DNA of 63,678 bases, filler included. It is 11 parts of 11 records of this genome, joined end to end, with 100 filler letters (N's around TTAATTAATTAA, not from the genome) between each part and the next. Parts side by side here need not be neighbours in the genome. Positions count along the whole stretch, not along the records: positions 6,155 to 17,724 come from SRR15195285_1642; 10 more parts are not named here. One strand, given 5' to 3'. The notes under the pieces were generated by a model. It was not told the origin of the DNA. It saw nothing but the letters and a program-made list of their open reading frames with translations, and did not search any database. The translations under genes were made by a program, and so were the position numbers. The first letter of the stretch is position 1. Each line of letters starts with the position of its first letter. Shown here piece after piece: positions 1-63,678 of this stretch.

Positions 1-176
1 TCAGAAGCAAACATGGCAAATCGGCCCTCTACCAGTACATACTCCAACCCACGCACCCTCTGACGTGTGACGACGGACCTGCCGGCGGTCGCATCGCTCG
101 CCTGCACGCATACGATGGCGGGGCACGGCCTGCACGTCGATTCGAGTAGATAGTGCACCGCCTGTACGTGTATACG

Positions 177-3100
177 ATGGCGGGGCGGGCGTTGCTCGTG
201 CTGGCGCTGTTCGGGGCGGTGGGCGTGCAAGGTTCGTGTTTGTTTATCGTTTTGTTTTGGGGCGCTGCGTTCTGGTGTTCGCCGTGCTATCCGTGTTCCG
301 CCATGATGGTACTGACGATGACCCGCTGCTTCGGTCCGTGTGTGTCTCCGCAGCACAAGACGCAGCCCCCTGTGACGCGAACGACCCGGACGTCAGCGGC
401 AGCAACATGGTTGACATTGCAGCTGATGGTTGCGACGGCACTGCTGCAGGAGAAACATGCACGCACACGTGCAGTGATGGGTACGGGGGTGGTTCTGTGA
501 CGTGTCAGGCTTCGGACAATCAGTACGCTGTCGTTGCGTGCACGGAACAATGCCAGCCGGGCAGGTATGCAGACACAGCTACCTCGGGCAGCTGCCAGTT
601 ATGCGGCGTGGGGCACTACAGTGACGAAGCCGACTCGCCGGTCTGCAAGGCCTGCCCGCTCGGGACGCACGCTAACGCACTCGGACAGGACGATGTGACC
701 GACTGCCGTGACTGTAGGGAAGGGAAGTACCAGGATACTGCAGGCCAGGCTCTTTGCAAGGACTGCCCTGCAGGCAGATATACAGACGCACAAAGAGCCA
801 GCGACCCCATCACCGACTGCACCGGGTGTGCCGCCGGGCGGTACTCCGTTGCAGTGGGCGCGACAAGTGCTGCAGTATGTGAATCGTGCGATGCTGGGAA
901 GTACGCACAGGACCTAGGCGCCATGGAGTGCACCGACTGCCCACTGGGTCAGTACGGCCTGTCTGAGGGCAGTGACGAGCTGGCAGATTGTGATGAGTGC
1001 GACGCCGGGAAGTATCTCGGTACTACTGGTAGCACGACTGCCGCGGACTGCACCGAGTGTATTCCAGGGACGTTCTCGCTGGCCGGCATGGGACAGTGCA
1101 TCGACTGCCCGCGTGGAACGTACGTGGGCGTCTCTGCGGCCACCAACTGTACTGAGTGTGCCGTAGGGCGTTTTCTCGATCAGACTGCAGGCCTCTCCAG
1201 CAGCAATTGCACGAACTGTCCACCAGGCACGCAGCTCAACACCACTGGAGGCAGCAGCCAGACCAACTGTTCGGCGTGCCAGGTTGGACAGTTCGCCGGA
1301 GGTGGCATGGCGCTCTGCGACCTCTGCTCCGCGGGGAGATTCCTGAACTATAGAGGAGCATCCTCCGCAGCCAACTGTTCGGCATGCGCTCCTGGCCAGG
1401 CCTCCTCAAGCGGTGCTGAAGAATGCGGCTCGTGCTCGGTGGGCAAGTATTTGCCCGGTGGAGCAGAGGGGAGCGCGTGCATCGACTGTCTGGCAGGAAC
1501 GTATGCCGACACGCCCGGTAGTAGTGCCCCTGAAGATTGCAAATTATGCCCAGCGGGCCAGTATAATGCGGTACCGGGTAGCAGTGCATGTCTGGACTGC
1601 ACCCCCGGTCGGTTCTTGCCGACTGCGGGAGCGGATGCGCTGGAAGACTGCATCAGCTGCCCTCCTGGTAGAGCTGCCAGTAGTGCTGGCAATATCGACG
1701 CAGCTAGTTGCGGCGTGTGCTCACCTGGGGAATATGCTGTTTCTGCAGGTAACGCTGCATGCAGCGCTTGCCCCGCGGGCATGTACAACGAGATGCTCGG
1801 CACAGACGAGTGCGATAGTTGTGCACCAGGCAGATATGTCAGCTCAACTGGCAGCGTCTCTGAGCTCAACTGCAGTAGTCACACAGTCAGTTTGTGCACG
1901 GTAGGCCAAGGCTGGTCTGGATCGACGTCGGATGATGACGGAAATTGCTCCATCTGCACAGCTGGGCAGTACTCAGAATTTACTGAAGCATCCCCATGCG
2001 AGCCATGTCCACTTGGCAAGTACGGCATTGCTGTAGGGAGTACTGGTCTCTGGGATTGCATCGATTGCCCGGTAGGCCGGTTTGGGAACAGCAGCAGAAC
2101 CGAATGCCATGATTGCCCAGCGGGTACATATACTGACACTGTCGGCACCGAGACGACCGCGGATTGCATCGCTTGTCCAGCAGGGAGATGGTCAGCTTCG
2201 ACAGGAACTGCGTCTGCTCTCGAGTGCATGGAATGCGAGCGCGGCCGATGGTCCGAGGACAGTGGCCAAACGCAGCCCTGTACCAATTATCATCAGATCG
2301 GAACCATAATCACCCTCAGTGATAGCACAGCCTGCAATCTTACAAGCTCTACTGATTTTGGTGTAACTCCAGGCTCATGCGCAATCGTTGCCTCTACCAT
2401 CGATTCGTGTACTTACATCGAGGGGGATTACTCCGCTACTAGCATTTCCGGCACCCCGCTTGATACTGTTGTCACAGCCGACAGCTGTACGTCGTACGCA
2501 TTCGCGTCCTGTGACGCAGGGCTGGAATGGTCAGGTTCTACAGATGAGGATAATGGACTGTGCAGTCAATGCCCCGTTGGTCAGTACAAGGAAAGCTTTG
2601 GCAAAGCATCGTGCATCTTCTGTCCGCTGAACATGGATACTGACGCTGTGGGTGCAGCGTCTGTGAATTTGTGCAAGTGCACTGGGAACTACACGACAGT
2701 GGGGAATGAGTCTGTGGGGTTCCGTTGTGCGACATGTTTGCACGATGCCATGTGTACTTTCAATCCCCCCACAGTGTCCTTTCGCAGCCTTCCGCAGAAC
2801 GGGACGAAAGTGAGTCCATCGGGGCGGTTAGTGATCTCCTCAGATGTGCGGACCTCGTATCCAAACGAACGGGTTTCACTGGCTTGGCAGGTTTGGCAAC
2901 AAGAGAGCACTAGCCGAAGCGTCCCACTGGATCTGGCCATGCCCGGAGTTCTTCAGTCCCTTGCGACTGAGACTAATTTGGTCATAAGTGGGAGCTTTCT
3001 CGTTCCCTCGGCTTCATATCGTGTCATCTTGACGGCAACGGGTCTCAACGGTTCAAGCTCCGCGGAGACGTTCTTTGACGTCAATAGCCCACCATCAGGT

Positions 3101-6054
3101 GGCGCTGTCTCGGCCTCACCTGTGGCAGGTACATCGTTGGAAACCAGCTTTACCATCCTTGGCACAGACTGGCAGGACGAAGACCTTCCGCTGGCTTATC
3201 AGTACATGTGTGAACTGAAATCTGGTGCGTTTGCACTGACTGGCATTGTGCGCCGCGCAAACATTACAACAACGCTACCCCCTGGACCCCTAGAAGCTGA
3301 TATTCCAGGACGTTACGAGGTTGCACTGCAAGTGATTGATTCTTATGCTGCCAAAGCAGTAGCTCGGGTGAGAGTAACGGTGCTACCCTACGAAACTCTC
3401 GATTGGGCCAGTGATACGGAGCAAAAGATTCGAGGTGTTGTTGACAGTGACTTGCCGATGTTGATACGCAGCATCGGAATTCGTTTGAATCAAATCGATT
3501 TGACGTTTGAGAACGCGTCAGACCCAGCTATCATTGCCTTGCGAGAGGGGATCACAAAAGCAAGGGAGGTGAGCATTGTAACTCTGATGAAAGGCAGCGC
3601 GCGGCTGCCAGAAGTGGATGAGACTCTTGCCGGAACTTTTTTCGGCGCCTTTCGAGACCTTTCACAAGAAGCCGATATGATGACACAGAATGCAACAACT
3701 TCGGCGTTTCAGACCATTCAATTGCTTGTTGATGAACAGGCTTTGCTCTCCGACGAGTCAGCAGCTGCTGTCACCACAGCTGTGAGCAACCTACTTGCTA
3801 GTGGTACTCAGGGAGCTAATGCATATGCAAACCAAGCTAGCACGTTGGCACTGCAAGTCATGGATTCTGTTAATCAACGAATCGCAGCACGACTGGTCCC
3901 TGGTGAGCAGGAGGTCGCTGTGTCTACAGCACAGCTAGAGCTGACGGTACAGAAGCTGAAAAGCTCCAGTCTACGGGGGAAGACTCTCGCAGGGGGTCGA
4001 GTCACTCTCCCAGCTTCTCTGTTATCCGCAACTGAAGATGACCTGAGTGTGGCGGCTGTGCTGTGGCAACAGAATCCTTTCGCGTTTACCCCTCGCGATG
4101 GTGCAAGTCGGCGCACACTTGCCGATGCTCCTGCTGCTCGTTCTGATCTGCACCTCTCAACTCGTGTTCTGAGCCTTGATGTACTAGATTCGAACGGCCC
4201 CGTGGTGCTTGACGACCTAGATTCGCCATTCATCGTCAACCTTCCCATAGATGGCGCTCCTTCCAATGAATGGAACATGAAACCTGTGAACTGTACTGCG
4301 GTTCCGTGCGCCGACCAGTACGATGCTGCGCATGAACCTGGCCAATGCCATGAACTGACCACTAGAGGTGGATACACCTGCGCGGCCGATTTCTGCTCCG
4401 ACTGTCCCCACAAAGAATATTGTGAAAAGACATGCAGTTCAGGCTGCCATGAGATCGACATCTGTGACGCAGACTACTCAGTGCTGGATGCCCCCGGTGT
4501 GCTGCACGACGATGAGCCTAGAGGCGGTGTTGACTGCACATCAGTCGCAGAGGCACACATCGAGCACTGTGGACGCCCATCAAACAAAGGGACATTCGAG
4601 CTCCATGGTAATACTGGCTATGGAGATAATCTTGACTGTGGGAAGGTGATTCGAGCACCAGTCGGCCACCGGATCATATTGAAGTTCACGCACCTCGTAC
4701 TTGAGAATGTACTCGGTTGCCCCGATGGAGGCTGTGATGTCGTCACAGTGTATGATGGTGAGAACGCGGATGCACCTCGCCTCGCAACATTTTCTGGCAC
4801 TGAGCTTCCGAGCCAAGAACTTTACAGTGGCGGCCAGTCTCTGTACGTGCGCTTCACGACGGATACCGGGAACCACGGACTGAGTGTAGTGCAGGAGTCT
4901 CGCGATCCAGGATTCTTCGTCGACTACAACTTCTCACCGTTGTTGCAATGTAACCTGCCGCCAGAACCTTATTGTGCCCACTGGGTTCATGCCGACGGCA
5001 ACGACTGGCGCCAAAGTGGAAGGGTCGTTAGCCAAACGGATGAACACGTTCGCTGCGAGTTCGATAGTCTGGCAGACTTTGGCGGACTGCTCGGGCCACC
5101 CCTTGAGCGGGTCGGATTGCACCATCGAGATGATGGTATTTCCTACGCGCCTATGCCTGGCAGCATGCTCGGCACCGTCTGCTCAATAATTCTACTGATG
5201 GTGGTGCTCGGAGCGACAGGCGCCGGCATGCTTAGACATGCCCGTATCTTACGTCAAATCAAAGCCAAGGGCAAGCAACATCTGATTGGTGAGCTCAAGT
5301 TTAAAACGTATGGTAAGGCAAGGTTTCAGCTCGAGACTCTGCGTACTCGCCTTCTGCGCCGGGCGCAAGCAATAATTGACGCGGGTTTCTGGGGCGAACA
5401 CAAGTACAGCAGCATGTTGAAGGCAGCGGTAAAACGTTGGGCAGCCCGGGCAAAACCGCGTAGACCAATGATGCGCCTACAGACGCGGTGCTTCGGCCGG
5501 CAGCTATGCTGTCCGTTGGAAGGAGATCCGTTTGCTGGACCGCAAGCCATCGCAGTTGCCGCTACATCTGTGTTATGTAGTATGGCTGTGTCACTACTTC
5601 TGTTCTTCAAGACTGCATCCGACATGGTCGATATGTGTCGAATCTCCGACGGCACAAGTGAGGACGCTTCAGAGTTTTGCTGGACCTACCTGTGTGGGCA
5701 GAGCCCATGTGAAGAATGTGCAGCATGCGGCGGCACAGATAAAGAATGGAGTGACAAGCAAGGGCCATGGGCAGCTTGGCGTGAACCAGTGTGTGACAAG
5801 GCATGCTACTTTCAGCCGGACATCATATGGTCAGTCTTCGTGACAATATGGTGTCTGATTCCTCTTTGCTCCGTCTTGAACTGGGCGTTCATTTGGCTTA
5901 ACGCCCCGCTCGAAAGGCTGATAATGAAAGACGATGAACCAGATCCGCAGCAGGTGGATTCAGAGGTTGAAGATCCTTACAACAGTGGAACTGAAGAACC
6001 TTTGATTCCAATCGCGATCGAAGCGCCGGAGCCGGAGCCGGAGCCAGAGCCAGA
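177..6054 (+). CDS. Polycystin-1-like surface receptor: signal peptide, many Cys-rich CxxC..G.Y (GCC2/GCC3, ephrin-receptor-like) repeats, REJ-like region, GAIN/GPS with embedded CUB domain, TM segments; 3' end truncated at contig end
   Basis: Exon 1 (177-231) encodes MAGRALLVLALFGAVGVQ. Phase-1 intron 232-353 (GTTCGT...ACTGAC...CCGCAG) joins it in frame to the 236..6106 ORF. REJ-like motif NSPPSGG..ASPVAGTSLETSFTI..WQDEDLPLAYQY. CUB motifs YGDNLDC..IRAPVGHRIILKF..CDVVTVYDG..LYVRFTTD. GPS-like YCAHW..W..G..VRCEFDSLADFG, then TM segments. Confidence 0.8.
6025..6054 (+). repeat. Hexanucleotide repeat encoding (PE)n at the contig end
   Basis: CCGGAG/CCAGAG tandem units immediately before the N linker. 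Confidence 0.85.
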
Positions 6055-6154
6055 NNNNNNNNNNNNNNNNNNNNNNNNNNNNNNNNNNNNNNNNNNNNTT
6101 AATTAATTAANNNNNNNNNNNNNNNNNNNNNNNNNNNNNNNNNNNNNNNNNNNN
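6055..6154. other. Artificial contig linker (N44-TTAATTAATTAA-N44)
   Basis: 100-nt N spacer with stops in all six frames. Identical linkers at 17725-17824, 25150-25249, 31204-31303, 34783-34882, 38428-38527, 43490-43589, 47168-47267, 51751-51850 and 58379-58478. Confidence 0.99.
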
Positions 6155-6447
6155 ATCTCCTTTCGCTGCAGATCCCCTCTGCCCTCCCCCCCACCCCCCC
6201 ACTCCCCCACACACAGCTCGCAATGGACAGCTGGAAGACACCGAGGGTAGTCACATCTCTCCCGATCGGAGGCCGCGGGTTGGGCTGCAGCTGACTGCGG
6301 AGGGCTGCGCCAGGGCTTGGGCTGGCGGGCGCGGGCATGTTTGAATGTTTTCGAGGCTGGGTTGGCTGAGCGGCGTATGCTGAGTGTGTTGTGTGCTCTC
6401 TCGCTGTGCGTGTGCGTTCGTGTGTGCGATGCTGCTTGGCCTCGCAG

Positions 6448-9400
6448 GGATTGGCGCGCCGGATGTGAACCACGTGAATGTGCGCATGGAGTCCGACAAG
6501 TTCATCACGGTGCGCGAGGCCGCGGGGAACCTGTCGATCATCGACATGGCGTCGCCCGCCGCGGCGCCGGAGCGCAAGCCGATGAAGGCGGAGTCTGTGA
6601 TCATGAACCCGGCGGCCAAAGTGCTGGCGCTGAGCGCGAAGATGGGCACGAAGACGACACTGCAGATCTTCAACATGGAGATGAAGAGCAAGATGAAGGC
6701 GCACGAGTTCCCGGACGAGGTGTCGCTGTGGAAATGGGTAGACAGCAAGACAATTGGCATCGTGACCCTGAACTCAGTGTACCACTGGTCGATGGAGGGG
6801 GACAGCGCGCCCACCAAGATGTTCGACAAGCACGCGTCGATGGCGGGCTGCCAGATCCTGAACTACAAGGCCTCGCCGGACATGAAGTGGCTGGTGCTGA
6901 ACGGCATCAAGCAGGAGGCAGGGCAGATCGTCGGCGCCATGCAGCTGTACTCGACTGACAAGCGAATCAGCCAGCCGATGGCGGGGTTCGCGGCAGACTT
7001 CGCCTCTGTCACCGTCGCGGGCGCGCCAGACCCGCTCAGTCTGTTCTGCTTCTGCGCCAAGAGCCCGGCCGGCACGGGGCAGGTTCAGATCGTGAAGATT
7101 GGAGGCTCGGCTCCCTTTGAAAAGAAGAACGTCGATGTGGGCGCGTTCGAAGCTAACGACTTCCCCGTGGCGATGCAAGCCAGCGACAAGTACGACCTGC
7201 TCTATCTCATCACGAAGGGCGGTATGTTCTTGCTTTTTGACACGGAGACTGGTGCTATGATCTACCAGAACCGGATCTCGGACGCGTCCAGCGCTGTCTT
7301 CTGCACCACGGCGAATACTAAAAATGGCGGGATTATCGCTGTCAACCGCGCTGGACAGGTGCTTTCTGTGACCATCGACGAAGCCAATCTTGTGCCGCAC
7401 ATCATGGGCCAGCTGCAAAACTCAGAGATGGCGCTGCGTTTGGCAAACAAGCACGACCTGCCCGGTGCGGACCAGATGATGACGCAGCAGTTTGAGCAGC
7501 TGTTCGGCCAGGGCCAGTACGCTGCCTGCGGTAACCTGTGCGCCGGGTGCTCGCGTCTTCGCACGCCGCAGACACTGCAGCGCTTCCACTCCGCCGCCCC
7601 GCAGGCAGGCCAACCCCCGCCAATTCTCGCTTACCTGCAATCCATTCTGCAAAAGACCAAGCTGAACGCTCCAGAGACGGTGGAGCTCGGGCGGCAGGTC
7701 CTGGCGAAGCAGCAGGTGCAGCTGGTGCAGCAGTGGCTGGATCAGGATAAGCTGGAGTGCTCCGAAGAGTTCGGTGACATGATCAAGACCGCAAACCCTC
7801 AGCTGTCCCTGAAGGTTTATCTGCTGGCCAAGTGTCACGACAAGGTCATCATGGGCCTGGTTGAGACTGGCGCGCAAGAGAAGGTGATGGCCTACTGCCA
7901 AAAGGTCGAATACACTCCAAACTGGAGCCAAGTGATCGGTGCATGCATCCGCGTCAATCCAGCTGCAGCACAGCTGCTGGCCTCGACTGTGGTCGGCGCC
8001 GGCGTCGAGTTGGACACCATGCAGCTTTTCGAGTCATTCATTGCTATGCAGATGTTGGAGCAAGCGACTGCGTTTGCCCTGGATGCGCTCAAAGGTGAGA
8101 GCACCGAAGCGAATGGCGCATTGCAGACACGCGTGCTTGAATGCAACCTGATGATGGGTCAGCCCCAGGTTGCAGATGCCATCCTTGGCCAGGAGATCTT
8201 CCAGCACTATGACAAAGGCCGCATCGCGGGGCTGTGCGAGCAGCAGGGTCTTGTCGAACGTGCGCTCGCGCACTACACCGAGCCAGCTGACATCAAGCGC
8301 GCCGTCGTACACACCCACCGTCTACGAGACCCGAACTTCCTGATCAATTGGTTCGGAACGCTGGCGCCAGAGCTCGCGCTTGAGTGCCTCGAGGAGATGC
8401 TCCGCTCGAACATGCAACAGAACGCCACAATTGTCGTCAACATCGCTACTAAGTACACTGAACCGATCGGCGTAGACGCGATGGTTGGATTGTTCGAAAA
8501 GACTAAGTGTATTGACGGCCTCTTCTTTTACCTCGGGTCAGTCATTGCCAGCATCACCGACCCAGAAATGACTTTCAAGTATATCGAGGCTGCGACCAAG
8601 TGCTCGCAGTTCAAGGAGGTCGAACGTGTTACACGCGAAAACTCTAACTACGATGCAGAAAAGGTGAAAGAATTTCTGAAAGACGCCAAGCTCCAAGACC
8701 CACGGCCGCTGATCAACGTCTGCGACAAGCACGGATACGTTGACGAACTAGTCAAGTACTTTGTCTCCAACAACCAGATGAAGTTTGTTGAGCAGTACGC
8801 ACTCAAGGTCAACCCTCAGAACATCCCTGTTGTCGCGGGCACCTTGATGGACCTTGACTCCAATGAGGATTTTATCAAGAACCTCGTTCTCACTGCTGGC
8901 ACATACTGCCCGGCCGCGGAGCTGGTCGAAGAGATCGGCAAGCGTGGCAGGCTGAAGATCATCTTACCCTGGCTAGAGGCACGCATCAACGAAGGTTCTA
9001 CTGAGCCAGCCATCCACAATGCCATCGCCAAGACGTACATTGACGCCAACCAAAACCCGGAACATTTCCTTCGCTCCAACCCGTATTATGACTCAGCGGA
9101 GGTGGGCAAGTACTGCGAAAAGCGTGACCCGAACCTTTGCGTGATTGCTTTCGAACGTGGGCAGTGCGACGACGAGCTAATCGACGTCACCAACCGGTAC
9201 TCGCTCTTCAAGCAACAGGCGAAATACCTCGTTGAACGAAGTGACGCTGCGCTGTGGGCCAGAGTCCTTGTTGAAGAGAACGAGCACCGGCGCCAGCTTA
9301 TCGACCAGGTCGTCAGCACCGGTCTGCCAAACTGCGAAGATGCCGAAAAGGTCAGTCTGACTGTCCGGGCATTCATGGACGGAGAGCTGCACAAAGAGCT

Positions 9401-11480
9401 CATCGAGCTGCTGGACAAGATTGTGCTTGGAGCTGGCTCGCGGTTCGGTCATGAGAAGAGCTTGCAGAATCTGCTCATCATGACAGCGATCAAGGCAGAT
9501 CAAACCCGCGTGATGGAATACGTCAACCGCCTGGAGAACTTTGATGCCGCCGAGGTGGCGCAGATTGCCGTGGAGAATGGCCTCTTTGAAGAGGCCTTCA
9601 CATTGTACAAGAATGTCAATGAGAACGAAAATGCCATTGCGGTGCTCATTGGAAATACCAACCTGAACGATCTTGCGCGGGGTCTCGAGTTTGCCCAGCG
9701 CTGTGATGAAGCACCCGTATGGGCACTACTTGGCAACGCTCAGCTCGATGCTGGCATGCTTGCTGATGCCGTAGATGCCTTCTGCAAAGCCGGCGACGCG
9801 AGCACTTACATGGCAGTCATCAACGCAGCAACGGCGCAGAACGAGTTCGAGCCCTTGGTTACGTACCTGAAGATGGCTCGCACTAAGACAAAGGAACAAT
9901 CCATTGACACAGAGCTAGTGTGGGCATACTGCAAGACTGAACGGCTCGTAGATTTGGAGGAGTTCGTCGCCAGCCCGAATGTGGCGAACATTGGCGACCT
10001 AGGCGAACGGGCCTTCGATGCTGGCATGTTCGAGCCGGCAAAGCTGCTCTTCACGTCCATCTCGAATTATGCTCGGCTCTCCACCACTCTGTCCATGTTG
10101 AAGGACTTCTCTGCTGCTGTAGATGCGGCGCGAAAAGCAAACTCCGCGCGGACGTGGCGTGAGGTATGCCAGGCGTGCGTTGCTTCGGAGGAGTTTCGGC
10201 TTGCGCAAGTTTGCGGCCTGCACATCATCGTGCAACCAGACGAGCTTGAGGACCTGATTGAACACTACGAGAAGCTCGGCCACATCGAAGAGCTGAGTGC
10301 TCTACTAGAGGCGGGGCTAGGGCTCGAGCGGGCTCACATGGGTATCTTTACAGAGCTTGGTGCCATCTATGCCAAGTACAACGAGGAGCGGCTGTTCGAA
10401 CACATCAAGATCTTCTGGGCACGCATCAACATTCCGAAGTTGATCCGCGTATGTGAGATCTGCGAGCACTGGGAAGAGCAGTGCTTCTTGTACATAAAGT
10501 ACGATGAATATGACAACGCAGCTGCTGTGATGATGGGCCATGTCGATGCGTGGGCCCACCAACAGTTCATGGATGCGATTGTCAAGGTGGCCAATATGGA
10601 GAACCAGTACAAGGCAATCACCTTCTACATCGAGTACCAGCCGTCGCTGGTGAACGAGCTGCTGTCCGTGCTTACCAGCAAGGTGGAGCATGGTCGTGTT
10701 GTCTCACAGGTACAGAAGCTGGATCAGCTGGCGCTGATCAAGCCTTACCTGGTCCAGGTGCAGCAGTTTAATGTTACAGCCGTCAACGATGCTCTCAACG
10801 GGTTGCTCATCGAGGAAGAGGCGTGGGAGGAACTGCGCGAGTCCATCGACAACTTCGACAACTTTGACCAGATCGGCCTCGCGAACCAGTTGTTCAAACA
10901 CGAGTGCCTTGAGTTCCGGCGGATCTCCTCGTACCTGTACAAGAAAAACGGGCGCTACAAGGAGAGCATTGAGCTTTCGAAGCAGGACAAGCTGTACCGT
11001 GACGCGATGGACACGGCAGCGCAGTCTCGGGAGGCCGCGCTCGTAGATGACCTCATTTCGTTCTTTGTCACAGAGGGCGAGAAGGAGTGCTTCGCAGCAT
11101 GCCTGTTCACGTGCTACGATCTAATTAAACCGGATGTAGTGCTCGAGATGGCGTGGCGCCAGGGCTTAACGGACTTCGCTATGCCATACATCATCCAGTT
11201 TGTGGGCGAGTACAGCACTCGGCTGGACGCTCTAGAGGCAGCTGAGGCTGGAAGGCAAGGCAGCCAGGAGAATCAGCAGATGGACGTGCCTTCGATGGAA
11301 ACACCGATGGCATTGCCTCAGTATGCTGGGCAGGGTGCGATGGGTTACCAAGATCCGAACATGATGGCTGCACAGCAGGCGCAACAGGACCGGATGATGC
11401 AACAGCAGGGGATGATGCAGCCTGGAATGTCACCAGGGATGTCACCAGGGATGGCGCAGGGGGGGATGTACATGCAATGA
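6448..11480 (+). CDS. CLTC: Clathrin heavy chain (main exon; short 5' exon(s) lie unresolved in 6155-6447)
   Basis: Hallmark sequences MESDKFITVRE, IMNPAAKVLAL, TLQIFNME, SEEFGDM, DPRPLINVCDKHG, LGLERAHMGIFTELG, CLFTCYDLIKPDVVLEMAW and DFAMPYIIQ over about 1680 aa. Splice acceptor CCTCGCAG ends at 6447. Confidence 0.98.
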
Positions 11481-11571
11481 CGAACTTCCATGTGCTTTTG
11501 ATTTGCAAAGTAGTTCCTTCGTCAATGAGACCACGACAATACGCGCCCGCCCGCGACCGGCAGCAGCGTCG

Positions 11572-12448
11572 CTATTTCGCCTCGATCGGATTGTGCTTCA
11601 AGTCCAGCAGCATCCCCCGCAGCCGCGTGGTATCCTTCGCCTTCGGCGCATCCTTCGCCTGCGCCTTCGGCTTCATGTCGCAATACTCTACGATTTTGGC
11701 CCACGGATTTGACTCGGTCGCAAAGAACTCCTTCGCTGCGGCATCCGCGGCCAGGTTGGCCTTCCGCTTCGCTTCGATCGTCGTCGCCCGCTGCGCCGTC
11801 ATCTCCTCCTTGGCAGCCGCTCCCGCCTTCTTCATCTCCTCCGCCTTGTTCTCCGCGGCGGCTTTTCGCGCTGCCCTGTTCTCCGTCTGTCGGTCCAGGA
11901 AAGCCTGGAGCTTCGCCGGCACCGCCGGCTCGAACGCGACGGGCGCGGCTGCAACGGGCGCCGCAGTCTCTACCGGCGACGTGTCGAACCCGCCGAGATC
12001 AGCGCTCGCGTCGGCCGCCGGTGGAGCCGGAGCCGGCGCCGCGTCGAAACCGAAGTCATCCGCCGCGGCCGGCGCCGCAGGCGCTGGCGCCGCGTCAAAC
12101 CCAAAGTCGTCTAGGGCCGCCGCTTCCCCGCCGGCCTCTGCAGCTGCAACACATGTCCACACACATCCGCACACAGGTGAGGTCATCCCTAAGCCGCGAG
12201 GTGCTCGACAGGCTCGCGTTCCGCATCACACCCCGCGCTCCGCTCACACCCTGCCTCTCGCTGCCCTTCCCCTACGAAGCGCAGGTTGCCCCAGCCCCAG
12301 TCCGAGCACACCCTGCCGAAAGGACCTCCTCAAAGCACCCCGAAAGCCACCAGCCCCTCAAAAGCCGAGACCGTCTCCAAGGCAAGGTGCGTCGAGAAGC
12401 GCTCGTCCAGCCCTCCCTCCCGCCCCCGCGACCATCCGACCCACCCAT
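11572..12448 (-). CDS. CLC: Clathrin light chain (exons 12448-12445 ATGG and 12143-11572)
   Basis: Acidic, Pro/Ala-rich N-terminus, central helical region and C-terminal NPWAKIVEYCDMKPK..KDTTRLRGMLLDLK, matching the light-chain tail W.RV..LCDF.PK..KD.SRMR.VL..LK. A phase-1 intron 12144-12444 (GTGGGT...TTGCAG) gives MAAEAGG. Confidence 0.88.
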
Positions 12449-12843
12449 CGATCGATCCCTCCCCGTCCATACTGCAATGCACCACCCAGGTCGCGGCGCT
12501 CTGGGGTGGGTTTGGCAGGGCTGTAGGGTGTGGTCGGCGGAGTCGGGGCGACGATGACGAGCCCCGCCATCCCCCAGGCACGTGCACCTCTCACCCTCGC
12601 CGCGCCCTCCGGCGAGTATGCGTGCGCCGACCTGCTGCGCCGCCGATGCGGAGGCAACGCGTGCAGCGGCGAGCAACGCTCCGCCCACTCCACCTTCTGC
12701 CCGTCCCTCTGCCCCCCTCTCTCCCTCCGCCCGCCCCCCTCCCTCCCCATCCCTCTGCGTGTCTGTGCGCGCGTGTGCGAGTGAGGTCCCCTGCGCCAGC
12801 TGGAGAGCGTCCCAAGCCGCCCCCCCCCCCCGCCCCCCCCGTT

Positions 12844-14073
12844 ATGGGCGTGCGTGGTGTCGTGTGCGTGCTGGCGGTGGGGTTGTATACCTGGCTCAGG
12901 GGCGGGCATGGGGGCGTCAGCAGCCGGCGGCTCGTCGAAGAAGTCCATCCCGCAGCGCTTGCGGCTAATGAGACAATGATCAAGAGCCAACGAGCGGGAG
13001 TGCGTCCCAGTCCACCTTCGACCTTCGGGTACTATACTGCGATTTTGCCACAAACTCGTATATTTTGTCTGTACAACACAGCTTTTAATGCGAGTTTTCA
13101 AATGCAAATTCTGACTTGATTGGTGAAAATGTATGGGAGGCCCCCCTGGGGGTCTCGATCTCATCGAAGACCTCCAAGACAAACATGAGTCGAAGAGAGC
13201 CAACGAGGTGAGATGAGTGGATTGACGTGTGGCATCATGTGTCGGACGAGGAATCTCGAAACATTGCGAGTTAGTCAAAGAAACGGTGGGATTGTGAGGT
13301 CACTGTCATTCACAGTGGCTTTGTCCAAATTCGACTCTCACCCAAACGTCGGTGTGATGGGCCATGATTGTGCTGTCATAATTTCAATTTAGTCAAATTA
13401 ACGGTATGAAACTTCACTCATTCAAGATCGCAGTGTGTTTGTCCAAACTATCGATCACAAGCCAATCCGTCTGGCGATTTGGCCCCTTCTGATTTGGGAG
13501 GGAAATTTTTTTGGAAAGACGGCGGGTTGGATCCCGACTCGTACCGGAAAATCCTTGCATTATACAATCACGAATCAGGCTCCAGTGACGCAGTGAGTGC
13601 CTGATTCATGTCTTAGAAAATGCAGTGTTGTCAATGCGATTTCCAACTTAGGTCTCTGCTGATTCACCGATTGCGTCCAGGAGTCGAGAATTAATTCTGG
13701 CAGTAGTTCAGTGTAGGAATTCCAACCTGAGTACCGGTACAGTGAATCATGGGTTAGATGGTCATTCTGAGTTTGTTTTTGCAATGAACCCAGCCGCATT
13801 TTGTACATTGAAGACTCATGTGGACGAGTCGCAACTACTATCTAGTAGCATGTTTCCTCATGTGAAGTCGTCGTTGTACGGATGCGCGCAGGATTGATGT
13901 ACGATGACGGTGCAAGTTGATCCAAAGCAATACGATCAACACGGTGTAGAATGGTGGTGGGCAGCTCGGAGATGTCGTCAGCAAAACAGGGTCCTCTGGC
14001 TCCGCCACGTGGCGGTGACGCGGAGCCGGCAGTGGAGGAAGAAGCAGAACCTGAAACTACTATGCTTCAATGA
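12844..14073 (+). CDS. Probable multi-exon gene of unknown function with an N-terminal hydrophobic segment; exon structure unresolved
   Basis: ATG 12844 gives MGVRGVVCVLAVGLYTWL. Coding-like stretches (e.g. GKFFWKDGGLDPDSYRKILALYNH near 13500-13590) end at donor-like GTGAGT/GTGAGA. No family recognised. Confidence 0.35.
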
Positions 14074-14114
14074 GCTTTCCACACACGCAACCATGCCATG
14101 CAGTACTAGCAAAG

Positions 14115-17100
14115 TCAGACAAGCAGTGCATTGACTGGCCCATTGATCGTCGGCCCAGTCCACTGCTCGTGCAGGCACTTGGCCGTGTAGTCGGCGCAGC
14201 ACTGCGTCTGGAAGTTCCATCCCGCCGGCACACTCGGGGCGAGCCAGTCCGAGCTGCTGCAAGAGGTCTGCAGTGGGTTGCTCGATTTGCATGCTGTCCC
14301 TGCTGTGTTTGAGCAGCTGGAAGTTGCGAGGTCGGTGACAAGGCTGCCGTTTACGAGCGTCGCGGAACCGAGAATTTCCACGCCCGTCGCCGCATTGCTC
14401 TTGGTCGCCGCAACCTTGGCAACAGCGACATCTGCGCTGGCCGATGAGTTCTCGCTCGAGAGCATCGCGTACTGGTGGCCCACCTCGAGCTGTAGCGGAG
14501 TTGAAAGCGAACCGTACCAGAAGCCCAGCTCGTCCCCAGCTGTAGCTGTTGTTGACTCAACTGCGTCGCCAAGGCTGGCTGCTGCGCGTGACTGGTCGCG
14601 CAAGTGTGCTCCTGCAAGATCCACAAACGTGCTAGCGATCAGCTTCGTCTGGTTACTTTGTGCAGGCAGTGTCAGGCCTGTAATGTCGAGTACGGTAAGC
14701 ATATGCCTGTTGCTAGAGCCGGCAGTTTTCCACCTGCCAAGCTTGTGCACCGTCACTCCTGGCGCCGTGCAATTAATCACCATCCCAACGTCAAAACGGA
14801 AGCCACTGGAGCCTTTCACAGCCCCAACTGGTTGGAGCACACTGCACGGGACGCCGAACGGCGAAGCCAATACGTCTCCGAGAATCGACCCTGGTGCCAG
14901 TGTGGGTGGTGGGAGCTCGCTGATCTCCAGATTGTCAAAGAGCATCTCGTTGTACGAGCCGCCGAGAGCTACTGGGCCGTTGGTGGACATGGCATCGGTC
15001 CGCAGCTCGCTGAATAGAGAGTAGCCATCGAATGCGCCCGAGAGGCTCACACCGCTGAGGTTGAGCTGCAGAGAGTGCCATTCGCCTGCAGGAAATGCCC
15101 CGGTGGGTAGCGCGCCGTGAGCGAGGGCGAATGCGCCGTGGAGCGCTGCACCTCGGCTGCCACGCGGGTCTTGCTTTCCTATTTGGAGACCGGGCGCACC
15201 ACGCAAGGTCCAAGAGCCATTGGTGTAGGCCTCTATACAAAGCGCACGCTGCGCGGTGGCTTGGCTGAACCAGTTATAGTAGAATCGAGCGCAGACTGAT
15301 GCGTACACCGGTGCAATGCTCGCATGGCGAGCCTTGGTTGAGAGGCACGAACCGCCGGGGCTGATTAGCTGACCCGCCGAGTGCTTCCACTGCTGACCTT
15401 TTGCGTCGCAAGGCAGCAGCCGAGCAACTTGCTCATTTTCACCTACTCTCATCTCAGCCTCGGCCGACAGCTGAACGACATCTTCGACGCACAATTTGCT
15501 GGCTTCATGCGTCAGTGCTCCCATCGATGACAGCTTGAACAGCTGGCAGCGCAATGGTGTAGTTGCATCATCGCAGTCGAACATTCTTAGTTGAGAGTCG
15601 TCGCATCCGTACGCACCGAGACAGGTTTCATTCTTCTGCGAGATGCGGCACGCACCGCTGTTATCGCAGCTGTCAAAACTCCATTCGTCCAGCCACCCAT
15701 TCTGACAAGGCATCAGGGACGCAGCTGTGGGTGCCTTGTCCTCTGTCTCAATCGGGTTCTTCACTACCTGAAAGTCCACGGAGACGGAATAGTGGCTCCA
15801 GTTGTGACTGCCGATTACCGTAATCGGATCCTGATCGAAGATCCAGCCATTTCTGCACAGCAGGTTTTGACAGTGAGTTAGTAAAGTCGCGTGCGAGAAA
15901 ACAGATCAAGAAAAGTCGAGAGTAGAAACAAGTCGAGAGAAAAGTACGTACCCGATGGTTGGGTCTCGCGTGACGCGCTGCTTCATGGCGTTGCCGCCCT
16001 GGGCAGACGGTCCATTTCCTGAGCCAGCCTCGATTGAGAACGAACCGCTCTGATCGCACATGTAAGGTGCCAGGGTGTCGTTCGCCAAGCCTTCAAAGTC
16101 TTGTGAAAACGGCAGCGGAAAGGCAGTGCGCGGCGGCACCGCCCCGTGCGAGCCCTTTTTGGCGGTCGTGATGGTCGACAGGGTGTAGATCGAACCGGAT
16201 GCCAGCGAGAGCTGTACAGACTGCGAACCCTGGACCGCGGCAGTACCAGACGCCCCAGCTGTAGGCGGTGGCACGGTGATCTCTCCTGGGACGCGCTGAA
16301 AGTGGGAGGTAATATTCGAGTGCCAGAGCTGCAAGGAGCAGCCGCGAGGGCAGAACCCACCCTTCAGTGCGACGGTGACGTTCTGCATGGCTGTGATAGG
16401 TGGCGCGTCCTCGCCGGAGACCGGGCAGCTGGCTCTGCCACTAGTCTGCAGCAGCATGGTCCAGTCAGTGGCGTTCTTGTCCGAGACAAGAGTCAAGTAG
16501 CTCCCCCCGCCGGTTAGGTTCCCCCGCGCGTCACCATCCAGATACTTCCAGCCAATCTGGCTGAATTGCGTCCAGTGTGCGACAGTCCACAGTGCTGACT
16601 GCTGATTGGCCCCCTGTGGCTCGAGCGTGTAATGCCCGCTCCAGGGTTCAAACGCGAAAAAGATCCCCGAGCCCCCGTCAACGAAGTCCGGGTAGGGCGC
16701 CGACCAGATGAGCGCCCACGCGATGGCAGACGTCTGGTTCATTCCAACAAAGTCGCTCACCAGCGTCGTCGCCCAGTCGTTGGAATGATCCTCGCTTTGC
16801 CAGACCTTGATGGTGGGCTTGTGCTCAGCGAGTGCCTCGTAGCCGGGCTCTCCGAAGCTCGGGCAGCAGTAGTGGTAGCCCAGCACGTCGACGGCCTTGC
16901 GGAACTCCGCGTCGGTGGCCCAGGCAGAGAGTAGCGTGGGGTCCAGCCCACCGGCACCGCTCATTTGGGGTGCGTCGTCAAACGCCACGATGTGTGTGGC
17001 CGCGAAACCCGCAGAGTCCAGCGCCTTACGCAGCGACTTCGTATAGTTCGCGCCGCCCCACGTATCGCCGCGCCAGTGGGGCTCGTTCCACAGCCCAAGA

Positions 17101-17708
17101 TAGTCCACTATAGTCCCATTGGCAGCTATCTGAATGCACTCAAGCCACTTGACCAAGTACATGATCGAGTCGTTGGACCAGTAGTCACCGCCTCCGACCC
17201 ACGCCGGCATGCCCCACGGCAATCCATACGTCGCGATATCTGGGTTGCGCGCCTTTGCCTCACGGATGAGCCAGGCCGCGTTCCCCCGGAAACAGCCGTC
17301 GTGATCGTGACGGTGGTGCATGTGACTTGGGCCTGTGCCATCGGTGCTCTGAGTGTCTCCAGCTACCTCCACCTTAAGCATGTGCAGGCTTGCCCCGAAG
17401 GACGGCAAAAACAGGTAGTCGAGGATCTGGCTGCGCTGCGGCTCGCGGTAGTCCATGAGCAGCCGCGACGAGCCAGCATCCGCGAGGCCTCCATGGCCAT
17501 CGTATTGAAACACAGGGCTGATCTGCGCGAGGTCGACGTCAAGCACCTGCGGCAGTTGTGAGGCCGCCGCCGCCACGGCTGTCGCCAGAAGCACGGCCAC
17601 CGTCAACGCCACCTCTGCTTTGCTGGGATTACTGCCAAGCATACGCATGAAACTAAGCGTGTACACCCGGCGGGACGCGGCCTGCCCCCTCTGGACCAGC
17701 ATGCGCAC
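14115..17708 (-). CDS. GH59 galactocerebrosidase-like glycosidase with inserted ricin-B-like lectin and a C-terminal beta domain; intron 15853-15951
   Basis: GALC-type motifs SRLLMDYREPQRSQILDYLF.PSFGASLHMLKVE..GD.QSTDGT.PSHMH. Catalytic WNE and SED present. The intron (GTACGT...TACTAAC...GTGCAG) joins the two ORFs as TIG|NGWIFDQDPITVIGSHNW. Ricin-like CD..QQW..GQLISPGGSCL. Exact start Met uncertain. Confidence 0.9.
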
Positions 17709-17824
17709 CGGTGACGGGGGGCGCNNNNNNNNNNNNNNNNNNNNNNNNNNNNNNNNNNNNNNNNNNNNTTAATTAATTAANNNNNNNNNNNNNNNNNNNN
17801 NNNNNNNNNNNNNNNNNNNNNNNN

Positions 17825-17852
17825 GTCAAACGTCAAACGTCAAACGTCAAAC
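17825..17852. repeat. (GTCAAAC)4 minisatellite at contig edge, probably intronic
   Basis: Four direct heptamer copies; on the minus strand they follow a GTACGT donor-like site. Confidence 0.8.
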
Positions 17853-20800
17853 GTACCACGGAAGGGCATGGCACGAGCGTAAACCGCAAAGAAGAAGAAT
17901 GAGATGATGCCAGCTGCAAAAGCCTGTTCTACAGAGCCTTGGCTGAAGAAGATGATGGCCCCGGCAAGTAGCATCTTCCGCACCAGTTCGATACACTCGA
18001 AGTAGTAAAACTCTGGTTTGTAGTCACGAGTGAGGAAAGAATATTTCTCCGAGCCCCCCTGCCACCATTTCTTCTTCTTGCGCTTTGCACGACCAGCACG
18101 CTTTTGCAGGGCAGATACTACCGCTGGTGGTAGCCCAGTCGAATCGATACCGCTATCTTTCTCGTCGTCCATCTTGTCGGTTGCGTCATTGGTCGAACCA
18201 AGCAGCAGAGCCATCCCAGATGCTTCAGTCGTCTCGTTCTTGAGCGTCTGACGATTAGCGTAGAGCAGAACAAAGAAAATCGCGGGCACTCCAACCGGAA
18301 AAGCGAACAGCATCACAAAAGAAAAATAGGAGAAGAGAATGTAATCGTCACTGTGACAGTCTACCTCGTAGTAATCTTGATGATAGCTCTCTCCCTCGTC
18401 CAAGTCACGGCATGCAAAGGCTCGGAACGAAGTCTTACTGAGGTACGGGTACAGCATGAAAATCGCAAAGAACGATCGGTTGAGCGCCGACTGATAGGCT
18501 GTGCCTTCCCTCTTCGCCTGTCTGCCAGACTGGGTGCAGAGACACAGCGTTGGTGGGAGGAACAGTAGTACGATGATCCCCGGCAGCAGCACCGCAGCAA
18601 GGGCTGTATTGACATACAGGCTCGTGTTGTAAAAGCAGTCGACTCGTATCAACTCGATAATGTCGAGGAAAATGATTTTGACGTAGCTCAGCATATGAGT
18701 AAACGCCGGCGGATATGTAATTGACAGCGTAAAAGGGAACGAGCCAACGACTTGAAAGAGCGAGACGGCGATCTTGAATTTCGTCTCCAGGCCAACGTGA
18801 CGCATCTCCTCACCCTCAGGCAGGCCAGCTGCTTGCATTTCGAGATGTGGCCTGAGGATCAGCCGCCACAGCAGAATCATTGGCACTGCAATGGCTGCGG
18901 CTACCGCCCCGTACCAGCTTTTACCGCCTCCTTGCTCGCTGCACTGGATGCAGCCTTCCGTTGTCCTATGCCATTGGGGAGCACAGATCGCACAGAGGAC
19001 GCCTGTCCATACAAAATTGAAGTCAGTTTTCTGTGTCTGAATAAGCACTGCGTTTGTACAAAATTGAAAAGTAATGGCAATTACCTGTGTATCCCTCCCT
19101 ACAACGCATCGAGAGCGAGCTGTTGGCTGGATCTTCGCCGAGGCAGGCTCCCTCATACGGGCACTTGAACAAGTTTCTTTCCGGTATAGCTATACTGTCC
19201 GATGCTGACTGCTCTTGCAGGCTGCCGAGCGTGCTTGCACTGGCGTTCGAAGAAACGCCAATGGTGTCCAGGTACCGCTCTCTGCCTTTCTTGCTGAGAG
19301 ACCATCCGTCTAGTGCAAATGGTATCCCGGCACTACACTCGGCGCAGCTCAGTCCGGGGCCGGGGAGATCCGAACATGTCATGCAGGCTCTTCCTTGCTT
19401 CGCATCGTGGATAGACAATTGCACGGAACTGTAGTCCGTCACAAAGCAGGACAGCAGGACATGTGACGAATCGAACGAGCCGATCGGAAATTGCGCCGAT
19501 CCACTTGGGCAGACGCATGCATCGCTGGCGACTGTAGGCACCATGGTTGGATCGCTGCAGCGAGCGCACGCCATCCCACTCCCATCATTGAACGTCCCCG
19601 CCTCACAAGCAACACATGCAGTGCGAGCATCGTTCGGTGCCTTGCCCGCTTCACATAAGATGCAAGCGCCACCGTCGGTGCTTACCCACGTCTGTTGGTC
19701 TCCCATCGCGAGTCGTTGACATAGTTCACACCCGTCTTGAGCAGCGTTGGGCTCCGAGCCCAAGGGACATCGCACGCAGCCACCATCCGCTGACCCGTAG
19801 TAACTGAGTGGGCAGACCATACTGAGACTGGCAAAGACGCTCTGCCCGGGTGCAAACCCTGATATTGCGTCATTGGAGACCTGCTCTTCAAGGCTAAGAA
19901 GTACGTCCGAAACAATTTTGTCCGCATCTTGCAGCATCACTGACCGAATCGCGAACTCGACTTCGATGGCCGGTGCTGGATGCACGATGAGTTCACCTAT
20001 TGGCGACCCAGCCACCGACACGTTCGGCGACAGCGCCGTGCGAAGAGCGTCTGCACCAACCATCGCATCGTCGGGGGGGCTGGGCGCGATGGTAAACGTC
20101 ACCACGATGCTTCCTGCTGCTATATGTGCGACCTGCACGCGGTCTTGCTGAATACCAAGCAGCGCAGCAATGTCACTGCCGAAGTCCTGAGCAAAGGCCG
20201 CTCGAGCAGACACGCTCGAGACGTCTTCGACATCGATAGACAAGCCAACGTCGGCCGTGCGGTTTGGCATTGCAGATCTGCCAACGACTTCGATGGCTTT
20301 GATCGGAATGTCCATTGCAGCCGCCATCGATATGACAATATCATCAGAATTTGCATCTCCGAGGACCTGCATAGTCAGCACTGCATCAGGCACAGCTGTG
20401 TCGGGCGAGTCGACTCTACAGGAAGTATCGTCATTTTCGGTGCTATTATCGCACACTCCACAGAGGTCCAATGCACTGAACCCGCCCCACACGCCTGCGC
20501 AGTCCCGAGCACAAGGTAGGTCAGTGCACTGACCACACTCATCGACCTCGCCAGGACCATTTGGCACACCGTAGCAGTCAGCGCAAGACGTGCTGTCACC
20601 AGCACACACGAGACATTCGTCGATTTCGGCGCTGCCGCCCCATACTCCAACACAGTCTAATCTGCAGTCATTCGTTGCGTTTGTGTCGCAGATGCCACAC
20701 GAATCGACGTTTGACACACCATTAGCCAAGCCGGCACAGTCTGCACATGTAGCTCCATCGTTCGTTGAGTTGGTATCACACACTGAGCAAGCATCCAATT

Positions 20801-23800
20801 CGGCCAGGCCTCCCCATGCACCAGCACAGTCAGGGGTGCAATCATTGGCGCTCACTGTGTCGCAGGTTCCACAGTTGTCGACAGTTGCATTTCCGTTCGG
20901 CACACCTGCACAGTCTGCGCACGAATCACTTGCTCCTCCACACACGCCGCACTCGTCGATGAGCAGATCGACGGAACCAGGCGCAATTCCTACGCCCGGA
21001 CCCGTTTGCCCTCTGCAGTTTGGAAGGCAGTCATTTTCCTCTGTGCTGTCACATGTGAAACAGTCGTCATAAAGCGACGGCCCTCTTGCTGCGAATACAA
21101 CTACTGCGCCATCTTCGCACTGCCATGTGCCTGCAGTTCCAACCCTCAACGGAATCTTGTCTGTCCGGCCACTACTAGCTCCATCCACTGAGCAATACAT
21201 CGGTTCCATATCTCCGGCGCAATCAGCACATGTACTGTTGTCGCCAGCACACACACCACAAATATCGACCACTGCGCTTCCCCCAACGTCACCATTGCAG
21301 TCAATAGCTAGCTCCACCGGTGTCCCCGCCAATACTTTATCTGGGTCAGCTCCTGTGGCTGAGGCAACAGCCGAGGAGAGCCCAGTTGCTAGGACATCCC
21401 ATTGCAGTCGCCGGCGGCGTCCTCCATCGGCCGATTTCTGGACTAACAACTCGAAATTGAATGAAACTGTCGGCTCCGGAGCTGCTGTCAGTTCCGTCGT
21501 GCCAAGTATCGTGATGAAATTGAGTTCTAGTCCAAGTGCAGCTGCTACAGACTCTCTCATCGCCTCTCGGGCGGCCTCGTCGAAGCTGCTCAATGATCCA
21601 GGTATATCAACGCTGATGCGAACAGCTTCACGACAAACGTCATTGCCACCACAGATTCCACAAGCATCAACGACTCTTCCTCCCCCAAGCTCCCCAGCAC
21701 AGTCCTGGCGGCAGAAGTCTCCCGGCTGCACACATAGCCCACATGCGTCAATCGTGGCTCCTCCCCGGACTACACCCGCGCAGTCTAGACAACTCTGTCC
21801 ATCGCCATGGCAAACTCCGCAGACATCTTCAACCGCGGCTCCTCCCCAGACCCCAGCGCAGTCCCGGAGGCAGGAGTCTCCCGGCTGCACACAATCCGCG
21901 CAGCGATCCACGATCGCGGGCCCGAAAGGAACGCCGCTGCAGTCAGCACAACTGCCATTGTCGCCATTGCATACGGAACATCCGTCTCGCACCGCTGCGC
22001 CACCCCAAACACCACTGCAATCACGCGTACATGTAGCCCATGGCAAACCGCATTCTCCACAGCGATCAATCTTTGACGCGCCATTTGGGATGCCTGCACA
22101 GTCTCGGCAGCTGCTGTTGTCGCCGTTGCATACAGAGCACGCATCTTGTATCGCTGCGCCACCCCAAACACCCAAGCAGTCTCGTTGACACCTATCGTCT
22201 GGACGGTTGCACATGCCACACCGATCAATCTTTGACAAACCGTTCGGGACCCCTGCACAATCTAGGCATGTGCTGTTGTCACCATTGCAAATCGAACACG
22301 CATCAAGACTCAAGCCACCATCTGTGTAAGGCACACCGTCGCACCCAATCAGCGCAGAGGTGTCTACTGGCTGTGGAAGTCCGCAACCCTGTGGACCGTA
22401 GCCACTGCCAACGAATCCGTCCAAGCACGCTTTGCATTCGAAGAAACCTTCGTGGTTAACACAGCCTTTGCTGTACCGATGACAGCAACCACACTCCGAG
22501 TCTACCGGATTTTGCTGAGCATCATACGTATAGCATGAGTCCGTAGTGTTTCCTGTGCAGATCCCACCTTGGGAGAAATCGGTAGAGTGCTGCGCGTTAC
22601 ACTCGTCAATGTCGATGCAAACCTGTGTCCCGTTTGCAGTGAACCCAGGCTTGCAGCGACAGTTGCTCCTGTCGAGTGGTCCTAGTGGCTCCGAATTAGG
22701 CCAGCATTCCTGGCAGCTGATGCCATCTGAACTGTATGCGTTCAGACCTTGGACGAGGCAAGAGTCACATCGGCTCTTGTCAGCAGAGGTTTCTGTTCCA
22801 GGAGCGCACTGCCGACACAAGTCGCCAATGCTGTATTCCCCGTCAGCGCATGAAATGCATTCGGTGTTATCGGAGTTGGGCATCTTGCCAGCAGTACAGT
22901 CGCTGCAGACAGCGCCGTTCATACTGATCTTGCCGACACGCGCACTGCTGAGTGTTCCATTCTCGACTCGCTCATTGTGCTGCCGAGACAGATGCGTGCA
23001 GGCAACACATCCAGCGGCTCCGGAAGGTAAAGTGGGCTGATGGCCGTTCGGGCAGACAGCACACTGCTTGCCGTCAGGGGAAAATTGGCCAACACATACG
23101 CTGCAGCCTGTCTTTGCGGGATTGACCGCATACCCTGATGGACACCTTTGACACTGCACACCGTCAGACGAGAAGTAATATGGATCCGATGCGTTGATGG
23201 CCCCACACAGCTCGCAACGGGCCCGATCTTCTGTTGGCTGATAGCCTGCGAGGCAACGTGCACAGCTCGAGCCATCGGTTGAGTGATACGGTCCACCGGT
23301 CAATGAAACCACGGCACCGTCTGCACCGACAACCTCGTAAAGTTTTGCTGAGCAGTTTGAGCATCCAGTTGCGTCTGCGAGGGGTTCCTGGCCAGGCAAG
23401 CAGTCGCGACAGAGAACCCCATCTGAGCTGAACTTTTTGCTTCGCCCGACACAAGTATCACAAACGCGCTTATCGTTCGATGGTTCCGAGCCTGCAGGAC
23501 AAGAACGGCACAGGTCGCCGACACTCACTTCGCCTGCCTCACACTCGACGCATTCAACCCGAGTTTCGTCCGGTTGTTTTCCTTCCTTGCACGCCACACA
23601 CTCACGGCCAAGCGGGCTGTGCAGGGCCCCACCGAACTTCTTGGGGACGCAAGAGTGGACCCCTGACGATTCGAGGCACCCAACAAACCCATCGCCCAGC
23701 AAGGCACAGAAGTCAGTGTCAATCTGGTCCCTTGACGCGTGCCGAGTGCATGCGCACGACACGCATGCTACGCGATCATCAGACGGCTGAGCTCCAGGCA

Positions 23801-25149
23801 GGCAATCCAGGCACACTCCGCCCTGACCAGCTTTACCACTTGGGCACTCCGCGCAACTGAACTTGTTGGCATCCGGTTCCGTCCCGTCTTGGCATCGATC
23901 GCATCGGCCACCTTGTCCTGCAAACCCGGCATCACATGGGCTGCAAGCATCACGCGATGCTGACGGGCTCTTTCCAGGGAGGCACTGGATGCAGGTCTTC
24001 TTATCTGTACTAACCATGCCAATCTCATCGTCTCTTAACCCACACTCGATGCACTCGTGGCCGTTCGGACTGTACATTCCAGCGAGGCAGGCTGTGCAGG
24101 CCGTTCGCTCTGAATTGGGCTCTGAGCCCTCGGCACAGTTCTCGCACACACCGCTTGTGCCGGCTGTACCAATACTACATGCGACACAGTTCTCGCAGGT
24201 ATCTCCATTGCAGTTTTCGTTCAACTGCAGTCCAGCGCCACAACGTGTGCATTGCTGTATTGACGGGTCGAAATACTCGTTCTGTGGACAGTTCTCACAA
24301 CCAGTACGCCCTGCGTTTGGCTGTTTTCCTGTTTCACACTGAGTGCACCTGGCTCCATCGGTTGAGTGCTTGCCAGCCTGACACGGGTTGCACATCCGAC
24401 GTTCATCGTCAGCTTCTCTTCCAGTGGCACATGCTACACACGGTTCTCCATACTCAGACACGAACTGCGGACCAGACAGATTGCAATCATCGCAGCTGGT
24501 CAGATCAGCTGACGGCTGTTTGCCTGGACCACAAGTGTAGCATGCAACGCCGTCATCACTGTATGCATTCAGCCCTTGAACAAGACAAGAGTCGCAGCGA
24601 CTTTGATCGCCAACAGGAGCTGTTCCAGGAGCGCAGCTCTTGCAGTCGTCACCGTCACTGTATTCCCCAGCACCACAAGACATGCACTCTGTGTTGTCAT
24701 CGTTTGGCATCTTTCCGGCGGCACAGTCGGCACAGTCGGCGCCGTTAATACTGACCTTCCCTACACGTGTGGTGCTAAACGTGCCGTCGTCAACCTGGAT
24801 GTTATGGTCGGCTGCAAGCTGTGAGCACGCTACGCAGGAGGCTGAACCCATCTGCGCAACTGCCTGCTGGCCGTTCGGACAGTCAGAACACATTTTACCG
24901 TCCGCTGAGAACTGGCCAACGCAAACATCACAGCCAGTTCGAAGAAGATTCGGCTGGGCACCAGCATCACAAGCAACACACTCAGCACCTGCGAAGCTGA
25001 CAAGGAAAGAATCTCCGACAGCCAAACACGACTCGCACGAAGTTCGTTCAAAGTTTGGCTGACTACCTGCCGGACAAGGCGTACAAGGGCCTCCAATAGC
25101 AGAAATCAAACCAATGCCAATGTCAGAGCAAGGCAGGCACGCGGTGCGA
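17853..25149 (-). CDS. Giant Cys-rich multi-pass membrane protein (CxxC repeats, EGF-like unit, DC.G..GG...D.CGVC.GD repeats, SEA-like spacers, C-terminal TM bundle); both ends truncated; intron 19003-19084
   Basis: The 2028-aa ORF stays open to the contig end. The intron (GTAATT...GGACAG) gives CREGYTG|VLCAIC and joins the TM region with KFKIAVSLFQV, FACRDL, GVPAIFFVLL and YKPEFYYFECIELVRKMLL, a tail typical of large protist Cys-rich membrane proteins. Confidence 0.85.
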
Positions 25150-25533
25150 NNNNNNNNNNNNNNNNNNNNNNNNNNNNNNNNNNNNNNNNNNNNTTAATTA
25201 ATTAANNNNNNNNNNNNNNNNNNNNNNNNNNNNNNNNNNNNNNNNNNNNGGGGGGTTCACACCCGCTGTGGGCGCGGAGCGCCGCGGACGACGGACCAGC
25301 GCACGCGAGTTGCGTGCGACGATGCATCGGATTCGTTGCAGTCCGGCGTCGCGATGCACGGCGGGGACGGCAGCAGGATCGTGACATGTCGATCCCCAAC
25401 GTCGGCCTGACGTGATTAGGCGGCGGGCGTCTCGCCACCCTGGCAGCACGCCTGACGTGTCGGGCCCTGGGAGGGTGGTCGCCGTCGGGGTAGCGAGACA
25501 GTGGCACTGCCAGACACTGTCGGGTGTCGGCCG

Positions 25534-26942
25534 ATGCCTGACGACTCACCGCTGCTTGCAGCAGCAGGCAGCTCGCCGGACGAGCGTGGCGACGTCACGG
25601 GCGGGGTCAGGGAAGGCTGCTGGCTCCAGCGCCACCGATACTGCGTGGTCTTGGGCTTCCTGCTGCTCGTGGCAGCAACTCCTGTGGCTGTTCTAGTCGT
25701 CACGCGTGGGGCAGTGGACAGCGCGCCGCCGCCGACGCCACCGTTACAGCCGCCACAGCTGCTGCCTGCGCAACCGACGCGTCGTTGTGCTCAGGGCCCT
25801 GCCGCCGCAACTGCGGGCCCAACGGGGACGACTGTAGTGCAGTCGCTGATTAGCAGCGAGCAGAACCGGACATACCGGCTACACCTGCCACGTGGCTACG
25901 AGCCTCACCACCCGGCACCGCTTGTGCTAGCGTTCCATGGATTTAAAAACACGGCTGCAGATGAAGAGCAGAGCGTGGGACTGTCGGCGTTGTCAGACTC
26001 GGAGGGGTTCATTGTAGTCTACCCAGAAGGCGAAGATGGATGCTTGGCGCAGCCAAGCTGGCGCAGCTGGAACGCCGGAGGCTGTTCTCAACCAAACGGT
26101 ACCTGCTGTACCAAGGGTACGCCCACTCAGTGTCAGCGCTATAAGACCAGTCCCAGCACGTCGGACTACTGCTACGCCAATTGCGCTCGTTACGATCCGA
26201 GCGGGCGGTTGTCGCTCGACTGCGGGGGGTGCTCCTGGTGCAGTTGCGCGGATGACGTGCGTTTCGTCTCTGACCTGCTAGATCTGCTAGAGGAGCAGTG
26301 GTGCATCGATCAGCGACGCGTGTTCGCCACCGGCTTCAGCAACGGTGGCATGCTTGTCTATACTCTAGCACAAGAGCTACCACACCGTTTTGCCGCGATG
26401 GCACCCATGGCAGCCAGTGTTCATCTTGGCCACGCACAGCCACCAAAATTGTCAAGATCAGAAGCGGGCAGTTTGGCCATTTTGGATCTGCATGGGGTGG
26501 CAGATGATGCTATCCCTGGCGGCGAGGCTGTGGTGTCACCGGGCAGCGCAACGACAGACGGAACATGGTGGTATGAACCCACCACCAGCATGCTAAATCT
26601 GTTCGGCGAATGGGGCAGCTGCAAGCACGGTGCGTACGAGATACAATAATGCAAGATTAAGCAGACCATGGCCAATTGTCCGATGTGTATGTCATCAGTG
26701 CGTCTGTTTGTTTTGGTCGGTGGTGCCCAGGGAACTATTCCAACATCTGGGCAAGCGCGGTTGATGGTGGCAGTGACCGGTTGGAATGCTTGGATTGGGG
26801 TAGTGAAGGTTGTGCAGGTGGCGTCCCGTGTGGCGGCTGCGCAATGATTGTTCGCTGCACGTGGAGAGGTGGCCATGGCGTACCGAGTTGGGGGGGAAAG
26901 CTGGTGTGGCGATGGTTCATCGAGCACCCGAAAATGCCGTGA
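25534..26942 (+). CDS. LpqC/PHB-depolymerase-like alpha/beta-hydrolase esterase with N-terminal membrane anchor; intron 26630-26730
   Basis: Motifs RTYRLHLP, PLVLAFHG, FIVVYPEG, DDVRFV, IDQRRVFATGFSNGGM (nucleophile elbow), HGVADD and GGHGVP after splicing (GTGCGT...CCCAG). Confidence 0.88.
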
Positions 26943-27313
26943 GTCTGGCCCAAGCACGCCAGTCCTTGCCTCGAGCAGGCAGAACATGATCCCTGAGCCC
27001 CCCACCAAATACAAATGATGTATAATGATAATGATAATGAATCCCATTTCGGTACAAATTTACGGCTACAACAGTAGAGCCAACGCCCATTGCGAAGGCT
27101 ACCTAAAAAACCATGGAGCAACGCAAACTAGCTGCAGAGTCACGAATAAAAGAGGCCCACTGCAGACGTATTGTGATATTGATGTACGAGCAGCCAATCT
27201 CGGTGCTGCCACACACAAGAACGATGTTCAATACACAATCTTGTGTCGGCTACTGTAGCAGATAACCAAGCAATTGATGCGCACAGCGGTATAGCAAAAG
27301 TGGCGAACGAAGC

Positions 27314-28066
27314 TCAGCGACGCTGGATCTCACCGTAGCCCGCAACCTTCTGGATCAGATCGACCTCAGTGCCATCGTTGTCGATAATCACATTCGCACG
27401 TTGCACCTTCTCTGCAAGCGGCATCTGCGCGTTTATTCTGCTCGTTGCCTCTCGCTCTGTCGTACCGTCACGGCGGGTCAGTCTAGCCAGCTGCGTATCA
27501 GGCGAGACACTGACTACCACGACCTCGCTGCAGATACGGTGCACGCCCTGCGATAACACAATGATAGAATTTCGTTTCAGTCCACTTTGAAGCGATAATT
27601 ATAGGACGCGCAAAAGCACACTGTCGACGGTAGTGGCCGGTACCGTTTCATACAGCAGGGGCACATCGAGCACGAGAACCGCGGTACCGACTGCAAAATG
27701 CTTCAGACACTCCCACGCCATCATTTTGGCTATATAGGGGCTGATGATTCCATTGAGCTTGCGCCGCTGCACTGCGTCGTTGAAAACGATGTCTCCAAGC
27801 TTCTTGCGATCGATCGCCGGCCTGCTGCCTGGATAGAGACAGACCGCATCGGCACCGCGCACTGATGAGTCTACCGGGGTAGCCGGCTCGAGGATTCCGT
27901 CGCCAAACGCTGCGACTACCTTGTCGTACGCCGGCGCCCCTACATCCAGCGCCGCCTTCGCGATCTCATCCGCATCCACGACTGGTAGAGCGTGGGCGTC
28001 GCGCAGCATGGCAGACACCGTGCTCTTGCCACAAGCGATTCCACCGGTCAACCCGACAATCTTCAT
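27314..28066 (-). CDS. coaE: Dephospho-CoA kinase (DCAKD/CoaE family); intron 27548-27643; 3' end may continue after a further intron
   Basis: MKIVGLTGGIACGKSTVS P-loop, VVDAD, IDRKKLGDIVF, VLDVPLLYE, QLARL..RD, RINAQMPL and IIDNDG. Confidence 0.93.
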
Positions 28067-28640
28067 CACGCCCAGTGCGCCAGCTGCGTAATACTGGTAC
28101 GTTTTCAACTCACCAAGGCTGCTTCGCCACCTGTCCAAGCCAAGATGAGTCTGCTACTGAGATCCGGCCAGCCACTCTATCACCGCGGCATCTGTGGCTG
28201 GCCGGACCTGCTGCGCGAGACCGTCGGCTGGCTATCAGTGCAATGTCAGTGCAATGTCAGTGCATCTGGCGAGCCGCGGCCGCACAGGCTCTGTGGCCAG
28301 CCACACAGACTGCGCAGACCGTATCGATCGATGCGTGGCCCGCCGCGCCACGACTCGCTGGGAGGCTGGGTGCGTGCAGCGCCAGCGAGCCCATGAGCGA
28401 GCCGCGCGGGCGGCCGGGCGCCTCGGCGCGGACGGCGCGCTCGCGGGGGTCAACGGCGCGTCAGACGCGCGCGGTGCGTGCGCGCGCGGCGGCGTGGCAC
28501 CACGGCCCGCGCGGAGGCCGGCACGCGGCAGGTTGCGCTCACGCTCGTCGCGGTCACCGTCGGTGTCGACGGTGGGGCGGCCCGCCAGTGCACGCAGTGA
28601 CGGTGGGGCATCCGTGCTGCCAGTAGCCTGTGGCGCCAAG

Positions 28641-29286
28641 ATGGTGGCTGGACGCATCGTGGCACCCGCAATCCTCGTGCTGGGGCTGCTGCTGCTGCTG
28701 GATGCAGTAGGCACCGCTTCGTCGAGGAAAGTCCGACCACGGAGCCCACAGGAGGATGTGGGCAGCGCCGACCCCACCACTCGCGTAGATAAGCTGGTGG
28801 CAGATATGAATGCAGGTAATGTCCCTGCTCACCCGTGCGAACCCGCAGATCCGGGTGGGTCCGGGTGCGACGCGGAAGAGAAGGACATTATTGAGCGAGT
28901 GAGCAGTTTGCCAAGCGACCACTGTGCTGTAGACCGCTCGTTGGCACTGGATGAGTTATCGCGGGCCCCGTTGATTGGCCTGGACGCTGTTGCCAACGCA
29001 GATCGTGACCTCGCTAGGCAACGACCCTGCTGCCGTCAGCAAAGCCATCGACCCGTTTCGCGCCGGGATGGGGGATCCGCCAGCTGATCCGCAGAGGAAA
29101 GACGCATACCTCGCGCAGAGAAAACAGATGGTGCAGTGGTTGAGCACGGAGCTAGGTATAGAGATCAATAGAGGTGGCATTGCGGAGCGAATAGTCAGAT
29201 GGACGAAAGTGACTAGTCTGCTTGGCAAAATGTCGGCAGCTCAGGTCGATCCCGCGGGGGCGGAGCAGATGGGTCGCGATTTGTGA
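28641..29286 (+). CDS. Small secretory-pathway protein with signal peptide and C-terminal RDL; intron 28899-29001
   Basis: MVAGRIVAPAILVLGLLLLLDAVG signal, C......GC..EEK..IE motif, and a phase-0 intron (GTGAGC...ACGCAG) joining the 28975..29286 frame, which ends GRDL*. Confidence 0.6.
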
Positions 29287-29424
29287 GGCCGAACTCGGTT
29301 TTCCTTGCATTTCCGTGTCGTCGGTCTCCTCGAAAGCGCCTGGCAGATGCGGCGCAGGCTGGCCACGGTGGCTCCGCAACACAAACGCAATAACAATTGT
29401 ATACATCAATCTATTGGCACAGCA

Positions 29425-31152
29425 CTACGGCACCCGCGCCCGGCCCCCATGATATGGCCCCTCTCCTAAAGGGGAAGGGGAACGCGGACGACGGGACAGC
29501 TGGAGCTTCGACGCGACCGGCGAGCGAGCTCTCGCCACGACCGGGGAACGTGGGCGCCGCGCGATCGGCTTACCTCCAGGCCGCAGCTCTTGGTCGATGG
29601 TTGCAATAGCCTGAGTGGCATCCTCTCTTGCGTCTGGGCGGTCCTGGAGCAGCTGCAGCAGTTGCTGCTTCGACAGCAGCAGCTCAAGCTGATGCGCTGC
29701 AGCATCGGCTTGCTCTGACGCCTCCAGCTTCTCTTCAACTCTGATCATGTCTGACTCCACCAACCTCAGCGCTTGTGCTGCCTTCGGCTCTAGCTCACCT
29801 GCCACGAGCAAGAATTCCGACTTGAGCCGCTGCTGTGCTGCGTCCAGCTCGGCCCGCAGCTCCCGCAGGCTCCTCGTCGTCACCGCGCCGACCTCTGCCT
29901 CGTCATCTGCCAGCATCGCCCCAAGGTGCTCTCGGGCACGTTTAAGCACGAGCCGCGCCTCCGAGACTTGCGAAGCCACGATATCGCGCTCGTGCTGCGC
30001 TTCCATCACAGCCATGAGCTGCTGATGAGTGCTCTCCACTTGCCTCTGGGCAGCGGCGCGCGTTGAGGGCGATCTGGGCGCAGCAACATTGTGCGAGACG
30101 GTTCTCGGTGGCCTGACAGGCGAAAATCCTCTCTGAGCTGCCGTCGGTGACCGCGGTGGCCGTGGTAGGCGTGGTGACCGCGGTGACCGCGCCCCTGACG
30201 GCTTCTTTGATGCTGCTTTAGCAGCAGCGGCCTGCGCGGCCTCTTCCGGGTGAAGGAAATGGTTCACGCGCGCAACAATTGCTTGGGCCTCGTGCCGCTC
30301 CAAGGGTTTTCCATGCCACACCTGGTGAACCTCTGGCTCCGGCGCCAGCTCCGCAAATACATCGTCCTCCGGCACCGTCTGCTTGGATTGCTGCGGTCGC
30401 GCTGCCTTCACGGCGACAGTCCAGCCGATATCAGCGCCGGATGTTGTAGCGCACCGCACGAGATGCGCGCGAGTGTCGTGTGGCAGCAGTGAGTCCCTTG
30501 ACCGTTGCAATGTCACGCAGCACCATGCCTTCTGCTCTGTTGCTAGCACCCAGCTGCCAGCCTCACCCTCTGGCATCCGGTCGATTCGCACGAAAGCCTG
30601 CCTGCAGCCACCCTTTGCACCACCACATAAGGCCGCCAGCAGCGCGCAGAGCAGCCCAAGCGCAACGAACGAACCGCGATTGATCCGTTCGTCGTTGTAT
30701 ATGCACCGCGACGCCGTCAGGTTGCACATCCCACCGAACTCACAGTCGTAGTCGTCGGCGCAGCGGACCGTGCTACTTCGAGTGATGCCAGCGTATGCTT
30801 CATCGTCGTCGCCGTCAGCGCTGCCCGTCTCAGCGCAGCCGTCGACCAAGCCCGACCAGGTGTACTCGCTACACTCTTGCCGGTCCCAGATGTACAGAGA
30901 TATCGCGCAGAGCATGAAGAACGCACTGCTGATGGTGCAGAACAGCATGCACCCACCTCCGCTCGTGCGGTGCCGGAGCAGCAACTCCTGGTCCGCATCG
31001 ATGGACCACTTGCCTCGCGTCGATCCCAGCGTCTCACCTGGGCAGCAGCTCTCTCGGATCGACTCGTACTCGCGAGAGCACGCGCTGCACACCACCTCGC
31101 ACTGGCTCGCGCCGACGCTGCACCTGCTTCGGCGTACGCTCGCCTCCCCCAT
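29425..31152 (-). CDS. Hypothetical membrane protein (two TM segments flanking a Cys-rich loop, SPR-rich linker, coiled-coil C-terminus)
   Basis: 578-aa ORF with hydrophobic segments, CADDYDCEFGGMCNLTASRC, RSPRSP repeats and a heptad-rich tail. Confidence 0.7.
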   Translation of the reverse strand: MGEASVRRSRCSVGASQCEVVCSACSREYESIRESCCPGETLGSTRGKWSIDADQELLLRHRTSGGGCMLFCTISSAFFMLCAISLYIWDRQECSEYTWSGLVDGCAETGSADGDDDEAYAGITRSSTVRCADDYDCEFGGMCNLTASRCIYNDERINRGSFVALGLLCALLAALCGGAKGGCRQAFVRIDRMPEGEAGSWVLATEQKAWCCVTLQRSRDSLLPHDTRAHLVRCATTSGADIGWTVAVKAARPQQSKQTVPEDDVFAELAPEPEVHQVWHGKPLERHEAQAIVARVNHFLHPEEAAQAAAAKAASKKPSGARSPRSPRLPRPPRSPTAAQRGFSPVRPPRTVSHNVAAPRSPSTRAAAQRQVESTHQQLMAVMEAQHERDIVASQVSEARLVLKRAREHLGAMLADDEAEVGAVTTRSLRELRAELDAAQQRLKSEFLLVAGELEPKAAQALRLVESDMIRVEEKLEASEQADAAAHQLELLLSKQQLLQLLQDRPDAREDATQAIATIDQELRPGGKPIARRPRSPVVARARSPVASKLQLSRRPRSPSPLGEGPYHGGRARVP

Positions 31153-31880
31153 GCCGGGCAAGCGAGCCGTTGACGCATGTTTGGGGGTGTCTCATTTTCA
31201 CTGNNNNNNNNNNNNNNNNNNNNNNNNNNNNNNNNNNNNNNNNNNNNTTAATTAATTAANNNNNNNNNNNNNNNNNNNNNNNNNNNNNNNNNNNNNNNNN
31301 NNNTCGTTCCAGGGTGCGCTGACTGGTACAGTATATGGGCTATGCTGAATACATTTCGATTGTTTTGACTGTGCTGAGGATTGAACCGGCTGAGCCAGCA
31401 ATTGGCGCTGGAAAAGAGGAGCCAATCCCGATGGATCATGGATCATGGATGCTATGGGGGATTTGCCGAGTCGACCGAATCGCGAGTCCGAGTGGGCCAT
31501 TCAACGATTCAAAAATGCAGGCTCAAGGCTCAAGGGCGGCTCATGCACCAGGTCAGGCAGTGAAAATCAGTGCGCAGTGGGCAGGGAGAGCCCCCCCACC
31601 GGCCTGGCAGCCCACGATGGTGCCCTCCTGACCAAGAGCAAGAGCGCTCTTGATACCCATACGCCATAGGGAAAGGGATATACGATGCGATGGCCGCCGA
31701 GGGAGGAGGGACAGCCACAGGGAGGCTTCACGAACAACTTGAGCACCTACTACTATACTAGCTACTAGCAGCAAGCAGGCAGGCAGCAAGCAGGCAGCAA
31801 GCAGGCACAGGAGCGGAGCGCTGACCAAGGGGACGAGGAAGGGGGAGGGCTCTGGGGACAGCTCTCTCTGATCAAGAGAG

Positions 31881-33350
31881 ATGGGGCGGAAGGCGACGGC
31901 AGGGCGGAGCTTGAAGAAGGCGCCGCCGCTGCTGCTGACGCCGAGTGCCCATGCTGGAGGAGGAGCAGGGGGCAGTCTGGTGAGGCTTTCAGGGGAGGCG
32001 CTCAGCCCAAGGGAGACGCGAGCACTGCGGCGGGCGCAGCAGCAGCGGGAACGGGAGCGGCACCCCGGGCAGGTAGAGCTGCCGGGGCGGGCGCCAAGGA
32101 AGCGCCCGCGAGCAGGTTCGCGAATGGGTGCCGAATGCGAACCGGAACGTGACAGCAACAGCCACGCTGCGGGGCCGAGCTCCCAGACCGCAGGTGGCAG
32201 TGGCCCACAGCAACCCTCGCAGAAGCGCAGCTGCCAGAGCTCCACGCGGCAGGAGGACCAGTCAGCTACCAAGGACCGCGTGCCCGCAGCTTTCAAGTAC
32301 GTGCAAATCAAGCGCGAGGGAGAGTCTGCGAGCGTGCCGATCGAGCCGAGCCAGCACCTCAGCTTCAGCTCGGGCATTGGGTACAGCACGGCGGGGCAGT
32401 ACTGGAGCTGCCATGCGCCGCGAGGCTTCTCGCCGAGTCTCTGTGGGCCAGATCTGTTCGTGTGCGACGGCGGCACGAGCGTTGTCTGTCGCGGACGGGG
32501 CATGCCATGCCAAGGAGCACTTCTCGTCGGTGCTGCGTCCGGGCGGACGCAACCGAGTGCACTTGCTGGCGGCAACACATCGGCTGCACAATTGTCCCGC
32601 AATGGCAGCAGCAGCACGTGCGCGGCGCCGCCGTGCTACTTCGCCGCGGGCAGTCGACAGTGGTTCCGACTGACGTCGCTCCGTCAGTCTCGCCTAGACG
32701 GGTTCCTAGCATTTGTGGCCGCGAACCATTTCGACGATGGACACGTCAACGCTCTGGCCAAGCCGCTCGACTTTTTTCATCCTCCTCTGCGCCCCGCGCC
32801 GTCGCGTTCCGCTCCGGTGACTGCCTCCGCTGCTGGTCCTGGTGCTGGTGCTGCGAAGGACTCGCTGCGGCAGCTACCGAGCCCGTCTCGCTGTGGTGCG
32901 CTGCTGCGCTGGCCGACTGCGACCGTGGTTCCGGCTGCGCGAAGTAGCGGCGGTCAGTCTGTTCCGATGGACTATCGTACATATGAAAAGTATGAGCAAG
33001 AAAAGCAGAGCTGCTGCAACTCGGTCGATATACTCGTCGATTTTAGGGACACGTCGAACGCTACTATCACTCTTTTTGGTGCTGACCTCACCCTGTTCCC
33101 GAGCACTGGCGATGCGACAGGGAATGCCGTTGCAAGATCTGGTGTGGGCGGCTACACGTTCAAGACCTACTGCACGCCGCTGGTGGCGGGGATAGATCTT
33201 AACGCTGCAGGGGGCGGTGGCTATCTAGCCTTCCTCACGCACACGAAGCTGAGTGGTTTCGGCTCACTGAAGGTGGAGATCACGCCCCCGAACCGAGTCG
33301 CTGAAATAGACCTCTCGAGAGTCCTTGAGAAGAAGCCGGCGCAGCAGTAG
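31881..33350 (+). CDS. Hypothetical protein (basic, disordered N-terminus and probable beta-rich C-terminal domain)
   Basis: 489-aa ATG-initiated ORF; no family recognised with confidence. Confidence 0.6.
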   Translation: MGRKATAGRSLKKAPPLLLTPSAHAGGGAGGSLVRLSGEALSPRETRALRRAQQQRERERHPGQVELPGRAPRKRPRAGSRMGAECEPERDSNSHAAGPSSQTAGGSGPQQPSQKRSCQSSTRQEDQSATKDRVPAAFKYVQIKREGESASVPIEPSQHLSFSSGIGYSTAGQYWSCHAPRGFSPSLCGPDLFVCDGGTSVVCRGRGMPCQGALLVGAASGRTQPSALAGGNTSAAQLSRNGSSSTCAAPPCYFAAGSRQWFRLTSLRQSRLDGFLAFVAANHFDDGHVNALAKPLDFFHPPLRPAPSRSAPVTASAAGPGAGAAKDSLRQLPSPSRCGALLRWPTATVVPAARSSGGQSVPMDYRTYEKYEQEKQSCCNSVDILVDFRDTSNATITLFGADLTLFPSTGDATGNAVARSGVGGYTFKTYCTPLVAGIDLNAAGGGGYLAFLTHTKLSGFGSLKVEITPPNRVAEIDLSRVLEKKPAQQ

Positions 33351-33495
33351 TTACTACGTGGTACCTACTCTGCGTGTGAAAGCGGATTGTGCAACAAACA
33401 GCACAAAGTGGACAACGCAGCAATAGGCCGTGACAAGAAAGTGCGACACCGCATACGTTCGGGGAATTTCAGTATTTCATTCGTCACAACCTCCG

Positions 33496-34584
33496 TCAGT
33501 CTCGCTCGCTTGCTTCGACTTCAGCTTGGCGATCGCCTGCCGGCTCACTAAGCACTTCTTCTGCTTGGCCGCCTCTTGCTGTCTCGCTCAGCATGCAGGC
33601 GACTCGTTCATCTTCAGATTTTCGAAATGCCTCCTTCGCCGCCTGCTCCGCCCTCGCAGTGGCTTCATTCGCTGCGGCATCCGCATCCGCTGCCGCTGCC
33701 GCAGCCTTGGCGGCTGCAATCTTGGCAGCCGACGCAGCAGCCTCCGCCGCAGCAGCCTCTTCAGCCATCCTGATCGCGTCTAATTGAGCAGCCTGTGCTG
33801 CCTCGACAGCCTCCGCGGCTGCCGCCTCCTCTTCAACCTTGAGTCGCGCTGCCTCAGAAGCAGCGATGGATGCCGCGACTTTGGGAGTCGGCTGCAGTCC
33901 GCTGATCTCCTTACGGAAGTGTGTCGTTAGGAACGGGTGCTCCGGCGTGTTGTACTCCGGCCGTACTAAGTGCTCTACCTGCTCTGGCAGCTGCTCGGTC
34001 CCGACGACCTTGTAGCCAAGTCGCTCGTAAAAGAGGAGCACGGATTTGCGACACGACGAGGCGTGGAGATTCATGCCCTTGCAGCCTTTGCTGTGCGCGA
34101 GAGCCTCGGCCTGCTCAACCAGCATCCGTCCGATGCCTTGGCGCTGCTGCTCGGGCGCCACGGCCAGCATGGCCATGTACGCTTCCGGGGAGCCGGACGG
34201 CACGTCGACGCGCACGGCGCCTACGCACTTGGGCGGCGCCCACACCCAGCCGTGGTCGGCAACGAACACGGTGGACCCCGTGGACTCCATGGCCTGCCGC
34301 AGCTCCGACTCGGAGCGGCGCGGCTCGGCCAAGAAGTAGCCCTCGGCTTCCTCAAACGTGCGGTCGACCAGCGCAGACACCGCCGCCAGGTCCCCCTCCC
34401 CCGCGGCGCGAACGGAACACGCCGCCGCGCTGCCGTCCTCCAACTGCACCGTGGTCTCGGTCTCCGGCGAGGCCTGCTCCTGCTTCTGCTCGCTGGCGCT
34501 CCAGTCCTGCGCCGGTGCCCAGGCGTTGTAGACCATCCGTGGGCGCGAGGCAGCGACCCGCCGCCGCGCTGCGGTCGTAGCCAT
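33496..34584 (-). CDS. GNAT-family N-acetyltransferase with Ala/Glu-rich C-terminal helix
   Basis: Motif A LAVAPEQQRQGIGRMLV and motif B LLFYERLGY. ATG at 34584. Confidence 0.88.
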   Translation of the reverse strand: MATTAARRRVAASRPRMVYNAWAPAQDWSASEQKQEQASPETETTVQLEDGSAAACSVRAAGEGDLAAVSALVDRTFEEAEGYFLAEPRRSESELRQAMESTGSTVFVADHGWVWAPPKCVGAVRVDVPSGSPEAYMAMLAVAPEQQRQGIGRMLVEQAEALAHSKGCKGMNLHASSCRKSVLLFYERLGYKVVGTEQLPEQVEHLVRPEYNTPEHPFLTTHFRKEISGLQPTPKVAASIAASEAARLKVEEEAAAAEAVEAAQAAQLDAIRMAEEAAAAEAAASAAKIAAAKAAAAAADADAAANEATARAEQAAKEAFRKSEDERVACMLSETARGGQAEEVLSEPAGDRQAEVEASERD

Positions 34585-35073
34585 CCCGTGTGTCCACAGC
34601 TTGGTCAATCGCTTGGTCAGCAGCAGCAGCAGGGCGGCGTCGTGTGTCGGCGGGTCCGTCAACAGAACCGAGCTGTGCTCGGTAGCAGTAACCTGTTCAT
34701 CATTCCTACAGTATCATACTGTGCCGCGATGCGGTACATGTACGGCCGTGTGCCCAGTGCGCCGCCGGCGGTCAGAATGAGCNNNNNNNNNNNNNNNNNN
34801 NNNNNNNNNNNNNNNNNNNNNNNNNNTTAATTAATTAANNNNNNNNNNNNNNNNNNNNNNNNNNNNNNNNNNNNNNNNNNNNGTCGTTACCACCACCACC
34901 ACCACCACCGTCAGCAACCTAGCATCTATCAAGTCATGTGTTCCCTTGGCTTAGCCACGAGAGCAGTTTGTGTAGACTAGGGAGAGCAGGAAGGATAGGT
35001 AGCCGGCTGATGGCTGTTGGTGGTACGCCTGGATAGCAGGCTAAACTGTTGTACCCACATAGGCTCGCCCCCA

Positions 35074-38000
35074 CTATCGTTGCTCGCAACAATCGCCCTT
35101 GGAACAGGCCACGCTCGCGCGACCATCCATGCCAAGCGTCACGTTGAGCACCACGATCTTGCCCGCCATTGCCGCCACGAGCCGCTGCTCTCCGGTACGC
35201 ATATCTGTCAAATCAGGTGCCCTCGGCGCGAGAACACTGACACTCACAGTCTCGCCAGCTGCGCCGAGGACCGTGAAGCTTAGTCCCTCGCCACCATTAG
35301 GCTGCAATTCGGCCTCAACCATCGCATCGCTCGTATCTTCGTCGTAAGCCACAATTCCCACAGCGGTAGCAAATCGCTGGGGGCTCACGGCCACATATTT
35401 GTCTTGCTCGCCTAGCAATGCCCAGCCTCCCGCTAACACTGGCGCCACACTGTACAAATTCCAGTACCTGCTCAACTCAACATCACGCTTTACTGGATAG
35501 TCTCACGGGTTTGCAGAGCGTCAGTCCAAAAGTCAACGCGAACCAATTGACAAGATCAGGTACCGGCACCCAGTTGTAACGTCGCCACCGTGGAGCGCTG
35601 AACATTTTGGTTTCGTGCACGCGCCATAGGTGCCAGCAGAACCAATCAGTCCACATTTTGGTGACTCACATGGGCAGAACTCCGTCGTTGCATTGAAGGG
35701 CGATCTGCCCGAAAACGGTTTGAGGCAGCTTGTAGCCGGCTCCCCATTCTTGCAACTTGCGCCAGACTTGCCAAATGTGCTCACCACAAAGCTGAGATTG
35801 GCCGGTGGCACTGGAAACAGCATAATTGGCACCAATTCCTGTGTCGTATTCAGCTCGGTCGCAAGCAAGGTGTAAAACCAACGGTCCAAGGCAGAAGCAG
35901 CGGAGCCATTGACATTTACCAATCGTGCAAACGAGTTGGCGCGGCGATCGGTGGTTGCGTTGTGGCCAATACGTGCTGGAACACACGGTGCCACGAATAT
36001 CTGTCGATTTTCAGCGGCATAACCAATGCTTGGGAGGTCTAGCCGTAACGCTGGATGTGCTGGCTTAAGTAAAACACTGTCGCTACGGCTCATCCGCAGC
36101 AGCCGCGTCAGATTGCTCCCACCTGCTGTCACGTTGTGTACAATGACAGGCAGACTGTCGCCGAACCCAACCACGCCAGTCGTGAGAATTGCGACTACGA
36201 GCTCGTGCTCCACGTATGGCCGAACGTATCCTGCAGGCCCCCTTGTTGTACCAGGCTGCTCGGCAACAGTCCACAGTGTCGTCAAAATCGGTCTAAGATG
36301 CAGCGCTGCCGCGAACGCCCCGGTAGTTGCCATACACGTCCACGTTGTGTCAGCGTCAAAATCGCCACCAAGCCGCACCGAGGTTGTCGCAGGCCAGTTC
36401 TGAGTCGCGGTTGCTAGGTGATCATTTGGATTAGCAACATCGAAACGGATCGGTAATTTCCATTTGCTTGCACCGCCAATTGCGCCAGTCCCAGCAGACC
36501 CCGAAACGGGTGCACCACTCGGACCGAAGTAACCGTCCATCCATGTTTCATGTGCTTCGGTATTGTTCAGCCGACCTTCGAAATATCCCCACCAGACATT
36601 CAAGGTGTCGACCACTATTGCCCGCAGGTTGTTCTGGCGATATGCGTAGCCAAGCACAGCGTTCCAAAACGCATGCGCGTGGGAGTGATGAACCTGACTC
36701 GCGGACTTTCCGACAGGTCCTCCAGCGCTCCAAGAGCTGTCAACCATCGGCCACGGCCCGCGTTGTGGACGGTATGCACCAAGCACCCCGTCGACATCAC
36801 CATAGACATTGCCTAATGCGGAGGAATTGCCCGGGCGTGCTACCCTCTCGGTAGACCCAGCCAGGAGCATGTATAGCATCTGGAAGGAGACCGAGCCAGT
36901 CTGGCCTGGCTCTCCCCAAACATTCGGACCGAGACCGTCGCCATATTGATGCACGTCTGAGACAGAGGGCAGCGTCAGCGGACAATTCGGCGATGGGGTC
37001 GCACTGACAGATAGATGAATATGGACGCACGCAACAAATGGTGGCCAAAACAGAGTAGACACAAACAGACTCACGGGGCCAATGAAACTCAGAGGCAGAC
37101 CAATTGCTGGCAACGACACCATCGCAAGTACCATTTGGCTCTGCACTGTGCCAGAACCCGCTGTCCAAGTGATACATATCGATCTGAAGCCCAAGGCTCC
37201 TGTGATATGCTGTCAGGTTCCGAATGATCACGTGCATTGGGAGTGGGGAAATGCCTCGAGCGAGATCGTTTTTGTACGTGTAACAGTAGCAGTACCGGCT
37301 CCCAGCATCAGTGAGATATATTAGTTTCGAGTTAAGTGGGTCCTTGTCGAGCGAAAGCCGCGTTGTGCCCGAATGACGCCGCACCGACTCCCCCCATGCC
37401 ATTTGTGCAGCAGCGATTCCTTGCCTTCCCACAAGGATGGTCGCGTGTGAAAAAGAAGGTTTCAGCGCTTGAACATAGCCCTGGATCCCGAAACTGACGC
37501 GCGGAGAGACAGTCCGATTGGTGACGGCACCATGCGTGAAATGATCGGTACCATTGTGGCTGATCATTGACTTCGGATGATCGACCGGGCTGAGCACCAT
37601 CGCAGGCGGGTGGTAGCTTGAGCTGGCGTTGGTCGGAAATAGTAACAAGGGTCCCCCTTGCATACCTCCCTGCCACTCAGACAGCGGTCCCTGCCGGAAA
37701 TTCATACCTAGGGAATTGCCCTGGTAACTGTAGTGCGTACACGCGTTCTGAATGCCGCTAGCTGGCCACGACGGAAAGGCAGAGAGGAGTGGCGGAGTCC
37801 ACGGGCAGAGCCAGCCACCGACGCAGCCATCAGCGTCCTTGGATGTGGCGACCACAGCGGTGGATGTGTTGGAAACGCCACGGGCCGAGAAATTGGCTTG
37901 GAAAACAAAGGACTGCACGGCTGGGAAGTACTGGATCGTCGTACGCAAGACACACGCGGCACTCGTCCCGCCCCGCCACGCCGCACCGATTGCGTCGAAG

Positions 38001-38338
38001 GTGCCCATCCTCGTGGTTCCACTGGTCGTGGTCGGCGTGCCGATCATCTGCAGTGGCTCGTCACCCTCCCGCGCAGCGCTGCCACCATACACGTACTGGA
38101 CACCTTCGCACCGAAAAGAAACACCACCGCCCTGCAGCAGGCCACACGCCGTGCTACGGTTGCTCTCGTCAAGTAGCGCCGCGGTGTACCAAAAAGTCTT
38201 CCTATCGACAGAGACGCGGACGGCACCACCAGTGCGCACCCACGCGCCTGCAGCATGCGCAGCAGCGCCGGTGTGGCTATCCGCTCCAGTGGCGACAGCA
38301 GCGCTTTGAAGCATCAGCAACCGTGAGAGCGGTGCCAT
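35074..38338 (-). CDS. Secreted uncharacterised clan GH-D-like glycoside hydrolase, paralog A; introns 36957-37074 and 35468-35563
   Basis: Signal-like N-terminus. Spliced joins FHWP|HVHQY and GC|RYWNLY. Motifs YLTDAG, YHLDSGFW, IVVD, RLGGDF, TLWT, TGVVGFGD, LLKPAHP and LLGEQDKYVAVSPQRF align with the gene at 49169-51656. Confidence 0.7.
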
Positions 38339-38527
38339 AAGATACGTGCGGGACGCGCGGCGCTTTCCTCTCGCGCGTCGATACGCGCGCGTACGTAGGG
38401 GTGCAGCACTGAAAAGAGGCCAGATTGNNNNNNNNNNNNNNNNNNNNNNNNNNNNNNNNNNNNNNNNNNNNTTAATTAATTAANNNNNNNNNNNNNNNNN
38501 NNNNNNNNNNNNNNNNNNNNNNNNNNN

Positions 38528-41500
38528 TTCCTGCATGCACGAGGTCTCGCCACTGACGACAACACGCCATGGATCGGCGGTCGAGTCGCTCGGAAGGTGC
38601 ACCTCGAGCTCGGAGTGCCCGTCGCAGCAGTCCTCAAAACCCAGCGACTCGAATTCGTGGTCGCCCAGCGTCAGCTCCACGGACGTCAGTTGCAGATGCC
38701 CCCAAAGGTTGCCTGCACACACCACAGCCATTTGCTTCAATTTTTCTCGCGGTAGGTCCATTCTAAAAACTCGAGAATTTGAGCTAAGAGAGAAAAGAGG
38801 GCGTACCCGGTGTGTGCTCAGGGCCGTCGACGCCGATGAAAGAGCCGCTGCCGAAGTCAGCGTGGTAGCGGAAGTTGTACGAGCCTGGAGCATTGCATCG
38901 GAACGGGATCCGCACGTGGAAACCGATGTTGCTGTTAGATGCCCCCGTCTCCGCCCCGCCTGGGCCTTGGCAGACGTCTTGGTTGGAGAGGTAGGCGGCA
39001 GAGGCAAGAGACCCCATGCAGTATCCCTCAGGCTGCGGATCCACCATCTGACACTCGACGAAGATCCGCAGCGCGGCAGCGTACGACGGGGTCGCCATGC
39101 TGGTCACGTCGTACGTGCACTGTGTGGTTGCGAATTGCACGCAGCCGAAGATCAGATCCTGAGGATGGGAAACGTCCGTACTCGCGCAGCCAAACGAGCA
39201 ACCGCTGCACTTGACACAGCCGCCATCGCACCCGTGCCAATCATCACAAGTTGCACCATCCTGGCCTGCGCCAGTATGGGTGTGGCACTTGGTTGCGCCT
39301 TGACTGCCAGGATTGTAGCACATGGCCCCCTGATCGATTGCATGCGTGCAGTCAGACTCGCGCTCGATTGCCGGCGGGTTGTCGATGCTATCGTCGTTGC
39401 TGCCGGTGCATTCCACGCAGTTGAAGTCGGTCGGAGACGCAGGTGTGCCGTCGTCTCCATTGTGTCCGTTCGAGTGCCAGTCTGCCGGGTGAGACTCGCA
39501 CCCAAAGAGGCTGTCTGGCAGTGGATTGGTGGCAGGATCTTCGGGGTTGTCCTGGTCGGGTGGGAAGCACTTCCGGTAGCCAGTTACGACTGGCAGTGGC
39601 GTGAGGTCGGGACCACCTGCGCCGTAGGTGTAAAGCGAGCCTGTCTCGTAGCCGAGGGCACGGCAGACAATCTTTGCAGGGTTATCATTATCCCAGTAGT
39701 AGTGGCCACACATCGTCCCCCAGAGCCCTTGTCCGTGGTTGGCGTCGGGGTTCCAGACCTCGATTCGCCCCTGCGGTGTCGATGAGAGACGCACAGTCTG
39801 CGAACTGCTGCAGGACGCGACAGAGCCAACGGTACCGCACTGAGCGGCGGAGTCGGTGTCGAATCGGCACTCGGGATGGTCACCCAGGGGTGTTTCACCC
39901 TCGAGGCAAGGCGTCGCTCCCGACACCACTACCCTCCAGACTCCATCCTGGGAGTTCTGGTCAACGATCAGCTGCACCTCGAGCTCAGAGTGGCCGTCAC
40001 AGCAGTCCTCTGATCCAGCGCACCATAAAACAAGGTTAGGCCTCTTGAAATGCACATTTTGGCCGACTGAATGACACCGACTGATTGGCTGACGTCCACC
40101 GCATGTGGTCGGTCGGCCAGCTAATGATAGCAGTGGAGAAAAGAGAGGCACAATCCAGACGAAGCGACTGGTAGATAGATAGTGGCAGGCAGGAGAGATG
40201 GAGTCTGACGGACCGAAGCCAAGCGCCTCGTACTCGTGATCGCCGGTCGTCAGCACCGACGTATCCTGCAAGTGGCCCCACACGTTGCCTGGGCGATACG
40301 ATTCTTTGTGTCAGTTTTCCTAGATGGTCTGGGTCTGACTGTCTTGGCAAATTCGTGGGGTGCAGAGAAATTTGGAAGATAAAAGAGAGTGAGAGTGCCC
40401 AGATACCTGGGGTATGCTCCGCGCCGTCGACTCCGATGAATGAGCCGAGGCCGTAGTCAGCGTGGATCCGCCAGAGATATGTCCCGGCCAGATTGACCTG
40501 GAAGGGGATTCTAATGTGGAAGGCGATGTTCGTTGTGGCACCTTCCAGGCAGACGTCCTGGTTGGACAGGAATGCAGCTGAGACGAGTGCGCCACGGCAG
40601 TAGCCATCTCTCGGCGGGGCAGACGCGCAGCTTGTGTAGGCGTTCAGCGCATCAGCATAAGAAGAAGCCGTGGCCGCAGAGCTCGCGTCATACTCGCAGT
40701 ACACAGACGCAAATTCAACACAGCCGAAGACCAGATCCTGGCTGCTGTCTTGCCGACCGTCCATTGCTCTGGCGTAGGCGTTGCCGCCGCAGTTCTGGCA
40801 GCCGTTCGTATCGCAGTGGTGCCAGTCATCGCAGCTGTCAGCGCCGTTGTGGGTGTGACAGTTGAGCGGCCTTGAGTCTCCGTTGAGGCAGATCGCACCC
40901 TGGTCGATGGCGTGATTGCACCGACCATCTGGGTGCACGAAATCATAGTCTACAGTCCAGACGTTGCCCGCACTTTCGCATGAGCCCTGGTCGTTGATGG
41001 CGCCTTCCTGCCCAGAGGAATGATCGCTCCCAAGGCCAACGGCGGCGCCGTCAGGAGTCGTGCAGTAGCCTGGATTGCCATGCTGCGGGCAGTCAAAGAT
41101 GTTTGGTGGGGCTTGGTTCGTCTCAGATTCTGGCTGATCGGGATTAGGGAGCTCGCAGCGGCGGTAGCCTGTGACAATCGGCAGGTCGAGCACGGTCTCC
41201 GAGCGCGAGTTGCCGAAAGTGTAGAGTGAGCCGTCCTGGTAGCCAAGCTTCTGGCAGACTGCCTTGGCAACATTGTGATTATCCCAGAACCAGTGACCAC
41301 ACACAGTTCCCCACGTTTCCAGTACCGGGCTGTACACTTCAATTCTGCCCTGCGGGTAGTCGCTCAGCCGGTAGATGTCCGCCGCCTGCACACGCTCCGG
41401 CGGCGGGGCTTCTGCGACACCACCGCAGGCCATGCCCATGCCGGTGCTACCGCAGATAGCAGCGGCAGCGGTGCCAGCGGTGCACGTGGCGTCGTGTTTC

Positions 41501-43342
41501 TTGCAGCTCATACAGTCGTGCTGTCCACTCTGAACGACTCGCCAGGTTTCGTCGTCGGCATCACATGGGAGATGGACCTCGAGCTCCGAGTGCCCGTCGC
41601 AGCAGTCCTCGAAGCCCAGCGCTTCGAATTCGTGATCGCCGACCGGCAGATGCTGATCCGAAATCTGAACGTGCCCCCACAGATTGCCTGGCGTGTGCTC
41701 AGCACCGTCCATGCCGATGAAAGAGCCAGCGCCGAAGTCAGCATGGTAGCGGATGTGGATCGTCTGCTCGATGTCAACCAGCAGCGGGATGCGAATATGG
41801 AACGCGATATTCTCGGTTGCACCGCCCTCGCACACGTCATGGTTTGCCAGCATGGACGCCGTAGTTAGCGAGCCGTGACAGTAGCCAGGCACGTCCGCGT
41901 GCCCCTCCAGGCAGGCGGAGAACTCAGCGAGAGCACGCGTAAAAGAGCCGTGGCTGTTTGCCGTAGCATCGTACACGCAGTTGGTCGTGTCTACCACAGA
42001 CGCGTAAGGAGTCAGACTTTTGTAGTCAGAGGAGTGATAATAGAAGGCCGAGAGGCAGAACGGCGAAGAGAAAGAACCACGGAGGCAGATGGAGAGGCAT
42101 CAAGACCGAGGGACGGCCGATGGGTAGAGATGAAGCTCACAAAACTCGATGCATCCGAAGAAGAGCGTCTGGCGATCTTCTCCATGAGTTTCGTCTGTGC
42201 GTGAAGAGAGACCCCCGTGCATATCACAGCCCCCGGCGCCGTTGGCGCCGCAGCCGCTGCACGCGGAGCTGCCGTCGGCATTGGTCGCCCAGGCTTGCAG
42301 CGGGGTGATTTCCGCGCCATCGCCGTAGCAGACGACGCCCTGATCGATGTGGTTGCTGCACCCAGAGTTGCAGCCGTCGCGGGAGTCCGGGTCGCTGTAG
42401 CACGACGCTGCGGGGTAGCTGAGATGATCTGCGTCGGGCCCACCCATGTGCAGTTCGCAGTCGAGAAGTGAGGCTTCGGTGCCGTCGCAAGTCTGGAAGC
42501 CAAGGTGAGCAGGCAGCTCGCGGAGGTTGAACGACGCGCCGTAGGTGAAGAGTGCGCCGCTGACGTAGCCGAGGTCGCGGCACGCAATGTTGGCTGCTTC
42601 GTCGTTGTTCCATAGCCAGTGGCCGCAGACCGTGCCCCAGCTTGGAGTGTCGCTGCGCGTGCCATCAGGCAGGACCTCTCCGGTGAAAACCTCCAGCCTC
42701 CCAGTGCAGCCGCTTGCAGTGCACTGGGAGTTGCCACCCGTGAGGCGGATGATGCCACTCTCCGAGACGCCGACCGGGCTGGTGCGCCCCCCTGGAGATG
42801 CTCCGCCAGCGTTGTAGCTGGGGTTGCGGCTGCCAGAACCGCCGGGAAGCCCGAGTCCGTTGCTGGCGCCGTCGCCGGTGGCACTACCGTCATCTCCTCC
42901 TGCAATGTAGATGACGACAACCACCAGAGCTACGATCAGTGCCACCAGCACGCCGAAGATCTGCTTGACCTGGTCGTTGGTGACTTTCTTGCCGCAGAGC
43001 GTCAGGTCAGCCATGCTGTCCCACCAACCCGAGCTGGCCATGGTCCCGTCCTCGGGCGCACCCTGCGTTGTGGCAGCCACCAGCGGCAGCAGCGACGTCA
43101 GCCCCACCCTCTGTGACCGAGAACGGGACACAGCCCCCCGGTCCTACTCAATGTTGCGAGCTCTACTCCCTCTGCGAGGCGCTCTCAGATCAGCATCAAA
43201 TGTGTGCGTGCCATGCCGCCTGCCAACCAGCACTCACATAATCCGGTACAGCATCTGCCGGCGGCGGTGCCCCAGGCTCCACCGGCAGACCGCCCGGCGG
43301 CGCCTCCGGCTCCTTCGGGATCTCGCTCTCGTACATCGACAT
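38528..43342 (-). CDS. Type II membrane protein with three tandem [SRCR + Cys-rich linker + CCDG-motif domain] modules; 3' truncated; introns 43063-43237, 41991-42140, 40289-40406, 40010-40213, 38713-38806
   Basis: MSMYESE start and TM IFGVLVALIVALVVVVIYIAG. Three SRCR cores GR(L/I)EV..WGT(V/M)CGH..A..(A/V)C..LGY..H.IDQG..C. Three copies of GYC..N.DVC..NI.FH.RIP..HAD(F/Y)G.GSFIG.DG.EHTPGN.WGH..GDHE..LGFEDCCDGHSELEV. All five GT-AG introns restore the frame. Confidence 0.85.
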
Positions 43343-43462
43343 CTCCGCGCTCCTCCCGCTCCTCACCGGGGGCCCTCGTCGCCCCTGCACCCCTTCTCCT
43401 GCCGCAGCAGCCTCCTCCCCAAGGGCAGCCTCCTGTAGCTCCTCCCCAAGGGGAGCCTCGCA

Positions 43463-43489
43463 AGCAGCAGCAGCAGCAGCAGCAGCAGC
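43463..43489. repeat. (CAG)n microsatellite at contig end
   Basis: About nine CAG units before the linker. Other contig-edge microsatellites lie at 34889-34908 (CAC), 51721-51750 (CAGA/CAGG) and 58353-58377 (GCT). Confidence 0.9.
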
Positions 43490-44149
43490 NNNNNNNNNNN
43501 NNNNNNNNNNNNNNNNNNNNNNNNNNNNNNNNNTTAATTAATTAANNNNNNNNNNNNNNNNNNNNNNNNNNNNNNNNNNNNNNNNNNNNCCAGACACTCT
43601 CAGAGAGTGTCTGGCGGCGGGCGCCGAGCAGAGTGGTAGGGGTTGAGGAAAAGTGCTCATTGAGCCGAAGGCCACCTCCTTCGCGGCGCTGGTGGGTGCC
43701 GCCCGGCCCACGCCAATCACCACGCGCGCCCCAGCAGGGGTTGGTTAGAAGGGCTCTAGCTAGTAGGACACAGCGATACCGGCGAACGTGATTTGGCGGT
43801 CTTTGCAGCACCTTCGTCGATTTCCCCGATGGTTTGAAGCGCCGCGATATATTTATAAAGTATAGTTTCCACCGGTTTGGCTGCCAATCTTGTGCAAGCA
43901 GGAAGACAGCGAAATTTATTTTTCACAATAAGGAGCGGGCTCCTTGACAAGACTTCTGTGTTCTGATTCTGGTTTCTGAACACTGGCACCTTAAGGTAGT
44001 AGTAGTACGAGATTGTAATGTTCCGGTCTCGCTGGGTCCAGGATTCTCATCTCTCAGTGCCGCAAACGATTCCAACCCAGCCGGTGGTACGGAAGTGCTC
44101 GTTCCCATACTATTGACTGGGGAAAAAAGGCGGACTTTTGAGCGGTGCG

Positions 44150-45089
44150 ATGGCGGAGGCACCGACGGCGGGGCGGCGGGCGGGGCGGCGGGCGGGTAAC
44201 CCGGTGGAAGGTGGTGCGGCGTCAGGTTGGGGTGAGCCTGTGGAGAGGGCGGCGGCGCCGACGGGCGGCGAGAATGCGGAGAGTCCGCCTAGCCCGGACG
44301 GGCCGCAGCATGGGTAAAGTCTGACCGCCTGCCTGCCTGCCTGCGCGCTTGCCTGTGCGGCTGCGTGTGTGTGCCTGTTTGTCGGCGTATGTGTCTGTCC
44401 GTCCGTCCGTCCGCTGGTCTGCCGCCTGCACGTGTGTATGTCGGGGAGCCTGTATGTGTTCCTGTGGATTTCTGTGTGCCTGGAAGGCGTCGTTTGTTTC
44501 CGTCCGCCTGAAGATCCGCATGCCTGTCTGTCTGCCAGCCTGCCTGTTTGCCTGCCCGTCTGTCCGATCGTCCATCTGGCTATGTGGCTGTTCAGACTGT
44601 GTGGCTGGCTCTGATAATGTGCTCACGGCCCGCGCTGTTGTTCACGTGCGCAGGCGGCGCAAGGGTGGGGCGACGTCGGGCTGGGGCGAGCCAGCGGATG
44701 AAGCGGGCTCGTCGGAGCCGGCACCGATGCCGGAGCCCATCGCGCCGCCGCGGAGAGACAGCGACGACGACGACGGCGTGGCGGCATTTATCCCTGATCT
44801 GGAGGAGGAGGAGCAAGAGGAGCAGATCCGAGAGGTGTCGGAAGCGCCGGCGGTGCAGCACCAGATGCAGTCGATCGACGAGCTGGACAACGGCGCAGAT
44901 GCTGCGGGTGCTCTGCACATGATCGACCACGGCATCGACCTGTCGCTGCTGACTGGGTGCCTCTCGGCGCGTGGACACGTCGAGGAGGAGGACGCCAGCT
45001 GGGACTTCAACGGTCTGCTGTCCGACGTGAGTCAGGAGCTGCAGAAAGAGGTAGACAAGCAAGAGGCTGAGGAGGAGGAGGAGGGCTAG
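44150..45089 (+). CDS. IFT43: Intraflagellar transport protein 43; intron 44314-44653
   Basis: N-terminal GRRAG and SGWGE motifs. C-terminal IPDLEEE..VSEAP..QSIDELD..GIDLSLLT.CL....VEEED..WDF..L..DVSQEL matches IFT43. A phase-2 intron GTAAAG...GCGCAG joins the exons. Confidence 0.88.
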
Positions 45090-45360
45090 CCTATAGTCGC
45101 TCGCGGACTGCGGCACATTCGAGGTGTGGCTGCAGGCACAATGTGGATTCAGGGTCACAGCTACTTGTAGCCAGATCGTCGGAACCAGTGGCAACGACAA
45201 TACCGAGTGCACACGCCAAGCTCCCAAGCGCAGCAGGCCTACCACTCGCCAACTAGCTCCAGCTCGCTCACCCACTGGTAGTTCAGCACCAAAGTAGATG
45301 GCCTGGTGCATCATCGTACCTGTCAGTCGCGGTTGCCACTGCCAGGTAGCACAGTGCTAA

Positions 45361-47167
45361 CTAGGCCGCGAGCGCCTTCTTGATCGCAGGGACAATCGCG
45401 TTGTCGACCAGGTAATTGTAACCAGCAGCGCCACAATGAGGCTTGCAGCTGCCTGCGCGCCCACGCACACGATCGTGTAATTGCAACGTAGCATGCGAGC
45501 CTGTGCCAATTGTGAAAACCAGACGTCGGGAGCACACACCGCAAGTGACGTTGCCGCACGCGGTCATTGTCGCATACAGATCGACGACCGTGATTTTGCG
45601 CGCCTCCATCACGGCCTGCCAAGTTGCGAAGACAGCCAGAAACATCGGGTGAGTCTCAAGGAATTGCGCAATCTGAATTCGACGCCAAGTGTCTACCAAC
45701 GGCAGGTCCTAGCTTCGTGATACGTGCGCACGCACCGAGGCGATCTCATTGAGCTCCAGCACCTTCTGGTCGTCCGGAGATACCGGCTCGCCGGGGACGG
45801 AGTTGGCACCACCGGGAATTGTGGTCTGGAAATAGATGAGGCGGCTCGGTTTGCTCGGGTTGGCCTCCTTGGCCGTTGCCGTCAACTATGTGACAAAACA
45901 TTAGTGCACGATCGCTGCGTCACACATCAAAGTACACAATCATGGTGACACTAGTATCGCGCACGCAATGCGTTTGGCTCACCTGGTCGGCGATGGACTC
46001 GAGGTTGGCAGTGTAGGTCGCGTTCGAATCGCCACCGTCGTGGAGGCCATAATTGAATGTTATGACATCCCAAGGAGGCAGCTCGAAATGAGGCGTCCGG
46101 ACAAAGTACTTGGTGCAGAAAGCTCCGTACGCAGCTCCGTCGGCACATCCGCCGCCAGCGTTGTTTGGTCCGTGCTGTGCGTTTGCAGTCCCATTCAGTG
46201 CCCTTGCTACGAACGGTATATAGCCGTCGCTCACAGAGTCGCCAATTACCAAAACCTGAGAAAGTCAGCGGCCGTCCAGAGTTCAGTACTTCCGTGACAA
46301 CAGAAGCACATCTAGGTGCTCAGCCGAGATGAGGGAACACGCACGTTCGGCAACGTCTTGCTAACTACACCCGGCCCGAGGCCACAGCAGCAGCGCCCAG
46401 CTGGCAACCCAGCATTCGCACCGAGACCACCTGCAAGATAAATCGCCTTAGACAGCCGAATCATGCGAGCAGGCCACTGCGAGATTGCACTGGCGACACC
46501 TACCTGATGCACATCCTTGGGCGAGCTTGGCTGGGGGCGAGCACCCATATCCTCCAGGAACTTTGTACGAGTCTGGAGATTTTCCAATGCAACACTGCGC
46601 AGCGCACAGCGTGGGCGGTCAGACTTCACGCGATCTATTGGGCTGCTGCAGCTGTGGAGGGCGCACCGTGTCCTCCTTGGGGCAACTGGTGCACCCAGCA
46701 GCGCCACACTGCTGCAGCGAGGCATTTGACGCGGCAATCCTCGAAGGCCATGTAGCTCCATCGATGCTGTTCGCCGCTGGGCACTGGCTGATGCTCATAG
46801 CACTAACTGCGCCGACGCCTCCGCAACGCTCTCCGGCACTCCCAGTGCACGTCACGTTGCAGCCAGTTGACTTCGGTATGGTGTACGGCCCGAACCCATG
46901 GTCACAGCGACAGTCGCCGCCCGCCTCAACGCCTGCGATGGCGCCCACCCCGAAGCCAGCTTCGCAGCAAAGCGCCACGCAGCGAAAGGGTGTCATCTTC
47001 GGGTCCCTGCGACAGTCAATTCCGGCGATACTCACTCAGCGCCAACAGCTGCCAAGCGAGTACCCGCCGCTCACCACTATATCTGTTCTCAACCGGCAAT
47101 GCTATGGGAGGGAAAACGGTACGCGCCCACACTTCCACACAACGACACTGGGACGGTAGTGGTTGTG
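45361..47167 (-). CDS. WSC-domain + SGNH/GDSL hydrolase, at least six introns, 5' truncated
   Basis: WSC motif C...C...G..IAGVEAGGDCRC..CNVTCTG...ERCGG. Spliced LPN|VLVIGDSVS.GY (block I), WDVITFNYGLHD (block III), VVDLY and C-terminal PHC..AGY. Confidence 0.78.
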
Positions 47168-47851
47168 NNNNNNNNNNNNNNNNNNNNNNNNNNNNNNNNN
47201 NNNNNNNNNNNTTAATTAATTAANNNNNNNNNNNNNNNNNNNNNNNNNNNNNNNNNNNNNNNNNNNNCGATTCATGAATTTAGACACTGGCCCTAAGACA
47301 CCTACTATTAATAGCTAGAGAGCCATACTCTTCGATTCATGAGGCCCAGTGTCTGCCTGAGAATACATGTATTGATTACCGAGGAGTTCTTCCTACAGTG
47401 AATCATTCGTATTATCATAATGATAATTTCACAAGTCCGGCCACTCCGCTCAAATCAAGTTCTTCCTACAGTAGGGTACAATCTGGCCTCAACAAGTTCA
47501 CGAACGCAGATGCCCATCAGAGGATGAGCGGTTTTATATACCTGGGTACATGTACCGTAGGAGACAACTGAATCACGTAGGTTTAGTTGACAAGTTGAGC
47601 GCGCGCGCGCGCGGACCTCTCTCGCTGCGTCAACAACTTCGCCAAAATTAGAACCAGCAAGCAAACGGCGACGGACTGAGGTGGCTCGCTAGACGCCTAC
47701 AAGAAGGGTCCTTGCACAGCAGCAAGCAAGCTTGACCGCAGCTCACCGCAGCAGCGGGCACGCACATTGCCTACACCTGGCCACAGAACGAGGCGCCACT
47801 CAGGGTTCGGCGAGTCGCCAAGCTCACGGCACAGTCGCGCAGTCGGGGCTG

Positions 47852-48607
47852 ATGGCTCAGCGACCAGCACCCCTTGTTCCGTACTCAGTTTTTAAGCAGC
47901 AAAGTCAGACTAGTACAGCAGCTGCTGGGCACGCCACTACCTCCCTACCAGTCCGCTGGCATCCGGCCCGAGCGCGAAGCAACTTCTCTACTCGCAACGT
48001 ACGACCGATGGCTTCGCCGAACATGGAGCACCACAAAACTACTCCTGCTCAACACCAGCCTCAAGACGGAGAGATTCAGGCTAAAACACAGCAACTTGAC
48101 CATCTTCGACAGGTGGTTGCCCAGCTAGAAAAAGAAATAGGCGCCAGAGACAGCCCGAGTCCGGTGACCATGACGCCACAGCATCCGGCACCACCTGGTG
48201 CTGCTCAAGCAAATCCAGCTGCAGCAGAACCTGCTGTTGCACGTCCTCAGAGGTCTAAAGAAACCAATAGGCAGACTCAGTGTCGACCAAATCAAGGTGA
48301 CACGCGCGTGGAGGTGCCAACCCCCAAATATGGCGGCATTGTCCTCGAGAATCAACACCACACGCCTGATGCAGCCACGGTAGCAGCAACACCAATCCTC
48401 AGACCCCGCTCTGGGAGGCACAGACGGCGATCACTGGAGCACACACCTAGCTGGGAGCAAAGACAGGGAAAACACATTGCCCCATCGTGTCTTCCTGTTG
48501 CATCGTCCGGCGGGCGTGGGCAGCAACCACGTAAGCACAACAAGTCGCAGTCGCGATCAAGACGTACTTCTATGCCATCGGTGATGGGGTTTGGTCGGTT
48601 CGTGTGA
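47852..48607 (+). CDS. Possible hypothetical low-complexity protein with a short coiled coil
   Basis: ATG-initiated ORF of about 250 aa downstream of a (GC)n tract; no family recognised. Confidence 0.4.
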   Translation: MAQRPAPLVPYSVFKQQSQTSTAAAGHATTSLPVRWHPARARSNFSTRNVRPMASPNMEHHKTTPAQHQPQDGEIQAKTQQLDHLRQVVAQLEKEIGARDSPSPVTMTPQHPAPPGAAQANPAAAEPAVARPQRSKETNRQTQCRPNQGDTRVEVPTPKYGGIVLENQHHTPDAATVAATPILRPRSGRHRRRSLEHTPSWEQRQGKHIAPSCLPVASSGGRGQQPRKHNKSQSRSRRTSMPSVMGFGRFV

Positions 48608-49168
48608 GGTCCAATACACATGAGGGCGAGATCGTGACTACAGTTCGTGCAAACGTTCATGCAGATAAAGCATCTACATCTTCACTGTTTTTCTGTGCTA
48701 TGCAACCCCCGTGATTACTAGCACACTGAAATGTGACCATCAGTGCAAGGTGTTCATAGTACATGTAGTGCTCAGTACCGGGCGGGCCTTACTGTTTTAT
48801 GATGAGCCATAGACTTGTGTATTGGTGAGAGCTCGTGGTGGAACTCCTCAGAGGGAGTAGACGAGCCGAACTTGGCAGGTCCAGAGCCACAGCCGGAAGT
48901 AGAGCTAGCCACGGGCAAAACCAGCGTGGGAGTGGGATATAGTGCATACCCTAGAGGCTGAACCACGTCAAAAACGTTTGACTTTACCAATAGATGGTGA
49001 CAATGATGGCAATTGGCGTGTTCGAATAGTACTGTTGGCAAGATAGTGGCTTCATTCTGTACAACCATTCGGAGAGAACGCTTCGACGTTCGCATCTATC
49101 CAATGCTGACAGCCTAGATCTACCCGCTTGCTGGCCATAAGAAGTCCCAGCGTTGGAGCGCGTGGCTC

Positions 49169-51656
49169 CTAGATAGCAACATCAACGCTACCCGCTGCGG
49201 AGATTGACGCACTCTTGACGTGTACAATGCCTTTGGCGTCGATGCAAGGCAGGTCAATGCTGTCTCCGGAGGTACCTTTGACTGAAACAGTCAGCCCGCA
49301 CGGGCCAGACCCCTTGACCAGCACCGAGTCGAACCGCTGAGGCGAGACATGAACAAACTTGTCAAGCTCACCCAGGAAGTAGGCTCCGTTGCTTGCGGGC
49401 TCGTACACCGAAATATACACGAAGTCGCTAATGTTGCCGCCAGCGGGAGGAAGAGAAGGCATCTGCCCAGCAGCAAGCATCTCCACGCAGTGCAGTGCTG
49501 GCTTGCCATCCTCGCAACCGTCAGACTGCTTCCCGTGCGTGTAGTGCTCGCGCACCGCAAGCTTTGTGTCGGCCTTGGGTGCAGGGTACAGGTCAGTTGC
49601 CTGCAGGGTTACGTCCTCCGTAGTCATCCATGCCCTGCAATGCGCGATCGGTTAGTCCACCAGGCACAGGTGCGTTGCCGTTTGGCCAGGGGGAGAAATA
49701 AACGCACAGAACGTAATGCGAGTTCGGACCGCCGCCTGGCAGAGCCGCATGCGTCGCGCGGACGTCTGGTGCAGTTGCCGCGTCACAGCTTCCAAACTCG
49801 ATATCGCAGCTGTAAAGCGACACATCATGCGCCCCTCCCAAGCTCTTATTGGTGAACACCGCATCGACAGTCGACAGAGGGCGCGATGGCCGCAGCAGCG
49901 TGGAGTCGGTTTTAGACATGAATGCCTGCGATATGAGACCAGCATCAGTGAGGCCAAGGCCATCTGAGATACCAACCGGGCCGAGAGACAGCGTGGCCAG
50001 AATTGAGTCGAGGTCGACGTGAGGTTGCGTTGTGTAACCGCTATGGGTGCGGTCAGAGCTTGTGGAAGGCTGCGGTGACGCAGTCCACAGCGTGTCCTTT
50101 GAGGGAGCCATTTTGGTAGCACCCATGAGCAGCGATGCCCCGCCGAGCGTAACCACGTTAGCCCATGGTTGTGTGTTCCCTTCTGGCCGTGCGTAATCGC
50201 CGGAGGCTCGTGCTTGGACAACAGAGGGGAGCGAGAGCGACTCCAGCATGTCAGTCGCGGACGGGAGACAGTACTGAATCGTCACGTTGCGCTCTTCGGC
50301 GGCCTTGGCCATGCCATTATACCACAGGTCTGCTGCATTGACATCAAGGAAGCAGTCTGCACAGCCAGCAAAGTTGGCATCCAGAAAATCAATCTCGTAG
50401 GTGTTGAAGCGTCCGTTAGTCATCGATTTGCCAAGGTCGAAAAATTGCGAGAAGAACTTGTAGGAGTCCGTCGGAACCACAAGCTTCGTGCCCTTGAACT
50501 GTGTCGAGTTGAACGTCCCATACTTGGACCACTCTGGCGAGCTCCAGAAGTTATCCCACCAAAACGGAGTATACAACTGCAGCGGTAGGTCCAGCTTGTC
50601 AGAGAACGCCGGTAGGCCATTCGGAAACAGGCCGCTGGAGTTGGACGCGTGCCAATCCGTCACAGCCTTCACATTTCCGAAGAAGAACTGCCCTTGATAC
50701 CACCAGTCGTCTAGCTGCATGTAGGCGACCGGTACTCCCATCTCGTACAGGGCCTCCTTCACCTTGATCAGGCCAACCTCCGCGGGCCAGGGGCGCATAG
50801 GAATCCAGGGAGACAGCTCCGGATCGTGCGGCGGGTGCGTACCACCGCCACCCCACACGTAGTAGTACGCGCCATCGTCTGTGTAATAGCCGATGTCAGT
50901 CAACGTAACGCTCGGCAAGCGCGTCGTGTCGTGGTAAGCCTGGATGACATCTCCCCAGCTGTATACACCAGCTGTCGCGCCGCCAGGGGCCACCGTGAAC
51001 AACACAGAGTGGTTGAAGCCGGCAGGGATCGATGGTATGGCTGCCGCGAGCCCCATCGACCACGAGTTGTTTTGAGTCTTCTGGGGGAAAATTTTGTGGT
51101 GAGTGAGCGTGGACACAACAAGTGTGTTACCGGTCGCCGGGTCTGTTGAGACGACCGGTCCGCAGTCCAGGCCGCTCGCGCCGAGATTGCCTAAGCCTTT
51201 CGCCGCGGCAGTCGTGGCGATCACCCCTCCCCTCCACGAAAGCGTGTGCAGATTGGCTGCCTCGGCGGCGGTGGTCGAGAACTCCGGAAAGTGCGTCGAG
51301 AGCTGTGCGTTACTGCCGCAGCCAGAGGTGTCGATGGTCTTCGCGAACGTGGCTGTGCCGACAACAGTGCCAGGCTTGGAAGCGTAGCTCTGGAAGGTGT
51401 AGTCAACGGTGGCATCCCCGCCGGAGTACGAGGCCGTGGTCCCCGTCCATTCGCCGAATTTGTCACTGCCGCTGCTGGCCTTTGTGCCAGTGAGCTTGAG
51501 CTCCGTCTGCTTGCCTTCGACGCAAACCGTCGGCGCGCCGGGCGAGGAGTACCAGGCCTTGCCATCGACCGAAACCGTGTACACACCAGTGGCCTTGTCT
51601 ACTTCGGCAGACACTGTCGGCGGCTCAGCCCCAGCGGCGGCGGGCGAGATGAGTAC
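49169..51656 (-). CDS. Uncharacterised clan GH-D-like glycoside hydrolase, paralog B; intron 49635-49707; 5' exon lost at contig end
   Basis: Motifs GYYTDDGAYYY, YMQLDDWWY, FPNGL, YEIDFL, IQYCLP, QARASGDY, KDTLWT, LSLGPVGISD, LLRPSRP and FLGELDKFVHVSPQRF. Confidence 0.78.
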
Positions 51657-51850
51657 CTGCTCCGAGCGACCAATCAGTCTCTTGACATACACAGCGTTGT
51701 CAGAGAGACATATGCACATGCAGACAGGCAGACAGACAGGCAGACAGGCANNNNNNNNNNNNNNNNNNNNNNNNNNNNNNNNNNNNNNNNNNNNTTAATT
51801 AATTAANNNNNNNNNNNNNNNNNNNNNNNNNNNNNNNNNNNNNNNNNNNN

Positions 51851-54800
51851 CGCGGCGAAGGAGAAGGCGGAGGAGCTGGAGCAGCGCGCCAAGGCCAAGG
51901 CAGCGGAGACGCGTGATGAGGTCAAGCATGCTGTGACCGAGAAGACGGACGCCGTCGCCGCCGCCGCGTCGGCCAAGAAGGAGGAGCTGAAGGAGGGGGC
52001 CGCTGCGGCCAGCGCCGCGGCTGCCGCCAAGGCCGCTGCCGCCAAGGACGCCATCAAGGAAGAGGCGCTGGATTCGTCAGAGATCGAGCCGACAGTCGTG
52101 CGGCGCAACGTACTGCTGACAGTGCACGACGGTGATGTCGACCTCGCGCTGGGTGCAGTCGGGAAGCAGTACCTGCTGACGGGTAAGCTGTCAAAGGCAG
52201 CTGCAGCGTCTGTGCCGCTGGTAGGCCTTGCGTACTCAACCATCGGTCCTCTGTGGGACAAGATGCGAGACACCTGTGTGATCGCAGCCATCTATGGCCA
52301 CGACATTGAAACCGACGAGGTGCAGGGACGCATCTTCCAGTGCGTCGGTGAGATGATGTTCGAGAAGGACGAGAGCGGTGGCGGGACTTCGGCGATCGTC
52401 AAGTCTGTCGGCAAAAAGATCACGGCGCGCATCTCGCAGCGGTCGGCGTCCTCGGCGGCGATCAACTCAACGCCATTTCTCGGTGCCGCGGTTAACATCG
52501 TCATCCAGAAGACAATTGCCACTGAGCTCAGGGAGGTGCAGTCGACGGCCATGGTTACATTCAAGGATGGAGGGCGCGTGATTCCGAAGGATGAATACCT
52601 AGTCGAGGACAGCGAGGCGCTGCAAGCAGGCAAGCTGCGCTACATTTCAGACAAACTAAACGGGCTGGAAGATTTCACGGACGAGAAGACAAGCAGCGCC
52701 AAAGAGGCTCTTGATGCCAAGTATAACGTCAGCGCGCGCGCAGAGAAGGCGAGGAAGAAGGCGTTCGACAAACTGAGCTTAATGGACAACCGTTTTAAGG
52801 TAACTGAAAGGGTCAATCAAGCAAAGGGTGTCGCCACGGACAAGGTCGACGAGATGCAGATGAAGGCGCGCACTAAGGCGGCTGACAAAGCAAACGAAGT
52901 CGTCAATGGGAAGCTTGATATGGTGACGATGGTGGTCGTGGAAGGGCTGGACAATTCGCTTGATTTGCCGGGCTTTCTAGCGGTACCACTCGAAACCATG
53001 GTTCGCGAAACTGTCGAGGACATCAAGCACGAAACCACGGCGGGAATCGAAAGTCTCCTCGTCAAAGAAGAGGAGTGGGAGCCAACCATCAAAGTGGAGG
53101 ACCTCAGCTGCCTTGGCCGCATGCGCGGGTGGATCCTGTATCACTGGTGCCCTTACGACCACGCGATCGGTTATCAGATGGTCGACCCGGTCTACATCAC
53201 GATCAAGCTCCTCGCGCTGATCCCCTTTTTCGGGACGCAGGCACTTATTTACGGCTTCCTGTTCATGCTGCACGATAAGAGAGACGATTACCAGATGGTA
53301 AAGTTCATTCTCGATTTTAAAGGAATGCAGGCTATCACCCTTGGCATCGCCGGGACGCTGATTGGAGGATACCGATACGCCTACTGTGCCAACCACCACC
53401 CCCCAGATTGCCAAATCAAAGGGCCAGGCGCTGGACGATTTTTTTACACTAGCTTGCTCGGCTGGCTTGGATGCGCTGCACTAGTCTGGGCTGCATTTGC
53501 CATGCTCACGTGTAAGAAGTGCCGCAAAGGAGGCGATAGGTTCAGTGGCGGTGGACGGCTTTCGCACTGGATCGCATATGACATTCTTTGCATGGCTGTG
53601 GCGGTGGGAACAGTGATGTACGCGGTCAACACTGCAGACCTGCTCGAGGGCACAAGTCTGGGTGCTGAAGACCTAGCCATGGCAGTGAATCGAAAACAGA
53701 CCCCTGACGGCTCGGACTATCGGTTCCGTCAGTTTGCATACTGGTCGAAGGTATTGTACGGTCTTCTGTCGCTGCCGTTCATCATCTTTATGGTTCCAGC
53801 CATTGACGTGATGTTCACTCACGCAAGCCCCACAGGCTATACCTTGGCTGGAGAGGTGGCCCCGAAGAGAGTACAGAAGTCAGAGAAGGAAACTCATGAA
53901 GAGGTGGCTGAGACGATTGAGGACACCGCGATCGAGGATCTGCTGAAGGAAATGTTGCAGCTGGCCATCCATGGGGGGCGGCTGCCGATTGAAGACTGGT
54001 CTGCAAAGCTAGCCCCGACGATGAAAGGTATCACGGACTCTTTGTCAAACTCAAAAGAGCACATCAAGAGTAAAGCGGAGGAAGCTCGGGCCAATAGTGA
54101 AGGCAGTACACTTGGCATGATCACAGGGGCTGCTTCCGGCCTGAAGGATGAGGCTCAGGACAAAGCGATAGACCAGATCAAGGTGACTGTAGCATCGCTC
54201 ACACATCTCCTTACAAAACAGATTATCTACAATCTCAACGTATCTCTCGAGCTGCCGACTTTTGTCGCCAACTCTGTCGAGAAGTTTCTCGTGTCAATAG
54301 TGCCGGACATCCAGGTGGAGCTTAACGAAGGAATCGACGAGTACTTTGACCGGAAGCTGCAAGATGAGCCTATAGCGGAAGACGAGGCGCCTACCGGCTG
54401 CTGTGGCAAGATTCGAGCCTACATGCTGTATCATTATCTACCGTACGACCACGGCCTTGGCTGGCTGTTCGCCGATCCGTTGTGGCTCACGCTAAAGTTT
54501 CTCAGCATCATACCACTGCTAGGCAGCGAGTTCGTGGTTTACTTCTTTTACTTCTTCATGATCGAGAAGACGGACGAGTACCAGCTGACACGATACATTT
54601 TAGATCTAAAAGGCCTTGCTGTACTTAGCATGGGGATCGCACACGCAGCGTTCGGTGCCGGAGGCTACTTTCACTGCATAAATACTTACTATGAACCAGA
54701 CGAGCTCACGTATATATACACAGGCTTTCACCTGAATGGTACCCAGTCAGTGCTAACGAGGGAAACAAACGGGACCCTGGCGAACACTACATGTACGAGA

Positions 54801-55707
54801 GGCTGTTCGGAAAGTTGTTCAACCACTGAAAATGATCGGCTGCACGTCCCCGAGTTCGCAAACTCGCCGAATTGTACAGAACAGCTGACTTGCCTGAAAT
54901 GCTCTACGACGGGAGACGGCCTTGAGTGGAAGCTTACAGACGTTCTCGAGCCAGGAGATGACTGTGCGACAAGCGCCGCTGCTACATATGTATTGTTCTA
55001 CTGGGTGATCGCGGCGTGGGTGGGCACTTGTCTTCTTGTCTGGGCGGCATTTGCTATGCTGATCGTCAAGAAGCAGAATGACCTCAAGGCTGTTGAGGAG
55101 GGCGGGCAATTGCAGGGAAAGAAAGAACGCAAAACAATCGAAGATGCAAAGCTGCACCGTGCATACGGGCAGCTGTCGCGGGTAAAGACGCTTTTTGCGT
55201 ATGACTTCGGCTGCATGATTGTGATCATTTCTGTGGGAACGCTGTTCTACGTTCTGGACAACCTAAGCGACTGGGAGATCCGGCAGCTCCTTTACTGGTC
55301 GAAATGCACTTATGGGCTACTGTCGCTGCCATGTAAGTACAATATGACTTTACTCGGCTGACGTGCATCTAGGACCTAATCTCTTCAGGTTAGGTCAAGC
55401 AGCTGCCCTCTTCCCATTTGGGTTTTTATAGCTCGCTTGCAACGCAAGCACCGCGAGCAATGACATCGAACTGACACCGACTGTGTCTGCTACGCGTGTG
55501 TGGCTGCCCGTTGCGCCCGCAGATCTTTTCTACTCATTACCCTTGATGCATCTGTTGTTTCAATCCGCGCCAGCCAGCGGATACACGTCAACCGGCAAAT
55601 GCGTCCGCATGAAGAAGAAGCTCAAGCCAGAAGAGGAGGGTGTATCAGAGCAAGACGGCGTGCTGGTGTCAGACGAAACTGTCAATCCGATGAGGGAGCT
55701 AGAATGA
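51851..55707 (+). CDS. Multi-pass membrane protein with an EcsC-like N-terminal region and two internally duplicated TM domains; 5' truncated; intron 55333-55522
   Basis: Two copies of R.(W/Y).LYH..PYDH..G....DP....KL...IP..G....(D/E)K.D(D/E)YQ...(F/Y)ILD.KG....YWSK..YGLLSLP....GYT..G. Splicing GTAAGT...CCGCAG completes copy 2. Confidence 0.8.
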
Positions 55708-55802
55708 ATGGTGATGGAATTGAATGAGAGGAGGGGGCGGTAGCTTGTATTGCAGCCTCTTGTGAGACGCCCATCCAACAGCTAGAGCTCCAGCGAGTTG
55801 CT

Positions 55803-58154
55803 TCAGACTGGCGAACTATCCTCATCGACCTCCGTCTCTCCAAAATGAGGCTCTTCTGCTGATTTGCTGGGGCCCGGTTCCTTCTTATCCGCCGAAAGGA
55901 TTCCTACCGACGTCACAGCGAGCCCATCTTAGTTTGTGGAGTCAGTGTAAGTAAGGAATCACTTTGGGCGGCACACCTTCTTCCGGATTCAGAGCATGCA
56001 GTGCAGCAATTGACTCTTGGGTAACAAGCAGCACGTGTGTGTCGCCGCAGCTCCGATTCCTGTCGGCCACCACAACCAGCTCGCCTGCTTCCGCGTCCTC
56101 GTTTCCCAGCAATGGCGCAATATCTCTGTAATCTGAGAGCTTGCCGTATGTCCCCTGCAAAAACATAAGAAGGCCATGAGTTGAGTCGGGTAATTTTCCT
56201 GGACGATGCTCCACAAATGCACATTCATCCATCTGATCGAGTTTTGTTCTGGGAGCTGCAGACAGGCGGGAAGGTTGGACAGGCAGCACACCGCGTGCTT
56301 CTTGATCTGCTCCACCGTCACCCGGCTCCATGGAGCTGCATGATCCACCAGCTGGTAGTCGCTCTGCGAGCAGTAGAACGAGAACCCACCCGCCTCCCGC
56401 AACGCCTCCGTGCCAGCAAATGGCAGCTTCAACATAGCTTCCTGTTTCGCAGTGTTCGCATCCACAGTCACTGTCAACCGTGCACGTGTCGCCTGCAACG
56501 ACTTCCGTAGCGCGTCCATGTGAGCAGCGACCTCCGCGCTCTTCCGCGCATCCTCAGCACGACGAGCTTCCCTCTTTGCCTCCTTTGCGGCTTCCTCGTC
56601 ACGTCTAGTCACCGCACGATCGCGGGTGGCAGTGATCAGTGCACGATCAGTAGAGCCCGCCAAACCCTCGGGTAGCAGCTCAAGAGCCTGGTTGAGATGC
56701 TCCACCGCATCAGCATATCGCCCAGAATACATAGCTTTCTCGCCCTCGCGCTTTGCTTCCCTCTGGGCGATCTTACGTGCTTCATCTGCCGCCATCTCTG
56801 CCTGCAGCTGTTTCTCAAGGCGCTCACGCTCTTCATTGCGAAGCTTGGTGACATGTCGATCTACCGCGTTGAACGATTTCATCAGCGGGCGGAGCTCGTT
56901 CCAGCCGAGATCAGAGAGCCGGTGGCTCTCTTTCTTGACCGTTTCCATGTCCTGCCCGTCCAGTAGAGCGTCCACCTGAGCCTGTGCTGACACAAACAGC
57001 TTCTCGCGAAGCTGCTTCAATTCCTGGAACTGCTCAAGACTTTTGCTATGGCGCTTGCACTGCTTGTACAGTTTATCAATCGCCACTAGCTCAGATACCT
57101 GCTTCTTGTCCGACTGCAGCGCCGCCTCCAGCCGCACCGCCATCGCGTCCACAACAATACTTGTCGCGCGCGCTGCTGGCAGGTCGTTGTCACCACGCTC
57201 GCGGCCTAGGGAAATCAGTGCCTCAGAAAGCGCCGCGACCATCGTTGAGTGGTACTTAGCAACACCGCTGGCCTCCGCCTCTCCCACCTCGAGTACCAAT
57301 GCAGCGTGAAGCTCTTCCAGCGACAGGCTGCCAAGATGCTGCTGTGCTCTCATGAACGCCATGCCACCATCGCATTTCCGCGGGTCTGCCTGTGCAGCTT
57401 TGGCCTTTTGCACTGGCGCCTTCGACCCGCGACCCCCGTCCGCACTTTCCACCTTCGGCTGGGTCTGCGCTCCTTCGCGCGCCTCCGCTAGTGCCTTCTT
57501 AGCCTTAGCGTCGTTCGGCTTCAGCGCCAGCAGCTTTTCCAGGTCGGCGACCGCCGCGTGGTAGTCTCGCTTGCCAATGCGGGCCTGCCCGCGCCGAAAC
57601 AGGGCCTTTACGTTGTCGGGCTCGGTGAAGAGCACGTCTGTCGCGTCTCCTTCCGCCGCGGAAAAGTTGCGTAGCTGAATCTGTGCCACTGCACGGTTGT
57701 TGTGCAGAGCAATTCGCAGCTCCTCGCGCTCCTTGAGCAGGAACGAGCTGCGGCCGTAGCCGTCGACACTGCGCAACGCATTGCCCCAGGAGCTCACTGC
57801 CTCTGCATACTGCTTCTTCTTAAACGCGGCAGCTCCCTCGTCTTTCAGGCAGGCGGCCTCGTCGTAGCCCGCCTGCAGCTTAGCGTGCTGCCTCTTCTCG
57901 ATCGCCGCAGCCTCCATCGCCTTCGCAACCGGATCTGGCGCCGCCGGCTCCTGGTTGCGTGCCCTCAGCTCTTCCTCCTCCTCCTCGAACGAGTTCACGT
58001 GGTCCCGCCAGTCAGCCTTGCGCCCATGCGAGTACTGCCCCATGCTCGGGTCCGCCTGCTGCTGCGCCAGGGCCTGGTTGCACGAGGCCCAGGCGTCGGA
58101 GTTGCTCTGGTTCAGACTCGCCATCGCGGACATCCCGCTCCCACCGCTCATCAT
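55803..58154 (-). CDS. TPR-repeat and coiled-coil protein; introns 56233-56291 and 55904-55976
   Basis: LKDEGAAAFKKKQYAEA, LHNNRAVA, PDNVKALFRRGQA and DLEKLLALKPND (co-chaperone-type TPR), plus a second TPR-like helix pair. Spliced tail ends DEDSSPV*. Confidence 0.82.
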
Positions 58155-58347
58155 CCTGCAAGCCAGAGTGAATACACACTGGTGGTGATCCCCTCTGAGG
58201 GAGCCGTAGCTGGCGCCCTCCCCAGCAGCAACGGCACAGCTCTCTCAGCTGCTGCTTGTGGCTGTGGCTGCTGCGGCTGCTGCTACTCCAGCTGTTCTGG
58301 CGCCTATCTCGCGCTGTGGCTGCGGCTGCGGCCTGGTGGCTGTGGCC

Positions 58348-58378
<31 letters not shown>

Positions 58379-58729
58379 NNNNNNNNNNNNNNNNNNNNNN
58401 NNNNNNNNNNNNNNNNNNNNNNTTAATTAATTAANNNNNNNNNNNNNNNNNNNNNNNNNNNNNNNNNNNNNNNNNNNNCGGGCATAAGGCCCTTATGCCC
58501 GTTGTCACAACCTGTGGGCTGCCAAACACGGTCGCATGCCTCGCGTCGGCAAAAGGACAAGTTACAAGACTCAAAGACAGCGTGCGCAATGGCCACTAGC
58601 TGCTGTACTTGTGTAGTGTCTGAATTGTGATATGGATATATATGTGGCAAGAAACAAAATTGTAGGTCGACTCGGGCGCTTCGTGTGGATGGATGATTGC
58701 GTGTACGCCCATTCGCGTGGCACTACATT

Positions 58730-61700
58730 TCAAGGCGACGCGTAGCGCTGCGCGGAACTTGGTAAAGGCTGCAACCGGGCCCCAGGCGGCAACGGGTGCA
58801 CTTTGTTACCCTGCAACGGACAAACAGGTACGAGCGAATAAGTCATTAGTGGCCACAAAACACCCCTGCCACTATCTAACTACTGACGACTACAATCATG
58901 CAATCGACCGCGTGATTGTGCATGCGTGCTGACGTGGAGCAAACGCATATCAGTCGCCGAGCAATATTCGGCCAAACGCACCGCCCCAGGGCTCGTCGTG
59001 AACGCCACTGCCGCGACGTCTGTGTCTGCACCGAAGCCAACACGCTTTTCCCCTGGGTTGGCTGGCTTCGCTTGCATCCTCTCATTGAACTGTGCGAGCG
59101 ACGCACGACGTTGTCGCTGCGCCTTTGCGGAACCCTTCGGCTTGTAGTCAGTCTTCCTCCGCACACCGAACTGCTTGCGGTTGTATGACACCGCGCTAAG
59201 GGCTTGCCCTGTTTTTGTCTGGCGCGCTCTAGCCTTGGCTGCCTACGCGTATTGCCATTCGTCCGTGAGCAAGTGTCAGGTTACATCAACATTTGCACAC
59301 TGGCTGATGAATGGGCTAGCAATTTCATCCATAACTGCCTGTCAGCTGTATTTTTTCGCACCTTAAAGCTTTGGTTTGCGACCCGCAAGGGCTTGGGGCT
59401 CGCAACCTTGCGTGTCTTTTCTCTTGCTTTCCTGAAAGAACTCGCGGCTACGGCACCAACCCCTGTCCAGTTTGTGAACCATTAATCATCAACCAGCCCA
59501 AGCAATACCAGTACGGTACAGTAGCAAGAAGCAAATCAACTCAAGCGAACGCTGACGCGAAACACAATCGCAGGCGTGAGATGTAGAGTAGACGAAAAGT
59601 TTTTGAAGGTTCTTTACGCGTTTTTGCAAGCCGATTCTGAAACTCTGCGTTGTTGGAACGTGACTTCGAGTGTTTCATACTCGACCGTCGCTTCTTGACA
59701 GTCTCATCGAATTGCCGTCTGGCGAGGCACACATGATAGGGAGTGATGAGAGCGGCGCTATATAGCGATCAAAGGCGAACGAGCTGGGTCACCACACGAC
59801 CCATTGTTGCTGCCAAGCTCAGACGTTGACATTGGGATGCTTACATGGACTCAGCCTTAAGCTTAAAAGACCCTGCAAGAGGCGCGTATTCATCATGGTA
59901 ATGCTTCAAGATCTCTGGATCATTCGCCCTAAAGATCGAATGCATACACAGCTCCCCGGAGGTGAAGATGAAGTGTAGCAAAACTGTGGCTTCGATTGCG
60001 ATCGCCATTCCAATACTTGAGCTCGCAGCCGTGGCCGAGGTGCCATCTATCTGCTGCACGGATAGGATCTCTGTGGGAGAAACTCCTTGAACAACAAAGA
60101 GCTGGACGATTACGATGACGAGCCCAGCCACACACCCAAGGGCGTGCGCGGTACAGTCGGGCAACTCATCTTTCAGAGGCCGAAGCTGTGTTGCCAGGAC
60201 AAGCGTGTAAACAATGCAAAGCACTGCTGAAATGCCAGCAATCCAGTACCTGGCCACCCATCATAAAGATGCGCATCTTTACAATTCAAGCACGCATTAA
60301 TCACACGGTGGCGCGTGGGGCACTGTCCAAACGCACTTTTCCAAAAAGGAAGCAAGGATCCATGGCACGAGTCCAAACGCCAGCAGAATAGGAAAGACCA
60401 TCGGCACCTGCTCAACCAGGATATTGTCTGAGCTATTGTGTTTCTCTACGATGCAAACTACACAGAAGTAGTCGCGCACCGTGTGGAAAATGTGAATTTT
60501 GACCATAGTGCGCAGGTAAGCGATTGACGCGGATAGCCATAGCCCAGAGCCGTAGACCAACGGGAGCCATAGCTTGAAGAAGGATGGCCTGGACGCGTCA
60601 TAACCCGTCAGTTCGCCCCATATCATGGACACAGCGGAATAGACCCAGATGATGCCGCCAACATACGAGCAAATCAAAGACACCGGCCCTCTGGCTTGAA
60701 TCGGTAACCAGCTGTGCTTGACCACGACAACCAGCAGTCCTATTGCGAGCACCGCAGCTACCACAACCGCTGAGATCAGCGCGGGAGTGCCGAGGCTGTG
60801 GTTGGCTGTGCCACAGTACTCTCCAGTCCATCCCTCCATACATCCTTCACAGTACGCTACACCGGAAGGAGCATCCTTCACGCACCATCCGCCGTGATCG
60901 CAGTCCTGTTCACATGTGGAGGTTTCGCACGTCTCACCCTCGTAGCCACGGTACTTGTCTACAAGCGCCGAGCCACGTTCCACTACCTTCTCCACGCCCG
61001 CCACCGTGTATAAATCGCCTTCACGCACGGGGGTGGCACACGTACAAAGCTTATTGCCACCGTGGAGCTCGCACAGTCCATTATTCTGGCAATAGCTTTG
61101 GGGAACGCCAGCCGCATCCAGTTCGGCGAGGCACACAAGCACTGTCTCGACGAGTTTGTACCGCACTTCTGCCTCTGGCCCGGTACCAATCACCTCGATG
61201 CAGCAGACTTCTGCAGGCGAGTGGCCAATCGTTGCAGCTACAGTTTCTATCGATGGCGGCTGGGAGTCAGAGTTGACCACGTCGCGCTGTGGGAGAACGC
61301 CACCAGGCCGTTGAACCTCGCGCCGCACAACGTCTTCCGGCAGCGGCTCCAACTGGCAGGTCGGATCGCAGCCATCATTTGCAATGTTGTTGCCGTCGTC
61401 GCACTGCTCAACAGGATTGTCGGGCCTCGAACAGCTGCACCTGCCATTTAGCATATCGCATGGCACTCCAGTGCAAGTAGCTACCGTTGTGACCACGCCA
61501 TCGCCGCATTTCGTGTGGGTGCACTGCTGTGGACCTTCCGTTCCGTGCCAGCCTGCTGGACAGGCACACGTATTAGGACCACCGCACCGACCAACGTTGA
61601 AGGGTTCGTCGTTGTTGCAGCCGCGCGAAACAATTGAATCGCACGCAGGATCGTTGCAGATCGGACCGCCCCAGCCAAATGCATGGTTAAGGTGATCCAC

Positions 61701-62876
61701 CCCTGCTATCCGCAGCGGCCAATTGCTTCCCGCTGGGCAAAGACAGTCGCCTTGCCCTTGGCAGATTCCGCCGTGTCGACAATCGCACTGGCTGTCCCGT
61801 TTCAGCACGATGATGTCATGGAGTTTTGCGAGCAGCTCGCTACTCTCCATCTCGATCCGGAGTCGACGCGTGTCAGTGCATGGCAGGGCGATATTTGAGG
61901 CCATAGTATTCGTGACTAGCATCTTTCCGCTGCTGGCAGGCCCGGCTTCACCGTACAGTGTCCAGCTGCCTTGCTCTGTACGACCTTTGACCCGCCAGGT
62001 TGCATCGAGACCACCGTTGTACACGACCGTCAGCGCACATACCTCCACGGTCTCCCCGAGGTCCAGTTCCAGCGCGATACGCGGGACGTTCTGCGTCGAC
62101 ATGTAGTACACAGAGTCCAAGTTCCCGTCGAACGCAAAATAGATTTCTCCATCGCCTTGCCAGTTGTCTGGACATTCAGTAGGTCCCACAGCAGTACATG
62201 CAACCGTGGTCGGTGCTCCTCCTGGAGAGATTGCTGGGTCTAACCACATAGTGAGCGGCGAGATATCGTAGGACTGCCGGGCGCCGAACTCTTCGAACAG
62301 AACCTCGAGCTGCGCCAGCTGCAGGTCTCCAGAGCTGTGAGCGGGAGTGAAGCTGAGCTTCGCTTTATGCTCGCCCACGTAGCTGGATGGTACCCACTCG
62401 TCATAATGAAGCCACTGGTTACGATCTCGGCGCAGACTGACAGGATAGCTGCTGGAGTGTGGGGACGGTGCGCCGCTTGAGCTGACGATCTCGACTGTCA
62501 GCGCGACTTGCGCGCCGTTGTACGCGCCGCTGGCGTACATGAAGCCGCGCACGCGGTACCAGCCCGTGTCGTGCCGTCCGAGCGAGGATCGCACGATGAA
62601 TCGTGATCCAGGAGGCAGCCGCAAGGCCGCAACGCTGTCCGCGCCCGGGAAATCGTACTTTCCCTGCTCCGCCGTGACCCTCTCGAAATTTCCGCTCGAG
62701 CCGACGAACTCCCCCGTGGATGTCGGCTGCGTCTCGAATGCACCATCGTGCAGCAGGTTGCTCGCTTCCAGCATCATCATTTCCTCTCCGATTATCATCG
62801 CCGCCATCAGCAGCTCAACGGCGCTGAAAACACGGTGGGGGCTCCCGCCACCCGCCGCCACCCGCCGTTGAGCCAT
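58730..62876 (-). CDS. Seven-TM receptor-like protein with carbohydrate-binding/discoidin-like domains, EGF repeats, a Myxococcus-type Cys-rich repeat and a basic cytoplasmic tail; introns 60408-60479, 60250-60336, 59758-59844, 59463-59617, 59243-59361, 58811-58981
   Basis: AFDGNLDS..LELDLG..TRRLRIE (F5/8-like), several EGF units, CGDG..EQCDDGN...NDGC..TCQLE, and seven hydrophobic segments after WLPIQARGP. Six frame-preserving GT-AG introns extend the gene to 58730. Start Met uncertain. Confidence 0.75.
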
Positions 62877-63678
62877 TGACCGCAGTCCACGGCGAGGGAC
62901 AGGATGCAGGTAGCCCAACCCAGACGTCGATCCGTCCCGCCGTCCGTCTCTGCAGCGTCAAACCACAGAGTATGAGACAGTCGATCGCCACACAAAACCT
63001 GCGCTGTCGACGCGGAGTGACTGGGGGATTCGACTGACTGCGGCGATCAGACAACGCTACGCTATACACGCAGTCCACTCGCTGGCACCGGCGCGGTCGC
63101 GCGGCGCGGCGCCGCCGCCGGTCGAACCTGGCCCCACGTGCACGTGGGACATTCACGCCTGAGGAATTTCGTACTAATCTTGCCAAATTTGGAATCGTGT
63201 GCTGATTTGTTCAGAGATGCTAGGGGAATCGAGGGAATTGTGGGTACGAGTTTGTGGGTCAATCTCAGACCTTGATGATTTCACCAACTGCAATGAGTCT
63301 CTTGCCGCCGCGGCCCTACCGTAGGATGATTATCATAATGGACTGAGGATTGATCTTCCTTGACACTACTGTATTGGTACCGTACTACTACTATAATAGA
63401 TCTAGTAGTACAGTGTACACTATTATGCAAGGCTTGACACAAAGCAGCGCGCTACGGGCTACAGCCTACACGCGTGCACCGGTCAGACGCCTTGAGCAGG
63501 TCAGTAGACAGCAGTCAGTAGTACATGTAGTTACTATTCATAGGATCCTAGCTACTACAGTAGTATCCGGGATAATAGTTACAGATTGTACAGCTGTAGT
63601 CAGTACCTGGTCCGGATAAGGATAACATTAATGCATAATTTGCATTTCGGGTAATTCACTATTGGAATTCTCTGTTAA

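Follow-up and report, generated by a model that had tools for sequence, protein, structure and literature searches.

Clathrin heavy and light chains are a textbook pair. To our knowledge, the genes encoding them (CHC and CLC) are not neighbours in human, budding yeast, Arabidopsis or fly, whereas in the marine picozoan genome described here they were confirmed to lie tail to tail, with stop codons 91 nt apart. In the histone pairs H2A-H2B and H3-H4, neighbouring genes likewise encode partners required in equal quantity, an arrangement conserved across lineages, but the histone genes are head to head and the bidirectional promoter they have in common is a clear coupling mechanism; the clathrin genes have separate promoters. 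Teichmann and Veitia reportedly dealt in 2004 with the linkage of genes whose products join the same complex, and with the idea of dosage balance. PMC6762216 argues for a tendency of such genes to be linked, in the interest of dosage balance or co-fluctuation, and states that the median distance between linked genes is no different from random expectation. The clathrin locus resembles the systems in this literature, its two products being non-homologous parts of a stable complex whose genes are neighbours. The published pattern, however, is a statistical tendency towards chromosomal linkage, whereas the picozoan case is a single pair, as close together as two genes can be, seen at the level of the genes.

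The window, by which we mean the whole stretch of DNA analysed (63,678 nt, filler included), consists of 11 contigs joined end to end by linkers (44 N + TTAATTAATTAA + 44 N). The original prediction placed both genes within one contig. This was correct for the pair, which is found inside a single piece of 11,570 nt (6155-17724) with a linker on each side, the nearest linkers being 5.3 kb and 6.2 kb off, but the window itself is a set of 11 joined pieces. The CHC/CLC junction was bridged by a Logan contig of 4,209 nt from the metagenome run X1, which covers window positions 8521-12729 with 5 differing letters, and also by a 376-nt contig from the RNA library X7 (11322-11697); X1 and X7 come from one study. 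Because these contigs were assembled independently, the junction is not chimeric, and the concern about misassembly raised with the original prediction was thereby answered.

CHC is encoded on the plus strand by one long exon (6448-11480) identified from its open reading frame, its Pfam domains and its identity to relatives. The exon ends with a TGA stop codon at 11478-11480 and is preceded by a splice acceptor AG at 6446-6447, inside an open frame spanning 6384-11480. Relatives begin with a first exon of about 16 codons ('MALPIKLEE..K'); comparison of N-termini and a six-frame check showed that this exon is absent from the contig, having been lost at its edge. Pfam searches returned eight PF00637 Clathrin repeats (E 4.8e-184) and the further domains PF01394, PF09268 and PF13838, corresponding to propeller, linker and H-link. 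A clathrin heavy chain is expected to combine an N-terminal propeller, a linker and about 7-8 CHCR repeats in roughly 1,700 residues, and the predicted protein agrees with this make-up. The same heavy-chain domains are found in animal, fungal and plant clathrin (PF00637, PF01086; 6sct, 6wcj). The search found 1,455 homologues, the best named ones being clathrin heavy chains, and identity to animal CHCs was 51-53%. The source organism is a picozoan, as its CHC shares 76-85% identity with proteins listed in EukProt under the name Picozoa sp. (83-85% with CHCs from metagenomes, 76% with Picozoa sp. COSAG05 of EukProt).

CLC is encoded on the minus strand and ends with a TAG stop codon at 11572-11574, which leaves a spacer of exactly 91 nt (11481-11571) between the two stop codons, as first read from the letters. 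The light-chain identity had been proposed from the C-terminus; it was borne out by the Pfam domain and by profile matches to light chains of solved structure. Exon 2 (11572-12143, within an open frame at 11572-12186) scored 34.9 bits with PF01086 Clathrin_lg_ch, above the gathering cut-off of 22, at E 2e-8 and over profile positions 105-215 of 222, and precomputed PF01086 assignments were present in 8/8 CLC relatives. A profile built from 8 picozoan CLCs matched two solved chains, 6wcj_B (CLC-B, E 5.2e-5) and 6sct_D (E 1.6e-4), which were the only matches at E up to 1, with chain residues 87-225 aligned. The likeness to the solved light chains thus extends over the central and C-terminal regions, including the conserved C-terminal block; exon 2 encodes three acidic DDFGFD-type motifs, a central helical region and a conserved C-terminal region. 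Unlike the known light chains, the picozoan protein carries three DDFGFD-type motifs, and it leaves PF01086 positions 1-104, the profile's N-terminal half, unmatched. As to the acidic N-terminal 'consensus sequence' region of animal light chains, a DDFGF-type acidic motif near the picozoan N-terminus aligns with one that opens the CLC-B chain, in a match (domain 1, -1.8 bits) that is non-significant.

The CLC gene (11572-12948) is probably made of two exons, as predicted from its splice sites. The predicted intron (12144-12890, 747 nt, GT..AG, phase 1) contains a poly-G low-complexity run and separates exon 2 from a predicted exon 1 at 12891-12948 (start codon, 19 codons and 1 base, with an MDFFDE start), for which support is moderate. 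Conservation among the relatives' light chains begins exactly at the predicted acceptor, the spliced model keeps an open frame of 209 codons, and the local alignment with the P0126 N-terminus extends into exon 1, in low-complexity sequence. No joint across the predicted intron was reported in 4 runs, where the uncovered part does not count as evidence: in RNA run X14, exon 2 and CHC were covered, while positions 12180-13099, which hold the predicted intron and exon 1, were without a contig.

Linkage in relatives was inferred from protein records on contigs of exactly equal size and from the same source. Comparison of 39 CHC with 46 CLC contig sizes gave five exact matches (5812, 7647, 7695, 7838 and 8378 nt), and in all five the two proteins came from the same source. 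They represent four other lineages, whose CHCs are 80-92% identical, and a near-identical second assembly (7,647 nt). The 5,812-nt contig is from JGI, those of 7,695, 7,838 and 8,378 nt from ENA, and the 7,647-nt contig from NCBI. None of 20,000 jittered controls reached five matches (maximum 3), and 5/7 CLC contigs of at least 5 kb matched a CHC contig. On four of the five shared contigs, the room left after both open reading frames was only 514 to 2,210 nt, and there is therefore little or no space for an intervening gene; on the 5,812-nt contig, CHC enters from the edge, so that CLC must follow the CHC stop within 514 nt. By this indirect comparison of records, CHC and CLC probably share contigs in several related lineages, down to approximately 80% CHC and 70% CLC identity. 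Recurrence of the linkage is supported by this indirect evidence. Eight longer CHC contigs (10-28 kb, including EukProt COSAG02 NODE_223 and COSAG05 NODE_84) had no visible CLC partner; the others are ENA contigs of 20,997, 22,481, 19,393 and 10,440 nt and JGI/Logan contigs of 20,920 and 23,685 nt, and COSAG02-like, COSAG05-like and P0007-like lineages are represented among the eight.

Among 8 near clusters and 3 shorter matches, no light chain of EukProt COSAG02, 04 or 05 was found, a result that is uninformative either way. Alignment of CHC to metagenome, genome and viral contig collections and of CLC to metagenome and genome contig collections returned no related loci. Beyond CLC lies a GH59 gene, and for the 15 members listed from its cluster of 25, no contig size was in common with CHC or CLC; the shared CHC/CLC contigs are too short to reach the GH59 gene anyway, which makes this comparison uninformative. 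Literature searches returned nothing on CHC/CLC synteny, on adjacent CHC and CLC genes, or on CLC gene order in protists. The picozoan gene pair is real, probably persistent and apparently unreported.

The spacer is uneven in composition, with 41% GC in the 49 nt nearest CHC and 74% in the 42 nt nearest CLC. It contains no AATAAA-type poly(A) hexamer, no repeat of at least 30 nt and no inverted repeat, its predicted fold is nothing unusual (z-score 0.87), and neither an Rfam family nor a tRNA was detected in the spacer and its flank. The X14 contigs end at 11455 on the CHC side and at 11531 on the CLC side, contig ends being different from transcript ends. Overlap of the two 3' UTRs within the 91 nt is possible.

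Several explanations for the pair were weighed. We give next to no credence to an assembly artefact, in which a chimeric contig or the concatenation of contigs joined the two clathrin genes. Single-cell amplified genomes are chimera-prone and the window is itself a concatenation of 11 contigs, but such an artefact is already contradicted by the position of both genes within one piece, kilobases away from either linker, by the metagenome contig that crosses the junction with few differing letters, and by the second assembly, where both proteins are on the 7,647-nt contig, as well as by the linkage repeated in four relatives. The original prediction held chance adjacency to be very unlikely and proposed a selected two-gene cluster. 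For one named pair, the probability of immediate adjacency is indeed approximately 2/N, or 1-2 in 10,000 (N assumed to be 10,000-20,000 genes). This is, however, the wrong number for a find made post hoc across many genomes, with a large choice of partner pairs; the argument ignored the look-elsewhere effect, and a scan of that kind is expected to return some such neighbours. We consider it fairly probable that the pair goes back to one ordinary rearrangement, in the ancestor of several picozoan lineages, followed by passive retention; both the neutral origin and the cause of persistence are what we infer. The adjacency would have arisen once and would persist mainly since nearly any breakpoint in so short a spacer would damage a 3' end, the 91 nt leaving almost no room for a harmless one. 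Coupling of subunit expression, if any, would be a by-product of the common chromatin neighbourhood and of abutting or slightly overlapping 3' ends. A dedicated regulatory device is not expected, because the genes are convergent and have separate promoters, their 5' ends being approximately 6.5 kb apart, and the lack of a structure signal, repeat or inverted repeat in the spacer also argues against one.

Selection for adjacency, by which the 1:1 subunits would co-fluctuate through a common chromatin domain and triskelion dosage balance would be improved, appears rather unlikely to us. It would fit the apparent recurrence of the linkage in four other lineages, and the neighbouring GH59 gene lacked such co-occurrence, as would be expected if the pair were retained specifically (among the 15 members listed of 25, and with shared contigs too short to reach it). 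The CHC identity of 80-92% may also mean deep divergence, because CHC evolves very slowly, as seen from its identity to animal CHCs; retention would then exceed typical microsynteny. The argument for co-fluctuation of linked subunits in PMC6762216 points the same way. Against selection, the convergent orientation excludes a shared regulatory element such as a bidirectional promoter or an operon-like transcript, the eight long CHC contigs are without a visible CLC partner, and the short spacer accounts for persistence by itself. A stronger form, in which the convergent pair would be maintained by selection throughout Picozoa and overlapping 3' ends, with chromatin state or convergent transcription, would fix the ratio of triskelion subunits, seems decidedly doubtful. 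We regard as very unlikely an antisense-coupled pair, with overlapping mRNA 3' ends and regulation of one or both genes by convergent transcription or dsRNA. Only 91 nt separate the stops, an X14 RNA-library contig extends 41 nt beyond the CLC stop, and one X7 RNA-library contig covers the whole spacer. But in X7 the predicted CLC intron is covered as well, in unspliced form, by contigs at 11737-12298 and 12429-12729, so that the library may contain DNA or pre-mRNA; a contig that spans two genes demonstrates no single transcript, and the spacer is without fold or motif signal. Interference would, moreover, tend to uncouple rather than couple subunits needed 1:1. Logan contig depths cannot rank or correlate the expression of the genes.

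If selection maintained the pair, nature would have supplied a clean test of whether eukaryotes place the genes of obligate partners side by side for matched amounts, and the convergent orientation would rule out the usual shared-promoter explanation; with overlapping 3' ends as well, the two genes would form a eukaryotic module serving a core trafficking complex without a shared promoter. Under neutral retention, which we judge more likely, the pair would be useful as a marker of synteny in Picozoa, a poorly known group, and would recall that two famous genes can be expected to turn up as striking neighbours occasionally across many scanned genomes.

A spurious antisense open reading frame (11477-12526) overlaps the CLC gene and is longer than the CLC open reading frame. 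This exact frame was not in the protein collection, and it could displace CLC in ORF-based gene calling. With the antisense overlap and the intron in CLC, and with CHC also split by an intron, ORF-based annotations of these single-cell genomes give wrong protein ends.

Ten linkers, each made of 44 N, then TTAATTAATTAA, then a further 44 N, with the central 12 bases forming a stop in all six frames, divide the window into 11 pieces, the shortest 3.5 kb and the longest 11.6 kb long (sites 6055-6154, plus 17725, 25150, 31204, 34783, 38428, 43490, 47168, 51751 and 58379). The window is therefore a string of separate contigs, and gene neighbourhood across the linker sites is meaningless. The clathrin heavy chain gene (CHC), the clathrin light chain gene (CLC) and their spacer all lie within the single piece 6155-17724. 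The original prediction described the two genes as convergent neighbours, and its geometry was exact: the CHC stop (TGA, 11478-11480) and the CLC stop (TAG, 11572-11574) are separated by 91 nt (11481-11571). Nineteen public runs contain the clathrin stretch wholly or partly, and contigs of four runs were compared against it. The Logan contig from the marine metagenome X1 (4,209 nt) matches 8521-12729 except at 5 letters. Assembled independently from a near-identical organism, it runs through the final 3 kb of CHC and the spacer into CLC, most of which it covers. A 376-nt contig from the RNA library X7 covers 11322-11697; since X1 and X7 belong to the same study, together they make up a single independent source. 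The second is an NCBI record with a CHC (P0159) differing at one residue in 1,683 and a CLC (P0121) identical to that of the window, the longest contig being 7,647 nt for each. A chimeric join is very unlikely, as the X1 and X7 contigs cross the junction and the NCBI record repeats both proteins. We have very little doubt that the tail-to-tail adjacency was correctly observed.

The CHC open frame (6384..11480, + strand, 1,698 codons) encodes the full clathrin heavy-chain domain set in Pfam: eight Clathrin repeats (PF00637, E 4.8e-184), propeller repeats, the heavy-chain linker and H-link. The closest CHCs are metagenome proteins with 83-85% identity; the 90% clusters of two of these include the EukProt entries Picozoa sp. 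COSAG02 and COSAG04. The CHC of Picozoa sp. COSAG05 is a 76% match, and animal CHCs come next at 51-53%, indicating that the window comes from a picozoan. The paper describing these Picozoa co-assemblies, which measure 32-109 Mbp, does not mention clathrin (0 occurrences; PMC8599508). The heavy-chain exon in the window starts at an acceptor at 6446-6447. In more distant relatives the first ~16 residues (MALPIKLEE...K) are joined directly to the rest of the protein; they do not appear when 6155-6520 is translated in any of its three + strand frames, which places the first exon beyond the contig edge. Relatives at 91-92% identity, like the window, have no contiguous MALPIKLEE...K. CHC intron positions vary among picozoan lineages (window 6155-6447; CHC residues about 1285-1319): the window shares the intron after the first ~16 codons with its 91-92% relatives, whereas 75-85% relatives lack it, and in the 92% lineage CHC is also interrupted between residues 1285 and 1319, unlike the window CHC.

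The light-chain identity proposed originally was confirmed by Pfam, as the CLC open frame (11572..12186, - strand) scored 34.9 bits against PF01086, above the cut-off of 22 (E 2e-8), and aligned to positions 105-215 of the 222 in the model. A search with eight picozoan CLCs combined into a profile found 6wcj_B (E 5.2e-5) and 6sct_D (E 1.6e-4), both clathrin light chains and the only solved-chain matches at E up to 1; the alignment extends across the central region and the conserved block at the C-terminus. Both clathrin proteins are ordinary members of their families. Judging from the sequence, CLC probably consists of two exons. In this model, exon 1 runs from a start codon at 12948 (first residues MDFFDE) to a GT at 12890; the acceptor AG at 12144-12145 would restore the frame in phase 1, giving a spliced frame of 209 codons with no stop. 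Precisely from this acceptor onwards the CLC relatives are conserved, the ORF-derived N-termini upstream being unrelated Cys/Val-rich read-through. No RNA contig in the four runs examined was spliced across the predicted intron. The N-terminal region (11975-12115, - strand) contains three acidic DDFGFD / DLGGFD motifs with Ala/Pro-rich linkers between them, kept in 80-92% relatives; the 70% lineage has DDFGM variants instead. A DDFGF motif likewise opens the solved CLC-B chain, and these acidic sequences may be docking motifs. An antisense ORF (11477-12526, + strand, 349 codons) with no Pfam family covers all of CLC exon 2 and exceeds its length; when these GC-rich contigs are annotated by ORF, it could displace the real CLC.

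The sizes and sources of the longest contigs for 39 CHC and 46 CLC proteins, taken from incomplete protein listings, were compared to look for linkage in relatives. Among those listed, five CHC/CLC pairs had exactly equal contig sizes and matching sources: 5,812 nt (JGI; CHC P0151, 91% identity to the window, with CLC P0189), 8,378 nt (ENA; P0156, 92%, with P0165), 7,695 nt (ENA; P0001, 85%, with P0169), 7,838 nt (ENA; P0143, 80%, with P0126) and the 7,647-nt NCBI contig (P0159, 99.9%, with P0121). Five of the seven CLC contigs of at least 5 kb matched a CHC contig, and 20,000 jittered-size controls never reached five matches (maximum three). The equal-sized contigs are almost certainly the same contigs. 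Subtracting both ORFs left 514 to 2,210 nt in the four contigs computed (those of 5,812, 7,647, 7,695 and 7,838 nt). In the 5,812-nt contig, CHC enters from the contig edge, the protein starting at window residue 127; with 514 nt spare, the CLC ORF must lie at most 514 nt downstream of the CHC stop, which is also its side in the window. Each of the four non-self lineages belongs to a different CLC cluster at 90% identity, so the linkage is common to several distinct picozoans. Scans of three contig collections recovered no loci of relatives; the contig sizes, as indirect evidence, make it highly probable that the linkage is shared by several other picozoan lineages.

Eight longer CHC contigs had no CLC protein of equal contig size or node name among the matches listed: four from ENA (20,997, 10,440, 22,481 and 19,393 nt), two from JGI/Logan (20,920 and 23,685 nt) and two from EukProt (COSAG02 NODE_223, 28,346 nt; COSAG05 NODE_84, 20,716 nt). 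Similarly, no EukProt CLC of COSAG02, 04 or 05 was among the listed matches of the near-length or shorter protein searches. The pair may not be universal in Picozoa. The missing partners could equally reflect gene-calling loss, because the longer antisense ORF overlaps the CLC ORF and because intron read-through can take CLC ORFs to lengths (252 and 275 residues, for example) outside the searched sizes. Partners may also have been overlooked, as the listings are incomplete.

The immediate adjacency of one pre-specified pair has a chance of about 2/N, or 1-2 in 10,000 if N is assumed to be 10,000-20,000. The original view that chance adjacency is very unlikely overlooks that the find was made post hoc in a scan of many genomes: if some thousand familiar obligate partner pairs are assumed to be equally eye-catching, each genome should hold 0.1-0.2 such adjacencies by chance and a large scan many, and the origin of this one needs no selection. 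Once formed, such a pair would decay slowly; with stops 91 nt apart, a break between the two genes would almost always damage a 3' end, leaving few harmless breakpoints. Persistence alone is thus weak evidence for selection, and we lean towards passive retention of the pair. Selection for subunit balance, as originally proposed, has a plausible mechanism in the published argument that linked genes co-fluctuate and that subunits of one complex tend toward linkage; the same source gives a median distance between linked genes no different from random expectation, so that closeness itself is a weak prediction of this idea (PMC6762216). A shared promoter is excluded by the convergent orientation, the 5' ends being about 6.5 kb apart. 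We consider maintenance by such selection rather unlikely.

Since 91 nt offers scant room for two 3' UTRs, abutting or slightly overlapping 3' ends are likely. A contig from the RNA library X14 extends 41 nt beyond the CLC stop, to 11531. The X7 contig crosses the entire spacer, although a contig is not equal to a transcript; X7 also covers the predicted CLC intron unspliced and may therefore contain DNA or pre-mRNA. The spacer has no AATAAA-type hexamer, no repeat and no unusual fold (z 0.87; 161/200 shuffles fold at least as well). Its GC content is 41% in the 49 nt nearest CHC versus 74% in the 42 nt nearest CLC.

The pair falls in a known, loosely defined class, neighbouring genes for partner subunits, and its tail-to-tail arrangement sets it apart from the textbook histone pairs. 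CHC and CLC are not known to be linked in human, yeast, Arabidopsis or fly. No published report of their adjacency was found in open-access full text. The pair is a minor curiosity, apparently unreported, that could serve as a synteny marker.

The only other neighbour is a GH59 galactocerebrosidase-like gene (14115-17708, - strand), on the strand of CLC and 1.2 kb upstream of its start. It comprises two ORFs, one with catalytic and central domains (15906-17708, E 1.7e-74) and one with a weak C-terminal lectin domain (14115-15779, 24.3 bits, below the cut-off of 27). It had no contig size in common with CHC or CLC among the 15 of 25 cluster members listed, and the shared CHC/CLC contigs are too short to reach it. 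In metagenome and RNA runs the summed contig depth was very high over three short stretches (12732-12915, 13098-13162 and 13761-13805), each with loose ends at either side; depth peaked at up to 627, 300 and 138 in the public run X2, and at 125 in X7. The first is a poly-G low-complexity run within the CLC intron, and the others are 45-65-nt elements also found in many other contigs; none had an Rfam match, a tRNA or a second copy within the window. The region 236-6054 (+ strand), which runs off the end of its contig, encodes a giant, cysteine-rich surface protein combining 15 Ephrin-receptor-like repeats with a REJ and a CUB domain; since its contig is not the one with the clathrin genes, it is no neighbour of theirs. 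Elsewhere, the window carries SRCR-domain ORFs (38528-43489) with internal direct repeats of 1.3-1.6 kb, and a fragment of the intraflagellar-transport gene IFT43 (44325-45086, E 4.2e-26).

Follow-up and report, generated by a model that had tools for sequence, protein, structure and literature searches.

What kind of protein is encoded by a gene in which SRCR domains alternate with a domain that resembles bacterial surface proteins, and what might such a protein do for its host? The gene lies in a window of 63,678 nucleotides (the whole stretch of DNA that was analyzed), which consists of at least 10 short unrelated contigs chained by N44-TTAATTAATTAA-N44 linkers. An earlier note, made from the sequence alone, had described it as a type II receptor that combines three SRCR domains with a possibly bacteria-derived, PA14-like lectin domain.

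Gene structure and expression

The contig that carries the gene, on its minus strand, spans 38528-43489 (4.96 kb), and genes outside these bounds are therefore unlinked to it. Five exons on this strand (43041-42141, 41990-40407, 40288-40214, 40009-38807, and 38712-38528) join into a stop-free frame of 1316 aa, and the four introns between them (150, 118, 204, and 94 nt) are all GT..AG and in phase 1. RNA contigs from metatranscriptome runs X15 and X16, which belong to two studies, revealed joints for the 94-nt intron (38711>38806, both runs), the 204-nt intron (40009>40214, both runs), and the 118-nt intron (40287>40406, X16). These three joints carry CT..AC ends on the plus strand, and the contigs of DNA run X1 show none of them. 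Intron 1 (41991-42140, 150 nt, GTGAGC..TAG) is predicted from the reading frame and the repeat pattern FGCIEF-Y-TTNC; its splicing was not seen in the RNA contigs, and an X14 contig over 41616-42211 is unspliced. Because X16 record 25 differs from the gene at only 1 of 478 positions, it is unlikely that the RNA joints come from a paralogue of another organism. At least 19 runs from 14 studies, sampling marine environments or seawater, contain all or part of the stretch. The three-unit receptor gene is genuine and is expressed in a marine protist, probably a picozoan.

The gene had been taken to end at 42760, which is too short, as it reaches 43041 and probably includes an upstream exon at 43342-43238. 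Exon 1 (42141-43062) contains an ATG at 43041-43039 that would be the start codon if the upstream exon is unused. This probable exon 0 (43238-43342) would encode a Pro-rich cytoplasmic tail with VPDY at its end, in a frame that runs open as far as the contig end. A GTGAGT donor at 43237 and a cag acceptor before 43062 would join it in frame to exon 1. The exon had no RNA support, and the probable intron 0 (43063-43237, 175 nt, GT..AG) is a prediction only. The VP[DE]Y-G motif at the exon 0/1 junction is conserved at the N-termini of the relatives P0008 and P0009.

A tandem array of SRCR domains, linkers, and second domains

The spliced product contains three units of ~425 aa; in each, an SRCR domain and a Cys-rich linker precede a domain of 160 aa that bears an invariant Cys-Cys pair. 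In the 1316-aa model, four motifs recur with a period of ~425 aa: WGTxCG (aa 135, 527, and 950), IDQG (aa 231, 661, and 1077), FGCxEF (aa 295, 722, and 1141), and CCDG (aa 430, 856, and 1283). Identity between copies is 48-54% for whole units, 56-66% for the second domain, and 44-46% for the SRCR part. Reading frame, RNA joints, and repeat alignment agree on the three-fold architecture that had been proposed from the sequence. Three units are indeed present, but the number is a lower bound because the contig stops inside the gene (at 38528); relative L081, which is 72% identical, goes on into a fourth unit.

SRCR domain 1 (42322-42756) matched Pfam PF00530 (E 7.6e-11, 42.7 bits, cut-off 26.1) and, among PDB entries, the SRCR domains of LOXL2 (the best match), CD163, M2BP, neurotrypsin, and SR-A (E 4e-8 to 1e-3). 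SRCR domain 2 (40876-41379), which has an insert of ~60 aa ahead of its final conserved block, matched profile positions 7-70 (E 6.1e-6, 26.9 bits against the cut-off of 26.1), so that units 1 and 2 both reach the PF00530 gathering score. The divergent SRCR domain 3 (39309-39800) also carries an insert and had no Pfam match at E<=1; it is 44% identical to SRCR 1 and 2, and its N-terminal half matched the M2BP SRCR domain (1by2, E 5.3e-6). The repeat alignment delimits a Cys/Gly-rich linker 1 (42168-42321) and the Cys/His-rich linkers 2 (40738-40875, with the pattern C.H.H...CDDWH.C..GC..C) and 3 (39159-39308); a Pfam search returned no family match for linkers 1 and 2. A 528-aa model of SRCR plus linker gave a pLDDT of 50.7, with values below 50 across nearly all of residues 173-491.

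The N-terminal part of the protein has a sole Kyte-Doolittle peak above 1.6 (3.34), which marks a single transmembrane helix at aa 28-46 of the 1316-aa model (42904-42960, minus strand). The N-terminal flank of the helix has 3 K/R against 1 D/E, and the C-terminal flank has 0 against 3. This one hydrophobic segment with its positive N-terminal flank bears out the type II topology suggested earlier, and by these signals the receptor is a predicted type II signal-anchor, single-pass membrane protein. The stalk that follows is rich in Gly, Ser, and Pro, and a direct reading of the translation found no G-X-Y repeats in it.

The second domain is homologous to bacterial CCXG proteins

Copy 1 of the second domain (41512-41988; own profile E 1e-55) is uninterrupted, and its first strand, FFGCIEFY, is encoded in exon 1 (42141-42167). 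Copy 2 (39906-40704; own profile E 8e-53 on the spliced protein) contains introns 2 (40289-40406) and 3 (40010-40213), both seen as RNA joints, and copy 3 (38537-39128; own profile E 5e-55) contains intron 4 (38713-38806), whose joint occurs in X15 and X16. All three lie on the minus strand. Searches with NF038118, the profile of the CCXG family PEP-CTERM proteins, gave 66.1 bits for copy 1 in exon 2 (E 3.2e-18), aligned over profile positions 16-153 of 199, and matched the two exon parts of copy 3 at E 7.6e-6 and 2.4e-4; the parts other than exon 2 scored 25.7 and 20.9 bits. In the alignment, the bacterial rows are 17-29% identical to the receptor domain. The resemblance to bacterial CCXG proteins that the earlier note had proposed is thus real: its motif string (GYC..N.DVC ... 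CCDG) is found in all three copies, and the bacterial motif it cited agrees with the consensus of 27 bacterial CCXG proteins. Motifs common to the receptor and these 27 proteins are GYC, N..C.G, FR, D.G.G, DG, W, G.H, and G.E.CCDG, the invariant or near-invariant columns D, G, G, D, G, H, E, C, and C are common to the receptor and the bacterial rows, and the CCXG motif of the NF038118 core appears three times in the receptor as CCDG.

Assignment to NF038118 itself was rejected. The best score of 66.1 bits is below the curated cut-off of 90 bits for this equivalog, and the PEP-CTERM sorting signal (PF07589) was unmatched in every exon product; the gene lacks its C-terminus, but the domains lie internally. 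This tail occurs in 25 of 59 alignment members, every one a bacterial row. With a score below the cut-off and no sorting tail, the receptor contains a homologous domain and is not a family member. The NF038118 proteins, which are also extracellular, share a homologous core of ~140 aa including the NIAFH motif, but they are single-domain proteins of ~200 aa with a signal peptide and a PEP-CTERM tail, whereas the receptor domains are internal, repeated, SRCR-flanked, and tailless. Two further differences are a WW...G insert of 8 residues, found in the bacterial form, and an additional LPC...C cysteine pair, found in the eukaryote clade but missing from the bacterial form. Examples are WP_367789331.1 from Chitinivorax sp. 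PXF-14 and proteins of Janthinobacterium, Duganella, Massilia, Roseateles, and Accumulibacter. These homologues are PEP-CTERM surface proteins of floc- and biofilm-forming Burkholderiales, and PEP-CTERM proteins are associated with exopolysaccharide systems in the accessible text of PMC1569441. The literature searched contained no published function for the bacterial CCXG family, and neither a Pfam model nor a solved structure matches the domain by sequence.

The vicinal Cys-Cys codons (41599-41604 in copy 1, 39999-40004 in copy 2, and 38624-38629 in copy 3, minus strand) are near-invariant across the family. Of 155 domains that are nearly complete, 147 have the CC pair along with both the GYC and the VC cysteine; 5 lack both but keep CC, and one more keeps CC while one of the two cysteines is missing and the alignment has a gap at the other. 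The GYC and VC cysteines never occur singly. Since the CC pair is kept when they are absent, it is independent of them; most likely it forms a vicinal disulfide, in a loop corresponding to the E-x-G-G turn of PA14. Vicinal disulfides bind the ring faces of ligands, as with arabinofuranose in 1wd4, according to the part of PMC12102755 available.

Relationship of the CCXG domain to PA14

An AlphaFold model of copy 1 (pLDDT 85.9, pTM 0.81) had as its best Foldseek match the PA14 sugar-binding domain 6m8m (E 4.1e-3, prob 1.00, TMq 0.49, for a predicted model), and no Foldseek match was found at E<=1e-3. When the model was compared with 48,161 chains, four of the five with Z>=8 were PA14-type (122-139 residues aligned, rmsd 3.0-3.6). 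A second structure comparison placed PA14 or Flo-type lectin domains in all of the top 13 entries (Z 8.1-9.2), which is only moderately above background, since values of 7-8 are usual for models that lack a true relative. PA14 also made up all of the nearest ESM Atlas clusters (score 0.86, a lead only). At the profile level, hhalign aligned the domain to PA14 over 75 columns with a probability of 64.5% (E 6.3e-5), using a thin PA14 profile of 4 segments taken from the relatives; the controls (LamG, C-type lectin, SRCR, and reversed PA14) gave 0.1-2.7%. The CCXG profile also matched P0136 at 1520-1597 (E 7e-4), where Pfam places a PA14 domain at 1517-1599. No Pfam family, PA14 (PF07691) included, matched the CCXG domain even at E<=10. 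Taken together, PA14 is the best match of the predicted fold and of hhalign, in keeping with the PA14-like nature first proposed, and these alignments give moderate support for a profile-level relationship between the two domains.

The hhalign alignment pairs D.G.G..G.DG with sDDG..l.vD, L..G.H with l.aG.h, and GFE.CCDG with FFE.GG.A. The invariant D.G.G, G.H, and G.E thus align with PA14 core motifs and may have a purely structural role. The Flo, Epa, and MpPA14 lectins bind sugar at a Ca2+-dependent Asp-cis-Asp site. In the hhalign register, the PA14 "dd" lies opposite D-F in the receptor and D-F/Y/W in the family; because the second Asp is replaced by an aromatic residue, the Asp-cis-Asp Ca2+/sugar site is probably absent from the CCXG domain. 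The domain, as predicted, may share the beta-sandwich of PA14 (MpPA14 6m8m of a Marinomonas RTX adhesin; yeast Flo, Epa, and Cea1; RsgI biomass sensors, 6qe7), with 122-138 of 159 residues aligned at Z 8.1-9.2, and both occur in extracellular adhesins and sensors. Unlike PA14, the CCXG domain adds an N-terminal helix and a GYC...VC disulfide and holds the Cys-Cys insertion within the E-x-G-G turn. True PA14 domains are found elsewhere in the same proteins (P0072, P0090, P0136, and P0194), which argues that PA14 and CCXG diverged as separate modules.

Relatives and origin of the domain

The eukaryotic relatives are unannotated, and those carrying a label are Picozoa single-cell genomes. An SRCR-like motif and a CCXG domain occur together in 17 of 19 long relatives examined, all of them unannotated. 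We found no description of this architecture in the literature searched, so that it appears undescribed, as had been claimed, but it is not rare in its own lineage. Among 68 relatives of at least 250 aa, retrieved with the domain alone as query, Pfam identified C-type lectin (14), SRCR (8), LamG (5), PA14 at another position (4), WSC (2), and CBM9 (1) domains. Judged by these annotations, the partners of the CCXG domain are a lectin/adhesion neighborhood.

Could the domain have been acquired from bacteria, as a PEP-CTERM-type gene that entered the protist lineage and was then shuffled? The sole named members of the domain family are bacterial, and there are also prokaryote-type architectures with DUF2341 (P0172, P0189, and P0196) or Big_2/invasin (P0187) that group loosely with the PEP-CTERM clade in an unrooted domain tree. 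In this tree, however, a eukaryote-type clade (55 rows, SH-aLRT 100) and a bacterial PEP-CTERM clade (25 rows, SH-aLRT 91) are separate, the deep forks are weakly supported (59), and neither clade is nested within the other, so that the direction of transfer cannot be read from it. The PEP-CTERM family is also small (28 clusters at 90% identity) and taxonomically narrow, with 110 confirmed loci among 185,579 species genomes; the 80 of these loci that are listed are almost all from Burkholderiales, with a few from Acetobacteraceae. Eukaryote-type members are more numerous and come in more architectures, and a true PEP-CTERM tail is present in 1 of 150 among the matches listed. At 17-29% identity any transfer would be ancient, and the data are explained just as well by transfer in the opposite direction or by separate descent from PA14 ancestors. 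We consider an origin in bacteria quite unlikely.

Discussion

We somewhat favor the view that the gene encodes a multivalent capture receptor for glycans or polyanions, a type II protein with tandem units of SRCR, linker, and PA14-branch CCXG domains, probably from a picozoan. Its layout would run from a short cytoplasmic tail rich in Pro through a single membrane helix and a Gly/Ser/Pro-rich stalk to an ectodomain in which at least three tandem units, and probably four or more, follow one another. The CCXG domains would form a diverged offshoot of the PA14 beta-sandwich superfamily, each held together by a single conserved GYC...VC disulfide. With SRCR and PA14-like modules repeated in this way, binding would be multivalent and of low affinity. 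We infer that the receptor probably recognizes surfaces of polyanionic or carbohydrate nature, for example marine colloids and gels, virus particles, and bacterial envelopes, and that it might retain them at the cell surface for uptake.

The earlier note had suggested prey recognition, which is a conjectural role. The sole cultured picozoan is described, in the part of PMC3608682 available, as not bacterivorous, as taking up colloids <150 nm by fluid-phase bulk endocytosis, and as having no discernible glycocalyx. Fluid-phase bulk endocytosis needs no receptor, an observation that counts against a capture receptor.

The proposed layout resembles that of known receptors. The class A scavenger receptors SR-A1, MARCO, and SCARA5 are likewise type II with extracellular SRCR domains, and CD163 and DMBT1 of the SRCR superfamily have tandem SRCR domains in a pattern-recognition ectodomain; the SRCR domains of CD163 and SR-A match SRCR 1 at E 6e-8 to 1e-3. 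In contrast to these proteins, the receptor has no collagenous or coiled-coil stalk, its SRCR domains alternate with a PA14-like domain, SRCR 2 and 3 have inserts of ~60 aa, and the host is a protist. Membership in class A (SR-A/MARCO) itself was rejected, as the type II topology is shared but there is no G-X-Y stalk and several SRCR domains are internal. The Plasmodium LCCL/CCp (LAP) proteins are, as far as the text of PMC10892792 available goes, also protist extracellular proteins, and their adhesive modules, some animal-like and others bacteria-like, include scavenger-receptor, LamG, and PA14 domains. In that account, scavenger-receptor and PA14 domains are on separate members (CCp3/LAP1 versus CCp5 and FNPA), and the proteins are secreted rather than type II and have neither a CCXG-type domain nor an alternating repeat.

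A structural or adhesive surface protein that serves cell-cell, gamete, or substrate adhesion or the tethering of bacteria, and not a receptor for food particles, is rather unlikely in our estimate but has several points in its favor. The Plasmodium multi-adhesive proteins (SRCR, LamG, and PA14) form sexual-stage complexes according to the same portion of PMC10892792, intact bacteria attached end-on to the Picomonas plasma membrane are reported in that of PMC3608682, and the PA14 fold matches (yeast Flo and Epa, and the Marinomonas RTX adhesin) are adhesins. Against this, the conserved cytoplasmic VP[DE]Y motif could, speculatively, suit a trafficking receptor; nothing here separates adhesion from capture.

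A metal-binding, redox, or catalytic function of the CCXG domain, with its invariant Asp, His, Glu, and Cys-Cys as a metal or active site and the SRCR domains as accessories, as in lysyl oxidase-like and TMPRSS proteins, is far less probable. D, H, E, C, and C are invariant in all three clades, the eukaryote clade has many conserved His residues, and LOXL2 pairs SRCR with a catalytic domain, but the invariant residues align with core motifs of non-catalytic PA14, the Pfam and NCBIfam searches matched no enzyme family, the partner domains are lectin-type rather than catalytic, and three- or four-fold tandem repetition is typical of binding modules. That the locus is an artefact, whether through contamination by a bacterial contig or through chimeric assembly of paralogous repeats, is hardly credible. 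The assembly is fragmented, and DNA run X1 has a few long-range joints between units, with short sides of 21-40 letters; yet the spliceosomal introns are backed by RNA joints, X1 contigs tile 38651-43455 with few differences, bar two short uncovered stretches, units of 48-54% protein identity are too divergent for assembly collapse, and independent relatives keep the same unit order.

The receptor carries, in tandem, a domain that is elsewhere known solely in small surface proteins from a handful of bacteria. With its membrane-anchored SRCR and lectin-like repeats, it would be a good candidate for the means by which its uncultured host captures particles in seawater.

Gene model and splicing of the locus

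All coding signal on the contig at 38528-43489 falls on the minus strand. Because the window is joined from short contigs by N44-TTAATTAATTAA-N44 linkers (20 N-runs forming 10 pairs, at 6055-6154, 17725-17824, 25150-25249, 31204-31303, 34783-34882, 38428-38527, 43490-43589, 47168-47267, 51751-51850, and 58379-58478), the adjacency of its contigs has no biological meaning, and anything outside 38528-43489 is unlinked to the gene. Searched in all six frames, the window contains no CCXG domain outside this contig. Five exons on the minus strand (43041-42141, 41990-40407, 40288-40214, 40009-38807, and 38712-38528) give a stop-free frame of 1316 aa and are separated by four phase-1 GT..AG introns of 150, 118, 204, and 94 nt; the gene is truncated by the contig end at 38528. 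Elsewhere in the window, two Cys-rich open frames of ~2000 aa were seen at 71-6106 (+) and 19023-25193 (−), with a Cys content of 6% and 10%, respectively, and no CCXG domain.

Contigs from four public runs were aligned to the gene contig. Joints in RNA contigs from two metatranscriptome runs of separate studies (X15 and X16) coincided exactly with introns 4 (38711>38806; X15 and X16), 3 (40009>40214; X15 and X16), and 2 (40287>40406; X16), each with CT..AC ends on the plus strand. None of these three joints occurred in contigs of the DNA run X1, and one spliced RNA contig (X16 record 25) agreed with the window at all but 1 of 478 positions. For intron 1, which is a prediction, no RNA contig in spliced form was found, and the single RNA contig across it, from RNA run X14, is unspliced. 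The X14 contigs are unspliced across introns 1 to 3, and since this includes introns 2 and 3, the X14 library is probably DNA or pre-mRNA. Long-range joints in X1, with skips of 357-2408 nt and sides of 21-40, were rejected as real locus structure and are regarded as cross-repeat or paralogue joins.

A further exon at 43342-43238 (−), encoding a Pro-rich cytoplasmic tail that ends in VP[DE]Y, is probable, as is the 175-nt intron (43063-43237, minus strand) that would join it to exon 1. The junction recreates VP[DE]Y-G, and this motif is kept at the N-termini of two protein relatives from the database searches, P0008 and P0009; possible roles for it are sorting or the binding of WW domains. Upstream of the gene, the contig ends in a GCT/CAG trinucleotide repeat (43456-43489), where reads seem to be cut.

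Introns 2 (40289-40406) and 4 (38713-38806) interrupt the same codon in the same phase, after HTPG, in CCXG copies 2 and 3, and copy 1 has no intron at that position. A metagenome contig carrying a 72%-identical relative (L081, 1-3147) has no introns at the positions of window introns 2 and 4; in its second copy an intron seems to follow FHIRIP, immediately preceded by a possible frameshift. As the intron sites of the two genes disagree, intron positions vary among close paralogues or orthologues.

Architecture of the encoded protein

The gene is transcribed and spliced; it encodes an extracellular protein, anchored in the membrane, whose modules are SRCR domains and probable members of the PA14 superfamily. 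The sole Kyte-Doolittle peak above 1.6 in the 1316-aa protein lies at aa 28-46; this hydrophobic segment has a positively charged N-flank and an acidic C-flank, which indicates a type II signal-anchor and agrees with the topology proposed in the earlier note. The membrane segment is followed by a Gly/Ser/Pro-rich stalk and then by three units, whose motifs come back every ~425 aa. Pairwise identity is 48-54% for whole units, 44-46% for the SRCR parts, and 56-66% for the second domains, so that together with the RNA joints the earlier description of a spliced protein with three repeats of SRCR, Cys-rich linker, and second domain is borne out.

The SRCR assignment of unit 1 is firm at the level of sequence comparison (PF00530, 42.7 bits; PDB SRCR matches to LOXL2, CD163, M2BP, neurotrypsin, and SR-A). 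Unit 2 matches PF00530 at threshold (26.9 bits), and unit 3, which has no Pfam match, matches the M2BP SRCR with an E of 5.3e-6 and aligns with units 1 and 2. In both units 2 and 3 a ~60-aa insert precedes the final conserved block of the SRCR domain. No family match was found for the Cys/His-rich linkers, and a predicted model of the 528-aa exon-2 product (44-row alignment) had a pLDDT of 50.7 and was confident in the first domain only.

The L081 protein has a fourth SRCR-linker-domain unit after the third, and the 2000-aa relative P0261 has four alternating units followed by a tail that, judged by eye, resembles CBM9. On L081, an intron-free ORF of 666 aa (1059-3059) encodes SRCR, linker, CCXG, SRCR, and linker without a break. 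The three units of the window gene are therefore a lower bound. A metagenome pattern scan for orthologues confirmed 1 locus among 21 pattern matches.

The second domain as a probable divergent member of the PA14 superfamily

The likeness of the second domain to bacterial CCXG PEP-CTERM proteins, which the earlier note had pointed out, was recovered by profile search: NF038118, the NCBIfam model of the CCXG family PEP-CTERM protein, matched exon 2 with an E of 3.2e-18 (66.1 bits, below the cut-off of 90; positions 16-153 of the 199 in the profile) and the two exon parts of copy 3 with E of 7.6e-6 and 2.4e-4. Window and bacterial members have the motifs GYC, N..C.G, NIAFH, FR, D.G.G, DG, W, G.H, and G.E.CCDG in common and are 17-29% identical in alignments. 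A HMMER search of 1.84 billion representatives returned only 265 clusters at E<=1e-3, and among 150 listed matches a true PEP-CTERM tail was found in one, P0199, whose cluster includes WP_367789331.1, named "CCXG family PEP-CTERM protein". No Pfam family matched the second domain at E<=10, nor did its profile find any PDB sequence relative at E<=10. The tick "filaggrin-2-like" protein P0079 gave 23 phmmer stretches at 26% identity and no match to the domain profile; it was rejected as compositional.

An AlphaFold model of the second domain (59-row alignment; pLDDT 85.9, pTM 0.81) starts with an N-terminal helix and continues as a beta sandwich of seven strands. The top Foldseek match was 6m8m, a sugar-binding PA14 domain from an RTX adhesin (E 4.1e-3, probability 1.00, TMq 0.49), followed by MpPA14, Epa, Flo, Cea1, and CBM6/35/36; no match reached E<=1e-3. 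In an independent structure alignment against representative chains, five had Z>=8 and four of the five were of PA14 type: 6qe7 (8.9), a tandem-PA14 RsgI sensor according to one report (PMC6852018), Cea1A (8.7), MpPA14 (8.5), and 6m8m (8.5). The best 13 entries of a second structural comparison (Z 8.1-9.2) were all PA14 or Flo-type. Since Z values of 7-8 are common among unrelated folds, the fold evidence for PA14 is moderate when taken alone. At the profile level, hhalign aligned the domain with four PA14 segments of relatives at 64.5% probability (E 6.3e-5, 75 columns), against 0.1-2.7% for the LamG, C-type lectin, SRCR, and reversed PA14 controls, and the domain profile matched relative P0136 exactly at Pfam's PA14 position. 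The nearest ESM Atlas clusters were all PA14 (score 0.86), which serves as a lead only. From the predicted fold and the profile comparison we conclude that the CCXG domain probably belongs to the PA14 superfamily as a divergent branch, in keeping with the PA14-like nature first suggested for it.

In the alignment register, the Cys-Cys pair falls at the PA14 "E-x-G-G" turn, and where PA14 has the second Asp of its "DD", the CCXG domain has an aromatic residue. Flo, Epa, and MpPA14 lectins have a calcium site, and because of this aromatic replacement the site is probably not conserved in the CCXG domain.

GYC, VC, and CC were all present in 147 of 155 near-complete domain instances, and five of the 155, plus one instance with a gap, lacked both the GYC and the VC cysteine and retained CC; in none of the 155 did the GYC or the VC cysteine occur singly. 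The pattern is in keeping with a putative disulfide between GYC and VC and with a Cys-Cys pair that is independent of them, the simplest reading of which is a vicinal disulfide. Vicinal disulfides are described in one source as making ring-face contacts with ligands, as stabilising structures, or as acting as switches (PMC12102755).

Distribution of the domain in bacteria and eukaryotes

When 185,579 species genomes were scanned with a pattern, 110 CCXG loci were confirmed. Among the 80 listed, nearly all were from Burkholderiales (Janthinobacterium, Duganella, Massilia, Roseateles, Accumulibacter, and Zoogloea) and a few from Acetobacteraceae; in the protein search the bacterial family comprised only 28 clusters. 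Around the bacterial genes, the CCXG gene itself was present in 58 of 58 full-length loci and flanking ORFs recurred in at most 21 of 58, with synteny at the genus level, and so the neighbourhood gives no operon clue.

In an unrooted maximum-likelihood tree, built quickly from 117 domain instances (145 columns), one clade of eukaryote type (55 rows, SH-aLRT 100) takes in the three copies of the window and another holds the bacterial PEP-CTERM proteins (SH-aLRT 91); several further groups have an architecture that is unknown or of prokaryote type. The possible bacterial derivation in the earlier note is not supported by the tree: neither main clade is nested inside the other, and no direction of transfer emerges. 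The three window copies are not mutual nearest relatives, and the branch that unites copy 1 with the first copies in relatives has a support of 98, which shows that the repeat is old. Metagenomic proteins with 3-8 tandem CCXG domains alone were also seen (P0121, P0138, P0162, P0184, P0146, P0167, P0099/P0211, and P0090), and such tandem-only proteins (the GEGCCDG subtype and others) form clades of their own.

With exon 2 as the query, 71 proteins were found, and 66 with the second domain against longer proteins; the sources name them only as "hypothetical protein" or by a EukProt label. The EukProt accession was looked up for eight of the relatives, and all eight come from "Picozoa sp." single-cell assemblies (COSAG02, COSAG06, SAG22, and SAG31). 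Three paralogues (P0245, P0033, and P0061) lie on one 62-kb Picozoa single-cell contig (SAG22_NODE_1, genes 20, 21, and 26), which suggests a local gene cluster. The window genome is probably, though not certainly, picozoan, since the nearest non-self relative is ~80% identical to exon 2.

In a Pfam scan of 68 relatives of at least 250 aa, found with the second domain alone, the partner domains were C-type lectin (14), SRCR (8), LamG (5), PA14 at a different position (4), DUF2341 (3), WSC (2), and CBM9, Hint, and Big_2 (1 each), and 31 relatives had no Pfam match. An SRCR-like motif occurs together with the CCXG domain, often in alternation, in 17 of 19 long relatives, and the SRCR and CCXG architecture is therefore common within its lineage, though unannotated.

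Sequon depletion and possible function

The 1316-aa protein, with 58 Asn residues, has no N-x-S/T sequon where 8.06 would be expected, a strong depletion: none of 2000 shuffled sequences had so few. Depletion was also found in 12 of 13 relatives tested, among them P0261, P0262, P0004, P0136 (0 versus 16.7 expected), P0162, and P0090; the relative P0109 was not depleted (27 versus 24.5 expected). As none of twelve other long window ORFs, two Cys-rich ones among them, showed it, the depletion is family-specific; a possible explanation is that the glycans of the cell itself are avoided.

SRCR receptors and PA14 lectins have established roles. Based on these roles, the lectin-rich partner domains, the exopolysaccharide context of PEP-CTERM proteins, and the invariant Cys-Cys pair, we infer a protein that would bind carbohydrate or polyanionic surfaces multivalently and act in capture. 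The PEP-CTERM context is that given in one report (PMC1569441). An account of the sole cultured picozoan describes fluid-phase endocytosis of colloids <150 nm and bacteria as not eaten (PMC3608682), and we have therefore widened the "prey recognition" of the earlier note to capture of particles, colloids, or viruses, or to tethering of bacteria. The same account describes bacteria attached to the membrane of the cell (PMC3608682), and adhesion unrelated to feeding is a serious rival to capture.

A joint reading, which we hold to be rather unlikely as a whole, is that Picozoa (perhaps with allied uncultured marine protists) expanded lineage-specific endocytic multi-lectin receptors, in which an unrecognised PA14 branch would use a vicinal disulfide instead of a calcium site as its sugar platform. 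These receptors would be the basis of a selective capture of colloids and viruses below 150 nm ("nanophagy"), the module would stem from an ancient inter-domain transfer and would, in floc-forming Burkholderiales, anchor the cell to its exopolysaccharide matrix, and sequon avoidance would be selection against binding own glycans.

Novelty and significance

Within the main texts searched, from a collection with few subscription journals, no publication on NF038118 or the CCXG family was found, and none joined CCXG with PEP-CTERM, Picozoa with SRCR, or scavenger receptor cysteine-rich with flagellates; the main text of the Picozoa single-cell genomics paper does not mention scavenger or lectin. 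In the same collection, SRCR with a PA14 domain occurred in one Plasmodium LCCL review, which has the two domain types on different proteins (PMC10892792). Picozoa have been cultured only once, briefly, and the sole culture was lost (PMC8599508). What is new here is a probable PA14-superfamily branch in an SRCR-alternating type II architecture.

The bacterial CCXG PEP-CTERM family, for which the searches found no paper, Pfam model, or structure, is here placed for the first time by structure and evolution, as a probable divergent PA14 domain, and its invariant Cys-Cys pair becomes a candidate ligand-binding or redox element. Picozoa are abundant and, as relatives of red algae, phylogenetically pivotal, and to our knowledge the way they obtain food has been seen only in electron micrographs of a single culture, since lost. 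A surface family that is transcribed and expanded, with scavenger-receptor and lectin-type modules provides concrete, expressible candidates for particle capture in these organisms.
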